From: Candidatus Aenigmatarchaeota archaeon
GTDB lineage: Archaea; Aenigmatarchaeota; Aenigmatarchaeia; CG10238-14; SCSR01
Assembly: GCA_016213525.1 (NCBI GenBank)
Contig: JACRAE010000001.1
Span: 11,268-75,267, forward strand
Direction: 5' to 3'
DNA: 64,000 nt
Part shown: positions 1 to 64,000 of the stretch, piece by piece
Layout of the letters: every line of letters starts with the position of its first letter
How positions within the stretch are numbered: position 1 is the first letter of the stretch
Position numbers and translations under genes: made by a program
Notes under the pieces: model-generated
The model's database searches: none
The model's input: only the letters and a program-made list of their open reading frames with translations
Told to the model about the DNA's origin: nothing

Positions 1-1
1 C

Positions 2-235
2 GACTCGCAGAAGGTCGCGAGGGCCTTCGGCGCGGTCTGCACGCCGGACCCGTTCCTCTTCGACGCCTCCGGGAAGCTCGTCTACCACGGGAGGATAGAC
101 AGCGCCGCCGGGATGGAGACGACGACCAACGGCGACGTGATGGAGGCCGCGATAAACAAGACGCTCGCGGGCGAGGCGGTGAGGGACAGCTTCCTGCCGG
201 CGACCGGGTGCTCGATAAAGTGGAAGAACGCGTAA
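2..235 (+). CDS. thioredoxin-fold (TlpA/AhpC-TSA-like) protein, C-terminal fragment; 5' end lies outside the window
   Basis: Frame is open from the window edge to TAA at 233-235. The translation ...CTPDPFLFDASGKLVYHGRID...GCSIKWKNA resembles C-termini of thioredoxin-family thiol-disulfide oxidoreductases. Confidence 0.6.
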   Translation, partial: DSQKVARAFGAVCTPDPFLFDASGKLVYHGRIDSAAGMETTTNGDVMEAAINKTLAGEAVRDSFLPATGCSIKWKNA

Positions 236-238
236 CGC

Positions 239-269
239 TTATAAGTACATTTTCCTAACTTCCGTGTCT
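239..269 (+). promoter_or_regulatory. promoter module P1 (TATA box plus conserved initiator region), probably giving a leaderless mRNA
   Basis: TTATAAG at 239-245 lies 31 nt upstream of ATG 270. The block ttataagtacattttcctaacttccgtgtct is about 85% identical to 624-655. Confidence 0.5.
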
Positions 270-620
270 ATGAACAGCCCAAACAAGGTCGTAGAATATG
301 GGAATAGCATAAATTCCAAGCTACCCGAGGGTCAGAAGATAGACTTCAATGACAGCTACCACGGTCCTCTGGGAATCCTATGGAACATTAGTTTTAACTA
401 TGAGGGGATTGGCGACGTCAATCCGTCCCACATAGGCTTCCTGAAGAGTTTCAGGCTCATCGAAGAGGACCTTTCTTCTACGAGGAAATACACGGCGAAT
501 AAAAGCGGCAAGGAGATGGCCATATTTTACATGGCCGCCCTGGAGAACAAGCTGAAGCAGCTCGACCCAACAGTAGAGAGGCTGTACGAGATTGACGTGA
601 TGAGCTTCAAGCATGAGTAA
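270..620 (+). CDS. hypothetical protein (116 aa)
   Basis: ORF-track frame 264-620; the first ATG is at 270, directly after promoter module P1. I recognise no motif. Confidence 0.5.
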   Translation: MNSPNKVVEYGNSINSKLPEGQKIDFNDSYHGPLGILWNISFNYEGIGDVNPSHIGFLKSFRLIEEDLSSTRKYTANKSGKEMAIFYMAALENKLKQLDPTVERLYEIDVMSFKHE

Positions 621-622
621 GA

Positions 623-655
623 TTTATAAGTTTATTTTTCTAACTTTCGTGTCTA
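623..655 (+). promoter_or_regulatory. promoter module P2, a paralogous copy of P1
   Basis: TTTATAAG at 623-630 lies 32 nt upstream of ATG 656. It shares ctaactt(c/t)cgtgtct with P1. Confidence 0.5.
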
Positions 656-970
656 ATGAAGATTGAAGACAGGGGTTACTCCCGGAAGGAGATCCGGTCC
701 AACGTCGCCGCGGTCCTGATTTCGGACGTCCTCGGCAGGGAGTCGAAGTACGGTATTCCCAGCGCCTACGTCGGCCCGTATTCGGCCTGGATGCAGAAGA
801 AGGGCCTCATAGACGCGAACGGCTTCGTGACGGAGAAGGGCAAATCGTTGGTAGAGGCCCCGGCCAAGAGGGACGACGATATTTATTCCATCATAAAGAA
901 GGACAGCGAGGTGTTCGTCCTCTCCAACCTCCCCGAGGGCCCCGGCAGCGCCTCCCTCTACAAATTCTAG
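656..970 (+). CDS. hypothetical protein (104 aa), possibly winged-helix-like
   Basis: ATG-started ORF. The segment SAWMQKKGLIDANGFVTEKGKSLV resembles the recognition-helix and wing part of MarR/PadR-type wHTH proteins. This is a weak call. Confidence 0.5.
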   Translation: MKIEDRGYSRKEIRSNVAAVLISDVLGRESKYGIPSAYVGPYSAWMQKKGLIDANGFVTEKGKSLVEAPAKRDDDIYSIIKKDSEVFVLSNLPEGPGSASLYKF

Positions 971-1374
971 CGCCTTCGTCCGACCTTTATCCTCTGCCTG
1001 TAGAAGTCCACCCATATCCCCGTCCACATCAGTATCGACGTGACGGGCATGGCTATCTTGATCCAGCTGAACTCCTTGTAGAGGAGGACGGACGCCTGCC
1101 AGTCCACGAATATCACGAAGAACGACGCGAAGTAGTACAGGGCGAGCACCAGCGAGAAGTTCCTCGCCAGCACGACCGAGAAGTACTTCTCGTCGGTCAC
1201 CAGTATGGTGGTCCTGCTCAGCATGAAGAGGAACCATGCAAGCGACAGGACGCCGACTATGGCGGCGCCCGCGTAGTCCGCGAAACCCGCCACCCTGAAG
1301 CTGAATATGAAGCCGAAAAAATAATATCCGACCAGCGCGGCCGCGTACACCCATCTCCTGTCCAGACCAAACAT
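967..1374 (-). CDS. small polytopic membrane protein, paralog A
   Basis: 135 aa with 4 hydrophobic spans. Clearly homologous to the ORF at 1439-1819; shared segments include FSFRVAGFADYAGAA, FFVIFVDWQAS and MWTGIWVDFYRQR. Confidence 0.65.
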   Translation of the reverse strand: MFGLDRRWVYAAALVGYYFFGFIFSFRVAGFADYAGAAIVGVLSLAWFLFMLSRTTILVTDEKYFSVVLARNFSLVLALYYFASFFVIFVDWQASVLLYKEFSWIKIAMPVTSILMWTGIWVDFYRQRIKVGRRR

Positions 1375-1382
1375 CAGATTGA

Positions 1383-1422
1383 CACCTAAATCTAGGATGG
1401 TCCGCCGCTAATTTATAGAAAC
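1383..1422. repeat. upstream repeat copy A (cacctaaatctaggatgg...taatttatagaaac)
   Basis: Duplicated at 1826-1864. It contains the TATA-like TAATTTATAG and, on the minus strand, an AGGTG Shine-Dalgarno-like element 9 nt before ATG 1374. Confidence 0.6.
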
Positions 1423-1438
1423 TACGGGATGACGCCGT

Positions 1439-1819
1439 TCATATGTTTCCTTTGACCCTCTGCCTGTAGAAGTCCACCCATATCCCGGTCCACATCGCTA
1501 TCGAGGCTCCCGACATGATTAGTTTTATCCAGCTGTAGCTCGTCTTGAACCAGTTGGACGCCTGCCAGTCGACGAAAATCACGAAGAACGCGATGAAGTA
1601 GTATATCGACAGCACTATCGCGAGGTCCTTCAGGTCCGCTATGAGTATGGACGACCTGGTCGCCATGAAGATGAACCACACGAAGGAGGTGACGCCCACG
1701 GCCGCAGCGCCCGCGTAGTCCGCGAAACCCGCCACCCTGAAGCTGAATATGAAGACGAAGAAGTAGTATCCCACCAGAACGGCCGCATAGCCCCACTTCC
1801 TGTCCAGCCCGAGAACCAC
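1439..1819 (-). CDS. small polytopic membrane protein, paralog B (GTG start)
   Basis: 126 aa. Tandem paralog of the ORF at 967-1374 with the same upstream repeat. Confidence 0.65.
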   Translation of the reverse strand: MVLGLDRKWGYAAVLVGYYFFVFIFSFRVAGFADYAGAAAVGVTSFVWFIFMATRSSILIADLKDLAIVLSIYYFIAFFVIFVDWQASNWFKTSYSWIKLIMSGASIAMWTGIWVDFYRQRVKGNI

Positions 1820-1825
1820 CTTAGC

Positions 1826-1864
1826 ACCTGAATCTAGGATGGTTTGCTTTTAATTTATAGAAAC
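1826..1864. repeat. upstream repeat copy B
   Basis: cacctgaatctaggatgg...taatttatagaaac is a near-identical copy of 1383-1422. The gene and its promoter were therefore duplicated together. Confidence 0.6.
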
Positions 1865-1875
1865 CAATCCCTTCA

Positions 1876-1977
1876 CATGAAGAAGTGCGACTGGTGCGGC
1901 AAGGACGTCCCGTTCTCGCAGCTGAAGCTGAAGGGGAAGTTCTACTGCTCCCAGGAATGCATGGACTCATCCAAGTA
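1876..1977 (+). CDS. 33-aa zinc-finger micro-protein (TRASH/FCS-like CxxC...CxxxC)
   Basis: Read by hand, since it is below the ORF-track cutoff: MKKCDWCGKDVPFSQLKLKGKFYCSQECMDSSK. The TATA-like box at 1851-1860 lies about 25 nt upstream. Confidence 0.35.
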
Positions 1978-2335
1978 GTTCCTTTGACGGGTTCGAGAGT
2001 AGGACCTCGTACACCCTAATCCCCCCCGAGTCCGACCTTATCTGGAGCCGCATGTTCCTCGAGCCCTGCGTCGGCTCGCCTGGCCTCACGGCTATCTCCG
2101 AGTTCACGTTGTACGTCGAGAACCCGGCGCCGCAGTACACCGGGCTCACGTTCTCCACGGTGTAGTTCGAGTGGCCCTCGCCCTCCATGAACGACCCTAT
2201 GGCGGAGTCGATCTCGGACGCGCTCAGCTCCCTGCAGCCGCTCGGCGGGATTTCCTGTATTCCATACGACGCGAAAAAATACGCCACCGAGGACGCGATT
2301 GCCGCCACAAAGATCATCGGGACAAGGAGCCTCAT
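1967..2335 (-). CDS. hypothetical protein with N-terminal signal/anchor (122 aa)
   Basis: ORF with a hydrophobic N-terminus, MRLLVPMIFVAAIASSVAYFFA. No motif recognised. Confidence 0.45.
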   Translation of the reverse strand: MRLLVPMIFVAAIASSVAYFFASYGIQEIPPSGCRELSASEIDSAIGSFMEGEGHSNYTVENVSPVYCGAGFSTYNVNSEIAVRPGEPTQGSRNMRLQIRSDSGGIRVYEVLLSNPSKELLG

Positions 2336-2350
2336 GTCGATTTTCCCCGT

Positions 2351-3256
2351 TCACATTATCTGGAGGCTGTTGGCCCCCTTCGAGTACCACTCGCGCAGCT
2401 GGTCCTCGGTGTAAAGCTCGTACTCCTGCGCCAGGTACCTCGCGTGCCCTGTCAGGCGGTCGACTATCGGCCCCGGCACGCCGGCGGCGATGAGTTGGGT
2501 CTTGAACCACTTCCTCAGCGAGTGCGGGTGCATCTTGAACCTCTTGCCCTCCTTCGCGCTGAACTTCCTCATCGCGTTGTTCAGTATGAACTGGAGGTTC
2601 TGGTAGGTCATGCTCCTCTCGTCGTCCGTCGATATGAGGGGCGCGTCGGGCCCCTTCGACTTCCTGGTCGCTATGTATTCCTCGAGGATTTTCTTCGCCT
2701 CGCCCGTCACAAATGTTATCCTGCCCTTCCTCTCCTTTGCGCCCGCCGCCCTGACCCGGATCGTGGCCGGGTCCTTGTCCAGGTTCACGTCGCCCATCTT
2801 CAGCTGGTGGAGCTCGCCTATCCTAAGGCCGCCCGAGGACATCATCGCTATGCAGACCTTCGCCTTGATGTTGCCGGCCTCGTACACCCTCCTGAGCTCC
2901 TCCCTAGTCGGGAGCGAGTCCTCGTGTATGTTGTAGACCTTTATCGGGACCTTCTTCGTGACCTCTATCCCGTTCGCGGAGAGGAACTTCTTCAGCGACG
3001 CGGACCATGCCGCAACGGACTTCGGCGCGAGGTTGGAGGATGCCAGCTTCACGACGAAGTCCCTGTACGTCTCGTTCGCGTCCCTGCGGCCGGACTTCAT
3101 GTTCTCCACGAGCTCGTCCGGGTTCTCTACGCCGAGGTGGCGGAAAAATTGTCGCAGGCCCTTCAGGTACGTCTTCTCCGTGTTGGCGCTCCTCGTGAGG
3201 AGCTTGAGCTCGCCCATCATCCTGTCCACGGACTTGAACGACCGAAGGTCTTCCAT
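2351..3256 (-). CDS. tyrosine-type site-specific recombinase/integrase
   Basis: 301 aa. The C-terminal catalytic signature is GLRIGEL ... HPHSLRKWF ... LTGHA ... Y, which matches the R-H-R-Y family pattern. An N-terminal SAM-like core-binding region is also present. Confidence 0.85.
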   Translation of the reverse strand: MEDLRSFKSVDRMMGELKLLTRSANTEKTYLKGLRQFFRHLGVENPDELVENMKSGRRDANETYRDFVVKLASSNLAPKSVAAWSASLKKFLSANGIEVTKKVPIKVYNIHEDSLPTREELRRVYEAGNIKAKVCIAMMSSGGLRIGELHQLKMGDVNLDKDPATIRVRAAGAKERKGRITFVTGEAKKILEEYIATRKSKGPDAPLISTDDERSMTYQNLQFILNNAMRKFSAKEGKRFKMHPHSLRKWFKTQLIAAGVPGPIVDRLTGHARYLAQEYELYTEDQLREWYSKGANSLQIM

Positions 3257-3332
3257 TGAGATAATTTGAGGGGAGCAGGATATATCGTTTCGAATGGGAA
3301 AGTCTTAAGCCGCCCGACGGCAATTTATTCCC

Positions 3333-3794
3333 ATGGCAGTCGACAACAGGCCGCTCAACATCATCATAACCATAGTTGCCGTGACCTTCGCCTACCTCGT
3401 CTACGATTATTTCGTCGCCGTCCCGTCTGCACAGTCCCCGGGCGCGGATTCGTGCCTGTCGGACTCGGACTGCCCGGCGATATACTGCATAAGGGCGCCG
3501 TGCCCGCAGAGCGTGTGTGAAAACAACAGGTGCGTGATGACGGAGGCGCCCGAAGAGACACCGGTTCCTACGGAGCCGATTGAAACCGTGAGGGAGAGCG
3601 GCGGCTGCAAGATAGGCGGGTGCTCGGGACAGCTCTGCTCCGACGCGTCCGAGGGTCCGATGTTCACGACCTGCGAGTGGAGCGAGGCCTACGGGTGCTA
3701 CCAGGAGCTGGGAGTGTGCGAGAGGCAGGAGGGCGGGAAGTGCGGATGGACCCAGACGGACGTCTTGAAGCAGTGCCTATTGGAGAAGTCTTAG
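3333..3794 (+). CDS. membrane-anchored cysteine-rich secreted protein
   Basis: 153 aa with an N-terminal TM span and two Cys-rich modules. The C-terminal module, CKIGGCSGQLCS...CEWSEAYGCY...CERQEGGKCGW, resembles from memory the eight-cysteine-cluster domain family. Confidence 0.6.
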   Translation: MAVDNRPLNIIITIVAVTFAYLVYDYFVAVPSAQSPGADSCLSDSDCPAIYCIRAPCPQSVCENNRCVMTEAPEETPVPTEPIETVRESGGCKIGGCSGQLCSDASEGPMFTTCEWSEAYGCYQELGVCERQEGGKCGWTQTDVLKQCLLEKS

Positions 3795-3806
3795 ATAGTT
3801 TTCAGC

Positions 3807-5207
3807 TCAGCGTACCTTCTTCACTTCTATGAGCTGGCTCTCCTTGTGTCCCTTGAAGACGTCGGATATCACGACGACGAGGTCCTCGTTCTTCACGAAC
3901 CCGTCCGACTTCAGCGTCTCGATTGCGTTGTTGATGTTCTCCCTCGAGTGGTCCGAGAGGTCCGCCCTGTAGGAGTACACTCCCCTCGAGAGCTGGTTGA
4001 AGTGGTGCACCTGGTCGTACCTGGTGAACGCGAACACCGGGGTCGTCGGCCTGTACTTCGAGGTCAGGCGGGCTAGCCTCCCGGTGCTCGTGAAAACGAT
4101 TATGGCCTTCGCGCCGAGGTTCCTCGCCAGCATCGACGCGGCGAGCGTTATCTCCTCCCTTATGCTCCTCTTCTCCTCGCCCCTCAGAGGCATGACGAAC
4201 TTCTCTTCCCTCTCCATCCTGTTGCATATCTTGGTCATGGCCTCCACGCAGCGCACCGGGTACTTCCCCACGCTCGTCTCGGCGGAGAGCATTATCATGT
4301 CCGTCTTCTGGTAGACGGCCGTCGCCACGTCGGAGACCTCCGCCCTCGTGGGCACCGGGCTCTCGATCATCGACTCCATCATCTGGGTCGCGACTATGAC
4401 GGGCTTGCCCTTCTCCCTGCACCTGTTGATTATGTCCCTCTGCAGCAGCGGCACGTCCTCCAGCGGGACTTCGGCGCCGAGGTCGCCCCTCGCGACCATT
4501 ATGCCGTCCGACGCCTCGAGTATCTCGTCCAGGTTCTTCGCGCCGACCGCGTCCTCTATCTTCGCTATCAGGAACACGTAGGTCTTCAGCCTGTCTGCGA
4601 TCTTCCTGACCTTCTCCACCTCCGCGGCGTGCCTGATGAAGCTGAGGGTGAATATGCGCACGCCGTGCTTGATTGCGAACTCCACGTCCTCCATCTCCTT
4701 CTTCGTTATCCCGCTCAGGTCCATCTGCAGGCCGGGTATGTTCAGCGACTTCTTGCTCTTTATCGTGCCGGACGTGACGACCTTGCACAGGGCCCACTCC
4801 TCGTGGTGCTTCTCGACGAACATCTCGATGTTGCCGTCGTCGATGAAGATCTTCATGCCCTGCTTGAGCGCCTTGAATATGTTGGTGTTCATCTCCGCTC
4901 CCTTGTTTATGGTCCTCCTCACCTTGCCGAACCTGAGCTCGAAGTTCTCCCCGGCGACCACGTCTATCGGGCTCTTCAGCTCCTCTATCCTGAGCTCCGT
5001 GCCCTTCGTGTCCAAAATTACAGGTATCGGGAACAGCAGGCTCTCGTTCGCCTTCTCCACCTCCTTGATGTAGCCCATCATGGTCTTCATGTCGGCGTGG
5101 CTCATGTTGATCCTTGCGGCGTTCATGCCGGCCTTCGAGAGCTCGACTATCTTCTGCGCCGTGCCCGCCGCGGGGCCGAGCGTGCATATTATCTTCGTCT
5201 TTTTCAT
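3807..5207 (-). CDS. pyk: pyruvate kinase
   Basis: 466 aa. It shows the MKKTKIICTLGP...ARINMSHA N-terminus, the MVARGDLG motif and typical length. Confidence 0.95.
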   Translation of the reverse strand: MKKTKIICTLGPAAGTAQKIVELSKAGMNAARINMSHADMKTMMGYIKEVEKANESLLFPIPVILDTKGTELRIEELKSPIDVVAGENFELRFGKVRRTINKGAEMNTNIFKALKQGMKIFIDDGNIEMFVEKHHEEWALCKVVTSGTIKSKKSLNIPGLQMDLSGITKKEMEDVEFAIKHGVRIFTLSFIRHAAEVEKVRKIADRLKTYVFLIAKIEDAVGAKNLDEILEASDGIMVARGDLGAEVPLEDVPLLQRDIINRCREKGKPVIVATQMMESMIESPVPTRAEVSDVATAVYQKTDMIMLSAETSVGKYPVRCVEAMTKICNRMEREEKFVMPLRGEEKRSIREEITLAASMLARNLGAKAIIVFTSTGRLARLTSKYRPTTPVFAFTRYDQVHHFNQLSRGVYSYRADLSDHSRENINNAIETLKSDGFVKNEDLVVVISDVFKGHKESQLIEVKKVR

Positions 5208-5268
5208 TCCTATTCCTTGGTTTCAATGTGGGAAATAGCTTATATTGCTTTCCAGGCATGAGCAGTCC

Positions 5269-5652
5269 ATGGAGAAAGGCAAGGAAGACCTGAGGAAGAG
5301 GCTCACGCCGGAGCAGTTCCGCGTGACGCAGGAGAAGGCTACCGAGGCGCCGTTCACGGGCGAGTACGTCCACACAAAGGACAGGGGAGTCTACAGGTGC
5401 GTCGTGTGCGGGAACGAGCTGTTCAGCTCCGAGGACAAGTTCGACTCGGGGACGGGATGGCCAAGCTTCACCAGGCCCAAGAAAAAGTCGAGCCTGGGCG
5501 AGAGGAAGGACCGCTCCCTCTTCGTAGAAAGGACAGAGGTTGTCTGTGACAAATGCGGCGCCCACCTCGGACATGTCTTCGACGACGGCCCGGGTCCGGA
5601 AGGCAAGAGGTTCTGCATAAACTCCTGCTCGCTGAAGATGGAGAAGAAGTGA
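5269..5652 (+). CDS. msrB: peptide-methionine (R)-S-oxide reductase MsrB
   Basis: It carries CxxC...CxxC zinc sites, GTGWPSF, and the catalytic RFCINS motif. I prefer the first ATG at 5269 over the ORF-track TTG at 5245. Confidence 0.93.
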   Translation: MEKGKEDLRKRLTPEQFRVTQEKATEAPFTGEYVHTKDRGVYRCVVCGNELFSSEDKFDSGTGWPSFTRPKKKSSLGERKDRSLFVERTEVVCDKCGAHLGHVFDDGPGPEGKRFCINSCSLKMEKK

Positions 5653-5901
5653 CTATTTTCTATATGGTTCGCAGTTTGATTTTCCACCCGCCCATTTCCT
5701 GGCGTCTTTTTCAATATCATGTTTGCATAGGGCGTTGAACACCATCTCGTAGATGCTGATTCCCCTCATCTGGGCTTGGGAGTCCATCCACCTCAGGCCG
5801 TCGGCGAGTTCCGGGTCGTGCTCCGAGAAGATGACGAGGTCGTCGACCATCTTCCTGAACATCACGTTGTATTCCCGAGCTTTCCTCTCGTATGAATCCA
5901 T
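5653..5901 (-). CDS. hypothetical protein (82 aa)
   Basis: ATG-started ORF convergent with msrB. No motif recognised. Confidence 0.4.
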   Translation of the reverse strand: MDSYERKAREYNVMFRKMVDDLVIFSEHDPELADGLRWMDSQAQMRGISIYEMVFNALCKHDIEKDARKWAGGKSNCEPYRK

Positions 5902-6031
5902 GATGTACAGTTGTCGGTCGTTGGATTAATATCGGTCGGAACGCGCGCCTGGAAGAGCCGCGCCGAACATCCGTAGAAAATTAATATAAAATAAAAAATT
6001 TTCTTGAAATTTTTATGCTAAATCTTTCAAT

Positions 6032-6199
6032 TTAGAATTTCTTGTGCTTTTGGAAGCAGTCCCTGCAATAGACAGGCCTGCCCTCCGTCGGCTTGAAAGG
6101 AACCTGAGTCTCTTGTCCACAGTCAGAGCACTTTACGTTGTGCATCTCTCTCGGACCCGAGCTTCTGTTTCCGCCAAAACCGCGGTCATTGAATCCCAT
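6032..6199 (-). CDS. CxxC-x17-CxxC zinc-ribbon protein (55 aa)
   Basis: MGFNDRGFGGNRSS...KCSDCGQETQVPFKPTEGRPVYCRDCFQKHKKF. I chose ATG 6199 because GGAGTG lies 6 nt upstream; the ORF-track start at 6271 looks like an over-extension. Confidence 0.6.
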   Translation of the reverse strand: MGFNDRGFGGNRSSGPREMHNVKCSDCGQETQVPFKPTEGRPVYCRDCFQKHKKF

Positions 6200-6286
6200 A
6201 TTATTCACTCCTGCATAAAGGTAGGTTGCCGGGGTATTTAACCTCATGGGACTCGTGTCCGCGGTCCGCACGTCCTACAGAGCCTT

Positions 6287-6493
6287 CTATACCCAATTCG
6301 TCATCACGATGCTCCTCTTGGCCTTCATCGTGACGGGCCCCAGCTCGATCCTCGTCAGCTTCGACTTGGAGATCTCGTTGTATTTTTTGGAGTCGCCGAA
6401 GACTATCGTGGCAATGTAGATGTCGTCGCACATGTTAGTCTCGTTCGATACGTGCCTGCCACTCTTCCTGTAGAAATTATCGTTGCACCGCAT
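6287..6493 (-). CDS. hypothetical protein, possibly 5'-truncated
   Basis: 68-aa ORF. The same frame stays open for about 35 more codons upstream (to about 6615) without a canonical start codon. Confidence 0.3.
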   Translation of the reverse strand: MRCNDNFYRKSGRHVSNETNMCDDIYIATIVFGDSKKYNEISKSKLTRIELGPVTMKAKRSIVMTNWV

Positions 6494-6630
6494 GCACTTG
6501 TCCGTCGCGGTTTCCGATATGTAGCTGTATTCGTCGGCCGTGTTCCAAACCCCGAATCCTATAGGAGATAATTGGGAAGGCTGTGTATTAACGGTTTGTT
6601 TTGATATAATTTTTAAAAAATTACTTTCTC

Positions 6631-6669
6631 AATATATTTTAGAATAATTAATATTCTAGAAAATATATT
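6631..6669. repeat. imperfect 39-bp AT-rich palindrome
   Basis: aatatatttt (6631-6640) is the exact reverse complement of aaaatatatt (6660-6669). The inner arms are agaat and attct. Confidence 0.7.
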
Positions 6670-6829
6670 CTCGTGAGTATATGTTGGCGGCTCCTGAATT
6701 TTCCTACGATAGAAAGTTAGATTTTCGGGCCTACAGACAGACAAAACGCCGTTATTGGGCGATTTTAGAGCCTTAGTTTGAGATAATGTATGTTATCTCC
6801 AAGCAAAATTGACCCTAAACTAACCAATC

Positions 6830-6880
6830 TATATACTAAAAAATATATGTTCGTGAGACTTCTTCAACCTATTTTGATTT
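6830..6880 (+). repeat. about 50-bp direct repeat, copy R1
   Basis: tatatactaaaaaatatatgttcgtgagacttcttcaacctattttga is about 80% identical to 7134-7185. A partial third copy, aaatatattctcgtgag, lies at 6661-6677. Confidence 0.6.
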
Positions 6881-7099
6881 TTTGCCGTTGAGGTGCCACA
6901 TCAATCCGGCCATGACGATGAATATTGCACCGAAAACGAGGTGATCAGCATGGCTCGCTTTGAAATCCAAGCCCATCCCAACGTGCATTTCGTGCGGAGC
7001 GAGCAGATAGAACAGTCCCACCAGGACAAAAATACCGGTCGGTACGGCCCTAAAGAAGAGATTTTGATCCTTTTTGACTTTTAGGCGCCTCTTTGCCAC
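6869..7099 (-). CDS. small two-TM membrane protein (76 aa)
   Basis: ATG-started ORF with two hydrophobic spans, bracketed by repeats R1 and R2. Confidence 0.4.
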   Translation of the reverse strand: MAKRRLKVKKDQNLFFRAVPTGIFVLVGLFYLLAPHEMHVGMGLDFKASHADHLVFGAIFIVMAGLMWHLNGKKSK

Positions 7100-7133
7100 A
7101 ATTTATGTTGGTTTTTGAGAAAAATAAGCTAAT

Positions 7134-7185
7134 TATATACTATAAAACATATGTTCGTGTGTCTTTATAACCCATTTTGGTCTAT
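7134..7185 (+). repeat. about 50-bp direct repeat, copy R2
   Basis: tatatactataaaacatatgttcgtgtgtctttataacccattttgg matches R1. Confidence 0.6.
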
Positions 7186-7200
7186 TTTCGACCGTTTTGT
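7171..7200. repeat. phased T-tract cluster A (CCATTTTGGTC-type units)
   Basis: cccATTTTggtctATTTTcgaccgTTTTgt, with tracts starting about 10-11 bp apart. Confidence 0.55.
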
Positions 7201-7340
7201 AATCTATGGAGGCCATTTTCAACAATCTTTAGACTTTTTATAATCTATTTTGCGCTTATAAATATAATCAAGAATACAGAAACTTATATGTAATTGTTAT
7301 TTATATAACAAATATAGATATAGAAACCTGGAAAATCTAT

Positions 7341-7385
7341 CAATTTTAGATCCATTTTAGGTCGTTTTAGGGATAATTTTGGCCT
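7341..7385. repeat. phased T-tract cluster B
   Basis: caATTTTagatccATTTTaggtcgTTTTagggataATTTTggcc has four tracts at about 11-bp spacing. The unit CCATTTTAGGTC resembles the unit of cluster A. Confidence 0.55.
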
Positions 7386-7398
7386 TCTAGTATGGTCG

Positions 7399-7503
7399 AA
7401 GTGAGAGTTTTGTGTTAATATCATAAAAAGTCATATATAGTCATATATTTCTAACGGTGTTATATCATCATGATAAGTCATCACAAAGTGAAAGTGAGAG
7501 TTT
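7399..7503 (+). repeat. pair of perfect 12-mers AAGTGAGAGTTT with related copies nearby
   Basis: Exact copies lie at 7399-7410 and 7492-7503. Degenerate copies are agtgagttta (7531-7540) and aagtgagga (7557-7565). A tandem GTCATATAT(A/T) x2 lies between them at 7430-7449. Confidence 0.7.
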
Positions 7504-7580
7504 AAGGCCATTTTGGATTAAAAACAAGATAGTGAGTTTAACAAGGTTTATATGTAAGTGAGGACATATACAATGTAGTT

Positions 7581-8240
7581 ATGGGGCTCTTTGATCGTCT
7601 AAAAGGCCTTTTTGGCACTAAAAGCGATGTTAAATCGATTGAATCGATGGACCATCGATTTGAATCGATTGGACAGCCAATCCAAGCATCTGAACAAATC
7701 AGAGAATCACCCAAACCTATTGCTATCCCCATCTCTATTATACCTACTAATAGAGAAATAGAGCCATCCGCACCTTCCTATCCAGAAGTTAGTCGAGATT
7801 CCTATCAATTGGGCCTAGCTGCCGGGTATACCGGTCGATCTATAAAGGAAATAGAATCTTCCTTATCGAGAATAGAAGCCCAAATGGTCACTAAAGACTG
7901 GTTTACGGTTCAATTACAGCAAGTTGACAGGAGAATCGAGGATATAGAAAGAGCATTGGGGATAATTAAAGGAGCTATACCTACGATGGAGCAACAGAGG
8001 GCTGCAATAGTCAAGAGGATGCCCCTCACCCAGAGGATGGAGGAGCTTTTGTCCGTGGTCCGGGAATCCAAGGAAATCAGCTTCGCCGACCTGGCCCTTA
8101 AGATGAACATGGACATCTCAGATCTGAGGAGCATGTTGTCGATAATGACAAAGAGGACCAACATGGTCGAGAGATTCCGCATCCATCGGGTCGGTTGGAT
8201 AAGGTATGTTGAGCCAGGTCAAACAAGTTCTCCCTTCTAA
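7581..8240 (+). CDS. hypothetical protein with coiled-coil middle and C-terminal winged-helix domain
   Basis: 219 aa. The N-terminus is an amphipathic MGLFDRLKGLFG. The C-terminal part, LTQRMEELLSVVRESKEISFADLALKMNMDISDLRSMLSIMTKR...VERF, looks like a wHTH. Confidence 0.6.
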   Translation: MGLFDRLKGLFGTKSDVKSIESMDHRFESIGQPIQASEQIRESPKPIAIPISIIPTNREIEPSAPSYPEVSRDSYQLGLAAGYTGRSIKEIESSLSRIEAQMVTKDWFTVQLQQVDRRIEDIERALGIIKGAIPTMEQQRAAIVKRMPLTQRMEELLSVVRESKEISFADLALKMNMDISDLRSMLSIMTKRTNMVERFRIHRVGWIRYVEPGQTSSPF

Positions 8241-8334
8241 AAAGACAGTTTTTTACAGATAGACAAGTGTGTAAGAAGGTATAGAATCTCAATGCCTAAC
8301 CGATGCTTGGAAAAAGTAAAAAGAAGAGGCGAAC

Positions 8335-8469
8335 TTACATCCACTTTGCGCTGCAAGATGGACACGTCGCGATCTTCTCGTTTATACCAGCCTTTACGAA
8401 GACATGGCACTTTTTACAAGGTACGTTGACCTTTGCTATGTATGCACTAAATTTACCCAAATGAATCAC
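8335..8469 (-). CDS. 44-aa zinc-ribbon micro-protein (GTG start)
   Basis: Read by hand: (M)IHLGKFSAYIAKVNVPCKKCHVFVKAGINEKIATCPSCSAKWM. On the minus strand a TATA-like ctttatatagg lies about 35 nt upstream. Confidence 0.3.
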   Translation of the reverse strand: MIHLGKFSAYIAKVNVPCKKCHVFVKAGINEKIATCPSCSAKWM

Positions 8470-8592
8470 CCAACTTATGATATATACACTTCATCCTATA
8501 TAAAGCTTATGGCTTTTTGAATTTTCCAACCATAAAAAATATAGTTCTAAAATATCATAGAATGTCATAGTAAACTCCATCCGGTCCTGTAT

Positions 8593-8895
8593 CTAGTGTT
8601 TGCCCATGGCCCGATCGATTTTTTCCTTCACAGACATAAATTTCAGTATGGACGTCATATCCACACCGGGTTTGATCTTGAACATCCGTATGTTAGAGGG
8701 TTCTAGCTTCTGCTCCTCCACGAAATTCGATAAATATGACTCTAGGAGCCGGGTGACGGTCCTTCTATGCAAGCCTGTTCTGTTGGAAATCTCTGTTGGC
8801 CAAAGCCAGCCGTTTTCAGCCTGTTTCAGGCAGTTTGCGATTTTAATCACGTTCTCTAGCAGTGTTTTCTTCACTTCTTTCTCACCTGTAATCAT
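8593..8895 (-). CDS. small winged-helix DNA-binding protein (100 aa)
   Basis: WLWPTEISNRTGLHRRTVTRLLESYLSNFVEE fits an HTH plus recognition helix. Confidence 0.6.
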   Translation of the reverse strand: MITGEKEVKKTLLENVIKIANCLKQAENGWLWPTEISNRTGLHRRTVTRLLESYLSNFVEEQKLEPSNIRMFKIKPGVDMTSILKFMSVKEKIDRAMGKH

Positions 8896-8913
8896 CTGCG
8901 CAGCGACGCGTAC

Positions 8914-8940
8914 TTGGTCTATAGTTGGTTTTTAGACCAA
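8914..8940. promoter_or_regulatory. inverted repeat TTGGTCTA-n11-TAGACCAA just upstream of the wHTH gene at 8593-8895
   Basis: Perfect 8-bp arms at 8914-8921 and 8933-8940, located 19-45 nt upstream of start 8895. The 9-mer TTGGTCTAT also occurs at 7177-7185. Confidence 0.45.
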
Positions 8941-9068
8941 TTAAAGACAAATCCAGCTACTAACCCCATATGGGCCCTTCTAGGCGCGACAAAACAGCAT
9001 ACTGGAGGTCCGTGGCGGGGTTTCACCTGACAGCTGGCATACTCTCACGAATTTAGCCGGTTTATGGA

Positions 9069-9092
9069 AACGATTGAATCGATTCAATCGTT
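9069..9092. repeat. perfect 24-bp palindrome AACGATTGAATCGATTCAATCGTT
   Basis: The sequence is an exact self-reverse-complement. Its core TTGAATCGAT recurs at 7633-7672. Confidence 0.8.
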
Positions 9093-9142
9093 AGCCGACC
9101 ATCTTCCCTCCCAGGACCTTCATTATCCATGCTGCCTCAGTC

Positions 9143-9862
9143 ATGTTTAATACCGCATTCTCATATTGTCATTGTATGGCGGGCACCGCAGCGGCGACAA
9201 AGGCTTCGGGAGTTCTCCAAAAAGTTCTGATAATTGTTGCATTTAGTGCCATTGTCGGACTGGCCACTTATTACTACCTTGCCTATTCCGAGGAGCTTTT
9301 CTATTGGACTGCCGAAGACCTCACAGGCGAGACAGGAAACACGGTCGGCCAACCGGCTGAGGAGACTTCGGGGCAGCAGGGAGACTCGCAGCAGGGTCTG
9401 ACAACGGCCATATCGCCGGCAAGGGACCTGACGGGCGACTGGGCAGGGACGTTATCCAGGTCCTTTTCAATCAACGAGGAGACTGAGGACGTCCTCTGCC
9501 TCTACACTGGAACGGTCAGGCTGACTCTTCGGCAGCAGGGCAACGGCGTCATAGGCAGCATGAGAATCGATAAAATTACCGTAAAGGACACGCAGAAGCA
9601 GGCGCCAATCGACGAGTATGGACTCCCGGCGGTGGTTATTCCTTGCGGTGTGCCGGTCTCGCCGCCATACCTGGACATTGATTTGGAAGGCACAGCGAGT
9701 TCGTCCACGATAGACTTACAGGGATTTTTCACAAGATTCTCCGGGTCGTTCACGGCAGACCTCATGACGCTCTACCCGGAGCAGTGTGTGTTTGGCTCCG
9801 GCTCGGGGTGCTCGGTGGTGGCCGGCAGTGACAGCATCGTGAAGCTGGCAAAAACAAGCTAG
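9143..9862 (+). CDS. membrane-anchored hypothetical protein
   Basis: 239-aa ORF with an alternative ATG at 9176. A single TM span (VLIIVAFSAIVGLATYYYLAY) is followed by a Gln/Gly/Thr-rich linker and a probable extracellular domain. Confidence 0.55.
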   Translation: MFNTAFSYCHCMAGTAAATKASGVLQKVLIIVAFSAIVGLATYYYLAYSEELFYWTAEDLTGETGNTVGQPAEETSGQQGDSQQGLTTAISPARDLTGDWAGTLSRSFSINEETEDVLCLYTGTVRLTLRQQGNGVIGSMRIDKITVKDTQKQAPIDEYGLPAVVIPCGVPVSPPYLDIDLEGTASSSTIDLQGFFTRFSGSFTADLMTLYPEQCVFGSGSGCSVVAGSDSIVKLAKTS

Positions 9863-10671
9863 CCGGTAATGCTCATTTCGACCTTCTTCAGGTCGACTTC
9901 CCCGGTGTTCTCCCATAGGTTCTTGACATAGGTGTCGAACACCCTGACCAGCCCGGGATCCTCGCTCCAGACCGAGCTGAACGGGAAGTCTTCCTTCTTT
10001 TTCTGGTCGTGGTCCAGCCTGAGCAGGACCTCCTTGCCGTCCACAATCACTATCCTGGGGTGCAGGCTCGCCTCGATTATCTTCAACTCCGCCCCGTGCT
10101 CGACGAACCATTTGGCTTTGAGGTAGTTTTCCTCGTCAATCTCCTGCATGCCCAGCACCCGCACCTTCACTCCCCTCTTGACGGCCGACTGCACGACATG
10201 GGTGAGCTTGGCCGACCTGGAGAAGTCCCTGGTGACCCCGTAGACGTACTTCCTGCTCTTCCCTATCATGTCGCTCGCCTTGTTGAAGAACTCCACCCAG
10301 TTCCTGCCACGGACGGTCCAGATGCCGGTGGACGTCTCGCTGCCCTTCGCGGGCTTGAGGTAGCGGCTCACCTCCTTCAGCCCGGATTTGACCGAGACTA
10401 TGGACCTCTCCTTTTCCTCGATCATCCTCTTCAGGCCGATGTCCGCCGGGACGACCCTGTACTCCTTCGGCTTGCCCTCCGAGACCTCGACGAGCTGCTT
10501 CTCGATAAGGTCCTCGAGCACCCAATAAATTTTAGACTGGGGGACGTCCGCCCTCTTGCTCAGCTCGCCGGCCTTCATGGAGTCGCTCATGGAGAGGGCG
10601 GCGTAGGTCTTGGCCTCGTACTCGCTCATGCCCAGGCCCTGGAGGAACTTGACTATCTCCTCTGGCTTCAT
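9859..10671 (-). CDS. TrmB-family transcriptional regulator
   Basis: From MKPEEIVKFLQGLGMSEYEAKTYAALS...AGELSKRADVPQSKIYWVLEDLIEKQLV (TrmB wHTH) through a C-terminal effector-type domain. I chose ATG 10671 over the longer ORF-track start. Confidence 0.85.
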   Translation of the reverse strand: MKPEEIVKFLQGLGMSEYEAKTYAALSMSDSMKAGELSKRADVPQSKIYWVLEDLIEKQLVEVSEGKPKEYRVVPADIGLKRMIEEKERSIVSVKSGLKEVSRYLKPAKGSETSTGIWTVRGRNWVEFFNKASDMIGKSRKYVYGVTRDFSRSAKLTHVVQSAVKRGVKVRVLGMQEIDEENYLKAKWFVEHGAELKIIEASLHPRIVIVDGKEVLLRLDHDQKKKEDFPFSSVWSEDPGLVRVFDTYVKNLWENTGEVDLKKVEMSITG

Positions 10672-10747
10672 CAATAGAATTACTCGCCGCGGGTGTAATA
10701 AAAGGCTGCCACTACCCATGGTAGTCCTTCGAAGAGCTCCCTGATGT

Positions 10748-11713
10748 TTACGATGGTTTTCTTGACCGGGACTGGATGTATTTTTTTATCGTCGGTTCGT
10801 TCTCTGCCAGTCGCCATAGGAAGTTCTTTCCAAGCTCCTCGGTCGCAGCCATCACTATGTCGTATGTCTTCTTGTCCCCGAGGCCGATAGTCTCATTCCC
10901 GATGTCGTTGCAGTTGAAGTCCATCGTGGCGCCCCCTGCCTCCTTTACAATGAGATATCCCGGTCCTATCTCCTCTCCGGTGAACAGCTTGTCCGTTCTG
11001 TTGCAATTGTTCGCGCTCACGAAGAGGTCCTGGGCCCCATATGAAATCTGGGCTATATGGACCGCCTTGGAGCCATAGTCGTTCAGCCAATTGTTGCGGC
11101 CTTTTTTGAGGAGGCTGTCCGATATGGCGCCGTTTATGTCTCCGAGCATGTATTGGTCGTTCAAAACTTTCAGACCGTCCATGATGCCTGTCTTCCCGGA
11201 CGTTCTCATCTCCGTCTTCCCCCATTCTACATTCTGACCATTGTCCAGCTTGCCCGCGAAACCTGGTATTTTATACGCTCCCCTGCCCCGGTTAGCCATG
11301 TAAAGGTTTCCAGAGTTGAACTCTAGGAAGCCGGCAGACAGGCAGTCGTTGAAACTCGGGTCTTCCCTGTCGAACACGCCCATTATGGACCCGTAGGGGA
11401 GCATGTCGTCTCCTTTGTTGAAGTTCGCCGTCCCATCTATGTCATCGAATATTATGGAATATTTCGGGTTGTCGCCTATCGAAGTCTTTCCCTTCTCTTC
11501 ACTGTAGATTGAGAAGCCAACTCCATATTTTTTAATCTGGTCGACTATCGCGTCGCCGACTACGATGTCCCCATTCGTGACTATGTCCTTACGTGAATCT
11601 AGGATGCTCTTCGTATCGCTACCTGCCATTTTCAAGGCGGTGTATCCCCCGAAAAGAGATTCTTTCACCATATTTTCCGCGATGCTCGGGGTCAGTTCTG
11701 ACATAAAGATCAT
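10748..11713 (-). CDS. inositol-monophosphatase/FBPase-superfamily protein (divergent)
   Basis: 321 aa. It has SEEKG (metal-binding EE), IIFDDIDGTANF (the DPIDGT-type motif) and the C-terminal IVKEAGGATMDF. Confidence 0.75.
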   Translation of the reverse strand: MIFMSELTPSIAENMVKESLFGGYTALKMAGSDTKSILDSRKDIVTNGDIVVGDAIVDQIKKYGVGFSIYSEEKGKTSIGDNPKYSIIFDDIDGTANFNKGDDMLPYGSIMGVFDREDPSFNDCLSAGFLEFNSGNLYMANRGRGAYKIPGFAGKLDNGQNVEWGKTEMRTSGKTGIMDGLKVLNDQYMLGDINGAISDSLLKKGRNNWLNDYGSKAVHIAQISYGAQDLFVSANNCNRTDKLFTGEEIGPGYLIVKEAGGATMDFNCNDIGNETIGLGDKKTYDIVMAATEELGKNFLWRLAENEPTIKKYIQSRSRKPS

Positions 11714-11723
11714 TTGAAATATT

Positions 11724-12914
11724 TTATTGCACGAACGTGCCTATGTCGTACCCGCCTTTCCTTATGGCGTCTGTCCTGGAGTAGAGCGGGTGGTCGTCTC
11801 CTATCGGGAACTTTTCGTTGAGCTCCCCTATCAGATTCCTTATGCCCTCTATGCCGTGCCTCTTCTTGACGGAATATAGGACCACTGCCTGCGTCACAGG
11901 CATGGCCCTGTTCGGCATTGTCTGCGTGTCGAACAAAAATTCCTTCACGCCGTCCATCGTTGCCCTCACGTAGTTCACGCTGGCGTGCTCCTTCTCCTCC
12001 GCCCTCTTCCAGAGCTCCATGCTCTCGTACGTGTCCACATCTATGCCGGTAGGCTGGTAGACCATGAACTCGTGCTTGAAGTGCGGCTTGATTGCGTTGT
12101 CCTTAGTATAATCCTCTATGTCCACGTTCAGCACCATGCCCTGTATGCTGGGCTTCTCGTTGTACGTTATGGCTTTCCTTTCGGAGACCACGTTGCCGTT
12201 CTTGTCCCTGTCCTTTATGACGACTCCATAGAGGCCGTTCGAGAATCTCATCTTCTCTATGTCGGAGCTTTCCTTGACGAGGCCCAGCTTCTTGAGGTCG
12301 TCCGGGAACTCCACTCTGGGCACGAGTCCGGTCTCTTCGGATATCTCCGAGTACGCCGTCCTTGAAACCGCATCTTCTCTGACGACAGACACGTTGCCGG
12401 CCGCGGTGCCTGTGTAAAACGGATATTCCCCGAGGTTCATCCTGCCGAAAGTCTGTATGACGTCCTCGCCGTCCTTGTTTTTGAATATTGGGGTGGCGCT
12501 GAGCGCACACGAGTTCGCAAGGCCGCTCATTCCATGTTTGTCAATTATTCCGTAGGGATCCGTGTTCTGGGTCGCCATGCTGGCGGCGTAGTTCGTCGGG
12601 CTCCCCTCTATGGTGAATTTCCCGTTCCTCACCTGATAATTGTCTATCCTCATCAGTGGACCAGCGAACATTTTTGGCCGCCCGTCTACCAGAAGCCTTG
12701 GCATAGGCTTGTAATCTGTGTCTATCTTGACGTCTCCTGTGAAAGTTTTCGCCTTGTCTTCGAGCGTCTTCATCCAGTTACTGTAGACGTTGGCCGCAAT
12801 CTCCTCTGGCAGTTTGTGCTCGGGCTTCACTATTACCCTGACATTTTCGGGGGCGAAGTCACCCACCACGTTCAGGACGAAATTCCTCGTCCCCAATAGC
12901 GGCATGCGAGTCAT
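11724..12914 (-). CDS. hypothetical protein with a degenerate Nudix-box-like motif
   Basis: 396-aa ORF. GNVSVVREDAVSRTAYSEISEETGL approximates GX5EX7REUXEEXGU, but the spacing is off by one and RE is replaced by SE. TATA-like boxes lie at 12925-12975 on the minus strand. Confidence 0.6.
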   Translation of the reverse strand: MTRMPLLGTRNFVLNVVGDFAPENVRVIVKPEHKLPEEIAANVYSNWMKTLEDKAKTFTGDVKIDTDYKPMPRLLVDGRPKMFAGPLMRIDNYQVRNGKFTIEGSPTNYAASMATQNTDPYGIIDKHGMSGLANSCALSATPIFKNKDGEDVIQTFGRMNLGEYPFYTGTAAGNVSVVREDAVSRTAYSEISEETGLVPRVEFPDDLKKLGLVKESSDIEKMRFSNGLYGVVIKDRDKNGNVVSERKAITYNEKPSIQGMVLNVDIEDYTKDNAIKPHFKHEFMVYQPTGIDVDTYESMELWKRAEEKEHASVNYVRATMDGVKEFLFDTQTMPNRAMPVTQAVVLYSVKKRHGIEGIRNLIGELNEKFPIGDDHPLYSRTDAIRKGGYDIGTFVQ

Positions 12915-13018
12915 AATTAATTACTACTAAATAGTGGTATATAAGAGTTATCATTCCTGTTATAAATTTTCCTCGGGGCGGATTTCATGCCAAAGGCTAT
13001 TCGCGTGGAGCCGTATTT

Positions 13019-14062
13019 CTAAATGCCTCTTAGTTGTCCGAGTATGTGGTTCTTTATCGCGTCGTTCGAAGAGGCCACGAAGTTCTGCCTCTTTTCGGAT
13101 ATCTTCTTCCCTCCGGCATCGTTTCCCTCGAAGTCGACTATGGACCCGCCGGCGCCCCTTATTATGGGGTACATTGGCACCAGGTTGCCGAGGTGCTCGT
13201 TGATCGAGACGCGCGCGGTCCCCCTGGGCTCTATGTTCCCGTCGGCCCTCTCGAAGAGCTCGGCCAGGAGGTCGGACGTCAGCGCGTACGACCTGCAGAC
13301 GTCGAACGCGCCCCCGCCGTTCCTGTCGGAGAGTCTTTTGTACGCGTTCCAGGCCAGTTCCTTCATCCCCTCGACGGCGCTCGTCTCGTCGAACGCCGAG
13401 AAGAAGTCCAATATCGCGACGGACTTCGAGAAGTTGGTCTGTGAAGACATCCTGAGCTTGTAGAAGTCGCCGTATTTTCTGTTGTTCTCGTATGTCCCGA
13501 TGTCTCCGGCCTCGTCCCTCCAGGCGGCCGCGCTTGTCGGGTGCGTCCTGTGGACCGTCGGGTTCGCCTCGATCATGACCGAGACCTCAAAGTCCCCGAC
13601 GGCGACGTCTTTGACGTCCTTCTTCGTCGGCATGGTGAACGCGGTGGCGGTCCCATAGTGGCCGTTGCTGCCCAGCCTGTATATGCCCCTCTCCTGATCG
13701 TTCCCAAACCCGTCAAGTATCTTTGTGCCGTCGATGGAGTCGTTCTCGCAGTATATCGGGTCGTTCCTCGTGTAGTTCCCCACCTCGAACGTCCTGCCGG
13801 ACCTGGGGTCGACGACCATAATTATCTTCCTCTCGATCTGTTCGGAGAGGTTCCTCAGGTACCTTATCGCTATGTTCTCCGCCATGACGTCGGACTTCTT
13901 TGCCCACTGCGCCTCGACTCCGACCTTCAGCTTGGATTCCATGCTGCCGACCCTCTCGGTCCTCGGGGTCGAGTTGATGGTGTCCGCTATGTCGTAGCTC
14001 AGCCTAAGCCCGGTGTCGACGAGTTTCCGCGTCAGCTGTTCGTAGCTCTGAGTCATTGTCAT
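13019..14062 (-). CDS. IMPase-fold-like protein (highly divergent, possibly lacking the EE metal motif)
   Basis: 347 aa. It has CENDSIDGTKIL (DPIDGT-like) and the C-terminal IIRGAGGSIVDFEGN. It starts 46 nt downstream of the aEF-2 stop. Confidence 0.55.
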   Translation of the reverse strand: MTMTQSYEQLTRKLVDTGLRLSYDIADTINSTPRTERVGSMESKLKVGVEAQWAKKSDVMAENIAIRYLRNLSEQIERKIIMVVDPRSGRTFEVGNYTRNDPIYCENDSIDGTKILDGFGNDQERGIYRLGSNGHYGTATAFTMPTKKDVKDVAVGDFEVSVMIEANPTVHRTHPTSAAAWRDEAGDIGTYENNRKYGDFYKLRMSSQTNFSKSVAILDFFSAFDETSAVEGMKELAWNAYKRLSDRNGGGAFDVCRSYALTSDLLAELFERADGNIEPRGTARVSINEHLGNLVPMYPIIRGAGGSIVDFEGNDAGGKKISEKRQNFVASSNDAIKNHILGQLRGI

Positions 14063-14108
14063 ACGGAGCAGACTGAGCTTTAAATCCCTTTCTAGAATCG
14101 TTATATTT

Positions 14109-16304
14109 TTAATCCGACTCTGCCTTCGGGAGCTCCTCGGGCAGGCCCTTCCTCTTCCTGATCTCCTTGACGGTCTTCTCGAAGATGTCGCGCGGGATCT
14201 TCTCGAACACGGTGTTGGTGACGTTGTAGAATCCCCTGCCCCCAGTTGCGGACTTGAGGCTGGCGTCGAAGCCGAACATCTCCGACACCGGCATCTTGCA
14301 CATCAAAATCGTCACTCCCCTCTCCTCCTTCATGTCCTGTATCTGGCCCCTCCTGTTCTCGACCTCCCTCGTCACGCTGCCGATGAGCTCCTGCGGGATG
14401 TCTATCCTCACGATCTGCCTCGGCTCGAGCAGCGTGCTGTTCGCGCGTATCATGGCCTGCCTGATGCCCCACCTGGCGGCCGGGATTATCTGTCCCTGCC
14501 CCCTGTGGACCGGGTCCTCGTGCAGGCTGACGTCGTGCAGCTGCACCTTCAGCTTCATGCACGGCTCCCTGCCCATCGGCCCGTCCTCGAGGACCTCCTT
14601 GAAGCCGTCGATCACCATCTCGATGACCTCGTTCAAAAACTGCACGCCCTTCGTCTGGTCCTCGAAGACGCACTTGTTGAATATCGTCGTGACAGTCTTG
14701 GCCTCGTCGTAGTCCATGCCGTACTCGGCGAGCTTCTTGAAGAGCTCTATGTTCTTCGCCTTCACCTCCAGCTCCGAGGGCAGGAAGCCGTCGACCATGG
14801 CCTGGTACACGCCGTCCTCGAGCGGCTCGACAGTGAAGTAGAGCTTGTTGTGCTTGTTCGGCGACTTCGCCTCCACTTCGGGCGACTTCTCGAACACCGC
14901 CTCCCTGTACACTACAATGGGCTTCGACATCGTGACCTCTATGCCGAGCTCCTTCAGCTTCCTCTCGACCTTCGCCTCGAGGTGCAGCTCCCCGAGCCCG
15001 GATATCAGGTACTCGCCGGTCTCCTGGTTGATCTTGATCACGAGAGTAGAATCTTCCCTCCCGAGCTGCTTCAGCGTCTCGATGAGCTTCGGCAGCTCCA
15101 TCGCGTTCTTCGGCTCTATGTTCTTCGTGACGACCGGCTCGAAGATGTGCTTGATCTCCTCGAACGGCTGGATGACCTTCCCCGCGTCGGTTATCGTCTC
15201 GCCCGTGAACGCGTCGCCTATCCCGACTATCGCCGCGATGTTGCCCGCCACCACCTCGTCCACAGGAATCCTCTGTATCCCCTTGTAGACCGCGACCTGC
15301 TGGATCTTCTGCGTCTTGTGGCCGGCTATCAGGTGGACGTCCTTGCCCTTCGATATCTTTCCGGAGAAGAGCCTGCCCGTCGCGACGTACCCGACGTGCG
15401 GGTCCGGCACCATCTTCGTTATAATCATGGAAAGGGTCCCGTTCGGGTCGCACTTCATCATCTCCTTCGCGACGTCGCTCTCCTTGTCGCCCATCCAGAC
15501 CTTCTCCAGCCTGTACTTCTGCGCGTCTATCGGGTTCGGCAGGTGCTTGATTATCATGTCCAGCACGACCTGGTGCATCGGCGCCCTCTTCGCGAGCTCG
15601 TCCTCGTTGTCGGCCTGCGTGAGCTCGATTATGTCCTTGAAAGTTATGCCCGTCTTCTTCATGTACGGTATCGAGATGGCCCACCTCCTGTAGGCGGAGC
15701 CGAACGCGACGGAGCCGTCCTGCACGTTCACGAGCCACTTCTCCTTGAACTGGTCCTCCGCATATTTCTGGATGAGGAAGTTTACGTCGCGTATGACCTC
15801 CTCGAACCTTTTGACCATCTGCTCCGGAGTCATCTTCAGCTCCCTGATGAGCCTGTCGGACTTGTTGATGAAGAGGACCGGCTTCACCCTCTCCCTCAGC
15901 GCCTGCCTGAAAACTGTTTCTGTCTGGGGCATTATCCCCTCCACCGGATCCACAAGAACTATGGTTCCGTCTACCGCCCTCATCGCCCTCGTCACGTCCC
16001 CTCCGAAGTCCACGTGCCCCGGTGTGTCGACGAGGTTGATCAGATAGTCCTGTCCCTCCGACTCGTGGACCATGCTGACGTTGGCGCCGTAGATCGTGAG
16101 CTGCCTCTCCCTCTCCTGCGGGTCGAACCACGTGTACATGGCCTTGCCCGCCATCTCCTCGGCGATCATGCCCGCCCCGCCCATCAGGTTGTCCGTCAAT
16201 GTCGTCTTTCCGTGGTGCACGTGGGAGGACGTCGCGATGTTCCTGATCCTCTCGGGGAACTTCATCGCCTCAACTATCCTCTCGGTCATCGTCGCTTTGG
16301 CCAT
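14109..16304 (-). CDS. fusA: translation elongation factor aEF-2
   Basis: 731 aa. It has the G-domain motifs HVHHGKTT and DTPGHVDF, and the diphthamide-loop sequence HEDPVHRG. Confidence 0.97.
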   Translation of the reverse strand: MAKATMTERIVEAMKFPERIRNIATSSHVHHGKTTLTDNLMGGAGMIAEEMAGKAMYTWFDPQERERQLTIYGANVSMVHESEGQDYLINLVDTPGHVDFGGDVTRAMRAVDGTIVLVDPVEGIMPQTETVFRQALRERVKPVLFINKSDRLIRELKMTPEQMVKRFEEVIRDVNFLIQKYAEDQFKEKWLVNVQDGSVAFGSAYRRWAISIPYMKKTGITFKDIIELTQADNEDELAKRAPMHQVVLDMIIKHLPNPIDAQKYRLEKVWMGDKESDVAKEMMKCDPNGTLSMIITKMVPDPHVGYVATGRLFSGKISKGKDVHLIAGHKTQKIQQVAVYKGIQRIPVDEVVAGNIAAIVGIGDAFTGETITDAGKVIQPFEEIKHIFEPVVTKNIEPKNAMELPKLIETLKQLGREDSTLVIKINQETGEYLISGLGELHLEAKVERKLKELGIEVTMSKPIVVYREAVFEKSPEVEAKSPNKHNKLYFTVEPLEDGVYQAMVDGFLPSELEVKAKNIELFKKLAEYGMDYDEAKTVTTIFNKCVFEDQTKGVQFLNEVIEMVIDGFKEVLEDGPMGREPCMKLKVQLHDVSLHEDPVHRGQGQIIPAARWGIRQAMIRANSTLLEPRQIVRIDIPQELIGSVTREVENRRGQIQDMKEERGVTILMCKMPVSEMFGFDASLKSATGGRGFYNVTNTVFEKIPRDIFEKTVKEIRKRKGLPEELPKAESD

Positions 16305-16331
16305 AGGTCAATCCACCAGAAAACAAAGAGC

Positions 16332-16934
16332 CTACCTGGCTCCCTCCGACTCCCTCTCTATCCTCTCCCTCTCCTTGATGGCCTCGGACTTCGACGCGTC
16401 GTTGTTGTACGCGGCGATTATCTCCTCGGCGAGGGCGCCCGTCATGGTCTCCTTCTTGCCGAAGCTCCTCCTATAAGAAGTCTGCGCGAATATCTTCAGC
16501 GCCAGGTCCACCCTCCTCTGCGGGGACGTTATCACGGCGCGCCTCACTATCATCCCTCCGACCTGGTAGCCTGCTATCTCCTCCCTCGTCGCGGAGTTCT
16601 CTATCGCGTGCACGAGGACCTCGACTGGGTTCTTCTTCGTCACCTCCTCAACCCTCTCGAACGCGTTCTTTACTATGTTGTACGCGGTGAGGTACTTCCC
16701 GACGACCCTGCCCGAGCTGATTATGTGCTTCTTGCTCCTGTGGCCCGGCACCATTATCTTGTTGATGAGCCTCTCCACAATCGGCATGTGCGACTTGTGG
16801 AACTGCTGGGTCGCGTTCCTGCCCCCGGTCTTCGGCACTATAATGGGCGTTATGTTGATGTACCTCTCCAGTCCGCGGTCGCGGATCTGTATCCCCTCCG
16901 TGTCCCACCTTCCAAATAGCTTCATTTCAGACAT
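16332..16934 (-). CDS. rps7: 30S ribosomal protein S7 (uS7)
   Basis: 200 aa, beginning MKLFGRWDTEGI...; sits in the conserved position between S12 and EF-2. Confidence 0.95.
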   Translation of the reverse strand: MSEMKLFGRWDTEGIQIRDRGLERYINITPIIVPKTGGRNATQQFHKSHMPIVERLINKIMVPGHRSKKHIISSGRVVGKYLTAYNIVKNAFERVEEVTKKNPVEVLVHAIENSATREEIAGYQVGGMIVRRAVITSPQRRVDLALKIFAQTSYRRSFGKKETMTGALAEEIIAAYNNDASKSEAIKERERIERESEGAR

Positions 16935-16940
16935 TCATGA

Positions 16941-17363
16941 TCATCTCGTCGGCTTCTGCTTCCTTCCGGCCACTATCTCCTTCAGAGACACGCCGTTGAT
17001 CGCAATAACCTTGAACTTTATCCCTACCATGCTTCCCTTGCCTCCGCCCTGCGAGCCTCCCAGCGAGGTGACAGTGACCTCGTCGTGCTCGTTGACCTTC
17101 CCTATCGCCCCGGTGCCCGGGACGTGCGCCGTGACCTGGATGTTGTTCTTCATCAGCTGGACCCGGACGGCCTTGATGAGTCCGGACGACGGCTGCTTCT
17201 GCTCCACGGCCCTCTTCTCCAAAACTATTCCTTTCGCCATGGGTGCCCCCCTCAGAGGGTTCTTCCCCCAGAGCTTCAGGGCGCGGCTCTTCCACTTCGA
17301 CTTCTTCCATCTGAAGTGGTCCCTGTTCCTCTTTAATTTTCTTGCTCCATATTCGCCTGGCAT
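16941..17363 (-). CDS. rps12: 30S ribosomal protein S12 (uS12)
   Basis: 140 aa, containing ...GAPMAKGIVLEKRAVEQKQPSSGLIKAVRVQL... Confidence 0.95.
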   Translation of the reverse strand: MPGEYGARKLKRNRDHFRWKKSKWKSRALKLWGKNPLRGAPMAKGIVLEKRAVEQKQPSSGLIKAVRVQLMKNNIQVTAHVPGTGAIGKVNEHDEVTVTSLGGSQGGGKGSMVGIKFKVIAINGVSLKEIVAGRKQKPTR

Positions 17364-17376
17364 TTGTTTTTCCCCT

Positions 17377-17802
17377 TTATCGAACGATCAGGTCGTTCAC
17401 GTTGTGATTCCTTTGTAGTAATTCCTTAAATAACTTTATATTCCTCCCGTCGCGGCCGATTATCATAGCCTTGCTCCCCCTCTCGACCCTTATCTCGACG
17501 ACCTTGCCGCCGTTCTCCTCCTTCACCGTCACCTCGTTCGACTGCGGTATGAGGTTCTTCACGAACTTCTCCACGTCGCCGGAGTACTCGAATATCTTGA
17601 CGTTCTTCTTTATCGCCGCCTCGACGTGCTTCACGTTGCTCCCGTTCTTCCCTATCGCCGCGCCCGCGTCTCCCTCCTTCACGACGAAGTAGACGCAGCC
17701 GTTCTCCTGGTCGACCATGCAGTCCTTGGGCGAGGCGTGCGTCATGTTTTCGAAGAGGGTCATGAGCCTGAGCGTGTCCGTGTCAAAAGTTGCTACCTGC
17801 AT
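17377..17802 (-). CDS. nusA: archaeal NusA-like KH-domain termination factor
   Basis: 141 aa with two KH-type GxxG motifs (IGKNGSNV, IGRDGRNI), in the conserved position. Confidence 0.9.
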   Translation of the reverse strand: MQVATFDTDTLRLMTLFENMTHASPKDCMVDQENGCVYFVVKEGDAGAAIGKNGSNVKHVEAAIKKNVKIFEYSGDVEKFVKNLIPQSNEVTVKEENGGKVVEIRVERGSKAMIIGRDGRNIKLFKELLQRNHNVNDLIVR

Positions 17803-17807
17803 ACAAA

Positions 17808-18071
17808 CTAACTCTTTATGACAAGAACCGACACGGGGAACGGCTTTCCGCAGGCCGTGCCTAGGTCCTTGCTGCTCCCCTGGAAGACCTCCAGCTCCGC
17901 CCCTCCCGCCTGGGCGTTGTGCTTGATCTCCGCGCTCATGGCGTCCGGTATGTTGTTCGACACAACGACGATCTTGGCGCCGCCGCTCTTCATGGCCTTC
18001 ATCGACTCCCTGTAGCCGATTATCGCCTTGTCCGACTTCACGGCGGATTGTATGGTCCCTTCTATCGCCAT
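17808..18071 (-). CDS. rpl30e: 50S ribosomal protein L30e (eL30)
   Basis: 87 aa, located between rpoA'' and nusA as in most archaea. Confidence 0.9.
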   Translation of the reverse strand: MAIEGTIQSAVKSDKAIIGYRESMKAMKSGGAKIVVVSNNIPDAMSAEIKHNAQAGGAELEVFQGSSKDLGTACGKPFPVSVLVIKS

Positions 18072-19220
18072 CTACTCTTCCTTCTCCTCTGAATCCTCTT
18101 CTCCTATCTTGGATATAAGGTCGAACATTCCCGTTCCGGAGGGTATGACCTGCCCGATCATGACGTTCTCGAATATTCCGGTGAAGCTGTCCGAGTCCTT
18201 CCTCAGGCTTGCCTTCACGAGGTGCTTTATCGTCTCCTCGAACGCGGCCCTCGCCAATATGGACGTCTTCGCGCCGGCGACCCCGTACCTTCCGATGGAC
18301 TTTATCTCCCCGCCGAAGGTCATTATGTCCCCCAAAAGCATTATGTGCCTGACGTTGACGTCCAGGCCCTGCTCCTGCATCGTCTTCATCGCCTCCATCT
18401 TCATCAGGTTCCTCGCGGCCTCTATGCCGAGCACGGTCGCCGTCTCGTGTATGTCGTTCGTCACGGTCCTCGTGCTGTCCACCTCCTTCATGCCGAGTAT
18501 CGACTCGAGGTTGGAGCCTATCGTGTTGATTATCCAGTCGTCTCCCTCCCTCCTGACCACGGCGTTGTTCACGCCCTTCAGCCCCGTGATGTGGATGTTC
18601 ATCACCTTCTCCTTGATCTTCGTCAGCTCCTTCACGTCTATCTCCCCCTTCGCGACCACGACTATCTTGTCGCCCCTCGTCTTCGCGCCGGCGACGTCCT
18701 TCATGGCCTCGTTTATCGCGTTCACCACGGTCGAGTTCCTGCCCTTGTTCGTAAGCTCCATCTCGACCGCCGAGTCGCCGAGGTTGAGGGACACGGTGTC
18801 CACGAGCGTCTCGACGTACTTCTCCACTATGTCCTCTGCGAACTTCCTCGCCCCCTCGGCCGAGTTGTGCGCGCTCTTCAGGAAAATCGTCATCATCGGA
18901 GTCTCGAGCTCCTTCTTCGCATCGAATATCTCAATCAGCCTCGGGAGGCCGTAGGTCACGCGGATGCCCGCCGTACCGGCGAAGTGATACGTCCTCATCG
19001 TCATCTGCGTGGCGGGCTCGGATATGGACTGCGCCGCGATTATTCCGATGACGTCTCCGGGCTCGAACCTGCTCTCGTTGTACGCCTTCACAATTTCAAC
19101 CTCCAGCTTCTCCTTCTGGGCCTTGTTCAGCTTCTTGGCTGACGCAACCTTGTCCACTTCCTCCCTGATCTTCAGGGGGAGCTGCTCAATCAAAGAGTTT
19201 GTCTGCAATTCCTCTGACAT
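18072..19220 (-). CDS. rpoA2: DNA-directed RNA polymerase subunit A''
   Basis: 382 aa, equivalent to the C-terminal third of the largest RNAP subunit. It overlaps the end of rpoA1 by 35 nt. Confidence 0.95.
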   Translation of the reverse strand: MSEELQTNSLIEQLPLKIREEVDKVASAKKLNKAQKEKLEVEIVKAYNESRFEPGDVIGIIAAQSISEPATQMTMRTYHFAGTAGIRVTYGLPRLIEIFDAKKELETPMMTIFLKSAHNSAEGARKFAEDIVEKYVETLVDTVSLNLGDSAVEMELTNKGRNSTVVNAINEAMKDVAGAKTRGDKIVVVAKGEIDVKELTKIKEKVMNIHITGLKGVNNAVVRREGDDWIINTIGSNLESILGMKEVDSTRTVTNDIHETATVLGIEAARNLMKMEAMKTMQEQGLDVNVRHIMLLGDIMTFGGEIKSIGRYGVAGAKTSILARAAFEETIKHLVKASLRKDSDSFTGIFENVMIGQVIPSGTGMFDLISKIGEEDSEEKEE

Positions 19221-21675
19221 CTATTCCACCTTTCTCTATCTTTGCCGGGTCCAGCCCGTCTTCTCCAGGCAGGAACTGGACTATCCTGTTGGCCGCGTCG
19301 CGGATCGTTCCGTCGTACTCGACCTTCAGGTCCTGCAGGGCTCCTACGAGCCTCCTTTCCATGTAACCTGAATGCCTAGTCTTAAGAGACTTGTCCATCA
19401 GGCTCTCTCTCGAGTTGATCGCGTCGAAAAAGAATTCGAACGGAGTCAGTCCGTCCTTGAAGCCGTGTGCTACGAATCCCCTGGACTCGAGGGAGATGTC
19501 CTTCCTCTTGAAGTGCGGGAATATCCTCTCGTAGTACCCCCTTTCCATCCTCTCGCCCATGACCATCTCCTGACCCACCATGGCGGCGGTCTGAACTATG
19601 TTGATGAGGTCCCCCCTCGCGCCGCTCTTGGCCATCGTAAGCGTGTAGCTGTCCTTGATGTGGCTCTCCAGTACGGTCTGAACCTCGTTCAGCGTCTGGT
19701 TGAGCCTCCTCTTTATCATCGCTTCGAGCGACTCCTTCGGCGTCCTTCCCACGAGGGCCTTGAGCTCGCCCCTGTGGAACTGGTCGATCATCTCGTCGAC
19801 TTCCTTCCTGACCTTCTCGATGGCCGCCTTGATCTCGTCCTTCGCCTGCTTCGGCAGGTCCTGGTCGGATATGCTGACCGAGAAGCCGAGGCCCATGATG
19901 TACTCCGTGGCGAGCCTGGTTATGTTGTACAGGAACCTCTTCGCCGGGTACGGGCCGTACTGCTTCTCTATCTTGTCGAACATCTTGCCGTTCTCGGCGC
20001 CGATGCTCGCCTTGTCTATCACGCCCTCGACGAGCTTGCCCTTCTCGACGACGACCTTCTTCCCGGACTTGGACTTGCACTCTATCGAGAAGTCCTTCGG
20101 CAGGAAAAGGCTGAACACCTCCTTGCCGGTCATGCTCGCCTTGTCCGGCAGGGGCATGTCGGTGTCGACGGCGCGGACGAGCTGCACGAACTCCTCCCTC
20201 GTGAACTTCACGTCGTCCTGCGTCATAATGTACAAAGCGCTCAGGAAGTCCCTCACCGCCCCGATTATCGGCCCCGAGAACCTCGGGCTGCGGAAGTTCT
20301 TCGGCACAGCCATGAGTATCCTAGCCTCGGCCTGCGCCTCCTCTGTCTGCGGTATGTGGAGGTTCATCTCGTCTCCGTCGAAGTCCGCGTTGTACGGCGT
20401 CGTGACGCAGAGGTTCAGCCTCAGCGTCTTGAAGGGCATGACCCTTATCTTGTGGGCCATGATGCTCATTCTGTGGAGCGACGGCTGCCTGTTGAACAGG
20501 GAGATGTCGCCGTCCTTGATGTGCCTCTCGACGATGTAGCCCGTCGCGAGCTCCTTCGAAATCTCCTCCTTCGTGAGCTCGCTGACCTTCTTCCTCCTGC
20601 CGTCGGGCCTGATGACGTAGTTGGCGCCGGGCCAGGTGCCCGGGCCGTTCATAACAATCTTCCTCATCTCCTCCACGTTGCCGTCGTTGACGCGGATGGG
20701 TATCGTGAGCTCCCTCGCAAACTCGAGCGGGACGCCGACCTCGTCGATGTCTATCTTGGAGTCGGGCGAGGTTACGGTCCTGGCGGAGAAGTTCACCCTC
20801 TTTCCGGCGAGGTTGCCCCTGAACCTGCCCTCCTTCGTCTTGAGCCTCTGCGATATCGTCTTCAGGACCCTTCCGGACCTGTGCCTCGCCGGCGGCACCC
20901 CGGACACCTCGTTGTCGAAGTACGTCGATATGTGGTACTGCAGCAGCTCCCACAGGTCCTCTATAATGAAGTCCGGCGCGCCGAGGTCTATGTTCTCCTT
21001 CAGCCTCTCGTTGATCCTGACCACGTCGACGAGCTTGTGCGTCAGGTCGTCCTCCGACCTCTCCCCAGTCTCGAGCGTGATGGACGGCCTCACCGTCACC
21101 GGCGGTATCGGCAGCAGCGTGATGACCATGTGCTCCGGCCTGATCCTTATACCGATCAGGTCCAGGTCGTCGTTCGATATCTTGACCAGCCTGTCCCTTA
21201 TCGCGGCCTGGTTCAGCGTCTCGTTGTTCTCGAGGAACGAATAAGGAGGTATGAACTTCCACTTCTTCTGCTCGGCGCTGCACCACGGGCACTTCTTCTT
21301 CATCCCCTTGGCGAGCTCCTTGAGCGGCAGCCTCTTCTCCCTGAACGCCTCTATGTCCTTCTCGGCGACGAGGATGCGGTTGCAGCCCCTGCAGAACATC
21401 TTCAGCACGGTGAAAAGTATCTTGGCGTAGTGGACGTGCATTATCGGCCTCGTCAGCTCCAGGTATCCGAAGTGTCCCTGGCAGTCGCCTATCGAGCTGC
21501 CGCAGGTCCTGCACCTGACCCCCGGGTCGACGACCCCGAGCCTCGGGTCCATCAGGCCGCCCTCTATCGGGTAGCCTTCCTGGTCGTACAGCTCGGTCTT
21601 GGTGATCCTCGCGGCGCTCTGCTTCTTGATCATCTCCGAGTCGACCACTGCAAATTCAATCTTGTCAACTATCAT
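19186..21675 (-). CDS. rpoA1: DNA-directed RNA polymerase subunit A'
   Basis: 829 aa with N-terminal zinc motifs (CRTCGSS...C) and the catalytic NADFDGDEMN. Confidence 0.97.
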   Translation of the reverse strand: MIVDKIEFAVVDSEMIKKQSAARITKTELYDQEGYPIEGGLMDPRLGVVDPGVRCRTCGSSIGDCQGHFGYLELTRPIMHVHYAKILFTVLKMFCRGCNRILVAEKDIEAFREKRLPLKELAKGMKKKCPWCSAEQKKWKFIPPYSFLENNETLNQAAIRDRLVKISNDDLDLIGIRIRPEHMVITLLPIPPVTVRPSITLETGERSEDDLTHKLVDVVRINERLKENIDLGAPDFIIEDLWELLQYHISTYFDNEVSGVPPARHRSGRVLKTISQRLKTKEGRFRGNLAGKRVNFSARTVTSPDSKIDIDEVGVPLEFARELTIPIRVNDGNVEEMRKIVMNGPGTWPGANYVIRPDGRRKKVSELTKEEISKELATGYIVERHIKDGDISLFNRQPSLHRMSIMAHKIRVMPFKTLRLNLCVTTPYNADFDGDEMNLHIPQTEEAQAEARILMAVPKNFRSPRFSGPIIGAVRDFLSALYIMTQDDVKFTREEFVQLVRAVDTDMPLPDKASMTGKEVFSLFLPKDFSIECKSKSGKKVVVEKGKLVEGVIDKASIGAENGKMFDKIEKQYGPYPAKRFLYNITRLATEYIMGLGFSVSISDQDLPKQAKDEIKAAIEKVRKEVDEMIDQFHRGELKALVGRTPKESLEAMIKRRLNQTLNEVQTVLESHIKDSYTLTMAKSGARGDLINIVQTAAMVGQEMVMGERMERGYYERIFPHFKRKDISLESRGFVAHGFKDGLTPFEFFFDAINSRESLMDKSLKTRHSGYMERRLVGALQDLKVEYDGTIRDAANRIVQFLPGEDGLDPAKIEKGGIDVRGIADKLFD

Positions 21676-21679
21676 GTTC

Positions 21680-23503
21680 CTATTCCTCCTTCATCATGAG
21701 CTTCGGGTATATCAGCATGCTCCTAAGCTCGTCGAGCATCAGCTTGAACGCGTAGCTCATCTCCACCTCTATGATCTTGCTGTTTCCGCATATCGGGCAG
21801 ACGTTCTTGTTCTTCATCTTGTCGTTGTGCGCGACCAGTCCGCACTCGCTGCAGATCGGGACCGTGGACCTGTCGGAGTCGAACCTTTCCTTCAGCACGA
21901 GCGCGGCGCCGTGCGCAATCAGGCAGTCCTTCTCCATCTCTCCCAGCCTCAGGCCGCCTTCCTTGCTCCTTCCCTCCGTCGGCTGCTTCGTGAGCAGGGT
22001 CACGGGGCCCCTCGACCTCGCGTGTATCTTGTTCGACACGAGGTGGTCGAGCTTCTGGTAGAAGCAGCTGCCTATCAGCACCTCGGACTCCAGCTTCCTG
22101 CCCGTCCTGGCGTCGTACATCGGCTCCCTCCCGTCGTCGCGGAATCCGTGCTTAGCCAACAAAGACCTTATCTCGTTCTCGGGCGTCGGGCTGAATATCG
22201 GCGAGTAGACTATGTTGCCCGACAGCGCCGCGACCTTGCCCGCTATGATCTCCAGCAGCTTCCCCATGGTCATTCTGGACGGGATTCCGTGCGGGTTGAA
22301 CATTATGTCCGGGACTATCCCGTCCTCTGTGAAGGGCATGTCCTCCTCCGGGACTATGAGGCCTATTATTCCCTTCTGCCCGTGCCTGGACGCGAGCTTG
22401 TCTCCGATCTCGGGCACCTTCTGGTCCCTCACCAGCACCTTGATCAACTTCGTGCCGTCCGTAGTCTCGGACAAGAACACGCGGTCGACTATTCCGTTGT
22501 CCCCGTACCTCAGCTTGACTGAGGTCTCGCGGATGTTCTCCACCCCGGTGATGAACTGGTCCATCGTCCCGAGGAACCTCAGCGGGGACATCCTTCCGAT
22601 GAGAACGTCCTCGGACACGACCTTCTCCTCCGGGTCGATTATCCCGTCCTGGGGCAGGTGCTTGTAGGCGTCCTCGCCGGCGTACCCCCTGACCCCCGCC
22701 TCCGGGACGCCGATTATGTCCTCCTGGCCTCCGAGGTACCTCTTCTGCTCCGCCTCGTAGCTCCTGTACAGATACGACCACAGGAGGCCCCTCTGCAGCG
22801 ACGACTGGTTTATGACGACCGCGTCCTCTATGTTGTAGCCCTCGTAGCATCCCAGCGCGATGACGACGTTCATGCCGTTGGGGTGCTCCTTATAATTGAT
22901 TATCTTGTGGGCGTGCGTCTGCACGAGCGGCTGCTGCGGGTAGACCATGACGTTCGACTTCGTGTCCGTCCTCTGGAGGAAGTTAGTCGTGAAGAGTCCG
23001 ATGCTCTGCCCGACCATCTTCGCGCCGTAGTTGACCCTGTCTCCCCTGTCGAACTCAGCGTACGGGATGAAGGACGCCGAGAAGCCGAGTATGATGGAGG
23101 GGTCGAGCTCGACGTGCGTGTGCTCCTGCGTTATGTTCTCGGGCCTGAGCGCTATGTAGGAGTTCTCCTCCTCCTCGGAGTCGAGGTACTCGATCAGGCC
23201 GTTCTTTATCAGGTCGTCCCACATTATCTCCTTCCTCTTGATCTTGTCGACGTGCTCCTGAGTGAGCTTCGACTTGCCGCCCTCCACGACTATCAGCGGC
23301 CTCCTGACCCTCCCCGTGTCCGTGACGATCTTGACCTCGCCCGTGTGCTTGTGGTACGCGACGTTGACCTGGTCCGGCAGCTGGCCCGACCTTCTCTTCG
23401 CCTTTACCTCGGTCACTATGGACTCCGGGTCCGTCGTCGGGCCTAGGTACTTTCCGTCGAGGAAGACTTCCGCCCTTGTCTGCTGTTTCTCCGCCATAAT
23501 CAT
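21680..23503 (-). CDS. rpoB1: DNA-directed RNA polymerase subunit B' (C-terminal part of split RpoB)
   Basis: 607 aa with GDKLASRHGQKG and the C-terminal zinc ribbon CSECG...CPICG. Confidence 0.96.
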   Translation of the reverse strand: MIMAEKQQTRAEVFLDGKYLGPTTDPESIVTEVKAKRRSGQLPDQVNVAYHKHTGEVKIVTDTGRVRRPLIVVEGGKSKLTQEHVDKIKRKEIMWDDLIKNGLIEYLDSEEEENSYIALRPENITQEHTHVELDPSIILGFSASFIPYAEFDRGDRVNYGAKMVGQSIGLFTTNFLQRTDTKSNVMVYPQQPLVQTHAHKIINYKEHPNGMNVVIALGCYEGYNIEDAVVINQSSLQRGLLWSYLYRSYEAEQKRYLGGQEDIIGVPEAGVRGYAGEDAYKHLPQDGIIDPEEKVVSEDVLIGRMSPLRFLGTMDQFITGVENIRETSVKLRYGDNGIVDRVFLSETTDGTKLIKVLVRDQKVPEIGDKLASRHGQKGIIGLIVPEEDMPFTEDGIVPDIMFNPHGIPSRMTMGKLLEIIAGKVAALSGNIVYSPIFSPTPENEIRSLLAKHGFRDDGREPMYDARTGRKLESEVLIGSCFYQKLDHLVSNKIHARSRGPVTLLTKQPTEGRSKEGGLRLGEMEKDCLIAHGAALVLKERFDSDRSTVPICSECGLVAHNDKMKNKNVCPICGNSKIIEVEMSYAFKLMLDELRSMLIYPKLMMKEE

Positions 23504-24987
23504 TTACCGCCCTTCGTAACTATGCTCTGCACAGCCTTCAGCTCCTTGTCCGTGATTCCCTTCGTCACCTCGGCCGTGATGGCCATGTACTTCCTCAGGC
23601 CGATGGTCGCACCCTCCGGAGTCTCGCTCGTGCACAGCTTGCCCCAGTGCGTCGGGTGGAGCTCCCTCGCCTCGAAGTGCTCCTGCGTCGACGTGAGCGG
23701 GGACAGGACGTTCCTCATGTGGGATATCGTCTTGATGTAGCTACCCCTCTCGAGCCTCTGGCTGACTCCGGTCCTTCCCCCAACCCAGGATCCTATCGCG
23801 AGCGCCGAGACGAGCTGGTTCGTCAGCACGTTGGACTCTACGATGGCCTGCATCGGCGGCAGCCTTCCCCTCTTCGTCAGCTTCTGGTAGTTGTAGGTTA
23901 TCCTGGTTATCAGTCCCCACTTGCCCAAAAGTATCGACCTCAAAAGAATCTCCAGCAGGTCGCCGGCGAGCCTGAGCCTCTTGTTCGCGTAGTGGTCCAG
24001 GTCGTCTTCCTCCGTCTTTCCGAGGTGCAGCTTCAGGAGCTTCTCGACAGCCTTGCCGAGGAACAGCGCCTTCGCCACCCTGGACGACGGGTCCTGTCCC
24101 AGGTGGGGCAGCAGATACCTGTCGACGAGCTTGATGGCGCGGTCCATCCTGTACTGCTCCTGCGGGATCTTTATGTGGAGCCCTATGGCGTCGAGGCCCT
24201 TTTCCTTCGTGGCTATGTCGATCTCGTACAGGTTCACGAAGAACTCCTCTTCGATGGCCGGGTCCGGGGATATCGCGTCCACCACGTTCTTGTCGCTCTC
24301 CAGGCCGAGCGCCTTGAGCAAAATCGCAATCGGCAGCTTGTTCACGTTGGCGAAGCTTATCGTGATGACGCCGTCCTTCTTCCTCTCGAGCAGGTGCCTC
24401 TGGACGTAGCCGTCCTTCTCGGAGTGCACCCTGGCAATCTCCGTCACGCTGCCCCCGCCTTCCACCTTGGCGGTGATTATCCTGTTCTGGGCTATCTCCT
24501 CCACGAGTACGAGTATCCTCTCGGTGCCGTTGACGACGAAGTAGCCTCCCTGGTCGTCCGGGTCCTCGCCGGCCTTGATCAACTCCTCCCTCCCCATCTG
24601 CGCAAGGGGGCATATCCTGGACTTCACCATGACGGGAAGGTCGCCGAAGTTCACGACGACGGACTCGCTCTCTATCCCGTTCAGCACCGGAGTCATCTCG
24701 ATGTACATCGGCGCCGAGTACGTCAGGTTCCTTATCCTCGCCTCGGACGGCATGACGTCCCTCACGGAGCCGTCCGCCTCCTTCACGCTGGGGCCGCCTA
24801 TCTTGAACTCTCCGAGCTTGATCTTGAACTCGCCCAGGTCCGGGACCTCCGGCTTGATGGTCCCGATTTCGCTGAGGACCTTCGGTATCCTCCTCGTTAT
24901 GAAGTCGTTATAAGAATCGATCTGGAACCTGACGAACCCCTTCTGATGGGCGTAGGCCTCCATGAGGTTGATGAAGTTGTTGTTCAT
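23500..24987 (-). CDS. rpoB2: DNA-directed RNA polymerase subunit B'' (N-terminal part of split RpoB)
   Basis: 495 aa, with 4-nt overlaps to both rpoH and rpoB1. Confidence 0.96.
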   Translation of the reverse strand: MNNNFINLMEAYAHQKGFVRFQIDSYNDFITRRIPKVLSEIGTIKPEVPDLGEFKIKLGEFKIGGPSVKEADGSVRDVMPSEARIRNLTYSAPMYIEMTPVLNGIESESVVVNFGDLPVMVKSRICPLAQMGREELIKAGEDPDDQGGYFVVNGTERILVLVEEIAQNRIITAKVEGGGSVTEIARVHSEKDGYVQRHLLERKKDGVITISFANVNKLPIAILLKALGLESDKNVVDAISPDPAIEEEFFVNLYEIDIATKEKGLDAIGLHIKIPQEQYRMDRAIKLVDRYLLPHLGQDPSSRVAKALFLGKAVEKLLKLHLGKTEEDDLDHYANKRLRLAGDLLEILLRSILLGKWGLITRITYNYQKLTKRGRLPPMQAIVESNVLTNQLVSALAIGSWVGGRTGVSQRLERGSYIKTISHMRNVLSPLTSTQEHFEARELHPTHWGKLCTSETPEGATIGLRKYMAITAEVTKGITDKELKAVQSIVTKGGK

Positions 24988-25226
24988 GCCTTGATCACAA
25001 CCCTGTAATATGTCGTCTCGCCCGCCGTCTCGCTCTTCCTGGCAATCCTCAGGACGTCGCCGGGCTTCGCGCCCATCATGACCGCCATCGGGTCGGTCTC
25101 GAGCATCCTAGGGAACTGGCGGAGAGTTATGCCGTACTTCTTCAGAATCTCTTCCTTCTGCTTGGCGTCCAGGAGTTCGTGCTTCGGTACGAGCGAGTGC
25201 TTGGTGATGTCGAACTCCTTTGTCAT
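24984..25226 (-). CDS. rpoH: DNA-directed RNA polymerase subunit H
   Basis: 80 aa. HSLVPKHELL...GDVLRIARKSETAGETTYYRVV is typical of RpoH/Rpb5-C. GGTGAT lies just upstream of the ATG. Confidence 0.93.
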   Translation of the reverse strand: MTKEFDITKHSLVPKHELLDAKQKEEILKKYGITLRQFPRMLETDPMAVMMGAKPGDVLRIARKSETAGETTYYRVVIKA

Positions 25227-25495
25227 GGGGAATCACCAATCCAAGCGCCCGCGCAACGCGCAGGCCGCAAAAACGAACATGTGATAGAAGTACGACACGC
25301 TGACCTTGAATGTGTGGGTGAGTGTTTGTGTGGGGAGGTTTCCAATTATATCGATGCACCATTCTCGAGATGGCTGCCTGTGACCAAGGGCCACGGGACA
25401 ACTAGTATTAGAATCTAGCCTTCTTAAAGCTAACGATTTTCATCGTTTTGTCTTAAAAAACTGCAGTCCGGCGCGAATCGGGAATAAATGAGAAG

Positions 25496-25568
25496 CGCCC
25501 AGATCGGGATTTGAACCCGAGTCTCAACCGTGACAGGGTTGCATCCTAGACCACTAGACGATCTGAGC
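25496..25568 (-). tRNA. tRNA-Asp (GUC)
   Basis: Hand-folded cloverleaf: GCTCAGA/TCTGGGC acceptor, CAACC-CTGTCAC-GGTTG anticodon arm, TCGGG-TTCAAAT-CCCGA T-arm. No CCA is encoded. Confidence 0.85.
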
Positions 25569-25643
25569 ACCTTCTAGATTATTTCTTGATGATTCTATTT
25601 TAATAAGCTTTGGAGGAGGAAGGAAACCCTGAAAATTATAATT

Positions 25644-25760
<117 letters not shown>

Positions 25761-25781
25761 GAAATAACTCTCCATTCAAAG

Positions 25782-25789
25782 TTTATAAA
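25782..25789 (-). promoter_or_regulatory. TATA box for the 5S rRNA gene
   Basis: TTTATAAA is centred about 26 nt upstream of the inferred 5S 5' end. Confidence 0.5.
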
Positions 25790-25821
25790 GTTATTCCGGC
25801 CGGCGCCAGAAAAATAAAAAG

Positions 25822-25937
25822 TCCCCCGAGCCGGATTTGAACCAGCAACCCTTCGCTTACTGCACGAGCAATTCCTGGCTGACCAATGCCATAGCAAAGA
25901 TCTACAGGCGAATGCTCTACCGTTGAGCTATCGGGGG
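25822..25937 (-). tRNA. tRNA-Tyr (GUA) with an approximately 44-nt intron at the canonical 37/38 position
   Basis: The CCCCCGA/TCGGGGG acceptor gives the C1:G72 archaeal Tyr identity pair. The TTCGC...GCGAA anticodon stem encloses 51 nt beginning CTGTAG. The T-arm is GCTGG-TTCAAAT-CCGGC, and a T-run follows the 3' end. Confidence 0.85.
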
Positions 25938-25972
25938 ACGATATAGAAATACGGTCGGCAAGGGATAAAAAG

Positions 25973-27415
25973 CTACTGAGAAGTTTGGACTATCACTATG
26001 CCCGACGCGGTCGACTTCTTCTGCCTCCTCTTGTTGGAGTAGGTGACTGTCGCCGGGTTCAGCTTCAGCGTCCCGACTATGTCCATCTTCGGCCTCAGCC
26101 TGTACGTTATCACCCTCTCCTCGCCGGCCCTCAGGGAGTCGAACTTCCACGTCAGCTCCGTTCCGCCCACGGTCTCGCGCACGTTCGGCTTCATCGTCTC
26201 GAACTTGGAGACTATCTTTGCTATCGGCGGGATGAAGTCGCGCACATAGACGTCCCTCACCTCGTGGACGGACCTGTTGACGACCTCTATAGTGACGGGC
26301 ACCTCGCTCTCCTTTGTTATCGGGCCGAAGAACCTGGACCTCTTCATTATCTTGACCGTGAAGACGAACTTGAACGCAAGCACCACTATGGTCGCGATAA
26401 TTATGATGCTGAGCCAGATCTTCCACAGGACGAGCTTGTAAGTCACCTGGACGGTCTCGCCGGCCGCGATTTCCGTGAAGAGCCACGTCACCCTGGTGGA
26501 AGAGCCCTGGTCCTCCATCGAAGAGGCCTGGATGTCCGACGCGAATATCTCCTTCGCGAAGGACGGCACGATTGCGACGAGCTTTATGTCGGTCGGGGCG
26601 TTGCCCTCGTTAGTCGCCGTGATCGTGTTTGTGATTTCGAATATGCCGTTGGAGTTGGACTCCTGCTGGGAGGTCCTCGTCACCTCTCCAACCTTGAAGT
26701 TCACGGACTTCTGGCTCAGGAGCTGGCCGGACGCGTCCTTCAGCGCGAGCTCCGCGCTGTAGACCCCGGGCTGGTCGAACTGGCCGAATGTATAAAGATT
26801 GGAGAACGTGTTCCTGGACTTCTCGGGGAGGTAGGTTATCGGGGTCTCGAACCTCTTGATGAACTCGCCGTCCTTTGTTATGACGGTCTGTATCAGGAAC
26901 TCGTCGAAGCTGTCCCCGCCCTGGTTGGCCACGAGAGAGCTTATGTTGACGGTCTCGCCGGGCTGGTAGGAGAACTTGTTCGTGCCCAGAGAGAGCACGA
27001 ATACGGGGCTCCTCCTCGTTATGTGGACGACCACCTCTTTCGTCGCCGTCAGTGACGCGTCGTCCGTGGAGGCCGCCGTTATGGAGAACACCCTTGGGAC
27101 GAAGTCCGCGTCGAACTGCGAGCTGAACGTCAGCCTCGTCGTCTTGGACTCGAGCGGGGCGAGGGTCACGTGCCCGAGCGTGGAGTCCGCGTACACGAGG
27201 TTCAGCGTGCCGGGGAAAACGGATATCGTGAAGACGTGCTGCTTGACGTCGTTGTTCTTTATCGTGGCCTCGACGTAGTCCTGGTCGCCGTTGAAGAACG
27301 TGACGTCGTTGGAGGACAGGAATATCGTCGGGTTGTTGCTCGACTGTGCGGCCGACGCCGACGCGAGGATCAGCGAAGAGAGCACGAAGGATGCTAAAAT
27401 TGTCTTGTTGTTCAC
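25973..27415 (-). CDS. signal-peptide membrane protein with beta-sandwich (CARDB/DUF11-like) repeats
   Basis: 480 aa. It has an N-terminal signal sequence, a TM span near residues 345-365, and a roughly 110-aa C-terminal domain after the TM. Confidence 0.65.
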   Translation of the reverse strand: MNNKTILASFVLSSLILASASAAQSSNNPTIFLSSNDVTFFNGDQDYVEATIKNNDVKQHVFTISVFPGTLNLVYADSTLGHVTLAPLESKTTRLTFSSQFDADFVPRVFSITAASTDDASLTATKEVVVHITRRSPVFVLSLGTNKFSYQPGETVNISSLVANQGGDSFDEFLIQTVITKDGEFIKRFETPITYLPEKSRNTFSNLYTFGQFDQPGVYSAELALKDASGQLLSQKSVNFKVGEVTRTSQQESNSNGIFEITNTITATNEGNAPTDIKLVAIVPSFAKEIFASDIQASSMEDQGSSTRVTWLFTEIAAGETVQVTYKLVLWKIWLSIIIIATIVVLAFKFVFTVKIMKRSRFFGPITKESEVPVTIEVVNRSVHEVRDVYVRDFIPPIAKIVSKFETMKPNVRETVGGTELTWKFDSLRAGEERVITYRLRPKMDIVGTLKLNPATVTYSNKRRQKKSTASGIVIVQTSQ

Positions 27416-27493
27416 TTAGTCTGGCACCTGGCTATTGTATCATTTCGATTTCAGGTGGTTTAAATGTGAGCCCGGGACCGAAACCAGAAGGGG

Positions 27494-28084
27494 CTACTTG
27501 TTCTTCGGCTTGGAGTCCGCCATGGCGTGGAATATTGGGTCGAAGTCTATGTCGATTTTCTGGTTCCATTTGTTGACGTACGTCACGTTCTCGAACGGGT
27601 TGATCTTCCTGTCCTCCTTCTTGCCCTTCGGGTAGCCTATCGGCATAATTATCAGGGGCCTCACGTTCTCGGGCAGGTTGAGGGCGTTCTTCACCTCCTC
27701 CTCGTCGAAGCTCTTGATTATGTCGAACCCGATCTCCAGAGCGTTCGCAGCGAGCGCCATGTATGCGGCGCATCCGCCTATGTCCTCCGGGGCGTAGACC
27801 AGCTCGCCCCTCTTCCCGTACTTCAGGGCCGCCTTCCTCAGGTCGGCGCACACCACGATGACCGAGGGTGCTATTTTGACGTGCCTCAGGCCGAGCGCCG
27901 CGTCGGACAGGGCCTCCTTCTTGGCGTCGTCCTCGACCACCACGAACTCCCACTCCTGCAGGTTGCCCGCCGTGGGGGCGTGCGTGCCCGTGTGCAAAAT
28001 AAGGCCTATTATCTTCTCGTCCACCGGCTTCTTGTGGAAGTCGGTCGTGAGCGTCAGAGAAGTCGTTGCTTCGAATATATTCAT
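27494..28084 (-). CDS. nitroreductase-family protein
   Basis: 196 aa. HAPTAGNLQEWEFVVV... and IIMPIGYP fit the NADH/FMN nitroreductase fold. Confidence 0.85.
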   Translation of the reverse strand: MNIFEATTSLTLTTDFHKKPVDEKIIGLILHTGTHAPTAGNLQEWEFVVVEDDAKKEALSDAALGLRHVKIAPSVIVVCADLRKAALKYGKRGELVYAPEDIGGCAAYMALAANALEIGFDIIKSFDEEEVKNALNLPENVRPLIIMPIGYPKGKKEDRKINPFENVTYVNKWNQKIDIDFDPIFHAMADSKPKNK

Positions 28085-28118
28085 GCAAAGTACCTAGGAT
28101 AAGGTTCGCAGTCAATCG

Positions 28119-28280
28119 TTAAAGCCTTTTCGTGGCGCCGCACTGCGGGCACACGAAGTGCTCCCTGTCGTGGGACGGGTCTATCCTCTCCCTGACCATC
28201 CTGACCTCGTCGCCGGCGTTCTTCGCGCAACCCTCGCACTGCCTGAATGTCCAGCTGGCGGGCTCGTCTCCGAAAGGCAT
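28119..28280 (-). CDS. 53-aa zinc-ribbon micro-protein
   Basis: Read by hand: MPFGDEPASWTFRQCEGCAKNAGDEVRMVRERIDPSHDREHFVCPQCGATKRL. It competes with an Arg-rich 67-aa ORF-track frame that looks spurious. Confidence 0.5.
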   Translation of the reverse strand: MPFGDEPASWTFRQCEGCAKNAGDEVRMVRERIDPSHDREHFVCPQCGATKRL

Positions 28281-28317
28281 TCAAAGATTTTATGCTTCGG
28301 TCGGCTTAAACATAATC

Positions 28318-30003
28318 ATGGATTATTCGGTTCTGGCGGAGACTTACGAGAGGCTCGAGGCCGAGCCCTCGAAGCTGAAGAAGGCGGACATCCTGGCCGA
28401 GCTCTTCTCGAAGGCGCCGGGGCAGGACCTGGAGAAGGTCGTCCTGATGATGAGGGGCACGGTTTTCCCGGGGTATTCCCAAATGGAGCTCGGAATAGCC
28501 GACAAGCTGGTGATAAAGGCGGTGGCGCGCGCCACCGGTTTCAAGGAGGACCGTGTCGTCGACATGTTCAAGAGGACGGGGGACCTCGGCCTCGCCGCGG
28601 AGGCGTGCCTGAAGTCGAAGAAACAGATGAGCTTCTCCAAGAGGAGGCTCACCGTTGATTTCATTTTTTCCGACCTCAGGAAGCTCGCGGACATGACGGG
28701 CGGCGGGTCCCAGGACAGGAAGCTCGACCTGATAGCGGAAATGATAGTCTCCGCCAAGCCCGTCGAGGCGCGCTATATTATTAGGACGGTGCTCTCGAAC
28801 CTCCGCGTGGGGGTCATGGACGCGATGATCAAGAACGCCATAGTGGCGGCCTTCCTGGCGTCCGATGACAAGAAGGAGGCGTCGGACGCCGTCGAGTACG
28901 CGCTGAACATCATAGCCGACTTCGGCGAGGTCGCCGCCATAGCGAAGGAGAGAGGGCTGTCCGGCCTCAGGAAGGCTAGGATAGACGTCGGGAAGCCGAT
29001 ACAGGTCATGCTCGCGGAGAAGGGGGAGTCGATAGACGAGATTCTGAAGAAATACAAGAAGGTCGCAATAGAGTGGAAGTTCGACGGGATGCGCGCCCAG
29101 GTGCATAAGAGGGACGGCGAGGTCCTGATATTCACGCGCAGGCTCGAGGACGTCACGAGGCAGTTCCCGGACCTGGTGAAGCTCGTGAAGGAGTCGGTGA
29201 AGTCGAGGGAGTGCGTGATCGAGGGCGAGCTCCTCGCGATAAACAAGAAGACGGGCGAGCCCATGCCGTTCCAGACGCTCTCCCAGCGCGTGAAGAGGAA
29301 GCACCACATAGAGAAGATGGCGGGGGAGATTCCGATACAGATGAACTTTTTCGACGCGATATACGTCGACGGCGAGCTGCTGATCAACACGCCGTTCGGC
29401 GAGAGGAGGAAGATTCTCGAGAGGATCGTTAGGCCGATACACGGGAAGATACAGCTCGCGAGGCAGATCACGACCGACGACCTGAAGGACGCGGAGAAGT
29501 TCTACAGGTCCGCGCTCGACGCCAAGCAGGAGGGCATAATGCTGAAGGTGCTCGACTCTTCATATGTGTTCGGAAGGCACGTCGACGGCTGGATCAAGAT
29601 CAAGCCCGTCATGGAGACGCTCGACCTGTTGATCGTGCGCGCGACTTGGGGCGAGGGCTCGAGGGCGAACTGGCTCACATCTTTTGCGCTGGCGTGCCGC
29701 GACCCGGAGAGCGGCGGACTCCTCGAATGCGGCATGATGTCGACCGGCCTCACGGAGGACGAGTACAGGGAGATGACGAAGACCCTGAAGCCGCTCATAG
29801 TCGCCGAGAAGGGGAAGGATGTGACGGTGAGGCCCAAGGTGATAGTCGAGGTGGCGTACCAGGAGATACAGAAGTCGCCGACCTACTCGTCCGGGTTCGC
29901 CCTGAGGTTCCCCGCGTTCAAGAATCTGAGGCCGGACAAGGACGACGCCGACCCGATAGACCGCGTCAGGAAGCTCTACGCGAGCCAGGGAAGGGCCGGC
30001 TGA
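28318..30003 (+). CDS. lig: ATP-dependent DNA ligase
   Basis: 561 aa from ATG 28318 (MDYSVLAETYERLE...). The adenylation motif is EWKFDGMRAQ (KxDGxR). The ORF-track start at 28132 is an upstream over-extension. Confidence 0.95.
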   Translation: MDYSVLAETYERLEAEPSKLKKADILAELFSKAPGQDLEKVVLMMRGTVFPGYSQMELGIADKLVIKAVARATGFKEDRVVDMFKRTGDLGLAAEACLKSKKQMSFSKRRLTVDFIFSDLRKLADMTGGGSQDRKLDLIAEMIVSAKPVEARYIIRTVLSNLRVGVMDAMIKNAIVAAFLASDDKKEASDAVEYALNIIADFGEVAAIAKERGLSGLRKARIDVGKPIQVMLAEKGESIDEILKKYKKVAIEWKFDGMRAQVHKRDGEVLIFTRRLEDVTRQFPDLVKLVKESVKSRECVIEGELLAINKKTGEPMPFQTLSQRVKRKHHIEKMAGEIPIQMNFFDAIYVDGELLINTPFGERRKILERIVRPIHGKIQLARQITTDDLKDAEKFYRSALDAKQEGIMLKVLDSSYVFGRHVDGWIKIKPVMETLDLLIVRATWGEGSRANWLTSFALACRDPESGGLLECGMMSTGLTEDEYREMTKTLKPLIVAEKGKDVTVRPKVIVEVAYQEIQKSPTYSSGFALRFPAFKNLRPDKDDADPIDRVRKLYASQGRAG

Positions 30004-30044
30004 CGCCCGAAACCCTCTTAAGTCTAATTCGTCACTGATTACAG

Positions 30045-30149
30045 ATGGGAATAAAAGACACCGCCGGCGCGGCGTTCGTCGGGGCGTGCTTCGTCCTGAT
30101 GATACTCGTCATAGTGATGGGACAGTTCGTGATCCCGAAATTATTCTGA
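30045..30149 (+). CDS. 34-aa single-TM micro-protein (tentative)
   Basis: Read by hand: MGIKDTAGAAFVGACFVLMILVIVMGQFVIPKLF. Confidence 0.25.
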   Translation: MGIKDTAGAAFVGACFVLMILVIVMGQFVIPKLF

Positions 30150-30223
30150 GTCAAACAGACATCGCGTGGAGGGCGCTGAAAGCTTTTAAGCTTCGGTCTA
30201 CCATCACTAAATAGTCAGAACAG

Positions 30224-31051
30224 GTGCAAAAAATGATTGCTTCCAACAAGGTCATGGACGTCCTCAAGGGAATCGGCCTCAACCTTTACGAGAGGAAGCT
30301 CTGGGTCGCGCTTCTGGCGCGCGGGACTTCTAATGCCGGCGAGCTCTCTGGGATAGCAGGCGTTCCGAGGTCCAGGGCATATGACATTTTGCAGAGCCTG
30401 GCTGAAAAGGGATTTGTTGTTGTTCAGAACGCGAAGCCGATAAAATACGTCGCGATTTCCCCGTCCGAGGCCCTCGAGAGGGCGAAGGGCAAGATGGAGG
30501 AGGAGATTGCGACGATGGTCGAGAGGATAGACGACCTGAAGTCCTCGCCGGTCATGAAGGAGCTGAACGATATTTTCAACAAGGGCATGAAGATGGTGTC
30601 GAGCGAGGAGATGACGGGCGCCCTGAAGGGCAGGCACATGATGAAGCAGCACATGGACACGATGTTCAGGGCGGCGAGCAAGCACATCAAGATTGTAACG
30701 ACGGCCGAGGGGGCGAGGGAGCTGCACGAGCACCACTACGACTCGCTAAAGAGGGCGAGCGACGGCGGGGTCAAGATAAAGATAGCTACGATTGTCAACG
30801 ACAAGAACCAGGACGCGATAAAGGCCCTGAACGGCGTCGCGGACGTCAGGCACATGGGAGACAAGGAGTCGCAGATAGGCGGCAGGTTCTGCGTCGTGGA
30901 CGGAAAGGAGACCATAATCGGGCTAACCGACCCTAAGGTCGCGCACGACACCCAGCACATATCGATGTGGAGCAAGTCCGAGCACGCCGCCGCTAAGATG
31001 TTCGAGCCGATATTCGAGATGATCTGGAACGGCTCGAAGCCAGCTGCTTGA
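30224..31051 (+). CDS. TrmB-family transcriptional regulator (second copy)
   Basis: 275 aa. LYERKLWVALLARGTSNAGELSGIAGVPRSRAYDILQSLAEKGFV is a TrmB wHTH. AGGTG lies upstream of the start. Confidence 0.85.
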   Translation: MQKMIASNKVMDVLKGIGLNLYERKLWVALLARGTSNAGELSGIAGVPRSRAYDILQSLAEKGFVVVQNAKPIKYVAISPSEALERAKGKMEEEIATMVERIDDLKSSPVMKELNDIFNKGMKMVSSEEMTGALKGRHMMKQHMDTMFRAASKHIKIVTTAEGARELHEHHYDSLKRASDGGVKIKIATIVNDKNQDAIKALNGVADVRHMGDKESQIGGRFCVVDGKETIIGLTDPKVAHDTQHISMWSKSEHAAAKMFEPIFEMIWNGSKPAA

Positions 31052-31086
31052 TATTGGCGTAAATTTTTCTAAATTAACGGAAAATC

Positions 31087-32943
31087 TTATACCGTTCCGA
31101 ACGTCGGGCGCATCGATAGCTTCTTCGGCAGCGACAGGCTCCTGAAAGGCTTCCCTACACAGTCCCCCTTCAGCTTCTCGACAAGCTGCTCGACGGTGGA
31201 CTCTTCTTCCTTGCCGGTCTTCCTCTCCCTGAGGGATATTTTCCCGGACTCGACCTCCCTCTCGCCCAGGACGACTATGTATGGGACCCACTCCAGTTCG
31301 GCGGAGCGCACCTTCTTCCCGACTCCCTCCTTCCTGTCGTCCAGGTCGACTCTTATGTCGTTGCCCTCTATATCTCTCATTATTTTTTCCGCGTGCTCCA
31401 GGAACTTGTCGGACAGCGGGACGACTCTGACCTGGACCGGGGAGAGCCACACGGGGAGCGACGGCACCTTCCCGTTCTTCTCGTCCATGTCGGCCTTCTC
31501 CAGGAGCGCGTACATCACCCTCTCTATCGCGCCGGAGGGCGAAGCGTGCAAAATGAACGGGTGCTTGGCGGAGCTGTTCTCGTCGATGTACTTCACGTTG
31601 AACCTCTTGCCGTTCTCGTGGTCCAGCTGCACAGTAGACAGCGCCGCGGCCTTGCCCATGCTGTCGACGAAGTTGAATTCGAACTTCGGGTCGAAGTACG
31701 CGAACCTCGAGCTCCACATCTCGACGAGTATCGGCCTCCCGATCTTCTTCACGAGCGACAGGACGAACCCCTTGTTGTCCTTCCAGAAATCATCGGTCAT
31801 CCTTATCGCCATCTCGTACTCGTCTATCTCGAGGTCCTCCATGCACTCCACGCAGAGCTCGAACTGCTTCTCGAACTCCCTCTTCGACATCTCCATGTCG
31901 GAGCAGAGAGTGTGCATGTCCGGCATGGTGAACGCCCTCAGCCTCCTGAGGCCCGCGAGCTCGCCCGCCTTCTCGAGCCTGAACGAGTACCTAGTCAGCT
32001 CGTAGACCCTCATGGGAAGGTCCTTGTAGGATATGTTGGAGTCCGCCATCAGGAGGAACTGGCCGAAGCACGCGGAGAACCGGAGGAAGAAGTCCTTCTT
32101 CGCCGAGGTCACGACGTACTGCCTGGCCGGGAACCTGTTGAGGTACTCCTTCAGGGCCGGGTGCTCGTAGTCGTACATTATCGGCGTCTCGACCTCCATA
32201 GCGCCGTAGTCCACCGTCTTCTGAGTGACCCACTGCTCGAGCAGCGCCTTCACAATCCTGCCCTTCGGCAGGAACTTGAAGTTGCCCGGGTCGCTCCCCG
32301 GCTCGTTGTCGACCATCTCGAGCTTCTTCATAAGGGTGATGTGCGGCGGCATCTGGTGCACTGCCCTGACCTTCTCTATCTCGTAGCCCACGAACTTCTT
32401 CAGGTTCCCGCTGCCCGAGAAGTCGAAGTCGCCGGCCGGGCTGAGCTTTCCCGACGGCTCGAGTATGTGCCAGCTCGAGGCTATCTTCTCCTCCGCCTTT
32501 ATCGCATCGGAGACCTTCTCGCCGCCGACCTCGCCGGAAGAAAACACCTTGGACTGTTCCGCCATCGGGTGGCCCTTGACCTTCATCTCCATCGCCTTGT
32601 TCCATCCGAAGGGGGCGCGCGATACCTCGAGGCCGAGCTCCCCGGACCTCTTGACCATCGCCTCCAAAACTTCCATCGCCTCCGACGGCTTCGAGAGGTC
32701 CCTGCTCAGGTGGGCGAACGGGTAGACCAGTACGCGGCCGCATTTTATCTTGCCTGCGAACTCGTTGACCTCGTCTATCGCCTTCCTCCCGACGGCCGGG
32801 TCGTCGCCCTTCTCGACTGACGTGAAAAGAACCAGCGCATTCTCGACCCTCGTCTTCACCATCTCGACGTCCTCCGCCGACTTGAGCTCCTTCTTGATCG
32901 GCTCGTACTCTATGTAGTCGACGTGGGTCTGCAGTATCCTCAT
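31087..32943 (-). CDS. thrS: threonyl-tRNA synthetase, archaeal type with N-terminal editing domain
   Basis: 618 aa. The N-terminus, MRILQTHVDYIEYEPIKKE..., matches the archaeal ThrRS editing domain. A class-II core and a C-terminal anticodon-binding domain follow. Confidence 0.93.
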   Translation of the reverse strand: MRILQTHVDYIEYEPIKKELKSAEDVEMVKTRVENALVLFTSVEKGDDPAVGRKAIDEVNEFAGKIKCGRVLVYPFAHLSRDLSKPSEAMEVLEAMVKRSGELGLEVSRAPFGWNKAMEMKVKGHPMAEQSKVFSSGEVGGEKVSDAIKAEEKIASSWHILEPSGKLSPAGDFDFSGSGNLKKFVGYEIEKVRAVHQMPPHITLMKKLEMVDNEPGSDPGNFKFLPKGRIVKALLEQWVTQKTVDYGAMEVETPIMYDYEHPALKEYLNRFPARQYVVTSAKKDFFLRFSACFGQFLLMADSNISYKDLPMRVYELTRYSFRLEKAGELAGLRRLRAFTMPDMHTLCSDMEMSKREFEKQFELCVECMEDLEIDEYEMAIRMTDDFWKDNKGFVLSLVKKIGRPILVEMWSSRFAYFDPKFEFNFVDSMGKAAALSTVQLDHENGKRFNVKYIDENSSAKHPFILHASPSGAIERVMYALLEKADMDEKNGKVPSLPVWLSPVQVRVVPLSDKFLEHAEKIMRDIEGNDIRVDLDDRKEGVGKKVRSAELEWVPYIVVLGEREVESGKISLRERKTGKEEESTVEQLVEKLKGDCVGKPFRSLSLPKKLSMRPTFGTV

Positions 32944-32978
32944 GGAAAGGATTTCTTTACCGAAGGTTAAATTGCTTT

Positions 32979-33914
32979 GTGGAAAGGCATAAAATTCACC
33001 TTTATTTCAGGCACTACGTGCACGACGAGGACACCCTCGCCAGATACAAGAAGATAGTCAACCGCGTCAACCGGGCGACGAAGCTCACGGACTTCAAGTT
33101 CGGCATAGTGGTCAGCTACGACCCCGGGATGTCCGTGCACCTGAAGGACGAGGTGAACAAGATATCGGTGAAGCTCATCGAGAACAACGTGGAGTTCTCC
33201 GTGAAGGTGGCCCACGGCGCCGGGTTCTCGCTCTTCAACGTGATTGAGGAGAACCTCAGCAACATGAGCGTCGACAGGGAGAACTTCTTCGTCTGCTGCG
33301 TGGACGGAGACTCGTACCCTATAGACGACGTGAGATTCTTGAGACAGGTGAGGAAGATAACGGACGAGATGGCGAGGGAGGGGGCGATCCTCGGGCTGGC
33401 CCAGCGCACCAAGATAATTTTGCCGGGCGCGAGCGAGCTCTACAGGGAGATCGACGAGATGGCGTTCGCCCTGTGCCTGAGGGGGAGGCTCCCGGTGAAG
33501 AAGTCTGTTCTTCTAAAGATTCCGCCGGCTTACGCGGAGTTCGGCGACCCGGTGCCTGGGTTCTACTGCGTGAACATGACGCACCCCAAAATTGGAGACC
33601 TGTTCAGGAACATGGAGGAGGACATGGTGAAGTCCGACATGACGCACTTCACCGGCGACTTCTATCTGGTGCTGGCGGCGGCCCAGATGGGCAAGTTAGT
33701 GACGGACATAGTACCGCTGGAGGACAACCCAATGGGAAGCTTCTCCATGGAGAACATAAGGAGCAAGTCGAGGGATTTGGGCAGGACCAGCCTGAGGAAG
33801 GTCTACCTGGCCGGTATCAAGTCGGAGGAGAACAGGAAGCTCCTAGAGAAGCACTATCCGCCCGAAAGCGTCGAGAAGGTGAGGGACGTCATACTGAAGG
33901 CCATGCTGAGGTAG
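32979..33914 (+). CDS. hypothetical protein, possibly GT-A-fold glycosyltransferase-like
   Basis: 311-aa ORF with a GTG start whose position is uncertain. FFVCCVDGDSYP resembles a DxD-containing strand. The functional call is weak. Confidence 0.45.
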   Translation: MERHKIHLYFRHYVHDEDTLARYKKIVNRVNRATKLTDFKFGIVVSYDPGMSVHLKDEVNKISVKLIENNVEFSVKVAHGAGFSLFNVIEENLSNMSVDRENFFVCCVDGDSYPIDDVRFLRQVRKITDEMAREGAILGLAQRTKIILPGASELYREIDEMAFALCLRGRLPVKKSVLLKIPPAYAEFGDPVPGFYCVNMTHPKIGDLFRNMEEDMVKSDMTHFTGDFYLVLAAAQMGKLVTDIVPLEDNPMGSFSMENIRSKSRDLGRTSLRKVYLAGIKSEENRKLLEKHYPPESVEKVRDVILKAMLR

Positions 33915-33957
33915 TTTCGGCAAGCTTAAGAAAAACGAAGAGACAATTAATTCTCAC

Positions 33958-34030
33958 AGACCCGTCGTCTAGTGGCCAAGGACATCAGCCTCTGGAGCTG
34001 AGGACACCGGTTCGAATCCGGTCGGGTCTA
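33958..34030 (+). tRNA. tRNA-Gln (CUG)
   Basis: AGACCCG/CGGGTCT acceptor, TCAGC-CTCTGGA-GCTGA anticodon arm, ACCGG-TTCGAAT-CCGGT T-arm. No CCA is encoded. Confidence 0.85.
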
Positions 34031-34465
34031 CTTCTTCGACCTATCGTTGATGTAGTTGAAGGTGTCCCTGCAGGCCTCAAGGGCGAGCACTATCTCGGAG
34101 TCCTTCGGGTCCTTGCTCTTCCCAAGCCCCATTTTCATTATGTAGGAGACCGAGTTCACGGTCTGCGGGGTGCTGCTCTTGTTGAGCATGTACAGCGACT
34201 CGCTGTAGACGTCGTTCTTTTTACCGGAGGCCTTCTGGACAATCAGGCTCCTTGCATAGTTCAGCTTCACGTCGTAGAACTTCATTATTTGTCCGATGTT
34301 CGGGTTCCCGTTCTCAAACGGCTTGTACTTCCTCAGAAAATCGCTGAGGCCGTCCGACTCGTTGTAGTCCGAGGCGACTATCCTGTCCCGGCGGTCCTGC
34401 TTTAAAATCTCGCCGATTGGATTTTCGCCCCCGACCCTTCCGTTTTTTTGTCTCATTTCAATCAC
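34028..34465 (-). CDS. hypothetical protein (145 aa)
   Basis: ATG-started ORF whose stop overlaps the 3' end of tRNA-Gln by 3 nt. No motif recognised. Confidence 0.5.
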   Translation of the reverse strand: MIEMRQKNGRVGGENPIGEILKQDRRDRIVASDYNESDGLSDFLRKYKPFENGNPNIGQIMKFYDVKLNYARSLIVQKASGKKNDVYSESLYMLNKSSTPQTVNSVSYIMKMGLGKSKDPKDSEIVLALEACRDTFNYINDRSKK

Positions 34466-34531
34466 CTAAAGTTGCTACCAATTATAACTAAAATGAAGGA
34501 GGGAAAACCGAAATCAAAAATTAAGGTCCCT

Positions 34532-34738
34532 TTACTTCTTCTTGGACTTGGCGGCCTTGACGATCTTAGAGGTCCCCTTGACCACCTTCATCCTCTGCTT
34601 CAGGTACTTCAGCTTCTCCTGGAGGAACTGGATCTCCCTGACGGACCTGGCGTTGAACAGGTCCTGTGTGGTCTGGTCCATCTGCTCCTGGATGAAGTCC
34701 CTCGAATTGATTGTTTCTTGTGGGCTCATGTTATTCAC
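34532..34738 (-). CDS. small coiled-coil, Lys-rich protein (68 aa)
   Basis: ATG-started ORF with heptad-like charged sequence and a KKK tail. Confidence 0.45.
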   Translation of the reverse strand: MNNMSPQETINSRDFIQEQMDQTTQDLFNARSVREIQFLQEKLKYLKQRMKVVKGTSKIVKAAKSKKK

Positions 34739-34841
34739 TTAACCACTAACTAGTAGTGACCATATATAAAGATTTACTACGCTACAGTAACGAAATGCTT
34801 ATATGGGACTTCCGCGATAAGAATCACTAGGAAGTGATAAC

Positions 34842-35171
34842 ATGGATGGACAGAAATCACATAAAAAGTACGGGCACACCGCCCAGGAATTGGACATGTC
34901 TCAGATGCCGTGGCTCGAGCGCCTGACGAGCAGGAGCGAAGCCGGCAAGACGATGGACCAATATGGCAACGCCAGGGTATCGGAGCCCTCCCAGGTGACT
35001 TGGATAGATCTCCTGGTCAACGTGGAGGATTCTGGGAAGAACCTGGACCAATATGCGGGAGTTCTCGAGCTGAGGAAGGCCTCCGTTCTGACCCCATATG
35101 GTTGCAAGAAGCTCGGCCTGGTCTCGATAGACCCCGTGGGCAGGAGCAACTACGTCAAAAAGAGCGACTGA
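34842..35171 (+). CDS. hypothetical protein (109 aa) with an internal repeat
   Basis: GKTMDQYGNARV and GKNLDQYAGV form an internal duplication. Confidence 0.45.
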   Translation: MDGQKSHKKYGHTAQELDMSQMPWLERLTSRSEAGKTMDQYGNARVSEPSQVTWIDLLVNVEDSGKNLDQYAGVLELRKASVLTPYGCKKLGLVSIDPVGRSNYVKKSD

Positions 35172-35264
35172 GGGAAATTTCAGCCGGCCGGGAGGAATTC
35201 TTAGGAGCCTGGCAAGCGTATTTTTCGAAACATATTTAACAAGTGTTAGACAAACTCATTAGCG

Positions 35265-36695
35265 ATGTCATCAGCAGCCCACGTCCAAAAAGACGTTTTA
35301 AGCCAGATTAAGCCAAACGCAGAGCAAAAGAAGAAGATTGAGACCATATCAAGGAAGGCCCTCTCCCTTTCGCAGAAAGCGGCCTCGAAATACAAGGGCA
35401 AGGCCATGCTCGCCGGCAGCGTCACCAGGGGGACATGGCTGCCCGACAAGATGGAGTTCGACGTTTTCATACTTTTCCCGGAGAAGATGTCCGAGTCCCA
35501 GCTAGAGAAGGCCGGCCTGGACGTAGGGAAGAAGGTCATCGACGGCCTGAAGGGCAAGCACGAGGTCTCCTACGCCCAGCATCCGTACGTGTCGGGGATG
35601 GTTGACGGCGTCGACATAGACATAGTGCCGGCGTTCGCCGTGTCATCGCCTGAGAAGATGAAGTCCGCCGTCGACAGGACTCCGTTCCACGTCAGCTACA
35701 TAGAGAAGAACCTCCCGACCAGGCTCGCCGATGATGTCCGTTTGTTGAAGAAGATGCTGAAGAGCAACGGCGCGTACGGCGCGGACAGCAGGGTCGAGGG
35801 GTTCTCTGGATACCTCTGCGAGCTCCTCGTCATCAACTACGGCGGATTCTCCGACCTGATGAAGGCGGCCAGGAAGTGGGAGGCGGGCGAGGTCATAGAC
35901 GTGGAGGAGCTCGTCAAGAAGGCGGACTACGACGCCCTGAAGAAGCAGTTCCTCGGGCAGCCCTTGATTGTTATCGACCCGACCGACAGGAACAGGAACG
36001 TCGCCGCCGCGGTCTCCGCGCGCGCGTTCCTGAAGCTGAGGACCCTCGCAGGCCAGTTCGCGGGCGACCCGTCGGTGGAAATGTTCTTCGAGCCGACCGT
36101 GGGTCCGATCAGCGAGCAGGAGCTCACGGAGATTCTGAAGCTCAGGCGCACCCAGCTGGTCATGCTGAAGTTCCTCCCGCCCAGGGGGCACGAGGAGGTC
36201 GTGTGGCCGCAGATGAGGAAGTTCGCCGAGCGCGTCCAGGGCATACTCGAGGACCCGAACATGGAGTTCAGGATAATGAACAGGGGGATATTCACGGACG
36301 GCTCCTACCTGGCCGGTGTCCTTTTCGAGGTGGAGTCGGCGACGCTGCCGGCGGTCCAGAAGAGGGTCGGGCCTTCGATATTCGACAGGGACGACAGCGC
36401 CAGGTTCGTCGAGAAATACAAGGACGCCGCGCTGGCGGGTCCGTACGTCGAGGGCGTGAACTGGGTCGTGGAGATTAACAGGCAATTTTCGAATCCGAGG
36501 GAGAAGCTGCACGACGCCCTTGCGAGGCCCCTGGAGGAGCTCGTCCAAAGGGGCGTGCCGAAGCTCGTCGCCGAGAGGATAGCGAAGGGCTCCGACGTGA
36601 TATCCGAGAACCACATACTCGTCGAGGAGGCGAGGAGGAACCCGGCATTCGGCGTGTTCCTGAGGAAATTCTTCGTCAAGGACAAGCTGGCATGA
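35265..36695 (+). CDS. cca: CCA-adding enzyme (class I archaeal tRNA nucleotidyltransferase)
   Basis: 476 aa. GSVTRGTWLPDKMEFDVFILF is the nucleotidyltransferase GS...D.D motif. DIVPAF is present and the length is typical. Confidence 0.92.
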   Translation: MSSAAHVQKDVLSQIKPNAEQKKKIETISRKALSLSQKAASKYKGKAMLAGSVTRGTWLPDKMEFDVFILFPEKMSESQLEKAGLDVGKKVIDGLKGKHEVSYAQHPYVSGMVDGVDIDIVPAFAVSSPEKMKSAVDRTPFHVSYIEKNLPTRLADDVRLLKKMLKSNGAYGADSRVEGFSGYLCELLVINYGGFSDLMKAARKWEAGEVIDVEELVKKADYDALKKQFLGQPLIVIDPTDRNRNVAAAVSARAFLKLRTLAGQFAGDPSVEMFFEPTVGPISEQELTEILKLRRTQLVMLKFLPPRGHEEVVWPQMRKFAERVQGILEDPNMEFRIMNRGIFTDGSYLAGVLFEVESATLPAVQKRVGPSIFDRDDSARFVEKYKDAALAGPYVEGVNWVVEINRQFSNPREKLHDALARPLEELVQRGVPKLVAERIAKGSDVISENHILVEEARRNPAFGVFLRKFFVKDKLA

Positions 36696-36699
36696 TTGG

Positions 36700-36852
36700 A
36701 TGATAAGCCCAGCGTGCGATTTCTGCAAGAAGGAGCTGGAAGACTTCGGCGGCATATTGTTCTCGCCGCCCGAGAACGGCTTGGTGAGGAAGCTGCACGT
36801 GTGCAGGTCGTGCTATTCCAGGATAGTCGACGAGTTCAAGCCGCATAGATGA
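36700..36852 (+). CDS. 50-aa zinc-ribbon micro-protein
   Basis: Read by hand: MISPACDFCKKELEDFGGILFSPPENGLVRKLHVCRSCYSRIVDEFKPHR. It starts 5 nt after the cca stop. Confidence 0.4.
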   Translation: MISPACDFCKKELEDFGGILFSPPENGLVRKLHVCRSCYSRIVDEFKPHR

Positions 36853-36859
36853 TGCCGGC

Positions 36860-37786
36860 TCAGCCAGATTTGATCCACCTATAGTTCCTGAACAGTTCCC
36901 TGGCTGCGAAGTTCGCCAGCAGGCCCGCAAGGCCCGCACAGACCACTCCGATGATGGCCCTCTGCAGGACGACGGCCGCGCCAAGAGAGTCTACGAAGAA
37001 AATCAGGTAGGTGCTCGTCACGGCGCCGACCATTGCGCCGAACAGGAAATGGTGGGCGTACGTGTCCCTGAGAGGGCCGAACCTCGACACAAAAACGCTC
37101 GACGCAAACAATGCCGGGAAATAAAGGAGGCTGCCTTCCAAAAGGGTCTTCGCGCAGCCCTCGACCGATCCCATTCCGATCACATGGCGGTCGCTGAACG
37201 CCTTCTTGGCAAATATGTAGAAGCCCGCGGGCACCGAGAAGAAAAGGGCGGACCCTACATAGCCGAGGGCGGTGGGGTCGCCCGGGTCCATCAAACCTAT
37301 CGCCTGCATCGACATCAGGTATCCGGCCAGTATGTAAACAAAGAGATATTTTCTGAGACCCGGCGTCCTAATCGACATATTCGCGAGCATGTTCATGACG
37401 CTGAATCCTACCAACGCGCCGCCGACCGCAAAATACATGTGCGGGGGAGACATGAGAGCCAGTCCGACTTCAGGTGGATGAGTAAGGTGCCACCAGTCGT
37501 CTATGGGGGCGGCCGAGAACATCATGAAAAAGCCGGCAATCGCAATCCATTTGAATATTCCCGGTTTTTCGATCACGAGGACAAATGCAAGTCCCGCCAG
37601 TACGGTCACGAGGCCCGAGTAAATCACAAGATGCGGCGGTATCCAGAAGCTCTCCCTTCCCACGTTCACGTGCCACCAGGAGTCGAAGTACCCACCGACC
37701 ACCATCAATAGCCCGGAGAACATCACCACCTTCATAGCAGTCTCCGGACCCAAACCGAAGATTTTCCCGGCAGATTTTTTTACCAT
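36860..37786 (-). CDS. polytopic membrane protein of unknown function
   Basis: 308 aa with about 8 hydrophobic spans and a repeated motif: DSWWHVNVG and DDWWHLTHP. Confidence 0.7.
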   Translation of the reverse strand: MVKKSAGKIFGLGPETAMKVVMFSGLLMVVGGYFDSWWHVNVGRESFWIPPHLVIYSGLVTVLAGLAFVLVIEKPGIFKWIAIAGFFMMFSAAPIDDWWHLTHPPEVGLALMSPPHMYFAVGGALVGFSVMNMLANMSIRTPGLRKYLFVYILAGYLMSMQAIGLMDPGDPTALGYVGSALFFSVPAGFYIFAKKAFSDRHVIGMGSVEGCAKTLLEGSLLYFPALFASSVFVSRFGPLRDTYAHHFLFGAMVGAVTSTYLIFFVDSLGAAVVLQRAIIGVVCAGLAGLLANFAARELFRNYRWIKSG

Positions 37787-37879
37787 ATTTTTAGTCGTTC
37801 TCGTCCGATAATATGTTTTACCATACCGCCCCGGAGCGGAAAATACCTGCTTTTAATTATTGCAAACCAACTTCCTTTC

Positions 37880-38791
37880 ATGATAGAGGTGATTTTCCTC
37901 GGCACCGTGTCGGGCGTGCCCACAAGGGACAGAAACCACTCGGCCATTATACTGAACCACTACGGCGAGAGGAAGGAGACGATGCTCCTCGACTGCGGCG
38001 AGGGCACGCAGAGGCAGATGCTCATAGCCGGCGTCAACTTCATGGACATAGACAAGATATTCATCACGCACTGGCACGCCGACCATTTCGCCGGCCTCAT
38101 ACCGCTCATCCAGACGATGAACCTTGAGCGCAGGCAGAAGCCCCTGTATATTTTTGCGCCGGAGGCGGAGAGGTTCGTCTCTGACATAGTGGACATGGGG
38201 TACTTCGGCCTGAGGTTCGAGGTCGAGGCCGTCAACCTTCCCTTCGAGGGGGACGAGCCGTACAAGATACTCGAGACCGAGGACTTCGAGATGTACTCCA
38301 CCCCGACGGCGCACACCGTCCCTTCCGTGGCGTTCGCCCTGAAGGAGAAGGAGAAGTGGAGCATAGACCTGGAGAAGGTGAGGAAGATGGGCATGAGGCC
38401 CGGGTCCTGGATGAAGGCACTGAAGGAGAACGGCGAGGCAGAGGTCGGTGGTAAGAGGGTGGAGCTGAAGGACGTCGCATCTTCCGTCCCAGGCAAGAAG
38501 GTCGTCTATACCGGCGACACCAAGCCGTGCAGGAACGTCGAGAGTATATCCGGGGGAGCTGACCTCCTGATACACGACGGCACGTTCCTAGAGGCGGAGG
38601 AGGTCGGCGGGAAGAACCATGCGGACGCGGGCCAGGCGGCCGCCCTCGCCAAGGCGGCCGGCGTGAAGCAGCTGATACTGACCCACGTCAGCCGCAGGTA
38701 CACGGACACGAAGCCGCTCGAGGAGGAGGCGAGGAAGACGTTCGAGAACACGACGGTCGCCCATGACTTCATGGTAGTCATGCTGAAGTAG
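37880..38791 (+). CDS. rnz: ribonuclease Z (tRNA 3' endonuclease)
   Basis: 303 aa. It has the metallo-beta-lactamase motif ITHWHADH and typical short-form RNase Z length. Confidence 0.92.
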   Translation: MIEVIFLGTVSGVPTRDRNHSAIILNHYGERKETMLLDCGEGTQRQMLIAGVNFMDIDKIFITHWHADHFAGLIPLIQTMNLERRQKPLYIFAPEAERFVSDIVDMGYFGLRFEVEAVNLPFEGDEPYKILETEDFEMYSTPTAHTVPSVAFALKEKEKWSIDLEKVRKMGMRPGSWMKALKENGEAEVGGKRVELKDVASSVPGKKVVYTGDTKPCRNVESISGGADLLIHDGTFLEAEEVGGKNHADAGQAAALAKAAGVKQLILTHVSRRYTDTKPLEEEARKTFENTTVAHDFMVVMLK

Positions 38792-38887
38792 TGCCCCCGC
38801 CAGGATTTGAACCCGGATTTGAAGCTTTTCCCCGGCTTAGGCGGCCGGCCGGAAGCTTCCGTGCTATCCAAGTTACACCACAGGGGC
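38792..38887 (-). tRNA. tRNA-Arg (CCG) with an approximately 22-nt intron at 37/38
   Basis: GCCCCTG/CGGGGGC acceptor. The GAAGC...GCTTC anticodon stem encloses 29 nt beginning TTCCGG. The T-arm is CCGGG-TTCAAAT-CCTGG. The 3' end abuts the rnz stop codon. Confidence 0.8.
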
Positions 38888-38898
38888 GTGGTTCCGAA

Positions 38899-38972
38899 TG
38901 ACCCCGCCGTGATTTGAACACGGATGACCAGCTCCGCAAGCTGGTGTTCTATCCAAGTTAAACTACGGGGCC
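38899..38972 (-). tRNA. tRNA-Arg (GCG)
   Basis: GGCCCCG/CGGGGTC acceptor, CCAGC-TTGCGGA-GCTGG anticodon arm, CCGTG-TTCAAAT-CACGG T-arm. Confidence 0.85.
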
Positions 38973-39023
38973 CTTATGTTAACTATTAAAAGGATTGTGT
39001 ATATGTTTAAATCCAGTGATTAG

Positions 39024-39191
39024 ATGCAAAACATAGTTTGTAGCACTTGCAACACGCACGTGATGGCGAAGGACAACTTCGTGCAGTTCGGATGCCCCGG
39101 CTGCAGCGAGGGCAAGATAGTGCGCTGCCAGTCGTGCAAGAACGTCAGCAACAAGTACGTCTGCGCCAAGTGCGAGTTCACAGGGCCGTGA
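39024..39191 (+). CDS. 55-aa double zinc-ribbon protein (COG2888-like, typically upstream of aEF-1beta)
   Basis: Read by hand: MQNIVCSTCNTHVMAKDNFVQFGCPGCSEGKIVRCQSCKNVSNKYVCAKCEFTGP. It has four CxxC pairs and conserved synteny with ef1b. Confidence 0.7.
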   Translation: MQNIVCSTCNTHVMAKDNFVQFGCPGCSEGKIVRCQSCKNVSNKYVCAKCEFTGP

Positions 39192-39198
39192 TATTTTC

Positions 39199-39456
39199 TT
39201 GTCGGAAGTCATGATAATCTTCAGGATACTGCCTGCGGACAGCGAGACCGACCTGTCGAAGATCGAGTCGGCGGTCAGGGGGCTTGTGGACGTGAAGCGC
39301 GCTGAGACGGAGCCCCTGGCTTTCGGGCTGAAGTCGCTCAAGCTCACGGTTTTCATCATGGACGCGGAGGGCGAGTCCGACAGGGCCGAGGAGAAGATAC
39401 GCTCCGTCGAGGGCGTGGGCGAGATAGAGGTCCTGGAAATGTCCCGCCTCATGTGA
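39199..39456 (+). CDS. ef1b: translation elongation factor aEF-1 beta
   Basis: 85 aa from the TTG start; an alternative ATG lies at 39211. IIFRILPADSETDLSKIE...EPLAFGLKSLKL...GVGEIEV is typical of aEF-1beta. Confidence 0.88.
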   Translation: MSEVMIIFRILPADSETDLSKIESAVRGLVDVKRAETEPLAFGLKSLKLTVFIMDAEGESDRAEEKIRSVEGVGEIEVLEMSRLM

Positions 39457-39499
39457 TGCCTTTATCCAGCCCGAAACAGACTAATCTTTAGGTGGAAAA

Positions 39500-39712
39500 T
39501 TGGCGAAGAACGCTGGTAAACTTCTTTTGTTGCTCTTCCTCGGGGCGCTGTCGATGACCATAGGCTCGATAGTGGCGGGCGACGCGAGGGCCGACTCTGC
39601 CCTGTCGGGCACGAACTTCTTCATGTCGGCCGTCGTGTCCGTGACCCTGTTCTTGATAGGCGGCGTCCTCTGGATAGTGGTCGCGGCCGGCATGAAGCAC
39701 CACCACGACTGA
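39500..39712 (+). CDS. small two-TM membrane protein (70 aa, TTG start)
   Basis: ORF with two hydrophobic spans and a His-rich tail. Confidence 0.4.
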   Translation: MAKNAGKLLLLLFLGALSMTIGSIVAGDARADSALSGTNFFMSAVVSVTLFLIGGVLWIVVAAGMKHHHD

Positions 39713-39730
39713 TTCGGAGTCAGAATATTT

Positions 39731-40771
39731 TTATTTCTTGGTCTCGGATTTCATCTTGCCGTCGAGCCTCTCGACTACGTTCGTCCTGGACTTCAGGGAG
39801 TCCTTGAGCCTGTCCACGAAAGGCACGCTGCTCCTGTTTATCCCGACAAGGCTCGCTATCTTCCCCGTCATGTAGGATGCGATGAACACGAACGACATCG
39901 TCCTGGACAGCTTCGACTCCCCGGAGCACCAGATCTCGTTTATCGAGTTCACGTAGTGCTCGAGTATGCCCTTCGTCACCTCTATCCTCGCGCTCATCTC
40001 CTCCGTCTCGAACTTGTCCCTCAGAATTATCACGTCGACGTTCTTCGTCAGCCCGGTCCTCTGGTAGCCGTTCATCTCGTTGTGGTTGAGCTCCGGGAAG
40101 AAGTCATATATTATAGCCATCTTCGCGTTCTCGTTGAACTCGTTCTTCATCCTCCTCAGGGACCCGACGTGGTCGCTCGTGCCGTAGACGGCGATCCTGG
40201 AGTTCTTTATCTTGTTGGCGAGCTCGTCCATCTTCCTGAGGTCCATCTTCTTCACGACCTCCTTGCACTCCTCCATTTCATCGCCGAAGCTGCCGTAGCC
40301 CATCTTTTGCAGGGCCATCAGAAGCGGGAAGAACATCAATGGCAGGGCGTCCCTCGGGTTCCTACCGCTCGGTATGACGACGCACGGCACACCGTCCTTC
40401 TCCGACCACTCCTTCAGCTTCCCGCCGGACGTGACCGTCACGACCCTGCACCCGAGGTTCCTGGCCTGCATGAACTGGCTCAGGGTCTCCTCCGTGTTCC
40501 CGGAGTAGCTGATCAGGAAAACGAGCGACTTCTCGTCGACGAACTTCGGCAGGTGGTAGTCCTTCACCGTTATTATCGGCACCCTCAGCTTCGCGACGTC
40601 AACAAGGAGGTCGCCGCACACGCCGGACCCGCCGAGGCCGCAGACCACTATGTTCGCCACGCCGGCCATGTCGGGCGCCTGGAATGACTCCCCTATCGAC
40701 CTGCCCTCGTCGCACATGCCGACGAAGTCCTCCGTGAATCCCTTCATCGGGTTCTCTCCGAAAAGTCCCAT
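39731..40771 (-). CDS. bifunctional phosphoglucose/phosphomannose isomerase (SIS domain)
   Basis: 346 aa. IVVCGLGGSGVCGDL and ISYSGNTEET are SIS-domain motifs. Length and C-terminal domain fit the archaeal PGI/PMI family. Confidence 0.85.
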   Translation of the reverse strand: MGLFGENPMKGFTEDFVGMCDEGRSIGESFQAPDMAGVANIVVCGLGGSGVCGDLLVDVAKLRVPIITVKDYHLPKFVDEKSLVFLISYSGNTEETLSQFMQARNLGCRVVTVTSGGKLKEWSEKDGVPCVVIPSGRNPRDALPLMFFPLLMALQKMGYGSFGDEMEECKEVVKKMDLRKMDELANKIKNSRIAVYGTSDHVGSLRRMKNEFNENAKMAIIYDFFPELNHNEMNGYQRTGLTKNVDVIILRDKFETEEMSARIEVTKGILEHYVNSINEIWCSGESKLSRTMSFVFIASYMTGKIASLVGINRSSVPFVDRLKDSLKSRTNVVERLDGKMKSETKK

Positions 40772-40781
40772 GTAAAATCGC

Positions 40782-41336
40782 CTATTCTAGGAGCGGGCTA
40801 CCCACGAATAGCCTGTACCTGTCCTTTCCTTCCAGGTCCTCTATGACCCTCTTGATGACCATCTTCTTAGGGTCCGCGAGCATCGGGATCCTGGTCTGGA
40901 GGTCCTTGAAGTCGTCGAACGGCTTCTTCCTCCTCTCGCCGACTATGTCCCACATGTGCTTCTTGCCGATTCCCGGCAGGAGCTCGAGCGAGTGCAGCCT
41001 GGTCGTCACGGGTCCGGCCTTGTTGAAGAAGTTGATGAACCTCTTCTCGTCCTTGTTCACCAGGTCCGTGACTATCTCGTTGACCATGTTCTTGGCGTAG
41101 TTCGTGAGGTCGTCGTAGCCTATCCTCCCGCGTATGTACTTCACCTGGTCCCTCTTGTCGTCGCCGACGTAGAGCTTGTCGTTCGCCTTCAGCGCGACGC
41201 CGTCCTTCACGGACACCTCCAGGAGGTTCAGGAACTTCTCGCCTATCCCCTGCGCCACCGGCTCGGCCTTCCTGTCGTTCGGCTTGCCGTGCGGCAGGAA
41301 ATCGAGTACTATGATGAAATCGTCTTTCGCTATCAT
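40782..41336 (-). CDS. DUF655-family nucleic-acid-binding protein (OB fold plus HhH)
   Basis: 184 aa. VLDFLPHGKP... and LELLPGIGKKHMW are present, with conserved synteny downstream of rpoF. Confidence 0.8.
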   Translation of the reverse strand: MIAKDDFIIVLDFLPHGKPNDRKAEPVAQGIGEKFLNLLEVSVKDGVALKANDKLYVGDDKRDQVKYIRGRIGYDDLTNYAKNMVNEIVTDLVNKDEKRFINFFNKAGPVTTRLHSLELLPGIGKKHMWDIVGERRKKPFDDFKDLQTRIPMLADPKKMVIKRVIEDLEGKDRYRLFVGSPLLE

Positions 41337-41349
41337 GTGAAACGGCCGC

Positions 41350-41676
41350 CTATGCGAACTTCTTCACCGTGTCCAGGACCAGGTTCGCCTCGTCCTCGGT
41401 CAGGGTCATGAAGTCCTTGTGGAGTATGGCCCTGAGGTCGTCCTTGTCCTGAGGTAGAAAATTAACTATCGTTGCTATGTGCCTGTCCCTGAGCTTCCCT
41501 ATCTTGAAGAGCTCGTCCGAGAGCCCCTTCGCGCTCCCCACGTCCGTGGGTATGAACTTGTTCAGGGTCTCGTACGCGTTCTTCTGCTCGAACTTGAGGT
41601 CCTTCTCCTTGGACCTCCTGTCGAGTATCTCCTTCGCCTCCGCGTCGGTGACTATCGTTTCGTTCAAAATGTCCAT
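41350..41676 (-). CDS. rpoF: DNA-directed RNA polymerase subunit F (Rpo4)
   Basis: 108 aa, located between rpl21e and DUF655 as in many archaea. Confidence 0.8.
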   Translation of the reverse strand: MDILNETIVTDAEAKEILDRRSKEKDLKFEQKNAYETLNKFIPTDVGSAKGLSDELFKIGKLRDRHIATIVNFLPQDKDDLRAILHKDFMTLTEDEANLVLDTVKKFA

Positions 41677-41677
41677 T

Positions 41678-41974
41678 TTATTTCACTTCCTCTGTTATCG
41701 CCTTGAAATGCTCCGGCCTGCTGATTATCTTCTTCACGCTGTTACCGTCTTGGATTTCTATGATATAAGCGTTCCCCCTCTTTCCCACTATGTAGCCGCT
41801 CGTTCCCCTGAAGCGCCTGAAGGGCACGCCCCTGTGGCTCGACGCCTCCTGCATTATGACGACCTGCTGGCCGACGTCGTACTCGGCTAGGAACTTCGTC
41901 AGGGTCGGCCTGAAGCCTACCTTCTGCGCGAACTTCTTCCTTGTTCTCTTTCTGGACCCGTTGGATGTTCCCAT
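41678..41974 (-). CDS. rpl21e: 50S ribosomal protein L21e (eL21)
   Basis: 98 aa, containing SRKRTRKKF...GQQVVI...FRGTSGYIVGKRG. Confidence 0.92.
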   Translation of the reverse strand: MGTSNGSRKRTRKKFAQKVGFRPTLTKFLAEYDVGQQVVIMQEASSHRGVPFRRFRGTSGYIVGKRGNAYIIEIQDGNSVKKIISRPEHFKAITEEVK

Positions 41975-43245
41975 TATATCACCGGATGTATCTTTACTAC
42001 ATCTAGAACTATCTTTTTAACTTTGTTGTTTAAAAGCACAGCTACGGACGGCGTGGTCCTGCCCTCGTCGCCGCTCATGAGCTCCTTGATATACAGGCCG
42101 GCCTGGCCCTTCACCGTGACCCTCAGCTTCTTCGGCCCGGTCTGCTTGAAAACTATCGACAGGACGCCGCGCTTCCTGATGAGGTCCGCCCTCCTGTGGG
42201 CCACCCTGTTCGGCGTCCTTTGCATGACCGTCGCCCCTTTGAGGGACTTTATCTTCGGCAGCAGCTTCTTGTCTATCTTGTCCTCGAACTCGACCTCGGC
42301 CGTGTAGGTCTTGTCGTGCCTGTCGGACTTCGTCTTCACGACGGTCTCCTTGTCGCAGAACGCCAGCCTGCCCACCCTGACCTTTCCGGACTTGTTTATC
42401 GCCCTCTCCAGCTTCTTCAGGTCTATCCTCCTCTTCTTTGGCTTGATGACCTCGATGACGAACGGCCTGTAGTCGAGGCACCTGGCGTCTATGTCCTCCC
42501 TGCCGGCCCCATGGAACGCGTGGTCCTTGCCGTCCGCCGCCTTCGCCGCCGGCTTCCCCACTATCTCATGCACCGACGTCTTGTACCTCTTGCCCTCGCC
42601 CTTGCACTCCACGCACCCTTTCCCGTTGCAGTCCATGCAGACCCACCTCGTCTGCGGGATGCCGCGCACGAGCTTTTGGTAGCCGCCCGATATGTAGAGG
42701 CTCTTCACCTGCAGCAGGACCTCGTCCCTCTTCAGGTCGAAGAAGAACACGATGTCGGGGTCCTTCATGTTGAACTTCTTCCCAGTCAGCTTCTCCAGCC
42801 TCTTGCCCGCCTCCCGGTTGATCTCGGACTTTATCGGCTCTATGTAGTCGATTCCTATCCTGTTCCACAGCGCCTCTTCCTTGTTCTGCATCTCGTCCGT
42901 CGGGGAGCTGCCCACGACGAAGTCTGAGAACTCGTAGCCCGAGACCTTGGCCGCCGCCCTCTTCACCATGGCTTCCAGACCTTCCGAGAAGAAGTCCCCG
43001 CACACCTCGCACCTCGTGGGCCCGTCCGTCTGCAGCTTGGCGTTCCTGAGCCTGTAGCTTCGGAAGTTCGGGGCGTGCACGTTCAGCTTCTCGCCCGAGT
43101 CGATTAAAAACGCCACGTAGTCCCTCGCAGCCCTTCCCCTCTGGGCGTTCGACATCCCCGAGACGAGGTTGCCCATGGTCCTGCCTAGGCAGTTGTCGCA
43201 GACGGGCTCCTTCAACACTTCGATTATTCTTTCTTCGAGTTTCAT
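41974..43245 (-). CDS. pus10: tRNA pseudouridine-54/55 synthase Pus10
   Basis: 423 aa. It has the N-terminal THUMP/zinc region CDNCLGR...CEVCG and a C-terminal pseudouridine synthase core. Confidence 0.88.
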   Translation of the reverse strand: MKLEERIIEVLKEPVCDNCLGRTMGNLVSGMSNAQRGRAARDYVAFLIDSGEKLNVHAPNFRSYRLRNAKLQTDGPTRCEVCGDFFSEGLEAMVKRAAAKVSGYEFSDFVVGSSPTDEMQNKEEALWNRIGIDYIEPIKSEINREAGKRLEKLTGKKFNMKDPDIVFFFDLKRDEVLLQVKSLYISGGYQKLVRGIPQTRWVCMDCNGKGCVECKGEGKRYKTSVHEIVGKPAAKAADGKDHAFHGAGREDIDARCLDYRPFVIEVIKPKKRRIDLKKLERAINKSGKVRVGRLAFCDKETVVKTKSDRHDKTYTAEVEFEDKIDKKLLPKIKSLKGATVMQRTPNRVAHRRADLIRKRGVLSIVFKQTGPKKLRVTVKGQAGLYIKELMSGDEGRTTPSVAVLLNNKVKKIVLDVVKIHPVI

Positions 43246-43255
43246 GTTTTTTCAC

Positions 43256-44578
43256 CTAGAAGCTCAGGCCGAACTGCTTCGCGAGCTGCTTCATCTGCCC
43301 CCTCTGCATCCCCGCCTTGCCGCCGAGCTGGCGCATCATCTTCCTCATGCTGTTGTACTGGTTCAGGAGCTCCCTCACATCTGCTTCGGTCCTGCCGGAC
43401 CCCTTCGCTATCCTCTTGATCCGGTTGGCCGTCACGAGGTCTGGGAAGTTCCTCTCGTCCTTCGTCATGCTCTGCATTATGTGCTTGTACTTCTTCATCT
43501 TCCCCTCCTGCTGCTTCAGCACGTCCTCGGAGACGCGCCCGCTCATCCCCGGTATCATGCTCATCACCTGGCTCATGGGCCCCATCTTCTCCATCGCCTC
43601 TATCTGCTCCATGAAGTCGGCGAGCGTGAACTTGCCCTCGACTATCTTGTCGACGGACTCTTTCTTAATCTCGATCTCCTTCGCCTTCTCGAGGAGGGTC
43701 TGCAGGTCGCCGAGGCCGAGCAGGCGGGAGACGAACCTCGTCGGGTCGTAGACCTCCAGGTCGTCGGGCTTCTCCCCCATTCCGATGAACTTCACCTTGG
43801 CTCCCGTCACTGAAGTCGCGGACAGCGCCCCTCCCGCCTTCGCCGTGCCGTCCATCTTCGTTATGATTACGCCTGTGACTCCGACGAGCCTGTGGAACTC
43901 CTCGGCCTGCGCCTTAGCGACCTTTCCCAGGTCGGCCGGTATCGCCAGCAAAACCTCATCGGGCCTGATTATCTCGCCGAGCCTCTTCACCTCGTCCGCC
44001 AGCTCCGAGTCGAGAGCGTTCCTTCCCGCCGTGTCGAAAATTATCAGGTCCAGCTTCGCGAACTTTTCCATTCCGTTCTTCGCGGCCCTGTACACGTCCT
44101 TGCTCTCCTCGACGTAGACCGGCACGTTCATCGCCTTGCCGAGCTGCTCGAGCTGCTGCGGCGCCGCGGGCCTGTGGTAGTCCAGCGCGACCAGGCCCGG
44201 CCTCACGCCCTGCTTGATGAAGTGCTTCGCCAGCTTCCCTATCGTCGTCGTCTTTCCCGAGCCGAACAGGCCGACCATCATTATCCTCTTCCTTCCCGCG
44301 AGGCCGGAAGGCTTCCCCCCGAGGAGAGCGACCAGTTCGTCATAAATGACCTTCAGCACGTGCTCCCTCAGCGTCATGCCCGCGGGCACCGGGGAGTCGA
44401 CCGCCTTCTTCTTTATGTTGGCCACCAGCTGGTCTGCCATCTTGGCGTCGACGTCCGCCTGTAGAAGCAGCTTCCTTATGTCCTGCAGCATCGCCTCTAC
44501 CTCTTTCTTGTCAACGGACCCGCCGGAGACGAGCTTCCTTATGACGCCGCTCAGGCCCTTGTGCAGGCTGTCGAACAT
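43256..44578 (-). CDS. srp54: signal recognition particle protein SRP54
   Basis: 441 aa from ATG 44578 (MFDSLHKGLSGVIRKL). It has GLFGSGKTTT and DTAGR motifs and a Met-rich M domain. The ORF-track start at 44680 is an over-extension. Confidence 0.95.
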   Translation of the reverse strand: MFDSLHKGLSGVIRKLVSGGSVDKKEVEAMLQDIRKLLLQADVDAKMADQLVANIKKKAVDSPVPAGMTLREHVLKVIYDELVALLGGKPSGLAGRKRIMMVGLFGSGKTTTIGKLAKHFIKQGVRPGLVALDYHRPAAPQQLEQLGKAMNVPVYVEESKDVYRAAKNGMEKFAKLDLIIFDTAGRNALDSELADEVKRLGEIIRPDEVLLAIPADLGKVAKAQAEEFHRLVGVTGVIITKMDGTAKAGGALSATSVTGAKVKFIGMGEKPDDLEVYDPTRFVSRLLGLGDLQTLLEKAKEIEIKKESVDKIVEGKFTLADFMEQIEAMEKMGPMSQVMSMIPGMSGRVSEDVLKQQEGKMKKYKHIMQSMTKDERNFPDLVTANRIKRIAKGSGRTEADVRELLNQYNSMRKMMRQLGGKAGMQRGQMKQLAKQFGLSF

Positions 44579-44683
44579 GATACTGATTGGTCTTTGCAAG
44601 GTTTTTAAACTTGAACAAGATCCGGCCGGGGAAGGGCCCCCCGGGACGCCGGTTTTATAAACAATCCCGCGCAATCTCATTTC

Positions 44684-45325
44684 GTGAAAGTTTCCGTGAC
44701 CCTGGGTTCTGGAAAAGTCGCCGCAACGGTCGCGGCGCTGCTGATTATTATAGCGGCGGCTGCAATCTTTATGTCAGGTAATTTTATGGCGAGCAGCGAG
44801 GGTTCACAGTCGGTTGGCTCGGGCGTCGCGGTCCTGGAGACGAGCATGGGAGAGGTGAGGATAGAGCTGTTCCTAGAGCAGAGCCCCGTGACCGCCGGGA
44901 ACTTCAAGAAGCTGGTCGAGGAGGGCTTCTACGACGGCACGAGGTTCCACCGCGTCATCGACGGCTTCATGATACAGGGCGGCGACCCGAACAGCAGGGA
45001 CGTCGGTAAGATCGGTCTGTGGGGGACCGGGAACCCGGGATACGCCATAAAGGACGAGTTCGTCGAGGGCCTGTCCAACGTCCGCGGCACGATATCGATG
45101 GCCAACTCGGGCCCGAACTCCGGCGGGTCCCAGTTTTTCATAAACGTGGCCGACAACACGAACCTCGACTGGGACAAGCCGCCGCTCAGCTCCAGGCACC
45201 CGGTGTTCGGCAGGGTAGTTGGGGGGATGGACGTCGTCGACTCCATATCCAGGACCGAGACGACGGGCGCGCCCTACGACAGGCCGGTCGAGGACGTCGT
45301 GGTAACAAGGGCCTATATGGAATGA
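44684..45325 (+). CDS. cyclophilin-type peptidyl-prolyl cis-trans isomerase with N-terminal membrane anchor
   Basis: 213 aa with a GTG start. FHRVIDGFMIQGGDP and SMANSGPNSGGSQFFI are cyclophilin motifs. Confidence 0.9.
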   Translation: MKVSVTLGSGKVAATVAALLIIIAAAAIFMSGNFMASSEGSQSVGSGVAVLETSMGEVRIELFLEQSPVTAGNFKKLVEEGFYDGTRFHRVIDGFMIQGGDPNSRDVGKIGLWGTGNPGYAIKDEFVEGLSNVRGTISMANSGPNSGGSQFFINVADNTNLDWDKPPLSSRHPVFGRVVGGMDVVDSISRTETTGAPYDRPVEDVVVTRAYME

Positions 45326-45332
45326 TCCTCTT

Positions 45333-46829
45333 CTAATCTCCGCCCAGGATGGCGTCGACGAACTTCTCGGAGTCGAACTCCTGGAAGTCCTTGTATTCCT
45401 GGCCCATCCCAAGGAAGACTATCGGCTTCTTCAGCTCGTGCGTGACGGACAGCACCGCCCCGCCCTTCTCGTTCACGTCCACCTTCGTGAAGATTACCGC
45501 GTCCACTCCAATCTCGCCGTAGGACCTGGCCTGCTCCATCGCGTCGTTCCCGGTAAGCGAGTCTATGACCAAAATCTTGATGTCTGGTTTGTTCACGCGC
45601 ACTATTTTCTTCATCTGCTCCATCAGGCTCGCGTTGGTGTGGGCCCTGCCGGCCGTGTCGGCGAGCACGAAGTCGAGCCCCTTCGCCTTCGCGTGCTCCA
45701 TCGCGTCGAATATCACTGCCGCCGGGTCTGCGCCGTATTTGTGCTTGACGACCTTCACCCCGATGTTGTTGGCGTGTATCTCGAGCTGCTCCTCGGCGCC
45801 GGCCCTGAACGTGTCCGCGGCCGCGAAGCAGCACGTGTATCCCCTGCCCTTCAGCCAGGACGCGGTCTTCGCCAGCGACGTGGTCTTGCCCGCCCCATTG
45901 AACCCCCAAAAAGCGACTAGAACGGGCTTCTTGGACTTGGCCGCGAAGTCGAAGTCCATCTTCGGCACGTCGAGTATCTCGAGCAGGCTCTTCCTGAAGG
46001 CCCCCATTATCACGTCCTTCTCCTTCCCCCTCTTTATTTCGGCGTCGACCAGCGCGTCTATCAAATCGTTCCCTATCTTGTCCGCCACCTCGACGGCGAC
46101 GTCCGCCTCGATCAGCGCCCCCTCCAGGTCGACGAGCATCGGGACGACCTCGTCCCTCGACATCTTCTTCTCCGTGACCTTCTTCACGACCTTTTCGGTC
46201 AGTTTCTTGAAGAACGACTTCTTCTCGTCCGCCGCCCCAGCCTTGATCTCAATCTCCTTGGAAACTCCCGGTGCCTCCTTTGAAACGTCCGCCGTCTTTT
46301 CGTGCGCGGCCTCTGGCAGAATTTCATCCGCAGCCCCGATCAAGTGCTCCTCGAACTTAGTTTCGGGTTCGGCGTGCCTCTGCTCTATAACGGGCTCCAC
46401 CGTCACATATTCCTTGGCGCCGTCCAGGCCGCCGGTGGGCTTCTCAAGAAGATCCTCGACCTCCACGAAACCGCCGCCCTCGGGCCTATGTTCGGACGTT
46501 TCAGACACCACAACTTCCTCCTCGGCTGGCGCCTCCTCCTTAGAATCCGGTTCCTCGGCGGCTCCCTCTGTTTTTCCAGACGGATGCTCGTCGAAGTCTA
46601 TCTCGATGACCTCCGCTTCGTCGTCGGCCTCCGTCTCCTCCGGCACGACCTCGAGGGTCGTTTCAACCCTTTCCGCCGGCCGCTGCACGGTTTCTATCTC
46701 TATCTCGCCCTGAATTTCTTGCTGCGGCGCCGCGGCGCTCTGGTCCGCCTGTTGACCCGATTTTTCCTTTACCTTGCCGGAGATCGAGTCTACGACCTCG
46801 GTCAGTTTTTTCTTGAGGAATCCAAACAT
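45333..46829 (-). CDS. ftsY: SRP receptor FtsY
   Basis: 498 aa. A long acidic N-terminal region precedes an NG domain with GFNGAGKTTS and DTAGR motifs. Confidence 0.95.
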   Translation of the reverse strand: MFGFLKKKLTEVVDSISGKVKEKSGQQADQSAAAPQQEIQGEIEIETVQRPAERVETTLEVVPEETEADDEAEVIEIDFDEHPSGKTEGAAEEPDSKEEAPAEEEVVVSETSEHRPEGGGFVEVEDLLEKPTGGLDGAKEYVTVEPVIEQRHAEPETKFEEHLIGAADEILPEAAHEKTADVSKEAPGVSKEIEIKAGAADEKKSFFKKLTEKVVKKVTEKKMSRDEVVPMLVDLEGALIEADVAVEVADKIGNDLIDALVDAEIKRGKEKDVIMGAFRKSLLEILDVPKMDFDFAAKSKKPVLVAFWGFNGAGKTTSLAKTASWLKGRGYTCCFAAADTFRAGAEEQLEIHANNIGVKVVKHKYGADPAAVIFDAMEHAKAKGLDFVLADTAGRAHTNASLMEQMKKIVRVNKPDIKILVIDSLTGNDAMEQARSYGEIGVDAVIFTKVDVNEKGGAVLSVTHELKKPIVFLGMGQEYKDFQEFDSEKFVDAILGGD

Positions 46830-46853
46830 GCCGCAGTCCTCCGATAAATGGAA

Positions 46854-47246
46854 TCAGTGCTCGTGCCCGTGGTCCATGCCGGCCGCCAGGCCCTCGAGCT
46901 CCTTTGTGGAGCTCTCTATCTCCTTCTGAATCTGGCCCAGTATGTTGTTCGCCTCGGACTTCCTGTCCTCGAGTATCTTCCTCGCCTCATCCGCGCTCTT
47001 CTCCAGCGCGACCTCGGCGCCTATCATGACGATTACCTTGCCCTCGTTCGAGGGCCTCGCATGCATGAACGCCTCCCCGCCTATGTGGAACAGCACGTCG
47101 CCCTTCGCCTTCGCCGCCTCCTCTATGCCCGCGGACGTGGCGTCTATCTCCGCAATCCTGTTCGCCAGCATCTCCCTCTGCTTCATCATGTTCTCTATCC
47201 TGGCCTCGAGCATCCTGAGGTGCATTGCCTGGTTCTCTTCCGACAT
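46854..47246 (-). CDS. pfdA: prefoldin alpha subunit
   Basis: 130 aa with coiled coils flanking a beta-hairpin core (VLFHIGGEAFMHA...VIVMIGAEVALE), adjacent to ftsY. Confidence 0.85.
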   Translation of the reverse strand: MSEENQAMHLRMLEARIENMMKQREMLANRIAEIDATSAGIEEAAKAKGDVLFHIGGEAFMHARPSNEGKVIVMIGAEVALEKSADEARKILEDRKSEANNILGQIQKEIESSTKELEGLAAGMDHGHEH

Positions 47247-47337
47247 GTGAATTATTGATGTGGCGGGACGGTTAAATATCCGCCCGGAAAGACGGGGAAA
47301 AACAATAAGTTAAGCCGCCCACAAGCTTTGTTCAGGC

Positions 47338-50300
47338 ATGGTAGCTAAGGTTCTTGTTGAAAGGGAGTCCCTTGACGTGGGGAGGGTCGCGCTCTTCGCG
47401 TCGGGCGCATTCGTCCTGATACTTCTGGTGCTGTATTTTTCGGGCGCTTTCCCGGAGCAGTCCGTCCAGAGCTTCCTGGAGAACGCAATTTCCCTGCCCG
47501 GCTACAGGGAGTTCCTCACGGTGAACCAGTTGCTCTCCTTCGGCGTCTTCCAGCACGGGGGCAACGGCTCAGTGGGGTACTACGGCATAAGCTCGTCGAA
47601 CTTCACCAATCAGAACGTGACGAACGCCACGCTCACCGGATACACCTGTTCCGGGACAAGCTGCAACTTCACGATTTTCCTGGACAACGACAACTCCACA
47701 AAAATATCGAACTACCTGAATTTCTCAGACACCATTCTGAACTATGTCCTATACAACGCCTCGGACGGCTCCCTCAGGAACGTGTCTGAGCTCGGCAAGA
47801 TAGGGCAGGGCAGCTGGAACGTCAGCAGTTCCAACCTGAACTTCACCCTGGCAGGAGGGGACGGCTTCGAATACGGCGTGCGCGACTCCCGACCGGGGGG
47901 CAGCTACTGGCTGGACGAGAACGGCTCGCTCTACGGTATGGTCAACATATCGAACGACTTCATCCGCGTCGGTATGACCGAGAGGAACTTGACGGTCTAC
48001 AACTCGTCAAATAAAATAATCTTCAATGCGAGCTTCGACGACGCGGTGAAGGTCGACGGGCAGAACCTGATCTCGCTCTACGGGGGCGGCGCGCAGAACA
48101 AGACCGTGTATTTCTTCGACTGGGCAAGCCAGACGTGGAAGATATGGCAGAAGGAATCGGAAAGTATAGTTGCAACCGGCGGCAACATAACCTACGCAGA
48201 CGGCTACACGATTCACACGTTCACCTCCAATGGGACGTTCAATGTCACGTCAGGTTCTGGCCCGGTCGAATATCTGGTTGTTGCAGGAGGCGGAGGAGGT
48301 CCCGGAAACTACGGAGGCGGAGGAGGTGCCGGAGGCTATCTGGCAGGAACGAACTACACAGTTACGCCTCAGTCTTATGCAATCACCGTCGGCGCCGGCG
48401 GCGCAGGAGGAATTGGCAACGATCAGGACGGGACGAAGGGGAGCAACTCGACTTTCGGCACGATTATCTCAAACGGCGGGGGAGGAGGAGATTCGGACCA
48501 GATTCTGAGCTCTGACAACAACGGCGGCTCTGGGGGCGGGCATAAGGCTACGACCGTGAGGACAAACGGAACTTCGGGGCAGGGATATGGAGGTGGTCTG
48601 CAGGTCGGCGGAGATCCCAACTATGCAAATGGCGGAGGCGGCGGCGCGGGCGAGCAGGGCAACGACGCTGTTTCCACTTCCGTCGCGGGTGCGGGCGGTG
48701 ATGGGTTGCAGTCGTCGATTTCTGGTGTGGCCACGTACTACGCCGGAGGCGGAGGCGGAGGGACTTGGAGCGGCGGGACCGTCGGCGCTGGTGGCTTGGG
48801 CGGTGGCGGCTCTGCTGGTGCGAGCGGCGGGGGGAACGGTGTGTCTGGAACTGCGAACACGGGCGGCGGTGGCGGTTCAGCTTCTTATGGCGGCGGCTAC
48901 TACAACGGTGGCTCGGGCGGTTCTGGTATCGTAATCATAAGATACAATAACACGCACGGAGTCCCCGACTGGCTCGACCCGAGGAACAAGCAGGAGTTCA
49001 AATGGAGGTACGTGCTAAGCCGCGATGCTTATCCGAATATAAATTTGACTTATCTGGTGACGGCGCACGATCCGTTTGTCAGGACTTTCGTGGACTCTGC
49101 CCAGAAACCGATTCTGGCAACCGATTTTTCAGACAACTCCACCTGGACGAAGAATGCCACCAAGGTGTACTTCACGAACGGGTATGTCCAAATAGACACG
49201 ACGACCGCCGGAACAGCCCCTCCGGACAGGATACATAGGAAGCTGCCATTCGAATTATCTGACAGGAGCTGGAAAGTGGATTTGGATATATGGCTCACGA
49301 GCGGCTCGTCGACTCAGCTCGGCCACGCCCTCGTGCTGTCCGACTCAGATCAGCTTCCATGGGGGTCCAATCAAGATTCCATCATGATATCCGGTCAGGG
49401 GGTCAACAGCTATCCAAAATGTCAGATATTTGTGGGATACAAGGACGGTGCGAGTGCTGGTGTACAATCAAGTGCCTTTTACAACCCTGGTACCGGACAA
49501 GGCTGTCAACAGTGGCATTACGTGACCGTCGAGAGGAACAGCCCGACGCGCATCACCCTCAGCGTATATTCCAACCCAGAAAGAACCAATTTAATTTACA
49601 TGGGATCTGACACCATACCGGCAACAATAGATGGACTGTCTTACGTCCAAGTGGTTCATGACGACGTTTACACAAACGAGGCCGGGCGTACGCAGACCAC
49701 CAGGGTGGACAACGTGACTCTATGGGACAGCTTCAACGGCAACAATGTCTCAATATCGTTCTCCCTCCCCGAGAACCGCACGTCCGTCACCACGGCCGAG
49801 CCCGGCCTGGTCGGGTACTGGAACCTCAACGAGGGATTTGGTCTAAACACAAGCGACACGAGCGGTTCTGGGAATACTTTCCTCTTAGGCAACGGGACCT
49901 CTGATTCGAGACCTGTCTGGGTGTCAAACTCGTCGTGTAGATTCGGTAACTGCCTAAGCTTTGACGGCGGTGATCAGGTAATGAAGAACAATCCGTCATT
50001 CCTTTCAGATCAGCAAGGCAGCGTCTCAATGTGGTTCAAATATTATGGGACAGGCGACACAGAGTCCTTGTTCGACGTCACAGACGGAGCGGCTAGCAAC
50101 GTTGATAGCTGGATAGTCTATCAGAGTACGGGGAACATACTACATCCAGCTCTGATTTACAATGACGGATCGGTAATACTGAACTCCCAGATAGGGAGCG
50201 CCATAACCGACACTAACTGGCACCATCTTGTGACAACTTCTGACGGGTCAACGATAAGGGCGTATCTTGACGGCACGGAGAGGTCGCTAACAATAGCCCA

Positions 50301-53300
50301 AGGCAGCAATACCGGACAGTGGTTCGGAGACCTTTCTTTGAACAGGGTAACAGTGGGTGCGCTTCAGTTCGATGTCACTGCCGGCTTCGATGGTCTCGTT
50401 GACGATGTTCGGGTCTATTCCAGACCACTCGGACTGAGCGAAGTCAATCAGCTCTACCTCACCGGCATCAACCAGCAGAAGCCGGGAATCTACTTCACCA
50501 AGAACAACGCGACAGACAACGAGGAGGTCCTGTTCGCAACGACGAACTTCAAGAACATCAACCACACGAGCTTCCAGATATTCTCCAACCAGACGAACTT
50601 CTTCGGCTTCAACTACACGTTCAACTCCACCATGAACCAGAACTTCATGTTCGCCCTCGGTACCATGGGCAGGATGAACACGACGGCCTTCAACCCGCAG
50701 AACAACGCGACACAGTTCTCGAACGAGCTGGTGGAGTCCGTGGCGAACAGCACGCTGACGTGGTATGACATCTTGAAGGGAACGGATTTCGAGGACGACT
50801 TCTCCAGATACTCGACCCAGGCCAGTGCGGACGCCGCGTGGGTCCCGACCGCCGACTACATGAACGTGAGCGTAACCAACGACAACTTGCAGTTCTTCGC
50901 CCAAAACGGGGCGGACAGGAAGATCTACTACGACTTCGGCAACAACATCTCGGACAGCTCGTGGGTTCTGAGGTTCAAAATGCGCTTCAGCAACATCAAC
51001 GCGGCTGCAGTGAACATATTTTTCCTCGGGATTTCCAGTACGACGGGCGCCGCGAACACGAATCAGAATTTCATACAAATAGGACCGTATTCTTCCGACT
51101 CCCTGCCTCACAACATCCTCGCCGGCGCGAACGTGAGGCAAGACCAGTCAACGTACGAGAGCCGACATTCGGACACGTACGTCGCTAACAAAGATTATTA
51201 CGTGGAACTCAGAAGGATTAGTCCCACTCTCGTGGACGCGGTTTGGTACAACGACGACGGGTACACGTCGGTTGCCCTGAAGAGGATAAACCTGACCAAC
51301 AGCGGCATGTCGAGCATAACCGGCCTCAGGTACCTGAAGCTCAATACTTATGTCACCCAAACTGGGAGCCACAGCGGGACGATAGACGACGTGCAGTTCT
51401 GGAACGGCGTGAGCTACGCCACTGGTCCGTCGACCAACGTGACCTTCAAGGGATTAGATGCATCGCAGCACAACTTCAACCAGAAGTTCAACTACGACGG
51501 CGGTGCTGTGGGAATATGGAGGTTGGACGAGGGCTCCGGGCTGAACGCGACGGACATAAGCGGGAACGGGAACACGGTGCCGATAAACGGCGCGACGTGG
51601 ATGAGCAACTCCTCATGCAGGTACGGCTCGTGCCTGAGCTTCGACGGGACCGACGACCACATACCGGTGCGCAGCGACGGGACCGGCTTCGACAGCGTCG
51701 CCTTCTGGGAGAACAAAGACTGGACCATATCAGCGTGGGTGAACAGGAAAGGCACGCCGTCCCCGCAATATTCTATAATATCCTGGGCCGACACATCCGG
51801 ATCCAACGACGGTTGGGGCCTGGAGCTGACAAGCGGTGGTCTCGTCGAATTCGGGGACTACGCCATGTCAACATATATCTACAGCACGTCGGCACTTAGT
51901 GTTGATACGTGGTACCATGTCGTTGTCAGGAAATCTGGAACTACCATAAAAATGTTTGTGAACGGCGTTGAGCAAGGATCCAAATCGCATACATCAACAT
52001 TCACTCAAGGCAGCCAGGAATTCGTAATCGGCGCAAGGAAGGAGCCCGGTTTTGACCGTTTCTGCAAATGTGTCCTCGATGATATAAGGATTTATCAGCG
52101 CGCCATGTCCGACACAGATATCCGTGACCACTACAATCACGAGGTCACGAGGTACTACGACGACTTCGGCACCGCCATCTCAGGAAAAACTTACAAATAT
52201 TTCGGCGTGGAAGACTCGAACACGACGCTGCAGCCGATTACGCCCGCGGGAACGGTGCTTCACTACAGGTTCAACGATAACTCGACCATCAAATTAACGG
52301 ACAGCTCGGGATATGGAAACAACGGATCTACGGTGAGCGGACCTGTATGGGCGGTCAATGGGTCATGTAAATTCGGCGGTTGCATGTACTTCAGCGGCGG
52401 GAGCGACTACATAGACCTGGGAAAGCCGGCTTCTCTCAGCTTACCAGATGCCATGACGTTTGCGGCATGGGTCTATCCGATTGGTACTGGCCAGCACATA
52501 GCCGGCAACTTCGACTCGGCTGGATTTAAGGCACAATGGAACATTCTCTTTTCTGACATATCCTCTGGTAGGTCCCTCATGCGTTTCCAGTCTTGTGGAG
52601 ACTCTGGATCGTGCGCTAATTATCTGAATCTAATAGGAACTTCCGCATATGCGACCTCGAACCAATGGAATCACGTTGCCGTAGTTAGGGACTCGGCTGA
52701 CGGCCAAGTGAGGCTCTACGTAAACGGAATTCAAGACGCGAATACAGCCACATCTTCTTCCAACAAAATAGCTAGCTATTCGAATGTAGGTACGAACGCT
52801 CTAGGGTCGGCCGGCACTTACTCGTCGTTTAAGTTCAGCGGATACATGGACGATGTTATTCTAGTGAACCGGTCGATTTCGACGGAAGAGATTAACAAAT
52901 TATATCTCGGTGGCTACCAGAGGCACGGCGGAGACCTCATTGGATGGTGGAAGTTCAACGAGAACACGACATCGGGCCCGACTTTGGACGGCGGTGGAAA
53001 TGGGAACACCGGAAACACCAGCGGAACGACCTGGATGAACAACGCGTCGTGTAAGATAAACGGGTGCCTGAGCTTCGACGGCGTGAACGATTACGTTAAC
53101 TTCTCGACCAATCCCGTGAAAGACAACCAGGACTACTCATTCTCAACCTGGTTCAAGGTCAATTCCCTCCCTTCTCTGAACGGCATACTGGTAAACACGT
53201 TCAGCTCCGACGTACATCAAGAAGACTTCCAAGTTAGGGTCGAGTCTGACGGTACCCTGACTTTCTGGAAACGCACCGACGGTTCAACTATAGACGCCGA

Positions 53301-54477
53301 CGCCGTGCAATGCGTGGGTTGTATACAGACCGGCGTGTGGTATAATTTAGTGGGGATTTACGATGACGCCTTGGCAAACGACCAGTCCAACCTTCCCGTG
53401 GGCTCGATGAAGCTGTATCTGAATGGCAACCTGACGGTTCAGACCCCGGTAGATACCCAGTATAATTTCGCCAGTCAGGGAAGAGGGGAGATGCAAATCG
53501 GAATCGACGACAGCTCGAACAGTTGGTACTTCAATGGAATCATTGACAATTTGAAGTTTTGGAAGCGCACGCTGACGGCGGACGAGGCTATGAACGAGTA
53601 CCTCGCAAACCAGGACCAACATTCAATTTACGGCAACATACACAGAATCGCCAGCGCGGAAGGGTTGCAGTCCGTGAGCTTCAACCTGACGGACCATGAC
53701 AGCCCGTATCAGAAGGACTATGATCAGAGATCCCTCCTGCTGGGCGTCAGCCAGATCGATACGACCGCTCCCGTCACGACGGTGCAGAGCCCGAGCAACA
53801 CTACCTATTCCGAGAGCTGGGTATGGGCGAACGTCACGGTCAGCGAGGACGTGCCGGCCGTCTACAGGAGCCTCGACTCGGGCGCGAACGTGAGCATGAC
53901 TAACAGCTCCGGGAACTGGAACGGCAACGTGTCGGGAATCTCCGACGGCGCGCACACCCTGATCTTCTACGCGACCGACGCCTCCGGCAACATAGCGGCG
54001 CCCGTGGGCGCGGGCTTCACGGTGAGCGCGACGGTCTCCATAAACATACTCAACATAAACAAGACTTTCAGCCCCCTCGTTCCCTGGTGGGTGGAGTACG
54101 TCAACATATCCGGCTACGCGGCCTACACAAACGGCACGCCTTTCGGCTCCGGGTCAATCAGGATGAACGAGACGAACGGCGGCCGCGAGACGACCCTGTG
54201 CTCGGTCAGCCCCAGCCCGTCGGGCTCCTTCTACTGCAACTTCACGTCGAAGTACCAGGTGGGCGACACCCCGATAGGGATATACGCCATCAGCGGCGGC
54301 ACCATAATCGGGAACGTGACCGGGGTGATGGAGACGAAGCCTAACTACGGCGAGAGGCCCGCGGGCCTGACGTCCAGGTCCGTCCTCGAGACGCCGTTCC
54401 CGATACAGGAGCCGTCCAGCATCATCAGGACGATAGTCGCGCGCCTCACCATATCCCGCGGTCCCGCCGGCAGCTAG
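47338..54477 (+). CDS. giant (2379 aa) membrane-anchored, sequon-rich surface protein: glycine-rich domain plus at least four LamG/ConA-like lectin-fold domains plus Ig-like C-terminal modules
   Basis: Single uninterrupted ORF with an N-terminal TM span (VALFASGAFVLILLVLYF). The Gly-rich domain is encoded at about 48180-48945 (YTIHTFTSNGTFNVTSG..VEYLVVAGGGGG ... GSGGSGIVIIRY). Four LamG-type units lie at about 49800-50460, 51500-52140, 52255-52915 and 52935-53610. Each has W.(L/F)(N/D)E...SC(R/K).G.C.(S/Y)FDG... and ends with DD(V/I)R(V/I)Y-type strands. Confidence 0.9.
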   Translation: MVAKVLVERESLDVGRVALFASGAFVLILLVLYFSGAFPEQSVQSFLENAISLPGYREFLTVNQLLSFGVFQHGGNGSVGYYGISSSNFTNQNVTNATLTGYTCSGTSCNFTIFLDNDNSTKISNYLNFSDTILNYVLYNASDGSLRNVSELGKIGQGSWNVSSSNLNFTLAGGDGFEYGVRDSRPGGSYWLDENGSLYGMVNISNDFIRVGMTERNLTVYNSSNKIIFNASFDDAVKVDGQNLISLYGGGAQNKTVYFFDWASQTWKIWQKESESIVATGGNITYADGYTIHTFTSNGTFNVTSGSGPVEYLVVAGGGGGPGNYGGGGGAGGYLAGTNYTVTPQSYAITVGAGGAGGIGNDQDGTKGSNSTFGTIISNGGGGGDSDQILSSDNNGGSGGGHKATTVRTNGTSGQGYGGGLQVGGDPNYANGGGGGAGEQGNDAVSTSVAGAGGDGLQSSISGVATYYAGGGGGGTWSGGTVGAGGLGGGGSAGASGGGNGVSGTANTGGGGGSASYGGGYYNGGSGGSGIVIIRYNNTHGVPDWLDPRNKQEFKWRYVLSRDAYPNINLTYLVTAHDPFVRTFVDSAQKPILATDFSDNSTWTKNATKVYFTNGYVQIDTTTAGTAPPDRIHRKLPFELSDRSWKVDLDIWLTSGSSTQLGHALVLSDSDQLPWGSNQDSIMISGQGVNSYPKCQIFVGYKDGASAGVQSSAFYNPGTGQGCQQWHYVTVERNSPTRITLSVYSNPERTNLIYMGSDTIPATIDGLSYVQVVHDDVYTNEAGRTQTTRVDNVTLWDSFNGNNVSISFSLPENRTSVTTAEPGLVGYWNLNEGFGLNTSDTSGSGNTFLLGNGTSDSRPVWVSNSSCRFGNCLSFDGGDQVMKNNPSFLSDQQGSVSMWFKYYGTGDTESLFDVTDGAASNVDSWIVYQSTGNILHPALIYNDGSVILNSQIGSAITDTNWHHLVTTSDGSTIRAYLDGTERSLTIAQGSNTGQWFGDLSLNRVTVGALQFDVTAGFDGLVDDVRVYSRPLGLSEVNQLYLTGINQQKPGIYFTKNNATDNEEVLFATTNFKNINHTSFQIFSNQTNFFGFNYTFNSTMNQNFMFALGTMGRMNTTAFNPQNNATQFSNELVESVANSTLTWYDILKGTDFEDDFSRYSTQASADAAWVPTADYMNVSVTNDNLQFFAQNGADRKIYYDFGNNISDSSWVLRFKMRFSNINAAAVNIFFLGISSTTGAANTNQNFIQIGPYSSDSLPHNILAGANVRQDQSTYESRHSDTYVANKDYYVELRRISPTLVDAVWYNDDGYTSVALKRINLTNSGMSSITGLRYLKLNTYVTQTGSHSGTIDDVQFWNGVSYATGPSTNVTFKGLDASQHNFNQKFNYDGGAVGIWRLDEGSGLNATDISGNGNTVPINGATWMSNSSCRYGSCLSFDGTDDHIPVRSDGTGFDSVAFWENKDWTISAWVNRKGTPSPQYSIISWADTSGSNDGWGLELTSGGLVEFGDYAMSTYIYSTSALSVDTWYHVVVRKSGTTIKMFVNGVEQGSKSHTSTFTQGSQEFVIGARKEPGFDRFCKCVLDDIRIYQRAMSDTDIRDHYNHEVTRYYDDFGTAISGKTYKYFGVEDSNTTLQPITPAGTVLHYRFNDNSTIKLTDSSGYGNNGSTVSGPVWAVNGSCKFGGCMYFSGGSDYIDLGKPASLSLPDAMTFAAWVYPIGTGQHIAGNFDSAGFKAQWNILFSDISSGRSLMRFQSCGDSGSCANYLNLIGTSAYATSNQWNHVAVVRDSADGQVRLYVNGIQDANTATSSSNKIASYSNVGTNALGSAGTYSSFKFSGYMDDVILVNRSISTEEINKLYLGGYQRHGGDLIGWWKFNENTTSGPTLDGGGNGNTGNTSGTTWMNNASCKINGCLSFDGVNDYVNFSTNPVKDNQDYSFSTWFKVNSLPSLNGILVNTFSSDVHQEDFQVRVESDGTLTFWKRTDGSTIDADAVQCVGCIQTGVWYNLVGIYDDALANDQSNLPVGSMKLYLNGNLTVQTPVDTQYNFASQGRGEMQIGIDDSSNSWYFNGIIDNLKFWKRTLTADEAMNEYLANQDQHSIYGNIHRIASAEGLQSVSFNLTDHDSPYQKDYDQRSLLLGVSQIDTTAPVTTVQSPSNTTYSESWVWANVTVSEDVPAVYRSLDSGANVSMTNSSGNWNGNVSGISDGAHTLIFYATDASGNIAAPVGAGFTVSATVSINILNINKTFSPLVPWWVEYVNISGYAAYTNGTPFGSGSIRMNETNGGRETTLCSVSPSPSGSFYCNFTSKYQVGDTPIGIYAISGGTIIGNVTGVMETKPNYGERPAGLTSRSVLETPFPIQEPSSIIRTIVARLTISRGPAGS

Positions 54478-54531
54478 AGCGCAAACAGAGTTTTTTATCC
54501 TACGGAATCGAACCTGTATCAGGAGCTTTCC

Positions 54532-55512
54532 ATGAAGAAGGAGATTTTCGCAGCGTTCGCGGCAGCCGCTTTTCTATTTTTGGCCTCCGGCCTGTCATAT
54601 GCCGACACCACTCTCGGGTCCGGCAACACGAGCTTCACGGTGAAGCCCATAATTTTGTCCGAGATACCGTTCGACGTGGACCAGAACCAGTACTGCGGGA
54701 ACCCGGACAGGCCGCAGACGCAGAACTTCAATTTGGCCCTGGTCGGCGACCCGAATTTCCTCAACATCAGGTGGAACGCGAAGGACCCCGGAGGGATAGA
54801 GAGGCAGATAGGCGTGAACTGCTGGCTCAACTGCGCGGCCGACCCCAATCAGCTGCTGTCGGACGTGAACCTATGCGCCGGCTACCAGAACTGCAGCTAC
54901 GTGGGCCCGACCGGGGACCACTCGTGCTCCATACAGATACCGAAGTACAACTTCAACGCGGGGAACAACGCCACTTGCAGGTTCTACGACACGGTGCTGC
55001 CTTCTCAGGGACTGGTTGTGGAGAACAGGTCGTTCTACACCGTTGACTACAAGGTCTTCACCCCGTCCGTCTCTCTGACCGTTGGGGCGGACGCCACGCT
55101 CCCGGTGGACGTCAAGTCGTTCGGCATACTCCCCGGCTACTACACGAACAACCTGACCGCGCTGCAGAACTCCCAGCTAGTCTTCATCAACGGCCCGTTC
55201 GCGAACACGGCGAACGTCAGGTGCGGCGAGAACGGCAGGACGTTCCCGACAATAAAATTCCTTTCCTCGGGCGAGATACCGTTCCTCATCTTGTCGAGGA
55301 GCTCCGTCGACACCACGGCGTGCATGGTCGACAGCGAGTGCGGCTATCTTTCTGACGGCTCGGCGCCTGGGAGGTGCGTGTCGAACGTGTGCTGGAAGAG
55401 CTACGACCTGAGCATACAAGCCGGGGTCGCGAGCCTTCCGGAGTACGGCATCATGGGCTTCGCCGCCATAATTTTATTGGCCTCGTTCCTCTTCATCAGG
55501 AAGGGAATCTAA
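54532..55512 (+). CDS. Cys-rich secreted protein with C-terminal membrane anchor
   Basis: 326 aa. It has a signal peptide (MKKEIFAAFAAAAFLFLASGLSYA) and a C-terminal TM span plus basic tail (IMGFAAIILLASFLFIRKG). AGGAG lies 8 nt upstream, and the gene starts 54 nt after the giant gene. Confidence 0.75.
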   Translation: MKKEIFAAFAAAAFLFLASGLSYADTTLGSGNTSFTVKPIILSEIPFDVDQNQYCGNPDRPQTQNFNLALVGDPNFLNIRWNAKDPGGIERQIGVNCWLNCAADPNQLLSDVNLCAGYQNCSYVGPTGDHSCSIQIPKYNFNAGNNATCRFYDTVLPSQGLVVENRSFYTVDYKVFTPSVSLTVGADATLPVDVKSFGILPGYYTNNLTALQNSQLVFINGPFANTANVRCGENGRTFPTIKFLSSGEIPFLILSRSSVDTTACMVDSECGYLSDGSAPGRCVSNVCWKSYDLSIQAGVASLPEYGIMGFAAIILLASFLFIRKGI

Positions 55513-55554
55513 GCAGCTGGGCTTTTAAGCGCCCGTCTTCAATTTCTTTTCACA

Positions 55555-55626
55555 GGGCTCATCGTCTAGTGGCTAGGACGCGACTCTTACAAAGTCGAGG
55601 CAGGAGTTCGATTCTCCTTGGGCCCA
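55555..55626 (+). tRNA. tRNA-Val (UAC)
   Basis: GGGCTCA/TGGGCCC acceptor, CGACT-CTTACAA-AGTCG anticodon arm, AGGAG-TTCGATT-CTCCT T-arm. Confidence 0.85.
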
Positions 55627-55684
55627 CTGAACCGGAAGCCTGCTCCTCACAAAGGCGTGTCAATCAGGAAAAACAAGTAAAAAT

Positions 55685-56497
55685 ATGAACAACGTAAGGA
55701 TTCCAGAAAGGATAGATCAGGAAGTAGCTTACCTTTGCGGCATGATTTGTGGAGACGGTCATTTGTGCGTTAGACCAAAGAAACATGAGTACTCCATATA
55801 CGTAACTGGGAATTTGAATAATGAGAGGGAGTTCTACGAAGACATTCTGAGTCCGATTTTTGCAAGAGTCTTTGGGATAGAACCTAAGGTGAAGATAAGT
55901 ACGCGGGATAACACTGTGAATTTGATTATCTATTCTAAATCTATTGTAAATTTCTTTTCAGAAAGATGCGGTGTACCAATAGGGAAAAAGGAACATAAGG
56001 TTAGGATACCAGATGTTTTCAGAGACACTGATTTAGTCAGAAGTTTCTTACAGGGCTTCGCTGACGCAGACCTGGGGCTGTGCCTGAAAAGAAGATACAG
56101 GGAAGTCCCTTATTATCCGGTAATAGGTGGCTCGTCGAAGAGTAAGCAGATTATTTTGGATGTATCAGAAGTCCTCATGGGGCTTGGAATAACATTCTCC
56201 TTGAGTTTGGACAGAACCAGTTACGATAATAGAATCAGAAAGGAAACAACGAGAAACATGATTAACATTTACGGGAGGAAGAATGTTTTCCTATGGATGA
56301 AGTTCATAGGTTATAGAAATCCAAAATATCTGAAGATTTTCGAGAAAACAAAAAATATAGCGGGGGTCAGATTTGAACTGACGACCTTTACCCCGCGCCT
56401 AGAGGCGCGTCCGGGTGTCCCAGAGACAACCTATGAGCCCGACGAGCAAACTGTGGCCATTGGGCCACTCCAGGCTGCTCTACCCCGCTATAGATAG
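55685..56497 (+). CDS. free-standing double-motif LAGLIDADG homing-endonuclease-like protein; the 3' end runs antisense through tRNA-iMet
   Basis: 270-aa ORF. Motif 1 is AYLCGMICGDGHL and motif 2 is FLQGFADADLGL, about 105 aa apart. The body (55685 to about 56350) is visibly AT-rich. The last 45 or so codons are the antisense of the tRNA gene. Confidence 0.75.
   Translation: MNNVRIPERIDQEVAYLCGMICGDGHLCVRPKKHEYSIYVTGNLNNEREFYEDILSPIFARVFGIEPKVKISTRDNTVNLIIYSKSIVNFFSERCGVPIGKKEHKVRIPDVFRDTDLVRSFLQGFADADLGLCLKRRYREVPYYPVIGGSSKSKQIILDVSEVLMGLGITFSLSLDRTSYDNRIRKETTRNMINIYGRKNVFLWMKFIGYRNPKYLKIFEKTKNIAGVRFELTTFTPRLEARPGVPETTYEPDEQTVAIGPLQAALPRYR
56358..56489 (-). tRNA. initiator tRNA-Met (CAU) with three putative introns (D-loop, 37/38, anticodon-stem/variable-loop junction)
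   Basis: The minus strand reads AGCGGGG-TA-GAGC-AGCCTGG[..GTGGCCCAATGGCCAC..]TTT-GCTC-G-TCGGG-CTCATA[GGTTGTCTCTGGGAC]A-CCCGG-[..CGCGCCTCTAGGCGCG..]AGGTC-GTCAG-TTCAAAT-CTGAC-CCCCGCT-A. It has the A1:U72 pair and the GGG/CCC anticodon stem. The total is 132 nt against about 75 nt expected, and a T-run follows. Confidence 0.7.
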
Positions 56498-56530
56498 TAA
56501 AATTAGTACTTCCAAACTCATATATATCGT

Positions 56531-56941
56531 ATGCAAATCCGCAGGGACGTGCAGGCGGTCCTCTACAACCGCTTCGGAAAGGAGACGAGGATACTTTTGG
56601 TGAAGAAGCTCGAGAGCAAGACGTTCAACCCCAGGTGGAGGCTGCTGAAGGGCGGGGTCGAGAAGGGCGAGACGGAGGTGCAGGCCCTACAGAGGGAGAT
56701 AATGGAGGAGGTCGGGCTGAGGGACATCCTGATTGAGAAGAAGATACACGAGTACGAGTTCGACGCCGACGGCACGCTCCATCAGGTCTCGTCGTACGCC
56801 GTGAAGGTCCTGGAGAACGCGCCTCTCAAAGTCCAGCAGGACGAGCTTCTCGACGCCGGCTGGGTCCCGAAGAAGGAGGCCGTGAAGCTTCTGTTCTGGC
56901 CAAGCGAAAAGGAGACGGTGGAGAAGCTCCCGGTGGCGTGA
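56531..56941 (+). CDS. Nudix hydrolase
   Basis: 136 aa with a canonical Nudix box, GGVEKGETEVQALQREIMEEVGL. Confidence 0.9.
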   Translation: MQIRRDVQAVLYNRFGKETRILLVKKLESKTFNPRWRLLKGGVEKGETEVQALQREIMEEVGLRDILIEKKIHEYEFDADGTLHQVSSYAVKVLENAPLKVQQDELLDAGWVPKKEAVKLLFWPSEKETVEKLPVA

Positions 56942-56999
56942 GAGGACTACCGACCAGAGTTCTAAACCGAAATGAACCCCGCGCCCACATCAAACTACC

Positions 57000-57380
57000 A
57001 TGAAGATGTTCCCAGAAAACGGCGACACGTCAGCGGACAGGTGCAGGAAGTTCATTGGAAAATATTGCCACCCCGCGCAGATTGGAACCGGGATACTTTT
57101 CGGGTCCGTCGGGATAGGACTGACGGCGGCGGGCTTCCTGTACTCAGACGGCATGAACTTCCTGTTCCAGAGCGCGCCTCAGATACCGCAGCAGATTGCG
57201 AATGGGACGGATCTGGCCTCTTCGATAGATTACGTGCGCGATTCCTACAAGGAGTCGATGGGGAACGCCATCCAGGCCGGGTGGAAGCAGCTGCCGTTCT
57301 CGTATTGCGTCGGCCACTACGCAGGCGGCAAGGTCAGGGACAAATTCCAGTCGATTTTCGGGAGGAAGCGCTATGCCTGA
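57000..57380 (+). CDS. hypothetical membrane protein (126 aa)
   Basis: ATG-started ORF with one hydrophobic span. It overlaps the next ORF by 8 nt. Confidence 0.45.
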   Translation: MKMFPENGDTSADRCRKFIGKYCHPAQIGTGILFGSVGIGLTAAGFLYSDGMNFLFQSAPQIPQQIANGTDLASSIDYVRDSYKESMGNAIQAGWKQLPFSYCVGHYAGGKVRDKFQSIFGRKRYA

Positions 57381-57582
57381 AGACAGGAAGCCCCCGAGCT
57401 ACGTCGGTATATTCTTCGCGACGCTCTTCGGCACCGCCGTCAGCTCGCTGGCGGTTTACTACGCGACCAGGCCGAGGGACGGCGGCGAGAGCTACGCGGA
57501 CAGGGTGGCGAGGAACATAGCCGATTCTCTCGACAAGAGATTCGGGCGAGACGCATATCGCCGCGACCGAAAAGATATTTAA
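57373..57582 (+). CDS. hypothetical small membrane protein (69 aa)
   Basis: The ATG overlaps the stop region of the upstream ORF, which suggests translational coupling. One TM span. Confidence 0.4.
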   Translation: MPEDRKPPSYVGIFFATLFGTAVSSLAVYYATRPRDGGESYADRVARNIADSLDKRFGRDAYRRDRKDI

Positions 57583-57614
57583 ACCCCAATAGTCAATAAA
57601 ATTAGGTTGAGAAA

Positions 57615-58892
57615 ATGGCAGACAAACCGCACATCAACATAATGACTGCTGGTCACGTAGACGCAGGTAAGTCTACTCTGATTGGTAGGATTTTATACGA
57701 CTCCGGAGCAATCCAGGAGACCGAGATGAGGAAGCTCAAGGAGATAGCCACCGAGCTGAAGAAGGAGACTTTCGAGTTCGCCTTTGTAATGGACACGGTC
57801 AAGGAGGAGCGTGAGAGGGGAGTCACGATCGACGTGATGCACAGGCCTTTCCACACCCAGAAGTGGTACATGACCATAATCGACGCCCCGGGTCACAGGG
57901 ACTTTGTCAAGAACATGATCACCGGTGCCGCGCAGGCCGACGTTGCGATGCTAGTTATTTCCGCGAAGCAGGGCGAGGGTATCCAGGAGCAGACGAAGGA
58001 GCACGCCTGGCTGATGAAGGTCCTCGGCATCACCCAGTTCATGGTCGTTTTGAACAAGATGGACGCCGCCAACTACGACGAGAAGAGGTTCAACGAGATC
58101 AAGGAGGAGGCCGTCAAGCTCCTGAAGCCCATCGGCTACAAGACCGACGAGATACCCTTCATACCGGTTTCTGCCTATCACGGCGACAACATCGTGAAGA
58201 AGTCGGACAAGATGCCGTGGTACACGGGCAAGACGCTTTTGGACACTTTTGACTCCTACATCAAGGAGCCCGAGAAGTCCACGGAGAAGCCTCTGAGGCT
58301 GCCGCTCCAGGACGTCTACAACATCACCGGAATCGGCGTCGTTCCCGTAGGGAGGGTAGAGACCGGCGTGATGAAGCTCGGCGACAAGGTAATTTTCGAG
58401 CCCGCAGGGGTGACCGGCGAGGTCAAGACCATAGAGGTCCACCACCAGCAGATCAACCAGGCAGTCCCGGGCGACAACGTCGGGTTCAACGTGAAGGGCG
58501 TCGACAAGAAGGAGCTAGGGAGGGGAACGGTCGTTGGCCCCGCCAGCAATCCGCCGTCCGTAGTCAAAGAGTTCACGGCACAGGTAGTCATTTTGAACCA
58601 CCCAAGCGTCATCACGAAGGGTTACACGCCGGTGTTCCATGCCCACACGGCCTCTGTCGCGTGCACGATAGAGGAGATAATCGCCAAGATAGACCCGAGG
58701 ACGGGCGCTGTCGTCGCCGAGCATCCTGACTTCATCAAGGCAGGGGACGCAGCCAAGATAAGGGTGAAGCCGCTCAAGCCGATGGTCATGGAGAAGCAGT
58801 CCGAGTACCCTGAGCTCGCCCGCTTCGCGATAAGGGACATGGGTCAGACGGTCGCCGCGGGCGTCGTCTTGGACATCGTCAAGGCCAAGTAA
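57615..58892 (+). CDS. tuf: translation elongation factor aEF-1 alpha
   Basis: 425 aa with GHVDAGKST, DAPGHRDF and NKMD motifs. Confidence 0.97.
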   Translation: MADKPHINIMTAGHVDAGKSTLIGRILYDSGAIQETEMRKLKEIATELKKETFEFAFVMDTVKEERERGVTIDVMHRPFHTQKWYMTIIDAPGHRDFVKNMITGAAQADVAMLVISAKQGEGIQEQTKEHAWLMKVLGITQFMVVLNKMDAANYDEKRFNEIKEEAVKLLKPIGYKTDEIPFIPVSAYHGDNIVKKSDKMPWYTGKTLLDTFDSYIKEPEKSTEKPLRLPLQDVYNITGIGVVPVGRVETGVMKLGDKVIFEPAGVTGEVKTIEVHHQQINQAVPGDNVGFNVKGVDKKELGRGTVVGPASNPPSVVKEFTAQVVILNHPSVITKGYTPVFHAHTASVACTIEEIIAKIDPRTGAVVAEHPDFIKAGDAAKIRVKPLKPMVMEKQSEYPELARFAIRDMGQTVAAGVVLDIVKAK

Positions 58893-58949
58893 TTTCTTCC
58901 GCGTAGTCCTTCTGAGTCTTTTGTCCGCCGTCCTGTGGATTAGACTTTT

Positions 58950-59426
58950 CTATTCTCCGGTCTTGCCGCTGTATCTCTCTAGCTTCTTGGAGAATTTGTT
59001 CGTGAATATGTCCCTTACCTCGTTGCCAAGCGCGTCGAGCATCTTGTAGCCTTCCAGCAATTTTCCATTCGGGAAATCCATTCCATACGCCCCCTCCATG
59101 TGGACGTGGAAGCCCAAATCGGATTCCCCGCCCTCAGACCCGACTTTATTGTTCGGGGAGACCTTCACTTTGTTTATCTCGACGTACACTCCCCCGTCTT
59201 TCTTGAACGACATGGGCCCGGATTTTTCCACGTCCAAAGAATCGTCTGCGCTGGAGTATCCGTTCTCCAGGAATATCTTGTACACGGCGGACTTGTAGAG
59301 GAACGTCAGTTTTTCCTCCTCCTTCTCCCCATGTATCCCCCTCACGTATATGTTGTACGCCTCGTCGAAATTTTTTGCGGTACGGGGCCCTGCGAAAAAA
59401 AACTTCCTCGACGCCTCGAACACCAT
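58950..59426 (-). CDS. hypothetical protein (158 aa) inserted between tuf and rps10
   Basis: ATG-started ORF on the opposite strand to its neighbours. No motif recognised. Confidence 0.5.
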   Translation of the reverse strand: MVFEASRKFFFAGPRTAKNFDEAYNIYVRGIHGEKEEEKLTFLYKSAVYKIFLENGYSSADDSLDVEKSGPMSFKKDGGVYVEINKVKVSPNNKVGSEGGESDLGFHVHMEGAYGMDFPNGKLLEGYKMLDALGNEVRDIFTNKFSKKLERYSGKTGE

Positions 59427-59490
59427 GAATCAAGGAAGGTTTGGAAGAATTTAAACCGAGCATTGGCAGCCTCCGGGTTCCGCAAAAGAA

Positions 59491-59498
59491 TTTAAATA
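59491..59498 (+). promoter_or_regulatory. TATA box for rps10 (leaderless arrangement)
   Basis: TTTAAATA lies 22-29 nt upstream of ATG 59520. Confidence 0.45.
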
Positions 59499-59519
59499 CC
59501 AGTCGGCAATAGTCTTGGT

Positions 59520-59840
59520 ATGCAAGTCGCTAGAATCAAGCTCTCAGGGAAGGACCCGAAGGCACTCGATTCGATAAGCAGCGAGATTGTCGACGTGGCG
59601 AAGAAGTTCGGAGTCGGCCACAGGGGCCCGATACCTCTGCCGACGAAGATAATGAAGGTCACGACGATGAAGCCGCCGGCGGGCGACGGCACCGGTCACG
59701 GGAACTGCACCTGGGACAAGTGGGAGATGCGCGTCCACAAGAGGCTCATAGAGGTCCAGGCGGACGACCGCGCGCTCAGGCAGATCATGAGGGTCAACAT
59801 TCCGCAGGGCCTGCACGTTGAAATCAAGCTGCAGGGCTGA
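59520..59840 (+). CDS. rps10: 30S ribosomal protein S10 (uS10)
   Basis: 106 aa, containing ARIKLSG.D...LD.........GPIPLPTK... Confidence 0.93.
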   Translation: MQVARIKLSGKDPKALDSISSEIVDVAKKFGVGHRGPIPLPTKIMKVTTMKPPAGDGTGHGNCTWDKWEMRVHKRLIEVQADDRALRQIMRVNIPQGLHVEIKLQG

Positions 59841-59901
59841 TCCGTTAGCCGTTCTTTCGGAAATCTGAAAAGGATTTATTAACCGTTTTGAATATTATCT
59901 T

Positions 59902-61521
59902 ATGCAGAAGCCTGCCTACATTTTCGTGACGGGGGGCGTGATATCGGGTCTCGGCAAGGGCATAGTCGCCTCTTCAATCGGAAAGATTTTACAATGGCGC
60001 GGCCTCAAGGTTACCGCGATGAAGCTGGACGGATACCTCAATTTTGACGCCGGCACCCTCCGCCCGACGGAGCACGGCGAGGTCTGGGTCACGTCGGACG
60101 GCGGCGAGATAGACGAGGACCTCGGGCACTACGAGAGGTTCCTCGGGATGAACATATCCAAGCTTAACAACCTCACGTCCGGCCAGGTGTACCTCCAGGT
60201 CATCAAGAACGAGCGCGAGGGCAAGTACCTCGGCAAGACGGTGCAGCTCATCCCGCACGTCACGGAAGAGATCAAGAGGAGGATAAAGTTCGTCGGCAGG
60301 CTGGGCGAGCCCGACGTCGTGATAGTCGAGATCGGCGGGACCGTCGGCGACTACGAGAGCACAATGTACTTCGAGGCCGCGAGGCAGATGAGGTACGACG
60401 GCGACTGGGTCGTCTTCGTCCACCTCAGCTACCTCCCGATGCCCAACGCACTCGGCGAGCCGAAGACCAAGCCCACGCAGTCGTCCGTGAGGGACCTGCT
60501 CGGCATGGGGATACAGCCGAACATAATCATAGGCAGGTCCGAGAGGCCGCTCGACGAGGTGAGGAGGAGGAAGATAGCGCTCTTCTGCAACGTGGAGGAG
60601 GGCGACGTGTTCTCCGACCACGACGTCAAGTCGATATACGAGCTGCCGGTCGAGCTGGAGAGGCAGGGCCTCGGGGCGAGCCTCTGCCAGAAGCTCAGGA
60701 TATCCAACACGCCCGCGAACATGGGCGACTGGAAGGAGCTCGTGGAGAGGATAAAGAAGACGCAGCAGACGGTCAACATAGGGATAGTCGGCAAGTACTT
60801 CGGCACGGGCGAGTTCGAGCTGCCCGACTCCTACATCTCCGTCGTCGAAGCACTGAGGCACGCGGCCTGGTACAACAACAGGAAGGCGGAGCTCCACTGG
60901 ATAGACGCGACGCTTTTCGAGAAGGACTTGCACAAACTGAGCCTGCTGGAGAAGATGGACGGCATAGTCGTGCCGGGCGGGTACGGGAACACGGGGATAG
61001 AGGGCAAGATCAACGCGATAAGGTTCGCCAGGGAGAGCAACATACCGTTCCTAGGCCTCTGCTACGGGCTTCAGCTGGCTGTCGTCGAGTACGCGAGGAA
61101 CGTCTGCGGCATGGAGGGCGCGAACACGACGGAGGTCGACAAGGAGACGAAGTACCCTGTGATAGACTTCCTGCCGTCGCAGAGGAAGATAACGGAGGCC
61201 TCGAACTACGGGGCCACGATGAGGCTCGGAGACCAGACGGTCAGGATAATCCCGAACACGCTCGCCTCCAAGCTGTACGGATCCGCGACCGTAACGGAGA
61301 GGTTCAGGCACAGGTACGAGGTCAATCCGGACTTCGTCTCGGAGCTCGAGAGGAACGGGTTCACGTTCTCCGGCACGCACGAGAGGGAGAAGATAATGCA
61401 GATAGGAGAGATAACGAGGCACAGGTTCTTCCTGGGCACCCAGTTCCATCCGGAGTTCACGTCGAGGCCGCTCAAGCCGAACCCCTTGTTCATAGGATTC
61501 ATCAAGTCTTGCATGCACTAG
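59902..61521 (+). CDS. pyrG: CTP synthase
   Basis: 539 aa. The N-terminus is YIFVTGGVISGLGKGI. The glutaminase domain has GLCYGLQ and H..E. Confidence 0.96.
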   Translation: MQKPAYIFVTGGVISGLGKGIVASSIGKILQWRGLKVTAMKLDGYLNFDAGTLRPTEHGEVWVTSDGGEIDEDLGHYERFLGMNISKLNNLTSGQVYLQVIKNEREGKYLGKTVQLIPHVTEEIKRRIKFVGRLGEPDVVIVEIGGTVGDYESTMYFEAARQMRYDGDWVVFVHLSYLPMPNALGEPKTKPTQSSVRDLLGMGIQPNIIIGRSERPLDEVRRRKIALFCNVEEGDVFSDHDVKSIYELPVELERQGLGASLCQKLRISNTPANMGDWKELVERIKKTQQTVNIGIVGKYFGTGEFELPDSYISVVEALRHAAWYNNRKAELHWIDATLFEKDLHKLSLLEKMDGIVVPGGYGNTGIEGKINAIRFARESNIPFLGLCYGLQLAVVEYARNVCGMEGANTTEVDKETKYPVIDFLPSQRKITEASNYGATMRLGDQTVRIIPNTLASKLYGSATVTERFRHRYEVNPDFVSELERNGFTFSGTHEREKIMQIGEITRHRFFLGTQFHPEFTSRPLKPNPLFIGFIKSCMH

Positions 61522-61531
61522 GGGGACTTTC

Positions 61532-62005
61532 ATGTATCCTCTTGCCCACATCGGGACCGCATTGATTATTGGATCTTTGTTCTATGTTCCTCTGTCCGCT
61601 TTCGTGATAGGGGTTCTACTTCCAGATATTCTTGACAAGAGCCTGTCATTCTTAGGTGTGGAGAGCTGCGGCAGGTCCTACGGCCACAGCATCCTCTTCG
61701 CGCTCGCCGCCGGCGGCATCGCATTCGCCGTGACCAGGAAGAAAGGAATCGCACTCGCCATCGCTCTCGGCTGTCTCTTACATTTGGCAGGGGACTCGGC
61801 TGGCACGGTCCCGTACTTCTATCCAATGGTCGACTACGGTTTCGGCACCTGTGACAAATATGCCCCGAATCCGGGATACTTCGAAGTCGCAATGGAAGTC
61901 GTCGGAATCACCATGATAATTCTTTGGTGGAAGTGGAGGTCGAAGCTCATTTATCTGAGGGACAGGGTAATTAAGGCGAGGGGGCTGAAGCGTGTCTTTG
62001 GATGA
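61532..62005 (+). CDS. DUF457/YdjM-type membrane-bound metal-dependent hydrolase
   Basis: 157 aa. It contains MYPLAHIG...LLPDILDK...GHS, is polytopic, and overlaps ogg by 14 nt. Confidence 0.7.
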   Translation: MYPLAHIGTALIIGSLFYVPLSAFVIGVLLPDILDKSLSFLGVESCGRSYGHSILFALAAGGIAFAVTRKKGIALAIALGCLLHLAGDSAGTVPYFYPMVDYGFGTCDKYAPNPGYFEVAMEVVGITMIILWWKWRSKLIYLRDRVIKARGLKRVFG

Positions 62006-62630
62006 GCTGAATGCTAAATACGAGTCGAGGAAGTCCGACATCAAGAGGAGGCTCGCGGAGTTCCGCACGGTGATGAAGGAGCCGGACGAGCGAGTGTTCG
62101 CGGAGCTCGCGTTCTGCCTCTGCACCCCGCAGTCAAAGGCGACGTTCTGCTGGAGGGCTGTGGAGTCTCTGGTCAAGAACGGCTTATTATATAGGGGCAC
62201 GAGCGAGCAGATCAAGCCGTTCCTCAACGCCGTGAGGTTCAACGACAACAAGTCGAGGTACATAGTAGCGGCAAGGGAGACCTTCACGGACGAGGGCGGG
62301 ATATCGATAAAGGGCAAGCTGCTCTCCCTCGGGAGGCCCGTCGAGATGCGCGACTGGCTGATTGAGAACGTGAGGGGTCTGGGGCCGAAGGAGGCGTCGC
62401 ACTTCCTGAGGAACATAGGATTCGGGAAGGACCTGGCGATACTCGACTCCCACATACTCAAGAACCTGGTCAGGTACGGCGTCATAGGGGAGTTCCCTAA
62501 GTCGCTGACGGGGAGGAAGTACTTCGAGATAGAGGAGAAGATGAAAGTCTTCGCCGGGTCGGCGGGCATACCGTTCGACGAGCTCGATCTTCTGTTCTGG
62601 TCCGAGGAAACAGGCATGATATTCAAGTGA
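61992..62630 (+). CDS. ogg: 8-oxoguanine DNA glycosylase/AP lyase (archaeal Ogg2-type, HhH-GPD)
   Basis: 212 aa with a GTG start. LCTPQSKA and VRGLGPKEASHFLRNIG...LDSH are HhH-GPD motifs. Confidence 0.85.
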   Translation: MSLDELNAKYESRKSDIKRRLAEFRTVMKEPDERVFAELAFCLCTPQSKATFCWRAVESLVKNGLLYRGTSEQIKPFLNAVRFNDNKSRYIVAARETFTDEGGISIKGKLLSLGRPVEMRDWLIENVRGLGPKEASHFLRNIGFGKDLAILDSHILKNLVRYGVIGEFPKSLTGRKYFEIEEKMKVFAGSAGIPFDELDLLFWSEETGMIFK

Positions 62631-62744
62631 CGCCCGTGTTCTAGGCGGATTTTCACATCCGAGTGGCTACAGAAATGTTTCTGCAAAATATATTTCAGAT
62701 TCTCAAATACGATTTAAGTACGGAATCAGAAACACGTTGAAGAT

Positions 62745-62930
62745 ATGATTTCTTCTTCCAAGCTGAAGTGCCCGAAATGCAGCAGGCAGGTTCTGAAGAA
62801 GACGATAATCGTGACGAAGGGCAAGTGCAACAACTGCGGCTACAAAATCGCGGGCAACATAACGAACTTCGCGCCGACTCCCAAAGCGGCCTTCGACCTG
62901 CTGGCGCCGATCAAAGAAGTCAGTGCTTGA
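62745..62930 (+). CDS. 61-aa zinc-ribbon protein
   Basis: The sequence contains KCPKCSRQ...KCNNCGYK. Confidence 0.5.
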   Translation: MISSSKLKCPKCSRQVLKKTIIVTKGKCNNCGYKIAGNITNFAPTPKAAFDLLAPIKEVSA

Positions 62931-63083
62931 TTATCTTCGACCTGCACAGCTTGCAGAGGTACATGAACTTCACCTTGAAGAGCTTCCCCACCTTCTTTAC
63001 AGAATTCTTGCAGTTGTCGCAGACTGTGTGCACGAGTACCAAGATAGAGTTGGTTTTCAGAGAGCTTAAATCAAAATTTAGAT

Positions 63084-63266
63084 TCAAGCCTTCTTCTTGA
63101 CCATCGGAAGTCCGGTCGGCCCCTCTATGACCTGCATGTTGTCTGGCAGGTCTATCGAGTCCTCAGGCTTCTTGCTGAAGAAGTACAGCTTCGAGCCCTT
63201 CGTGCCCACGTCCCTCGAGTGGAGGTGGTAGGTCTGACCCTTGCTGTTAACGTGCGAATATGCCAT
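63084..63266 (-). CDS. small conserved hypothetical protein (60 aa)
   Basis: MAYSHVNSKGQTYHLHSRDV...LYFFSKK resembles a widespread small protein family of unknown function. This is from memory. Confidence 0.5.
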   Translation of the reverse strand: MAYSHVNSKGQTYHLHSRDVGTKGSKLYFFSKKPEDSIDLPDNMQVIEGPTGLPMVKKKA

Positions 63267-63312
63267 TCTAGAATTTTCGTTTCTAGCGCTCTTAAAGCTT
63301 ACTGGGTAGGAA

Positions 63313-64000
63313 TCAGAGAACTATCTTGGTGTCCTCGTAGACGGCCACCATGCCGCCAGCCTCCTCCTTCAGCGGCGGGAACGCCTCTATCGCCTCGGCT
63401 TCGAGCAGCTGCCTCAGAGCCATCCCCATCTTGACGCGGGGCATGTTCAGCCACCTCGTGGCGAACGGCAGCATCTCGAAGTCGTTCTTGGCCATCTCCA
63501 GTATTTTCCTGGCCTCGGGCATCCTCACCGGGGCGTCGCGCAGGAACTTGTAGATCGTGGTGGGGCTCGACTCCTTCACCCAGCCAGAGCCGTCCGTCGT
63601 AAAGACTTCTATCGCGAGCGGAGTGCCCTCCCGTATCACGGTCATGTCGTTCGTCTTGCTGTTTGGTATGGTCGGCGGCTCGTGCTGGCTGTTCTGGGAC
63701 ATGCTGTGCCCGGCGAGGTTCCTTATCGGCCTGAAGCCGGCGCCGACCACTATGTCCTCGATTATTGCGGATATCTCGCTGACCGTGACCCCCGGTTCCA
63801 GGGCGTCGAGCGCTGCCCTAGTCGCCATCTCCGACGTCTCGATGAGTGGATGTCCCTTCTCTCCGACGCATATCGTGAAGGCGCGGTCCGATATGTAGCC
63901 GTCCACCTGGCAGCCTATGTCGACCTTCACGAGGTCCCCGCGCCTCAAAAAAGTCTGATCTTCTATGTCGGGCGTGACGTGCGCCGCAATCTCATTTATG
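63313..64000 (-). CDS. map: methionine aminopeptidase (type 2), N-terminus outside the window
   Basis: The frame stays open to the window edge. ...NEIAAHVTPD...GDLVKVDIGCQVDGYISDRAFT...HSM...IEVF fits the MetAP metal-binding pattern. Confidence 0.9.
   Translation of the reverse strand, partial: INEIAAHVTPDIEDQTFLRRGDLVKVDIGCQVDGYISDRAFTICVGEKGHPLIETSEMATRAALDALEPGVTVSEISAIIEDIVVGAGFRPIRNLAGHSMSQNSQHEPPTIPNSKTNDMTVIREGTPLAIEVFTTDGSGWVKESSPTTIYKFLRDAPVRMPEARKILEMAKNDFEMLPFATRWLNMPRVKMGMALRQLLEAEAIEAFPPLKEEAGGMVAVYEDTKIVL

What the first reader, a model, noticed from the sequence alone, without database searches (positions are those of the whole stretch)
47338..54477. A 2379-aa membrane-anchored adhesin-like protein: glycine-rich domain plus a LamG/ConA-like array, extremely dense in N-glycosylation sequons
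**Seen in sequence.**
- One uninterrupted 7.1-kb ORF with an N-terminal TM anchor.
- At least 20 N-x-S/T sequons occur in the first 300 or so residues alone, and they continue throughout.
- A glycine-rich domain is bracketed by the characteristic YTIHTFTSNGTFNV...VEYLVVAGGGGG start and GSGGSGIVIIRY end.
- Four well-preserved LamG-type units each carry a conserved Cys pair (SCRFGNC, SCRYGSC, SCKFGGC, SCKINGC).
- Two more degenerate jelly-roll-like units end in VDNVTLWD and IDDVQFWNG.
- The C-terminus has Ig-like modules.

**Established knowledge.** Such glycine-rich and LamG combinations occur in phage fibres and in giant surface proteins of small-genome, host-attached prokaryotes.

**Inference.** This is the prime candidate for a cell-cell or cell-surface recognition machine in this organism. 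The exact architecture may be undescribed.
Basis: partly seen in the sequence, partly recalled or inferred. Interest (0 to 1): 0.62.

Follow-up and report, generated by a model that had tools for sequence, protein, structure and literature searches.

The report
Giant glycosylated lectin-array adhesin, DPANN archaeon
This is a real 2379-residue, probably sugar-coated surface protein of a tiny (662 kb) Aenigmatarchaeota archaeon, carrying a row of lectin-like binding modules. It is a known kind of DPANN surface protein, with one twist: here the binding array is fused onto a small secreted protein that stands alone at the same genomic site in close relatives.

Summary
ORF 47338-54477 is intact (2379 aa). 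It has one N-terminal hydrophobic segment, a full-length Pfam Gly_rich_2 domain, four Laminin_G_3 domains and 69 N-glycosylation sequons (38±5 expected by shuffling).

The two "degenerate jelly rolls" are distant LamG relatives (hhalign 87%). The Ig-like C-terminus is only weakly supported.

The protein is not unique:
- Every large secreted protein of this Aenigmatarchaeota (DPANN) genome is sequon-dense.
- AglB is present.
- Gly_rich_2 plus LamG giants are common in DPANN and CPR metagenomes (50 of 119 listed hits).
- LamG-rich glycosylated DPANN attachment proteins are already published.

New here:
- Two paralogues on another contig carry prepilin-type signals inside a type IV pilus locus, as this scan already noted on that DNA. 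This protein has a plain Sec-type N-terminus instead.
- Sequons avoid the LamG cores and crowd the spacer modules.
- The last ~147 residues are a rare, family-restricted "cap" domain. In a same-genus and a same-family genome it is a ~150-aa stand-alone gene at exactly this site, followed by the same membrane-anchored 326-aa partner gene.

The giant is therefore most likely a lineage-specific fusion of an adhesin array onto that small gene.

The parts
47338..54477 (+). Whole ORF: 2379 aa, 255 kDa before glycosylation, pI 4.7
47380..47445 (+). N-terminal hydrophobic segment (residues ~15-36). It is either a Sec-type signal-anchor or a long signal peptide with a possible SGA|F cleavage site. It has no K/R-G prepilin cleavage motif.
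   Evidence: Hydropathy. Comparison with paralogue N-termini. The anchor-versus-cleaved question is inference.
47614..48222 (+). N-module (residues 93-295). All-beta, 7.9 sequons per 100 aa, no Pfam family. It is the part best conserved with the two pilin-headed paralogues (68-70% identity).
48223..48945 (+). Gly_rich_2 domain (PF21722, residues 296-536): beta-strands alternating with GGGG runs, with variable stretches between the Gly runs.
48958..49767 (+). C' linker module plus C core (residues 541-810), a distant LamG-like jelly roll ending in VDNVTLWD.
49768..50445 (+). LamG unit 1, with the SCRFGNC Cys pair (866-872) and Laminin_G_3 at 877-1036. No sequon in the core.
50446..50769 (+). 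E' spacer module (residues 1037-1144): 7.4 sequons per 100 aa, GC3 0.93, strongly conserved after L1-type LamG units in relatives.
50770..51462 (+). E core (residues 1145-1375), homologous to the C core, a distant LamG-like jelly roll ending in IDDVQFWNG.
51463..53586 (+). LamG units 2, 3 and 4 (residues 1376-2083). Each has an SC(R/K)xGxC Cys pair and a Laminin_G_3 core. There are only 3 sequons in the three cores. The fold search gives neurexin LNS and laminin LG arrays.
53749..54033 (+). Ig-like spacer domain (residues 2138-2232). The Big_13 match is weak. It occurs as three tandem copies in a same-genus genome.
54034..54474 (+). C-terminal 'cap' domain (residues 2233-2379) with the conserved tail ...YG..P.G...RSV.E.P..IQEPS..I....R..I.R. 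In relatives it is a stand-alone ~150-aa secreted protein at this same locus.
54532..55512 (+). Neighbouring 326-aa gene: signal peptide, 12 Cys, C-terminal TM plus RKGI. Its adjacency to the cap gene (or to the giant's tail) is conserved in four other genomes or contigs. It is a candidate partner, not proven.
46854..47246 (-). Divergent prefoldin gene. Together with ftsY (45333-46829) it marks the syntenic site.

Best explanation
**What it is.** The gene encodes a cell-surface, heavily N-glycosylated, beads-on-a-string lectin-array adhesin of an Aenigmatarchaeota (DPANN) archaeon.

**How it probably works (inferred).**
- It is exported by the Sec pathway.
- It is most likely held in the membrane by its uncleaved N-terminal hydrophobic segment, with about 2300 residues outside the cell.
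- Glycan-covered spacer modules (N-module, E', linkers, Ig-like) hold out binding modules that carry few sequons (the LamG and C/E cores) or only moderately many (Gly_rich_2). These are one Gly_rich_2 domain, two distant LamG-like jelly rolls and four canonical Laminin_G_3 domains, each of those four with a small disulfide loop.
- The binding modules would attach to glycans or proteins on another cell, presumably the host, or on a surface.

**Where it came from (shown by comparison).**
- The modules are shared with two paralogues that carry prepilin-type signals and lie in a type IV pilus locus.
- This copy sits in a housekeeping neighbourhood. It most likely arose when such an adhesin array was fused in frame onto a small, family-conserved, secreted 'cap' protein.
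- That cap gene normally stands alone between the prefoldin gene and the gene for a membrane-anchored 326-aa protein.
For: - **Real gene with confident domains.**. Foldseek on the better model returns neurexin LNS1-6 and laminin LG arrays.
- **Organism.** Archaeal DPANN context: Pus10, SRP54, FtsY and aEF1a as neighbours, aEF1a at most 79% identical to Aenigmatarchaeota MAGs, genome 662 kb.
- **Glycosylation is plausible.** AglB/STT3 is present. Sequons are enriched (z = 5.8). All N-terminally hydrophobic giants are 7-24 times denser in sequons than the genome median.
- **Sequons are partitioned.** LamG cores have 0.46 per 100 aa against 3.8 elsewhere (p = 1e-6). The N-module has 7.9 and E' has 7.4.
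- **Paralogues.** The N-module is 68-70% identical to the paralogues, while the LamG units are only 25-43% identical. Module order is shuffled between paralogues and relatives.
- **Cassette turnover.** A close relative (P0122) keeps the tail at 89% identity but has one divergent LamG where this protein has two. The syntenic G088 orthologue lacks the Gly domain. GC3 is 0.60 in the Gly/C/LamG1/LamG3 modules and 0.80-0.93 in the spacer and cap modules.
- **Pilus link of the paralogues.** They have KG|AS-type signals, weak DUF7289 hits, and ATPase and PilC-like neighbours. A prepilin peptidase is encoded elsewhere.
- **Fusion.**
  - The cap domain is always C-terminal, and 21 of 46 representatives are ~155-aa signal-peptide proteins.
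  - It is single-copy in 26 of 69 genomes of the family.
  - G096 (same genus) and G089 have prefoldin | cap (148 or 155 aa) -> 326-aa homologue at the identical site.
- **Literature.** LamG-rich, N-glycosylated, organism-specific DPANN proteins are proposed as host-attachment systems, some of them next to pilus loci (PMC7443923, PMC5498576).
Against: - There is no expression, localisation or binding data.
- Both AlphaFold models are poor (mean pLDDT 47 and 57). The folds of the N-module, Gly_rich_2, C/E cores and cap are therefore not established structurally.
- Whether the N-terminal segment is an anchor or a cleaved signal cannot be decided. Relatives G058 and G059 start with signal-peptide-like N-termini (MKK n-region, hydrophobic stretch, SVYS).
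- The host and the ligand are unknown.
- LamG_3 domains also occur in non-adhesive contexts such as glycosidase appendages.
- Sequon depletion in the LamG cores is only modest against local composition (3 observed, 8.0 +/- 2.4 expected; p about 0.02).
- No independent assembly or read check covers the 5' 5.5 kb.
Confidence: 0.7

Rival explanations
1. Reverse tethering. The N-terminal segment is a cleaved Sec signal. The protein is held on the cell by its C-terminal cap domain, which docks non-covalently onto the membrane-anchored 326-aa Cys-rich protein encoded next door. The N-module and Gly-rich end would then point outward. A variant is that the protein is tethered at both ends.
For: - The stand-alone cap proteins have a signal peptide but no anchor, so they need something to hold them on the cell.
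- The order cap -> 326-aa gene is conserved in G096, G089, G086, the metagenome contig L126 and here.
- The fusion of the adhesin to the cap is a Rosetta-stone hint of joint function.
- A possible SGA|F cleavage site follows the hydrophobic segment.
- Sec-type signal peptides precede the N-module in G058 and G059.
Against: - In the pilin-headed paralogues the N-module is next to the pilin head, which is the filament- or membrane-proximal end.
- The hydrophobic segment is about 22 residues long, more like a transmembrane helix than a signal-peptide core.
- Cap and 326-aa genes are not adjacent in many genomes (G085, G088, G110-G113). Their co-occurrence is weak: 18 of 26 cap-positive against 23 of 43 cap-negative genomes of the family.
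- A T6 run and an own Shine-Dalgarno sequence lie between the two genes, which argues against strict co-transcription.
- No interaction was tested.
Confidence: 0.25
2. It is a structural envelope (S-layer or sheath) glycoprotein, not a specific adhesin.
For: It is large, acidic (pI 4.7), sequon-rich and secreted. Archaeal S-layer proteins share these traits.
Against: - There are three divergent paralogues with shuffled modules.
- Distribution is patchy: the N-module occurs in only 10 of 370 other genomes of the phylum.
- The whole array is absent from a same-genus genome at this site.
- Lectin-type domains dominate the protein. An essential lattice protein would be conserved and single.
Confidence: 0.07
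3. Like its paralogues, it is a pilus-borne (class III signal) modular pilin displayed on a type IV pilus.
For: The paralogues P0002 and P0003 and the relatives P0005, P0006, G085 and G141 have KG|(A/I/V)S signals and DUF7289-like heads followed by the same N-module. A prepilin peptidase and two pilus loci exist in the genome.
Against: - This protein lacks the 230-260-aa head.
- It has no K/R-G motif before the hydrophobic segment (the sequence is VGR|V).
- It gives no DUF7289 hit.
- It lies far from both pilus loci, and so does its syntenic G088 orthologue.
Confidence: 0.05
4. It is a polysaccharide-capturing protein for nutrient scavenging (a CBM-like lectin array) rather than a cell-cell adhesin.
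For: LamG_3/ConA-like modules resemble carbohydrate-binding modules of sialidases and arabinanases in the fold search.
Against: - No catalytic domain appears anywhere in the protein.
- No transporter or glycosidase genes are nearby.
- The genome is too reduced for a free-living polymer degrader.
Confidence: 0.08

Closest known systems
Organism-specific LamG/ConA-like lectin proteins of DPANN archaea (Nanohaloarchaeota: La Cono et al. 2020, PMC7443923; 'Ca. Mancarchaeum' Mia14: Golyshina et al. 2017, PMC5498576)
   Same: - They are large, secreted, LamG-rich proteins with many N-glycosylation sites.
- They are strain-specific and expanded into paralogues.
- Some are encoded next to type IV pilus loci.
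- They are proposed as host-attachment systems.
   Different: - The organism is a different phylum (Aenigmatarchaeota).
- This protein adds a Gly_rich_2 domain, two private modules (N, E') and a fused family-specific cap domain.
- None of the published proteins has been characterised biochemically, so the comparison is between predictions.
Modular type IV pilins with lectin modules (Streptococcus sanguinis PilC and PilB), recalled from my own knowledge and also named by earlier scan note e1-2781945
   Same: The paralogues P0002 and P0003 combine a prepilin-type N-terminus with ConA/LamG-type lectin modules and lie in a pilus locus.
   Different: - The protein examined here lacks the pilin head and the cleavage motif.
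- The archaeal proteins are about ten times larger and carry arrays, not a single module.
TafC, the LamG-bearing tip subunit of haloarchaeal Tat-fimbriae (PMC11821415)
   Same: It is an archaeal surface filament component whose laminin-G-like domain is modelled pointing outward as the adhesive end. It is the only NCBIfam family hit.
   Different: - The score is 68 bits against a cut-off of 410.
- The match covers the LamG part only.
- The protein has no twin-arginine signal and no TafA-like donor-strand domain.
Glycine-rich (polyglycine-II lattice) receptor-binding domains of phage fibres (Pam3 gp24, S16 gp38) and of ALK/LTK receptors (PMC9608196)
   Same: The sequence logic is the same: beta-strands that run out into GGGGxGG loops, with conserved Gly runs and variable loop tips. 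PHROG tail and virion-structural families hit the protein.
   Different: - There is no detectable sequence relation to any solved structure, even with a profile at E <= 1.
- The model is too poor to test the fold.
- The domain sits inside a monomeric-looking array, not at the tip of a trimeric fibre.
SPEARE proteins of Nanohaloarchaeota (named in PMC7443923)
   Same: They are giant DPANN surface proteins thought to mediate host attachment.
   Different: No protease or nuclease domain was found here. There is no sequence relation.

Membership tests
Laminin_G_3 (PF13385, ConA-like lectin/glucanase superfamily) | Profile match above the gathering score over the full ~150-residue domain | tested here: met
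   264 bits in total against a cut-off of 27.6. Four stretches score 67-95 bits each and cover profile positions 1-151. Foldseek gives LNS/LG arrays.
Gly_rich_2 (PF21722) | Full-length profile match above the gathering score | tested here: met
   85-92 bits against a cut-off of 24.3, profile positions 1-225 of 226, residues 296-536.
Polyglycine-II lattice receptor-binding domains (S16 gp38, Pam3 gp24, ALK GlyR) | Sequence homology to a solved member | tested here: not met
   A profile of 7 Gly domains against all PDB sequences gives 0 hits at E <= 1.
Polyglycine-II lattice receptor-binding domains (S16 gp38, Pam3 gp24, ALK GlyR) | Beta-sandwich whose strands extend into a hexagonal lattice of Gly-rich extended helices | tested here: inconclusive
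   In the AF2 model the Gly-rich region has pLDDT 36-74, and Foldseek returns no such hit. The alternating strand/GGGG pattern is present.
Archaeal type IV pilin-like proteins (class III signal) | K/R-G/A cleavage motif immediately before the N-terminal hydrophobic helix (FlaFind-type consensus, from my own knowledge) | tested here: not met
   The query reads ...DVGR|VALFASG..., with no K/R-G. The paralogues and P0005/P0006 have KG|AS and KG|IS.
DUF7289 (PF23960) pilin-like head | Profile match at the N-terminus | tested here: not met
   No hit in the query. There are weak hits of 19-26 bits in P0002, P0003 and P0005, and 30.9 bits in a small gene between the paralogues.
TafC family fimbrial protein (NF052521) | Score above the curated cut-off over the whole model | tested here: not met
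   68 bits against a cut-off of 410. Only profile positions 186-370, the LamG part, match.
Big_13 bacterial Ig-like domain (PF19077) | Score above the gathering threshold | tested here: not met
   19.4-20.7 bits against 27 for residues 2167-2228. The stand-alone cap of G096 also scores 19 bits. An Ig-like fold is plausible but unproven.
SPEARE proteins | Serine protease and restriction-endonuclease-like domains within a giant adhesin | tested here: not met
   No such Pfam or NCBIfam hits.
Archaeosortase substrates (PGF-/PEF-CTERM) | C-terminal motif plus TM helix plus basic tail, and an archaeosortase gene | tested here: not met
   The query has no C-terminal hydrophobic segment. There is no Exosortase_EpsH hit in the genome, although that control is weak.
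N-glycoprotein (AglB-dependent) | Oligosaccharyltransferase present and sequons enriched in the exported part | tested here: met
   An STT3 hit of 75.6 bits lies in a 784-aa open frame (780-aa ORF) with multiple predicted TM segments. Sequon z = 5.8. Actual glycosylation is not testable with these tools.
DGR (diversity-generating retroelement) target | Reverse transcriptase plus template/variable repeat pair | tested here: not met
   No RVT_1 hit in the genome. blastn finds no near-identical repeat of any gene segment. The genome is 89% complete.

The most novel reading that the evidence does not exclude
The small secreted cap protein and the neighbouring membrane-anchored 326-aa Cys-rich protein form a conserved two-part docking device of this Aenigmatarchaeota family. 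In some lineages, exchangeable giant lectin arrays have been grafted onto it by gene insertion and in-frame fusion. The arrays would be borrowed from pilus-displayed adhesins. G088 would be the unfused intermediate and this genome the fused state. This would be a sortase-free, pilus-independent way for ultra-small archaea to display rapidly changing host-binding heads on a constant base. It resembles what this scan has noted as 'constant tail + small tail copy + anchored partners' cassettes in other DPANN lineages.
Probability: 0.25. Interest if true: 0.65.

Novelty: new variant of a known kind. Interest (0 to 1): 0.42.

Why it matters
How DPANN archaea recognise and hold on to their hosts is largely unknown. 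The candidate proteins are huge, fast-evolving and uncharacterised.

This case adds three testable points.
- One adhesin module set exists in the same cell in a pilus-type form and in a Sec-type form.
- Predicted glycosylation is concentrated on the spacer modules, while the lectin cores are nearly free of sequons. This tells an experimenter which pieces to express for binding assays.
- A clean comparative series shows a giant adhesin being assembled by fusion onto a conserved small gene. The series runs from a stand-alone 150-aa gene, through adjacent genes, to the fused 2379-aa gene. It nominates the cap domain and the 326-aa neighbour as a possible display base.

None of this changes the general picture already in the literature, so the importance is moderate.

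Tried and rejected
- **AlphaFold2.** Both halves were modelled with shallow alignments built from paralogue and locus fragments. Mean pLDDT was 46.8 and 57.1, too poor to assign folds to the N-module, Gly_rich_2, C/E cores or cap.
- **Foldseek.** Searches on both models recovered only LamG-type jelly rolls.
- **PDB sequence searches.** The whole protein and a Gly-domain profile gave no hits.
- **Viral origin.** PHROG families hit: phrog_2295 at 228 bits over residues 44-538, plus virion-structural and tail families. tblastn against 50,697 phage records found nothing. An IMG/VR scan found nothing. The neighbours are housekeeping genes. A provirus reading was rejected.
- **Class III signal in the query.** Rejected on the sequence motif. 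NCBIfam on the N-terminal heads gave nothing useful.
- **DGR-driven variation.** No reverse transcriptase and no template repeat.
- **Recent gene conversion with the paralogues.** DNA identity is at most 93%, over stretches of about 100 bp or less.
- **Archaeosortase anchoring.** No C-terminal TM and no EpsH-family hit.
- **Absence of the giant in same-genus MAGs.**
  - At first this looked uninformative, because both contigs break inside ftsY.
  - G096 contig C33 then showed that the site truly holds only the small cap gene.
- **P0122 context.** It could not be looked up, because the protein came from a tool whose hits are not accepted by the look-up of encoding contigs. I did not try.
Full report
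**1. The observation**

The window holds a single ORF at 47338-54477 (+), 2379 aa, with an ATG start.

- A TATA-like TTAAATAT lies at 47272-47279, and an AATAAGTTAA lies about 30 nt before the ATG.
- The only strongly hydrophobic stretch is at residues ~15-36. There is none at the C-terminus.
- There are 69 N-x-S/T sequons: 19 in the first 300 residues and 20 by residue 302. Shuffling gives 38.2 ± 5.3 (z = 5.8), and the reversed motif occurs 33 times.

**2. Domains**

Pfam gives the following:

| Domain | Residues | Score |
|---|---|---|
| Gly_rich_2 (full length) | 296-536 | 85-92 bits; cut-off 24.3 |
| Laminin_G_3 #1 | 877-1036 | 67 bits; cut-off 27.6 |
| Laminin_G_3 #2 | 1437-1595 | 95 bits |
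| Laminin_G_3 #3 | 1687-1853 | 77 bits |
| Laminin_G_3 #4 | 1914-2083 | 82 bits |
| Big_13 (Ig-like) | 2167-2228 | 19-21 bits; cut-off 27, so sub-threshold |

- Each SC(R/K)xGxC Cys pair lies just before a LamG core, inside the ~230-aa repeat unit.
Their cores, ~587-808 and ~1145-1370, are homologous to each other (20% identity over 243 aa, E 0.002).
- A joint profile of these cores matches the C-terminal third of a LamG profile built from the same proteins (hhalign probability 87%, E 4e-6). The match includes the closing G-x-(I/V)-D-(D/N)-V-x-(F/L)-W strand.
- The N-module (93-295) is unrelated to LamG.
- AlphaFold2 on both halves gave poor models (mean pLDDT 46.8 and 57.1).
  - Only LamG2 reached pLDDT 70-93.
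  - Foldseek returned neurexin LNS1-6, laminin LG and other lectin-type jelly rolls. It returned nothing for the unknown modules.
- No solved structure matches by sequence, even with a Gly-domain profile at E ≤ 1.

**3. Organism and proteome context**

- The neighbours are archaeal housekeeping genes: Pus10, SRP54, cyclophilin, FtsY, prefoldin, NUDIX and aEF1α.
- The genome is 662 kb in 7 contigs, 56% GC and 89% complete.
- The aEF1α protein is at most 79% identical to Aenigmatarchaeota MAGs.
- AglB/STT3 is encoded.
- Sequon density is not special to this gene. The genome median is 0.26 per 100 aa, but nearly all of the ten largest sequon-dense ORFs, most with an N-terminal hydrophobic segment, have 2.9-6.2 per 100 aa. 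These include a 9013-aa ORF with 558 sequons.
- This protein has the lowest sequon density of those giants. Together they take about 10% of the genome.

**4. Where the sequons sit**

- The four LamG cores hold 3 sequons in 656 aa (0.46 per 100).
- The rest of the protein holds 66 sequons in 1723 aa (3.8 per 100). The binomial p is 1e-6. Against local composition the expectation is 8.0 ± 2.4 with 3 observed (p ≈ 0.02).
- The N-module (7.9 per 100), E' module (7.4), linkers (up to 6) and Ig-like domain (5.3) are the dense parts.
- Inference: glycans coat the spacers and leave the lectin faces free.

**5. A paralogous, modular family**

- Two paralogues lie on contig C3, of 2265 and 2661 aa. They share the N-module at 68-70% identity, but the LamG units at only 25-43%.
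- Module order differs:
  - This protein: N-Gly-C-L-E-L-L-L-Ig-cap.
  - The paralogues: head-N-Gly-C-L-E'-Gly-L-L and head-N-L-C-L-E'-L-L-L-C-L.
- Both paralogues, and the external relatives P0005 and P0006, start with KG|AS or KG|IS followed by a hydrophobic helix. This is the archaeal class III (prepilin) pattern. They give weak DUF7289 hits.
- The paralogues lie downstream of a PilB-type ATPase, two PilC-like genes and small class III proteins. P0006 has the same locus layout. A prepilin peptidase and a second pilus locus exist elsewhere in the genome.
- This agrees with an earlier scan note on that DNA (e1-2781945) and with the remark in PMC5498576 that some DPANN LamG genes adjoin pilus loci.
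- The protein studied here lacks the 230-260-aa head and has no K/R-G motif (VGR|V). It lies in a housekeeping neighbourhood, so it is a Sec-type version.
- Both N-terminus types recur with the N-module in other genomes.

**6. Distribution and cassette turnover**

- The database search gave 258 hits. None is a full-length orthologue.
- 50 of the 119 listed hits combine Gly_rich_2 with Laminin_G_3. The few named LamG-bearing hits are a Woesearchaeota archaeon and CPR bacteria (Woesebacteria, Moraniibacteriota); only the Moraniibacteriota hit also carries Gly_rich_2.
- The N-module occurs in only 10 of 370 other genomes of the phylum.
- A close relative's fragment (P0122) keeps the L2-L3 linker and the last ~290 residues at 80-89% identity. 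It has one divergent LamG (≤40% identity) where this protein has two.
- The syntenic orthologue in G088 goes straight from the N-module to C', without a Gly domain.
- GC3 is 0.60 in the Gly, C-core, LamG1 and LamG3 modules. It is 0.80-0.93 in the N, E', Ig-like and cap modules. The genome mean is 0.77 ± 0.12.
- No reverse transcriptase and no near-identical repeats were found. The variation is therefore not DGR-driven and is not recent gene conversion.

**7. The C-terminal cap and the origin of the gene**

- Residues 2233-2379 belong to a rare domain family with 46 representatives among 1.84 billion proteins. The domain always ends the protein. 21 of the representatives are ~155-aa proteins made of a Sec signal peptide plus this domain.
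- The conserved pattern is WW.D…C…C.F..P…V.P.YG..P.G…R.V.E.P..IQ…G.I…R…W(R/K)G.
- Within the phylum the domain is confined almost entirely to this organism's family (26 of 69 genomes) and is single-copy. The only copy in this genome is the giant's tail.
- In same-genus G096 the order is prefoldin | cap (148 aa) → 326-aa homologue → NUDIX → aEF1α. In G089 it is ftsY-prefoldin | cap (155 aa) → 326-aa homologue. This is exactly the site of the giant here.
- G086 and the metagenome contig L126 keep the cap (or the giant's tail) next to the 326/328-aa gene.
- In G088, a giant with the same type of start lies next to prefoldin and runs off its contig. Another contig carries the end of a LamG giant, a 107-aa ORF and a stand-alone 220-aa cap. 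This is a plausible unfused intermediate, but the contig join is untested.
- The simplest reading is that about 2230 residues of adhesin array were inserted at this site and fused in frame onto the small cap gene.

**8. Mechanism**

- Shown: the protein has an export signal, lectin-type arrays, a glycosylation-competent host cell, modular turnover, and a fusion to the cap.
- Inferred: it is an N-terminally anchored fibre whose glycosylated spacers present LamG and Gly-rich heads to ligands on a host cell.
- Main alternative (about 25%): the signal is cleaved, and the cap docks onto the membrane-anchored 326-aa neighbour.
  - The conserved gene pair and the fusion speak for this.
  - Against it are the paralogues' polarity, the non-adjacency of the pair in many genomes, weak co-occurrence, and a T6 run plus an own Shine-Dalgarno sequence between the two genes.
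- The Gly_rich_2 domain has the strand/GGGG alternation and variable loop tips of phage and ALK glycine-rich receptor-binding domains (PMC9608196). Neither sequence nor model confirms that fold.

**9. Verdict**

The gene is real, and the domain calls are right. It is a new variant of an already described kind of protein: the large, LamG-rich, N-glycosylated, lineage-specific surface proteins of DPANN archaea (PMC7443923, PMC5498576).

It is not the unique or prime recognition device of this cell. Its most interesting aspect is evolutionary: a pilus-type adhesin array re-used in Sec-type form and grafted onto a conserved small secreted protein.

Noticed in passing
G000 contig C2:97325-124366 (outside the window): A 9013-aa ORF with an N-terminal hydrophobic segment and 558 sequons (6.2 per 100 aa). 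Together with about nine other sequon-dense giants it takes roughly 10% of a 662-kb genome.
   Followed up: no
G000 contig C3:193104-217357 and C4:14602-21065 (outside the window): There are two type IV pilus-like loci, each with an ATPase, two PilC-like genes and small class III-signal proteins. The C3 locus carries the two pilin-headed LamG giants. A single prepilin peptidase lies at C3:~111896.
   Followed up: partly
window 54532-55512: The 326-aa Cys-rich protein (12 Cys, signal peptide, C-terminal TM plus RKGI preceded by LPEYG) has homologues in 41 of 69 genomes of the family. In several of them it sits directly after the cap gene. It has no Pfam family.
   Followed up: partly
window 55555-56497: In this genome tRNA-Val and the LAGLIDADG gene lie between the 326-aa gene and NUDIX. 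In G096 only ~280 bp lie between the 326-aa and NUDIX genes, too short for an 813-bp endonuclease gene, and in L126 no gene was called in the ~720-bp gap. The endonuclease gene therefore looks like a lineage-specific insertion.
   Followed up: no
window 47467-48951 (residues 44-538): PHROG family phrog_2295 (unknown function) matches both the N-module and the Gly-rich domain at 228 bits. Yet no GenBank phage record and no IMG/VR contig gives a BLAST-level hit. What that viral family is remains unexplained.
   Followed up: partly
window 47338-54477: GC3 is mosaic by module: 0.60 in the Gly, C-core, LamG1 and LamG3 modules, against 0.80-0.93 in the N, E', Ig-like and cap modules. The genome mean is 0.77. 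This matches the separate first-reader note on a compositional mosaic.
   Followed up: partly
L123 (G088:C14) 2637-3968: A 443-aa secreted, sequon-rich protein with a repeated 'DTNLYR' motif sits between prefoldin and the giant in G088. It has no counterpart here.
   Followed up: no
window 38791-38887: ARAGORN reads a 97-nt tRNA with a four-base 'anticodon'. Rfam calls it a tRNA, so it probably carries an intron.
   Followed up: no

Follow-up and report, generated by a model that had tools for sequence, protein, structure and literature searches.

The sequence on the minus strand at 56358-56489 is that of an initiator tRNA-Met gene with three introns. It lies in the window, as we call the whole 64-kb stretch of DNA analysed here, whose host belongs to the Aenigmatarchaeota (DPANN) and is neither a member of the Thermoproteales nor ARMAN. 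The EF-1alpha encoded there shows 78-79% identity to its best match, and looking up its exact sequence retrieved no record. An earlier note on this DNA had proposed an initiator tRNA gene split by three introns, and the analysis supports it, with the introns in the places and of the lengths that were claimed. At about 90% probability, in our estimate, this initiator tRNA-Met gene is functional and makes a transcript with three bulge-helix-bulge (BHB) introns of the archaeal, protein-spliced kind. Table 1 gives the parts of the gene and its neighbouring elements.

Table 1. Parts of the initiator tRNA-Met gene and adjoining elements (positions in the window).
Feature	Positions	Strand	Sequence or remark
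Pre-tRNA-iMet coding region	56358..56489	-	132 nt; A1 at 56489, discriminator A73 at 56358
Exon 1, tRNA positions 1-20a	56468..56489	-	AGCGGGGTAGAGCAGCCTGGAG; same as 5' end of 110 metagenome initiator tRNA genes
Intron 1, 19 nt, D-loop position 20a/21	56449..56467	-	TGGCCCAATGGCCACAGTT
Exon 2, positions 21-37, with CAT anticodon	56432..56448	-	TGCTCGTCGGGCTCATA
Intron 2, 15 nt, canonical position 37/38	56417..56431	-	GGTTGTCTCTGGGAC
Exon 3, positions 38-43	56411..56416	-	ACCCGG
Intron 3, 23 nt, position 43/44	56388..56410	-	ACGCGCCTCTAGGCGCGGGGTAA
Exon 4, positions 44-73	56358..56387	-	AGGTC, then T arm GTCAG-TTCAAAT-CTGAC, then CCCCGCT-A
Candidate archaeal TATA box	56520..56527	-	ATATATAT; -38 to -31 from tRNA position 1; conserved in L094 (read from sequence)
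Oligo-T tract, candidate archaeal transcription terminator	56345..56355	-	TTTTTTGTTTT; begins 3 nt past the discriminator; read from sequence
LAGLIDADG endonuclease gene, free-standing, two-motif, 270 aa	55685..56497	+	Pfam LAGLIDADG_3

The exons and their spliced product

The features that had led to the proposal are all present on this strand: the acceptor stem AGCGGGG/CCCCGCT, a CAT anticodon in an interrupted CTCATA...A loop, an anticodon stem with GGG/CCC and a normal T arm. The three inserts, whose sizes had been given approximately, are exactly 19 nt (with the D-loop hairpin GTGGCC-CAAT-GGCCAC), 15 nt (after position 37) and 23 nt (with the hairpin CGCGCC-TCTA-GGCGCG, ahead of AGGTC). 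Together they add 57 nt, leaving 75 of the 132; the CCA end is not encoded by the gene. The junctions were set by comparison with intron-less orthologues and afterwards tested for BHB geometry. Excision of pre-tRNA nucleotides 23-41, 59-73 and 80-102 leaves a perfect cloverleaf of 75 nt, which ARAGORN calls tRNA-Met(cat), while partial intron removals gave no correct call. Precise excision of the three introns therefore yields an intact tRNA, as expected of BHB introns, and with three introns, two of them at non-canonical positions, the gene belongs among the multiple-intron tRNA genes. The spliced molecule has the marks of an archaeal initiator: A1:U72 tops the acceptor stem, the anticodon stem contains three consecutive G:C pairs (G29-31:C39-41, in TCGGG/CCCGG), and the 7-nt anticodon loop CTCATAA (CUCAUAA in RNA) presents a CAU anticodon.

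The 75-nt product differs from 75-nt intron-less metagenome genes such as L128 and L143 only by compensatory changes within the T stem, so that the resemblance to a tRNA is not due to chance. The intron-less D arm GAGCAGCCTGGAGTGCTC occurs in 27 unique orthologous genes. We also considered an intron 1 of 21 nt (pre-tRNA 22-42), giving a 73-nt product. This boundary was rejected because the 10-nt D loop AGCCTGGAGT, found in all intron-less orthologues, is restored only by the 19-nt excision.

In its unspliced form the gene escapes tRNA finders. The Rfam tRNA model had no match to it even at E<=10. ARAGORN, one of the programs named for checking the proposal, made no call in its default run and thus confirmed the tRNA-Met only for the spliced product. 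With one intron allowed, it called a tRNA-Pyl(cta) with a 50-nt intron, which we rejected for its poor D arm and its conflict with the orthologues. No second initiator tRNA gene was found within the 64-kb window; if the gene is the only one, all translation initiation in the organism would depend on triple splicing.

Splice-junction motifs, recurrence and putative processing

Overall, every junction lies in a BHB-type motif, and such motifs are rare among shuffled controls; the folding check by which the earlier reading could have failed thus came out in its favour. The core of a BHB motif, two 3-nt bulges on opposite strands around a 4-bp helix, with the splice site behind the second bulge nucleotide, is found at all three introns, although the central helix of intron 1 reaches only 3/4 bp. 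In intron 1 the outer helix has 3 bp, the central helix 3 bp plus a G.A mismatch that adjoins the 5' bulge, and the inner hairpin 4 bp, with two 3-nt bulges. The motif of intron 2 uses the 5-bp anticodon stem as its outer helix and has a central helix of 4/4 bp (CTCA:TGGG), 3-nt bulges and a 1-bp inner helix. For intron 3, the central helix is again 4/4 bp (ACCC:GGGT) with 3-nt bulges, the inner hairpin has 6 bp and the outer helix 1 bp. Equally good BHB geometry arose in 0.3% of the intron shuffles for intron 1, 1.2% for intron 2 and <0.005% (<5e-5) for intron 3. Within the gene, only 9 of the 4437 possible junction pairs score equally well.

None of the three introns (0/3) has the textbook strict hBHBh' motif, which counts against the reading: intron 1 has the G.A mismatch, intron 2 a 1-bp inner helix and intron 3 a 1-bp outer helix. 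The strict form has flanking helices of at least 2 bp on both sides, and only intron 1 has such helix lengths (outer 3, inner 4). Intron 2 takes the relaxed hBH form and intron 3 the relaxed HBh' form, both described in passages of PMC5829648. A further point against the reading is that the complete precursor, folded to minimum free energy, forms the intron-3 motif alone, with a 4-nt 3' bulge. The motifs do constrain one another. The central helix of intron 3 occupies the anticodon stem's 3' strand, pairing A38-C41 with GGGT of the intron, and the motif of intron 2 requires that stem intact. The two motifs are therefore mutually exclusive, and splicing would need successive folds; thermodynamics would favour removal of intron 3 before intron 2. 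The intron-1 motif re-pairs A14-C16 with G22-U24 and so requires a fold other than the mature D arm.

Conservation was followed in L094, a syntenic relative 84% identical over 5.2 kb. It keeps 131 of the 132 nt, the lone change being in intron 3, within the loop of its hairpin. Identity along the alignment is at its maximum at the tRNA, with flanks only 75-86% identical, and dS is 1.46 in the gene beside the tRNA. The three intron positions recur in other lineages with different sequences and the same geometry. An intron at 20a/21 is present in 14 unique relatives (inserts of 11-41 nt), all with a 3/4 central helix and a 3-bp outer helix; beyond these, L175 has ~360 nt encoding a LAGLIDADG protein at this position. 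Introns at 37/38 were counted in 29 unique genes and at 43/44 in at least 5, with unrelated hairpin sequences in L104, L172, L171 and L013/L087. The exons of L104, with three introns, are identical to those of L128, with none. Among the metagenome relatives, the number of introns per initiator tRNA gene ranges from 0 to 6, the six being found in L114, which also carries an extra T-arm/acceptor fragment. The introns of L171, L181 and L114 were read by hand, automated mapping having misparsed these (in L114, the last two introns) as well as L090 and L169. Two other tRNA genes within the window have canonical introns.

These results bear on two other readings of the inserts. The locus might be a tRNA pseudogene in decay, burdened with insertions and neither expressed nor spliced any longer, which would fit its being missed by covariance-model and default ARAGORN searches and its relaxed rather than strict splice motifs. 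Nevertheless, the exons show no defect and match functional-looking intron-less orthologues, the gene has stayed nearly unchanged in L094 despite the diverged flanks, all three insertions sit in BHB motifs, a TATA-like element and a T-run stand on either side of the gene, and the window holds no other initiator tRNA gene. We regard such decay as very unlikely. Slightly less probable still is that introns exist only at 37/38 and 43/44 and that the mature tRNA retains the 19-nt hairpin, its D loop being enlarged. Intron 1 does have the weakest motif of the three, a central helix as good as this one arising in 23% of shuffles. On the other hand, the D arm predicted by excision exists in the intron-less orthologous genes described above, the relatives carry inserts of 11-41 nt at 20a/21 with one and the same helix pattern, and a 29-nt D loop is expected, from tRNA architecture, to disrupt the interaction of G18-G19 with the T loop. 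Excision of all three introns thus stands as the preferred reading.

Processing of a three-intron transcript could then proceed as follows. Transcription would start at the AT-rich TATA-like element, whose position implies a short 5' leader, and stop at the T-run. The ends would be trimmed by RNase P (5') and a tRNase Z-like enzyme (3'). EndA, the tRNA splicing endonuclease, would cleave each intron at the two 3-nt bulges on either side of the 4-bp helix, an RtcB-type ligase would join the exons, and a CCA-adding enzyme would add the CCA. Splicing itself, its order and the enzymes that may carry it out are predictions from the genomic letters. The window encodes a CCA-adding enzyme, a tRNase Z-like protein and Pus10. 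A tblastn search with M. jannaschii EndA (the query sequence checked against PDB 1A79) turned up no EndA, whether in the window or among 200 related loci, and Pfam gave no EndA or RtcB match among the 54 window ORFs; the competence of the enzyme for relaxed motifs is therefore our assumption. It had been stated earlier that multi-intron tRNAs need an alpha2beta2 or epsilon2 EndA. For DPANN this is too narrow, as passages of Kaneta et al. 2018 (PMC5829648) report that several DPANN lineages have an alpha4-type EndA with an 'L3' loop, alongside many disrupted tRNA genes; the core three-intron reading holds.

The antisense LAGLIDADG gene and its possible link to intron gain

The final ~45 codons of the LAGLIDADG ORF run antisense across the entire tRNA gene. 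The ORF contains the motifs LCGMICGDG and LQGFADADL with the conserved acidic residues of both (GDG 23-25, DAD 125-127), and D24 and D127 are near-invariant in an alignment of homologues. Its match to Pfam LAGLIDADG_3 has E=1e-8, dN/dS against the L094 orthologue is 0.06, and the protein is weakly similar to I-DmoI and to PDB 2dch ('putative homing endonuclease'). A protein search with the single sequence returned nothing beyond the protein itself and one close orthologue resembling that of L094. A profile search reached further: of the other database homologues sampled, the nearest is 31% identical and encoded inside a 23S rRNA gene. That 56358-56489 is mainly the coding 3' end of this plus-strand gene, its tRNA likeness being incidental, is hardly credible: the ORF does span all 132 nt and is open in L094 too, but the 45-residue tail is an add-on, since homologous LAGLIDADG proteins stop ~10-20 residues past the IGxSNP motif, 46 stop-free codons are expected by chance in ~11% of cases (our own estimate), the one nucleotide difference from L094 alters an amino acid (L to R), and the tRNA features are much too complete for coincidence. 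The tRNA gene and the LAGLIDADG gene can coexist as overlapping genes on opposite strands.

The association of the two genes extends beyond the window. In many metagenome loci, homologues of the endonuclease lie 0-77 nt from initiator tRNA genes. Among unique genes with enough flank, an endonuclease gene was within this distance for 10 of 27 intron-bearing genes and 0 of 14 intron-less ones (Fisher p=0.0085, with lineages that are not independent). Four homologues chosen by protein search alone were all 36-73 nt from an initiator tRNA gene, and in L154 and L175 the LAGLIDADG ORF is inside an intron of that gene. L145 has the endonuclease gene together with an intron at 29/30, L125/L198 have neither, and their exons are identical and their flanks syntenic. 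In the window's own lineage, the sole close relative, L094, has both the endonuclease gene and the introns. The link is tempered by L204, where an endonuclease gene stands beside an intron-less initiator tRNA gene.

Two other kinds of element were considered and rejected. A group I identity was rejected for the long introns with ORFs in L154 and L175: they had no Rfam match and have BHB ends, with inner helices of 10 bp and 6 bp. An integrated element with attachment-site repeats was rejected, as no partial tRNA copy of >=12 nt occurs elsewhere in the window; one 17-nt near-match to the tRNA lies inside a coding gene (E=0.1).

It is possible, at somewhat less than even odds, that the LAGLIDADG gene and the initiator-tRNA introns form a functional pair. 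The data suggest that introns were gained by homing at the DNA level. The target recognised by the present enzyme or its forerunners would be the near-invariant initiator tRNA gene while still uninterrupted; introns would be the sole means to break this DNA site without altering an essential tRNA, and double-strand-break repair driven by the endonuclease could bring them into new genomes. Less likely, the enzyme would have become a domesticated helper in the folding or splicing of the tRNA-iMet precursor. The proposed link is also tempered by a dN/dS of 0.06 across a dS of 1.46, as this points to long vertical maintenance, which is atypical for a purely selfish endonuclease.

Relation to known systems and implications

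Multi-intron tRNA genes are already known in Thermoproteales and DPANN archaea. Those of Thermoproteales (Sugahara et al. 2008, as covered in parts of the reviews PMC4033280 and PMC4090602) resemble the gene described here in their relaxed HBh'/hBH motifs and in their quick gain and loss among relatives. By contrast, the host of our window is a DPANN archaeon rather than a crenarchaeon, the gene is an initiator tRNA, and a LAGLIDADG gene adjoins it. Closer are the disrupted tRNA genes of DPANN, described in ARMAN-1/2 with an epsilon2 EndA and in other lineages with the L3-loop alpha4 form (Fujishima 2011, Hirata 2012, Kaneta 2018; taken from portions of PMC5829648): there too an ultrasmall archaeon has non-canonical and multiple introns that standard finders miss. 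No Aenigmatarchaeota genome is named among those surveyed in the passages of Kaneta et al. (PMC5829648) that we draw on.

The endonuclease brings in two further comparisons. Archaeal rRNA BHB introns of the I-DmoI, I-PorI and I-Tsp061I type encode two-motif LAGLIDADG enzymes like that of the window, and the 23S rRNA-borne homologue and the intron ORFs of L154 and L175 resemble their arrangement. The endonuclease gene of the window, however, is free-standing and overlaps the tRNA gene, whose three introns have no ORF. In the 'collaborative homing' of phages, a free-standing endonuclease acts together with an ORF-less intron, as with F-CphI and the psbA intron or mobE and the nrdB intron; SegB lies in the tRNA gene cluster of T4. 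As in the window, a free-standing endonuclease gene adjoins a gene in which one or more introns could split the enzyme's recognition site. The phage systems involve self-splicing group I introns with GIY-YIG or HNH enzymes, whereas the window combines protein-spliced tRNA introns with a LAGLIDADG enzyme.

Our results extend three-intron tRNA genes to an Aenigmatarchaeota lineage and to the tRNA that underlies all initiation. The sole initiator tRNA gene visible in the window escapes ARAGORN and the Rfam tRNA model, so the genomes of this lineage would seem to have no initiator tRNA unless multi-intron models are used; the same concern about missed tRNA genes is voiced for DPANN genomes in part of Kaneta et al. 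2018 (PMC5829648). With 0-6 introns in one otherwise near-invariant gene, the relatives provide a natural series for intron gain and loss, the mechanism of which, as far as tRNA intron gain is concerned, was called unknown in a 2014 review (PMC4090602). If the proposed pairing is true, it would be an archaeal form of collaborative homing and a DNA-level mechanism for tRNA intron gain, and it would explain the pile-up of introns in a single gene (three here, up to six in L114). The tight and recurrent link between tRNA and LAGLIDADG genes makes the movement of protein-spliced tRNA introns, an old question, testable.

The initiator tRNA gene and its surroundings

All the elements of a tRNA gene named in the earlier note were found on the minus strand, and the three inserts that it claimed measured 19, 15 and 23 nt (TGGCCCAATGGCCACAGTT, GGTTGTCTCTGGGAC and ACGCGCCTCTAGGCGCGGGGTAA; introns 1, 2 and 3, at sites 20a/21, 37/38 and 43/44). 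The Rfam tRNA model gave no match to the unspliced gene, neither at the gathering score nor at E<=10. ARAGORN, a check which the note had proposed, did not call the unspliced gene at default settings and called only the fully spliced product; the tRNA-Pyl label obtained with one intron allowed was spurious. Excision of pre-tRNA nucleotides 23-41, 59-73 and 80-102 leaves a 75-nt product (AGCGGGGTAGAGCAGCCTGGAGTGCTCGTCGGGCTCATAACCCGGAGGTCGTCAGTTCAAATCTGACCCCCGCTA), which forms a perfect cloverleaf identified as tRNA-Met(cat). When one or two inserts were excised, ARAGORN gave no correct call. The product carries A1:U72, G29-31:C39-41 and the loop CUCAUAA, which are archaeal initiator identity features. 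We put the probability that minus strand 56358-56489 is a functional three-intron initiator tRNA gene at about 90%; the original observation is confirmed and its interpretation supported.

Features in the window and in related loci (L-numbers)
Feature	Location	Strand	Details
Initiator tRNA-Met gene, unspliced, 132 nt	window 56489..56358	-	from sequence; inserts in brackets: AGCGGGG-TA-GAGC-AGCCTGGAG[TGGCCCAATGGCCACAGTT]T-GCTC-G-TCGGG-CTCATA[GGTTGTCTCTGGGAC]A-CCCGG[ACGCGCCTCTAGGCGCGGGGTAA]AGGTC-GTCAG-TTCAAAT-CTGAC-CCCCGCT-A
LAGLIDADG ORF, two-motif, intact	window 55685-56497	+	Pfam LAGLIDADG_3; between tRNA-Val and the initiator tRNA gene
tRNA-Val	window 55555-55627		
tRNA-Tyr(GTA)	window 25821-25937	-	44-nt canonical intron; bulge-helix-bulge register
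tRNA-Arg(CCG)	window 38791-38887	-	22-nt canonical intron; bulge-helix-bulge register
CCA-adding enzyme	window 35265-36695	+	
tRNase Z-like metallo-beta-lactamase	window 37880-38791	+	
Pus10	window 41974-43245	-	
Giant ORF, 2379 aa	window 47338-54477	+	four Laminin_G_3/ConA-like stretches, glycine-rich domain, sialidase N-terminal domain
Nine consecutive ORFs without Pfam match	window 1-9900		
Six-intron initiator tRNA gene, 170 nt	L114 (Ga0190363_1000198) 260-429	+	introns at 20a/21, 29/30, 37/38, 47/48, 59/60, 64/65
Second T arm and 3' acceptor strand	L114 430-456	+	TGGGGTTCAATACCCCACCCCGCTA; directly 3' of the six-intron gene, then a T-run
Four-intron initiator tRNA gene	L129 from 2130; identical in L187	+	sequence reading; introns at 29/30, 37/38, 53/54, 60/61
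Initiator tRNA gene with endonuclease ORF in intron	L154 (Ga0180300_10013397) 2006-1239	-	693-nt intron at canonical 37/38
Initiator tRNA gene with endonuclease ORF in intron, 435 nt	L175	-	intron of ~360 nt at 20a/21, the site of intron 1

The host is a DPANN archaeon, since the best matches of the EF-1alpha gene 1.1 kb away are Candidatus Aenigmatarchaeota MAGs (78-79% identity). The window also encodes an RNA polymerase operon, a 5S rRNA gene and ThrRS. Six other tRNA genes are present, two of them with canonical introns and mislabelled by ARAGORN (Asn/Phe or '???'), and none of the tRNA genes examined in the window encodes CCA. The genes for the CCA-adding enzyme, the tRNase Z-like protein and Pus10 lie near one another and near tRNA genes. 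The giant ORF, diverged in the syntenic relative L094 (69-83% nucleotide identity), probably encodes a surface or adhesion protein as in episymbiotic DPANN archaea. G+C is 0.48-0.52 across 4-12 kb and about 0.57 elsewhere; positions 1-9900 are possibly a lineage-specific or mobile region.

Splice motifs and order of removal

[quoted passage not shown] This register was confirmed by the canonical intron and by the window's other intron-bearing tRNAs. Folding of the junctions, as the earlier note had suggested, gave a motif of BHB or relaxed type at all three. Intron 1 has an outer helix of 3 bp, three of four central pairs (with a G.A) and an inner helix of 4 bp. Intron 2 takes the relaxed hBH form (5 bp, 4/4, 1 bp) and intron 3 the relaxed HBh' form (1 bp, 4/4, 6 bp). 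When each intron was shuffled with its junctions held fixed, the observed motif values were matched by 0.3%, 1.2% and <0.005% of shuffles for introns 1, 2 and 3.

A38-C41, which form the 3' strand of the anticodon stem, are taken up by the central helix of intron 3. The same stem has to serve intron 2 as an outer helix, so that the two motifs are mutually exclusive. The predicted motif energies (-13.8 kcal/mol for intron 3, -5.8 for intron 2) and the minimum-free-energy fold of the precursor, which includes the intron-3 motif, suggest that intron 3 is removed first, before intron 2.

Related initiator tRNA genes

A search of metagenome contigs for the 22-nt exon 1 returned at least 120 loci. 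The matches listed, together with the window and L013 (from an earlier genome scan), yielded 111 genes. Of these, 75 are unique, with lengths of 75-223 nt. Among the matches listed, 27 of the 75 unique genes have no intron and 48 have introns. Several intron-less genes, including those of L128 and L143, equal the spliced product apart from compensatory T-stem changes, so that the exon-intron boundaries are fixed without any splice-motif model. Automated mapping among the matches listed, which misparsed a few genes, placed introns of unique genes at 37/38 (at least 29), 20a/21 (at least 14), 29/30 (at least 12), 43/44 (at least 5) and 59/60 (at least 5). Therefore all three intron positions of the window recur, with unrelated intron sequences. 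The inner hairpin at 43/44, for example, is CGCGCC/GGCGCG in the window, CAAGTT/AACTTG in L104, CGGA/TCCG in L172 and GAAGCTGAA/TTCAGCTTC in L171, while the GGG(N)-NN 3' end that pairs with A38-C41 is kept in all four. The exons of L104, with three introns, are identical to those of L128, with none.

Synteny between L094 and the window extends over 5.2 kb (84% identity). Of the gene's 132 nt, L094 shares 131, the sole change lying in the intron-3 hairpin loop. Since identity peaks at the tRNA (flanks 0.75-0.86) and the synonymous divergence of a neighbouring gene is 1.46, this comparison suggests either that the introns are as constrained as the exons or that the gene was recently homogenised.

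The L114 gene parses into six introns, every junction being bulge-helix-bulge-like, against a maximum of three per tRNA gene in a 2014 review; ARAGORN called its 75-nt product tRNA-Met. The extra T arm behind it may be a recombination or integration remnant or an alternative 3' exon. In L129/L187 the 3' acceptor strand CTCCGCT gives one non-standard acceptor-stem pair. Many related genes (e.g. L082, L097, L148) have C33 (loop CCCATAA); U33 is near-universal in tRNAs.

Multiple-intron tRNAs are described in Thermoproteales, where three introns are given as the maximum (PMC4033280). Another paper (PMC5829648) associates disrupted tRNA genes with the epsilon2 splicing endonuclease EndA in ARMAN and with L3-loop alpha4 EndA in other DPANN lineages; there, Kaneta et al. 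expressly remark that incomplete DPANN tRNA sets point to undetected disrupted genes. The three-intron gene is thus a well-supported case of an already known kind of feature. The alpha2beta2 or epsilon2 EndA that the earlier note held to be required was too narrow a choice. Neither EndA nor the ligase RtcB was found within the 64-kb window.

LAGLIDADG genes and the introns

The final ~45 codons of the neighbouring LAGLIDADG ORF run antisense across the entire tRNA gene. Both of its motifs retain the conserved acidic residues in an alignment of LAGLIDADG proteins (A2); the protein is weakly similar to intein endonuclease domains, PDB 2dch and I-DmoI, and is conserved in L094 with a dN/dS of 0.06. 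Homologues lie 0-77 nt from the initiator tRNA gene in at least 11 tRNA-collected loci, either upstream in the same orientation or in a convergent arrangement, and all 11 tRNA genes bear introns. Among unique genes flanked by 800 nt or more on each side, with all endonuclease-adjacent genes added, an endonuclease gene adjoins 10 of 27 intron-bearing versus 0 of 14 intron-less genes (Fisher p=0.0085, among the matches listed and with lineages that are not independent). L145 has both the endonuclease gene and a 29/30 intron, L125 and L198 neither, with identical exons and syntenic flanks.

Sampling from the protein side with a profile of A2 gave four homologues, spread over five loci. In every locus the homologue is found 36-73 nt upstream of an initiator tRNA gene, and four of the five loci have a 29/30 intron. 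Another homologue, P0026 (L208-L210), adjoins an intron-bearing tRNA-Tyr(GTA) gene with an overlap of ~15 nt, and in L210 it is flanked by two such tRNA-Tyr genes. Of the remaining homologues sampled from the protein database, the closest, at 31% identity, is encoded within a 23S rRNA gene.

Two introns contain such ORFs themselves. The L154 intron, with an inner helix of 10 bp, encodes a same-strand two-motif LAGLIDADG protein, and the L175 intron a 123-aa single-motif one. Both have bulge-helix-bulge ends, and a search for a group I intron signal in them found none. At their ends (AGA...CCCAAA), the 24-nt D-loop introns of L141/L156 and of L190 match the L175 intron, and they look like ORF-less derivatives of it.

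According to one review (PMC4090602), it is not known how tRNA introns transpose. In the literature searched we found no description of archaeal tRNA introns that encode endonucleases, or of endonuclease genes beside intron-bearing tRNA genes. As a proposal from these sequences, the uninterrupted initiator tRNA gene would be the target of these LAGLIDADG enzymes, and introns would shield the target site and spread along with the enzyme. Against such homing stands the fifth protein-side locus, L204: there the initiator tRNA gene next to the endonuclease gene lacks introns and has a divergent D arm. The non-independence of the sampled lineages also counts against it. So does the strong purifying selection on the endonuclease gene, which points to a gene retained over a long time and not to a selfish cycle of gain and loss. 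The three-intron gene is of value for annotation and for the comparative series; the possible link between endonucleases and introns is the part that deserves an experiment.

What the first reader, a model, noticed from the sequence alone, without database searches (positions are those of the whole stretch)
55685..56497. Free-standing AT-rich LAGLIDADG homing-endonuclease ORF between two tRNA genes, reading antisense through the triple-intron tRNA
**Seen in sequence.**
- The 270-aa ORF has two LAGLIDADG-type motifs, LCGMICGDG and LQGFADADLG, about 105 residues apart. That spacing fits the monomeric double-motif architecture.
- Its body is clearly AT-richer than the flanking DNA.
- It starts 58 nt after tRNA-Val.
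- It finds no stop codon until it has crossed the whole tRNA-iMet gene on the opposite strand; the last 45 or so codons are tRNA antisense.

**Established knowledge.** Archaeal LAGLIDADG enzymes are normally encoded inside rRNA introns or inteins. A free-standing copy in a tRNA spacer is unusual.

**Inference.** It could be an active mobile gene homing into a tRNA-flanking site, a decaying remnant, or a domesticated protein. Convergent transcription would produce antisense RNA to an essential tRNA.
Basis: partly seen in the sequence, partly recalled or inferred. Interest (0 to 1): 0.7.

Follow-up and report, generated by a model that had tools for sequence, protein, structure and literature searches.

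The report
Endonuclease gene beside intron-riddled initiator tRNA
An intact DNA-cutting 'homing endonuclease' gene sits tail-to-tail against the initiator tRNA gene of a tiny DPANN archaeon; the same pairing recurs in about twenty other uncultured archaea, where that tRNA gene carries up to five introns, which suggests these enzymes are linked to the unexplained spread of archaeal tRNA introns.

Summary
ORF 55685-56497 (+, 270 aa) is a two-motif LAGLIDADG protein. It is AT-rich in a GC-rich Aenigmatarchaeota genome, starts 57 nt after tRNA-Val, and its last ~45 codons are antisense to a three-intron initiator tRNA gene (56358-56489, -).

It is not a decaying remnant or an assembly error:
- dN/dS is 0.06 against an 88%-identical copy found in three independent assemblies.
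- Both catalytic Asp residues are essentially invariant in 244 relatives.
- Residues 1-226 model confidently as an I-DmoI/I-Tsp061I-type fold. The antisense tail is predicted disordered and is absent from homologues.

In 21 of 22 independently sampled homologous loci (31-65% identity) the ORF abuts an initiator tRNA gene, almost always convergently. The stop codon is often the TAG formed by the tRNA's 3'-terminal CTA. Twenty of those tRNA genes were complete enough to score, and 19 of them carry 1-5 BHB-type introns. A syntenic relative lacks both the ORF and the introns.

More distant subfamilies overlap tRNA-Phe and tRNA-Asn genes or sit in a 23S rRNA insertion. I found no description of this in the literature.

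Best reading (inferred, unproven): a free-standing homing endonuclease whose niche is the initiator-tRNA locus, possibly acting together with the introns.

The parts
55555..55627 (+). tRNA-Val(TAC), intronless; left neighbour of the ORF
   Evidence: ARAGORN; Rfam tRNA 63.8 bits. The same tRNA-Val precedes the locus in L001, L021 and L085.
55628..55684 (+). 57-nt spacer before the ATG; no obvious archaeal TATA box at about -26. The spacer has a 9-nt indel relative to L001.
   Evidence: Read from the sequence. AT-rich relatives have TTTAAA-type boxes 25-30 nt upstream of their ATG; the window does not. Inference: the ORF has a weak promoter of its own or is transcribed by read-through from tRNA-Val.
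55685..56356 (+). Core of the LAGLIDADG endonuclease ORF (residues 1-224), two alpha-beta-beta-alpha-beta-beta-alpha domains
   Evidence: Pfam PF14528. AlphaFold2 pLDDT above 90 over residues 1-226. Foldseek matches the TliVMA intein endonuclease domain, I-Tsp061I and I-DmoI at probability 1.0. dN/dS is 0.06. All homologues align to residues ~3-225 only.
55733..55759 (+). LAGLIDADG motif 1 (LCGMICGDG, residues 17-25); catalytic Asp24
   Evidence: D24 is present in 233 of 233 aligned family members that cover this position.
56048..56077 (+). LAGLIDADG motif 2 (LQGFADADLG, residues 122-131); catalytic Asp129
   Evidence: Position 129 is D in 239 and E in 4 of 244 members; D127 is present in 240 of 244; G124 in 244 of 244.
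56345..56357 (-). Oligo-T tract (T6, T4 on the minus strand) directly after the tRNA-iMet 3' end: the likely tRNA terminator. It is encoded by the Lys/Asn-rich last codons of the endonuclease core (EKTKNI).
   Evidence: Read from the sequence. Equivalent T-runs follow the tRNA in L086, L090, L091 and L111. The terminator function is inferred.
56357..56497 (+). C-terminal extension of the ORF (residues 225-270 plus the TAG stop), antisense to tRNA-iMet
   Evidence: pLDDT is below 50 for residues 233-270. The extension has no counterpart in homologues. It is 99.3% identical to L001 because of constraint on the tRNA. Removing the 23-nt intron in silico would end the ORF inside the tRNA at 237-242 aa.
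56358..56489 (-). Initiator tRNA-Met(CAT) gene, 132 nt, with three introns
   Evidence: Spliced in silico to a 75-nt tRNA-Met(CAT) accepted by ARAGORN; A1:U72 and GGG/CCC anticodon stem present. ARAGORN default and Rfam do not find it.
56449..56467 (-). Intron 1, 19 nt, in the D-loop (after position 20a)
   Evidence: Alignment to intronless iMet. An hBHBh' motif with one G.A mismatch in the 4-bp helix was found by hand on the sequence.
56417..56431 (-). Intron 2, 15 nt, at the canonical 37/38 position
   Evidence: Strict BHB: tcggg CTCA [TA|G] ... TGGG [AC|A] cccgg.
56388..56410 (-). Intron 3, 23 nt, at position 43/44. This is the insertion that keeps the antisense frame open.
   Evidence: HBh' motif with a 6-bp inner helix; frame effect shown.

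Best explanation
The ORF is an intact, functional, I-DmoI-type monomeric LAGLIDADG endonuclease gene. It belongs to a large clade of free-standing archaeal (DPANN) homing-endonuclease genes that I could not find described. The genomic niche of this clade is the flank of a tRNA gene; for this subclade it is the initiator tRNA gene.

**Shown.**
- The gene sits tail-to-tail against tRNA-iMet, so that the antisense tRNA supplies its stop codon.
- The window lineage misses the usual TAG by one base, and a 23-nt tRNA intron then removes the next stop. The protein therefore acquires a disordered ~45-residue tail as a by-product.

**Inferred mechanism.**
- The enzyme cuts alleles that lack the endonuclease gene, in or next to the nearly invariant, presumably single-copy initiator tRNA gene.
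- Recombinational repair from an allele that carries the gene then copies the gene in ('intronless homing').
- The resident allele escapes cutting in one of two ways. Either the insertion itself breaks the target, or the BHB introns that riddle the neighbouring tRNA gene do so, as in phage 'collaborative homing'.
- The convergent overlap with a strongly transcribed tRNA gene probably keeps expression of the endonuclease low.
For: **It is an active-type LAGLIDADG enzyme under selection.**
- Pfam match and a confident two-domain model.
- Structural matches to archaeal intron- and intein-encoded endonucleases.
- Catalytic D24 and D129 are invariant or nearly so in 244 relatives.
- dN/dS is 0.06, while dS is 1.46.

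**It is locus-specific.**
- The loci were sampled by protein similarity alone. In 21 of 22 of them (31-65% identity) the ORF abuts tRNA-iMet.
- The junction is ...TAGCGG(G/A)G in both orientations, and the stop equals the tRNA's terminal CTA in 6 loci.
- By chance, adjacency to one particular gene out of roughly a thousand would be about 0.2%.

**Signs of mobility.**
- There is an empty syntenic site in L021: tRNA-Val, a 74-nt spacer, then an intronless iMet.
- The ORF's GC is below the locus GC in all 20 loci tabulated, across locus GC of 0.31-0.59.
- Fragments of a tRNA 3' end are fused to the ORF end in L089 and L099, and the orientation is flipped in L097 and L099.
- The L102 and L111 ORFs are 63% identical, but the neighbouring RNase HII genes are only 46% identical.

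**Family breadth.**
- More distant subfamilies overlap convergent tRNA-Phe and tRNA-Asn genes and another tRNA.
- One relative lies inside an LSU rRNA gene.
- 38 of 150 family representatives carry an antisense-tRNA signature in their C-terminal tail, against 1 of 150 control segments.

**Link to introns.**
- 19 of 20 scored ORF-adjacent iMet genes have 1-5 introns, mean 2.35. The six other tRNAs in the window have 0-1.
- In a parallel case, EF-2 genes of related MAGs carry BHB mini-introns within ~10 nt of a LAGLIDADG-intein insertion site, and two of them have a free-standing LAGLIDADG gene next door.
Against: - No cleavage, target site or transfer event has been demonstrated.
- L102 carries the ORF beside an intronless iMet, so introns cannot be the universal immunity device.
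- L014 and L016 have three-intron iMet genes with no adjacent ORF.
- L102 and L111 have similar endonucleases but 0 versus 3 introns, so introns are not always co-transferred.
- The arrangement tRNA-Val, ORF, iMet(-) is shared by the window and L085. This is also compatible with long vertical inheritance followed by loss in L021.
- No relatives were found on viral contigs that could serve as vectors.
- Multi-intron tRNAs other than iMet would be missed by the detectors used here, so it is not firmly established that iMet is specifically intron-rich.
Confidence: 0.6

Rival explanations
1. Homing endonuclease at the iMet flank, with unrelated introns. The enzyme targets the junction between the tRNA 3' end and its flank, and its own insertion gives immunity. 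The many iMet introns are an independent trait of these DPANN lineages.
For: - The junction with the acceptor-stem end is precisely conserved.
- L102 has the ORF beside an intronless iMet.
- L014 and L016 have intron-rich iMet genes without an adjacent ORF.
- Other tRNAs in these genomes also carry introns.
Against: - 19 of 20 scored ORF-adjacent iMet genes are interrupted, often 3-5 times. Other detectable tRNAs have 0-1 introns.
- The only empty syntenic site is also the only intronless iMet without an ORF.
- The EF-2 parallel places introns exactly at a LAGLIDADG homing site.
Confidence: 0.2
2. Domesticated LAGLIDADG protein with a host function tied to iMet. Candidate roles are a DNA-binding factor for the tRNA gene or a maturase-like helper for folding and splicing of the multi-intron pre-tRNA. 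The gene would be kept next to its client by vertical inheritance.
For: - Purifying selection is as strong as on host genes.
- The association persists across deep divergence, with partly conserved synteny such as RNase HII or NUDIX neighbours.
- LAGLIDADG maturases exist; bI3 and I-AniI are among the structural hits.
Against: - The catalytic acidic residues are essentially invariant, which is not expected if only binding were required.
- The ORF is present beside an intronless iMet (L102) and absent beside intron-rich iMet genes (L014, L016).
- The gene keeps a foreign, AT-rich composition in every host.
- A syntenic relative manages without it (L021).
- BHB introns are spliced by the EndA protein enzyme and have no known need for a maturase (established knowledge).
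Confidence: 0.13
3. Decaying or neutral remnant of an old insertion, or an artefactual ORF created by an assembly or sequencing error at its 3' end.
For: - The 45-codon tail has no homologue and is predicted disordered.
- One family member (L098) is split by a frameshift.
Against: - dN/dS is 0.06 over 224 codons.
- The motifs are intact.
- Three independent assemblies of a relative show the same architecture.
- The family norm of stopping in or at the tRNA explains the tail.
Confidence: 0.04

Closest known systems
Archaeal intron- and intein-encoded LAGLIDADG endonucleases (I-DmoI, I-Tsp061I, TliVMA intein endonuclease domain)
   Same: - Monomeric two-motif fold, with catalytic Asp at the end of each motif.
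- These are the best structural and sequence matches in the PDB.
- A 28%-identical relative of the window ORF lies inside an LSU rRNA gene.
   Different: - The window ORF is free-standing, not inside an intron or intein.
- It lies outside the tRNA gene and on the opposite strand.
- Sequence identity to solved enzymes is only 17-22%.
Phage T4 SegB and other free-standing 'intronless homing' endonucleases
   Same: - A free-standing endonuclease gene lies between tRNA genes. SegB is inserted between tRNA-Arg and tRNA-Ile and targets the tRNA intergenic region (PMC2988022, Table 1).
- The endonuclease gene is inherited together with flanking markers.
   Different: - SegB is a GIY-YIG enzyme of a bacteriophage.
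- Here the enzyme is LAGLIDADG, the host is a cellular archaeal chromosome, the partner is one specific tRNA (iMet) across many lineages, and the ORF physically overlaps the tRNA in antisense.
Collaborative or trans homing (F-CphI with the psbA intron in cyanophage S-PM2; mobE with the nrdB intron in T-even phages)
   Same: A free-standing endonuclease gene lies next to an intron-containing conserved gene, and the intron interrupts the enzyme's target so that the carrier allele is immune (PMC6083498, PMC2790892, PMC2988022).
   Different: - Those introns are self-splicing group I introns in phage protein genes.
- Here the introns are protein-spliced BHB introns, up to five per 75-nt tRNA.
- Cleavage at intron insertion sites is untested here, and one carrier (L102) has no intron.
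Disrupted archaeal tRNA genes as protection against tRNA-targeting mobile elements (the Randau & Soll idea, as discussed in PMC3293823)
   Same: Multi-intron tRNA genes lie next to a mobile-element-type gene. The idea is that introns destroy a recognition site inside a conserved tRNA gene.
   Different: - That proposal concerns integrases of viruses and plasmids. [quoted passage not shown]
- Here the candidate aggressor is a homing endonuclease, with no integrase or att duplication.

Membership tests
LAGLIDADG homing endonuclease (monomeric, double-motif) | Two LAGLIDADG motifs in one chain, about 100 residues apart | tested here: met
   Residues 17-25 and 122-131; Pfam PF14528 above its cut-off.
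LAGLIDADG homing endonuclease (monomeric, double-motif) | Pseudo-dimeric alpha-beta-beta-alpha-beta-beta-alpha fold | tested here: met
   AlphaFold2 model with pLDDT above 90 for residues 1-226 and the expected order of secondary-structure elements. Foldseek probability 1.0 to I-Tsp061I, I-DmoI and I-AniI. This is a prediction, not a solved structure.
LAGLIDADG homing endonuclease (monomeric, double-motif) | Conserved acidic residue at the C-terminal end of each motif (metal binding) | tested here: met
   D24 and D129 are present. Across relatives, D24 is found in 233 of 233 sequences covering the position, and position 129 is D or E in 243 of 244.
LAGLIDADG homing endonuclease (monomeric, double-motif) | Site-specific double-strand cleavage of a long (14-40 bp) target | not testable with these tools
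   Requires purified protein and substrate DNA.
LAGLIDADG homing endonuclease (monomeric, double-motif) | Mobility: presence/absence polymorphism at a fixed site and spread by gene conversion | tested here: inconclusive
   There is one empty syntenic site (L021), a fixed junction in 21 loci, foreign composition, and one pair where the ORF and host trees disagree. No within-population polymorphism was found, and the window's own NUDIX neighbour is not on record.
Collaborative homing (free-standing endonuclease plus a target-interrupting intron) | Free-standing endonuclease gene adjacent to an intron-containing conserved gene | tested here: met
   19 of 20 scored ORF-adjacent iMet genes carry at least one intron.
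Collaborative homing (free-standing endonuclease plus a target-interrupting intron) | The enzyme cuts the intronless allele at or near the intron insertion site, and the intron-containing allele is resistant | not testable with these tools
   The target site is unknown. L102 (ORF beside an intronless iMet) argues that this cannot hold for every member.
Collaborative homing (free-standing endonuclease plus a target-interrupting intron) | Co-inheritance of endonuclease gene and intron | tested here: inconclusive
   Endonuclease clades partly share intron positions: clade A all have a 37/38 intron, and L101/L107 have only a 53/54 intron. However, L102 and L111 differ (0 versus 3 introns), and L014 and L016 have introns with no adjacent ORF.
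Archaeal BHB (bulge-helix-bulge) tRNA intron | BHB or relaxed BHB motif at both exon-intron boundaries, with excision restoring a canonical tRNA | tested here: met
   Intron 2 is strict, intron 3 is HBh', and intron 1 is hBHBh' with one mismatch (by hand). The spliced product is a 75-nt tRNA-Met(CAT). A complete set of BHB motifs that splices the gene to a canonical tRNA was found for 12 of the 19 intron-containing genes tested; the other 7 failed the strict 4-bp rule.
Archaeal BHB (bulge-helix-bulge) tRNA intron | Splicing observed at the RNA level | not testable with these tools
   No transcript data are available.
Archaeal initiator tRNA | CAT anticodon, A1:U72 pair, three G:C pairs at 29-31:39-41 | tested here: met
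   The mature sequence is AGCGGGG...TCGGGCTCATAACCCGG...CCCCGCTA.

The most novel reading that the evidence does not exclude
LAGLIDADG homing endonucleases are a driving force behind non-canonical BHB introns in archaea. Essential, invariant genes are their targets: the initiator tRNA here and the P-loop codons of EF-2 in related MAGs. Short BHB introns would accumulate at many positions in those genes because each one destroys an endonuclease recognition site, or because they spread by co-conversion with the endonuclease gene. On this reading the free-standing endonuclease gene and the introns form a co-evolving unit, an archaeal counterpart of phage collaborative homing.
Probability: 0.3. 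Interest if true: 0.9.

Novelty: new variant of a known kind. Interest (0 to 1): 0.75.

Why it matters
Why archaeal tRNA genes are interrupted at odd positions, sometimes several times, and how such introns are gained is a long-standing open question. The main hypothesis is protection of conserved tRNA genes from mobile elements. [quoted passage not shown]

This locus and its roughly twenty counterparts provide a concrete, recurrent pairing. A site-specific nuclease gene lies next to the most conserved tRNA gene of the cell, and that gene carries up to five introns. The hypothesis therefore becomes directly testable with one recombinant protein and a few DNA substrates.

There are also practical consequences:
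- Standard tRNA finders miss these initiator tRNA genes. ARAGORN in default mode and Rfam both missed the one in this window.
- Gene callers extend the endonuclease ORFs through the tRNAs, so DPANN annotations will lack an initiator tRNA and carry spurious protein tails.
- The family is also a pool of several hundred uncharacterised LAGLIDADG scaffolds with presumably tRNA-gene specificities.

Tried and rejected
- **Detection of the iMet gene.** ARAGORN in default mode and Rfam (E<=1) both missed it. ARAGORN -i mis-called it tRNA-Pyl or tRNA-Glu with a single 50-nt intron. It was resolved by alignment to intronless iMet genes.
- **First BHB scan.** One search used the wrong geometry, with both bulges at the same end of the central helix, and returned only noise. 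It was redone correctly. The automatic solution for the D-loop intron there is probably spurious and was replaced by a hand-checked motif.
- **Lenient gap model.** The model merged neighbouring introns, so intron counts are taken.
- **Searches that failed or found nothing.**
  - The search for related loci with the 26-sequence alignment failed because no conserved stretch was available. It was repeated with 8 closer sequences.
  - The viral contig scan found no relatives.
  - A look-up of the window's NUDIX protein, meant to find variants lacking the endonuclease gene, returned nothing on record.
- **Hitch-hiking of introns by co-conversion.** There is partial congruence between the endonuclease tree and intron positions. 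However, L102 and L111 (63% identical endonucleases, 0 versus 3 introns, different tRNA stems) argue against it as a general rule.
- **Integrated element with an integrase.** Rejected, because the only gene between tRNA-Val and iMet is the endonuclease ORF.
- **Maturase role.** Considered, and ranked low (see rival explanations).
- **Literature.** Nine full-text searches found no paper linking LAGLIDADG genes to initiator tRNA genes or to DPANN tRNA introns.
Full report
**1. The observation**

The ORF is real: 55685-56497 (+), 270 aa. It carries LCGMICGDG at residues 17-25 and LQGFADADLG at residues 122-131. It matches Pfam LAGLIDADG_3 above the curated cut-off (E=1e-8).

GC falls to 0.37-0.45 inside the ORF, against about 0.60 on both sides. 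GC3 is 0.45, against 0.77-0.89 in five neighbouring genes. tRNA-Val(TAC) ends at 55627, 57 nt before the ATG.

On the minus strand, 56489..56358 is a 132-nt initiator tRNA gene. ARAGORN in default mode and Rfam both miss it. Alignment to intronless initiator tRNAs reveals three insertions:
- 19 nt in the D-loop (56449-56467);
- 15 nt at the canonical 37/38 position (56417-56431);
- 23 nt at 43/44 (56388-56410).

Removing them gives a 75-nt tRNA-Met(CAT) with A1:U72 and the GGG/CCC anticodon stem. The 37/38 intron has a strict bulge-helix-bulge motif. The 43/44 intron has an HBh' motif with a 6-bp inner helix. The D-loop intron fits hBHBh' with one G.A mismatch, checked by hand. ORF codons 225-270 are antisense to this gene.

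**2. The protein**

AlphaFold2, run with a 26-sequence alignment, gives pLDDT above 90 for residues 1-226 with the order of elements expected for two LAGLIDADG domains. Residues 233-270 fall below 50.

Foldseek and sequence searches against the PDB return three main groups:
- the endonuclease domain of the Thermococcus VMA intein;
- the archaeal intron-encoded I-Tsp061I;
- I-DmoI.

An exhaustive HMMER scan finds 1694 cluster representatives at E<=1e-3 and 535 at E<=1e-10. Nearly all are 220-280 aa and align to residues ~3-225 only. The antisense tail is therefore not part of the family.

Across 244 fetched relatives the catalytic residues are essentially invariant. D24 is present in 233 of 233 sequences covering the position. 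Position 129 is D in 239 and E in 4 of 244.

**3. Host and close relatives**

The EF-1alpha gene 1.1 kb downstream is at most 79% identical to its nearest matches, which are mostly Aenigmatarchaeota MAGs. The host is therefore a DPANN archaeon without a close reference genome.

An 88%-identical copy of the ORF (269 aa; TGA one codon earlier) occurs with identical synteny in three independent assemblies. This rules out an assembly artefact.

Between the two lineages, dN/dS of the core is 0.060 (dS 1.46). The flanking host genes give 0.03-0.15 (dS 0.43-0.86). The tail is 99.3% identical because the tRNA is constrained. The gene is under strong purifying selection and is not decaying.

**4. Why the ORF runs through the tRNA**

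In many homologues the stop codon is the TAG formed by the complement of the tRNA's 3'-terminal C-T-A; this is the '+3' class. Others stop at the TGA made by the antisense T-loop or anticodon loop.

The window lineage is one base out of phase with the TAG (AAT ATA GCG). In-silico removal of the 23-nt intron 3 would end the ORF inside the tRNA. With all introns removed the ORF would be 237 aa ending ...TTSGL*, exactly like the homologues P0010 and P0011.

The 45-codon antisense tail is thus a by-product of a phase offset plus a tRNA intron. In addition, the last core codons (EKTKNI, A-rich) form the oligo-T run that follows the tRNA on the other strand. I infer that this run is the tRNA's terminator.

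**5. The main finding: a family tied to the initiator tRNA gene**

Loci were sampled only by similarity to the protein.

- In 21 of 22 independent loci (31-65% identity among the ORFs) the ORF abuts a tRNA-iMet gene.
- It is convergent in 19 loci (the window, L001 and 17 others).
- It is on the same strand in L097 and L099, and L099 retains an antisense fragment of a tRNA 3' end at the ORF stop.
- The one exception, L096, lies 22 nt upstream of tRNA-Ile.
- The junction always reads ...TAGCGG(G/A)G. Because the acceptor stem is an inverted repeat, the same junction arises in both orientations.

Twenty of these iMet genes are complete enough to score. They carry 3, 3, 3, 3, 4, 2, 3, 5, 3, 1, 2, 2, 1, 1, 1, 0, 2, 1, 4 and 3 insertions, mean 2.35. 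The insertions lie in the D-arm, at 29/30, at 37/38, at 41-47, at 53/54 and at 59/60. Nineteen of the 20, including the intronless L102, give a 75-nt product that ARAGORN calls tRNA-Met(CAT); the automatic splice of L099 was not recognised. A complete set of BHB motifs that splices the gene to a canonical tRNA was found for 12 of the 19 intron-containing genes tested.

The six other tRNA genes in the window have 0 or 1 intron.

**6. Empty and discordant sites**

- L021 (EF-1alpha 79% identical) keeps the synteny: p326 homologue, tRNA-Val, 74-nt spacer, tRNA-iMet(-), p126 homologue, EF-1alpha. It has neither the ORF nor any intron.
- L085 keeps p326, tRNA-Val..., ORF, iMet(-) with three introns.
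- L014 and L016 have three-intron iMet genes without an adjacent ORF.
- L102 has the ORF overlapping an intronless iMet.

The ORF-iMet link is therefore near-absolute. The ORF-intron link is strong but not obligatory.

**7. The wider family**

- A 28%-identical relative (P0237) lies inside an archaeal LSU rRNA gene.
- Relatives at about 30% identity were chosen because their C-termini look like translated antisense tRNA. They do overlap convergent tRNA-Phe (L113), tRNA-Asn (L115) and a 125-nt tRNA (L116).
- Of the 150 best representatives, 38 carry such a tail signature, against 1 of 150 control segments. This is a lower bound, because ORFs that stop at the tRNA end leave no signature.
- The few names given by sources are 'hypothetical protein' or 'LAGLIDADG family homing endonuclease [Candidatus Woesearchaeota archaeon]'.

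**8. Evidence bearing on mobility**

- The ORF is more AT-rich than the rest of its locus in all 20 loci tabulated, with locus GC ranging from 0.31 to 0.59.
- Fragments of a tRNA 3' end are fused to the ORF end in L089 and L099.
- L102, L107 and L111 share an upstream RNase HII gene at 43-46% identity, but their endonucleases are 35-63% identical. This hints at transfer between the L102 and L111 lineages.
- No relatives were found on viral contigs.
- One member (L098) is frameshifted.

**9. Mechanism**

Shown:
- The gene is an intact endonuclease-type gene under selection.
- It has a fixed junction with the initiator tRNA gene.
- The tRNA gene is intron-rich.
- One empty site exists.

Inferred: the enzyme cuts alleles lacking the endonuclease gene, in or beside the near-invariant iMet gene, and is copied in by recombinational repair. 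This is 'intronless homing', as for phage T4 SegB, which sits between tRNA genes and targets the tRNA intergenic region (PMC2988022).

Carrier immunity could come from the insertion itself, or from introns that split the target. The latter is the logic of collaborative or trans homing described for F-CphI/psbA and mobE/nrdB (PMC6083498, PMC2790892). I cannot decide between these two. L102 argues against introns as the universal device.

The rivals are a domesticated host factor or maturase, and a neutral remnant. They are weakened by the invariant catalytic residues, the foreign composition, the discordant sites and dN/dS.

**10. A parallel seen in passing**

In related Aenigmatarchaeota MAGs the EF-2 gene is interrupted in its P-loop codons in two ways.
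- Some carry an intein with a LAGLIDADG domain (L024, L027, L038).
- Others carry 30-33-nt BHB mini-introns whose removal restores the reading frame. In L028 the product is identical to the uninterrupted L026 sequence ...IIAHIHHGKTTLTDNL.
- L028 and L037 also have a free-standing HTH+LAGLIDADG gene immediately upstream.

Three different intron positions fall within about 10 nt of the intein insertion site. This is what the idea that introns break the endonuclease target predicts, and it raises my prior for that reading at iMet.

**11. Novelty**

Nine full-text literature searches found nothing that links LAGLIDADG genes to initiator tRNA genes or to DPANN tRNA introns.

Reviews of disrupted tRNA genes do not mention homing endonucleases. 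[quoted passage not shown]

The protein is a new member of a known superfamily. The recurrent architecture is a new variant of known homing systems: a free-standing LAGLIDADG gene fused tail-to-tail to an intron-riddled initiator tRNA gene.

**12. Caveats**

- Everything about cleavage, target, immunity and transfer is inference.
- The sample of 22 loci is modest.
- Intron boundaries are uncertain by 1-2 nt.
- Multi-intron tRNAs other than iMet would escape the detectors used here.
- The library searched does not include most subscription-journal papers.

Noticed in passing
L028 6208-7351; L037 1714-3094; L010 7344-7376; L024 5845-9654; L027 2207-5845; L038 6146-9946 (related Aenigmatarchaeota loci, not the window): The EF-2 (fusA) gene is interrupted in its P-loop codons in two ways. 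Some MAGs carry a LAGLIDADG-containing intein (L024, L027, L038). Others carry 30-33-nt BHB mini-introns whose removal restores ...AH(I/V)HHGKTTLTDNL (L028, L037, L010). L028 and L037 also have a free-standing HTH+LAGLIDADG ORF just upstream. BHB introns in a protein-coding gene at an intein homing site appear to be undescribed.
   Followed up: partly
L014 5831-5962 (+) and L016 4360-4487 (+): These are three-intron initiator tRNA genes with no adjacent LAGLIDADG ORF. ARAGORN mis-calls a 74-nt piece of the L014 gene as an ordinary tRNA-Met.
   Followed up: partly
L089 about 4670-4700 and L099 4703-4722: Fragments of a tRNA T-arm and acceptor 3' end, in antisense, are fused to the end of the endonuclease ORF, next to a complete iMet gene. 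They look like scars of past recombination or insertion events.
   Followed up: no
L098 3944-4764: This family member is split into two overlapping frames (58-aa N-terminal piece and 230-aa remainder). It is either a pseudogene or a sequencing frameshift.
   Followed up: no
window 25822-25937 (-) and 38792-38887 (-): Two further tRNA genes in the window carry one intron each. ARAGORN -i calls them tRNA-Asn with a 44-nt intron and tRNA-Phe with a 22-nt intron, and Rfam confirms both as tRNAs. A 5S rRNA gene lies at 25645-25760 between tRNA-Asp and tRNA-Asn.
   Followed up: partly
window 56531-56941 (+); L101 4190-4675; L085 3098-3562: A small NUDIX hydrolase gene lies next to the endonuclease/iMet pair in three distantly related loci, but at different relative positions. 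It is absent from the empty site L021.
   Followed up: partly
window 47338-54477 (+) and 54532-55512 (+): A 2379-aa ORF is followed by a 326-aa ORF with an N-terminal signal-like segment and a C-terminal hydrophobic anchor. They are probably surface proteins. The 326-aa protein plus tRNA-Val is the conserved left border of the locus in L021, L014, L016 and L085.
   Followed up: no
window 56388-56467 compared with L001: The 57 intron nucleotides of the iMet gene differ at only one position between the two lineages, although synonymous sites of neighbouring genes have dS of 0.4-1.5. This implies either strong constraint on the intron sequences or recent homogenisation of the tRNA locus.
   Followed up: no
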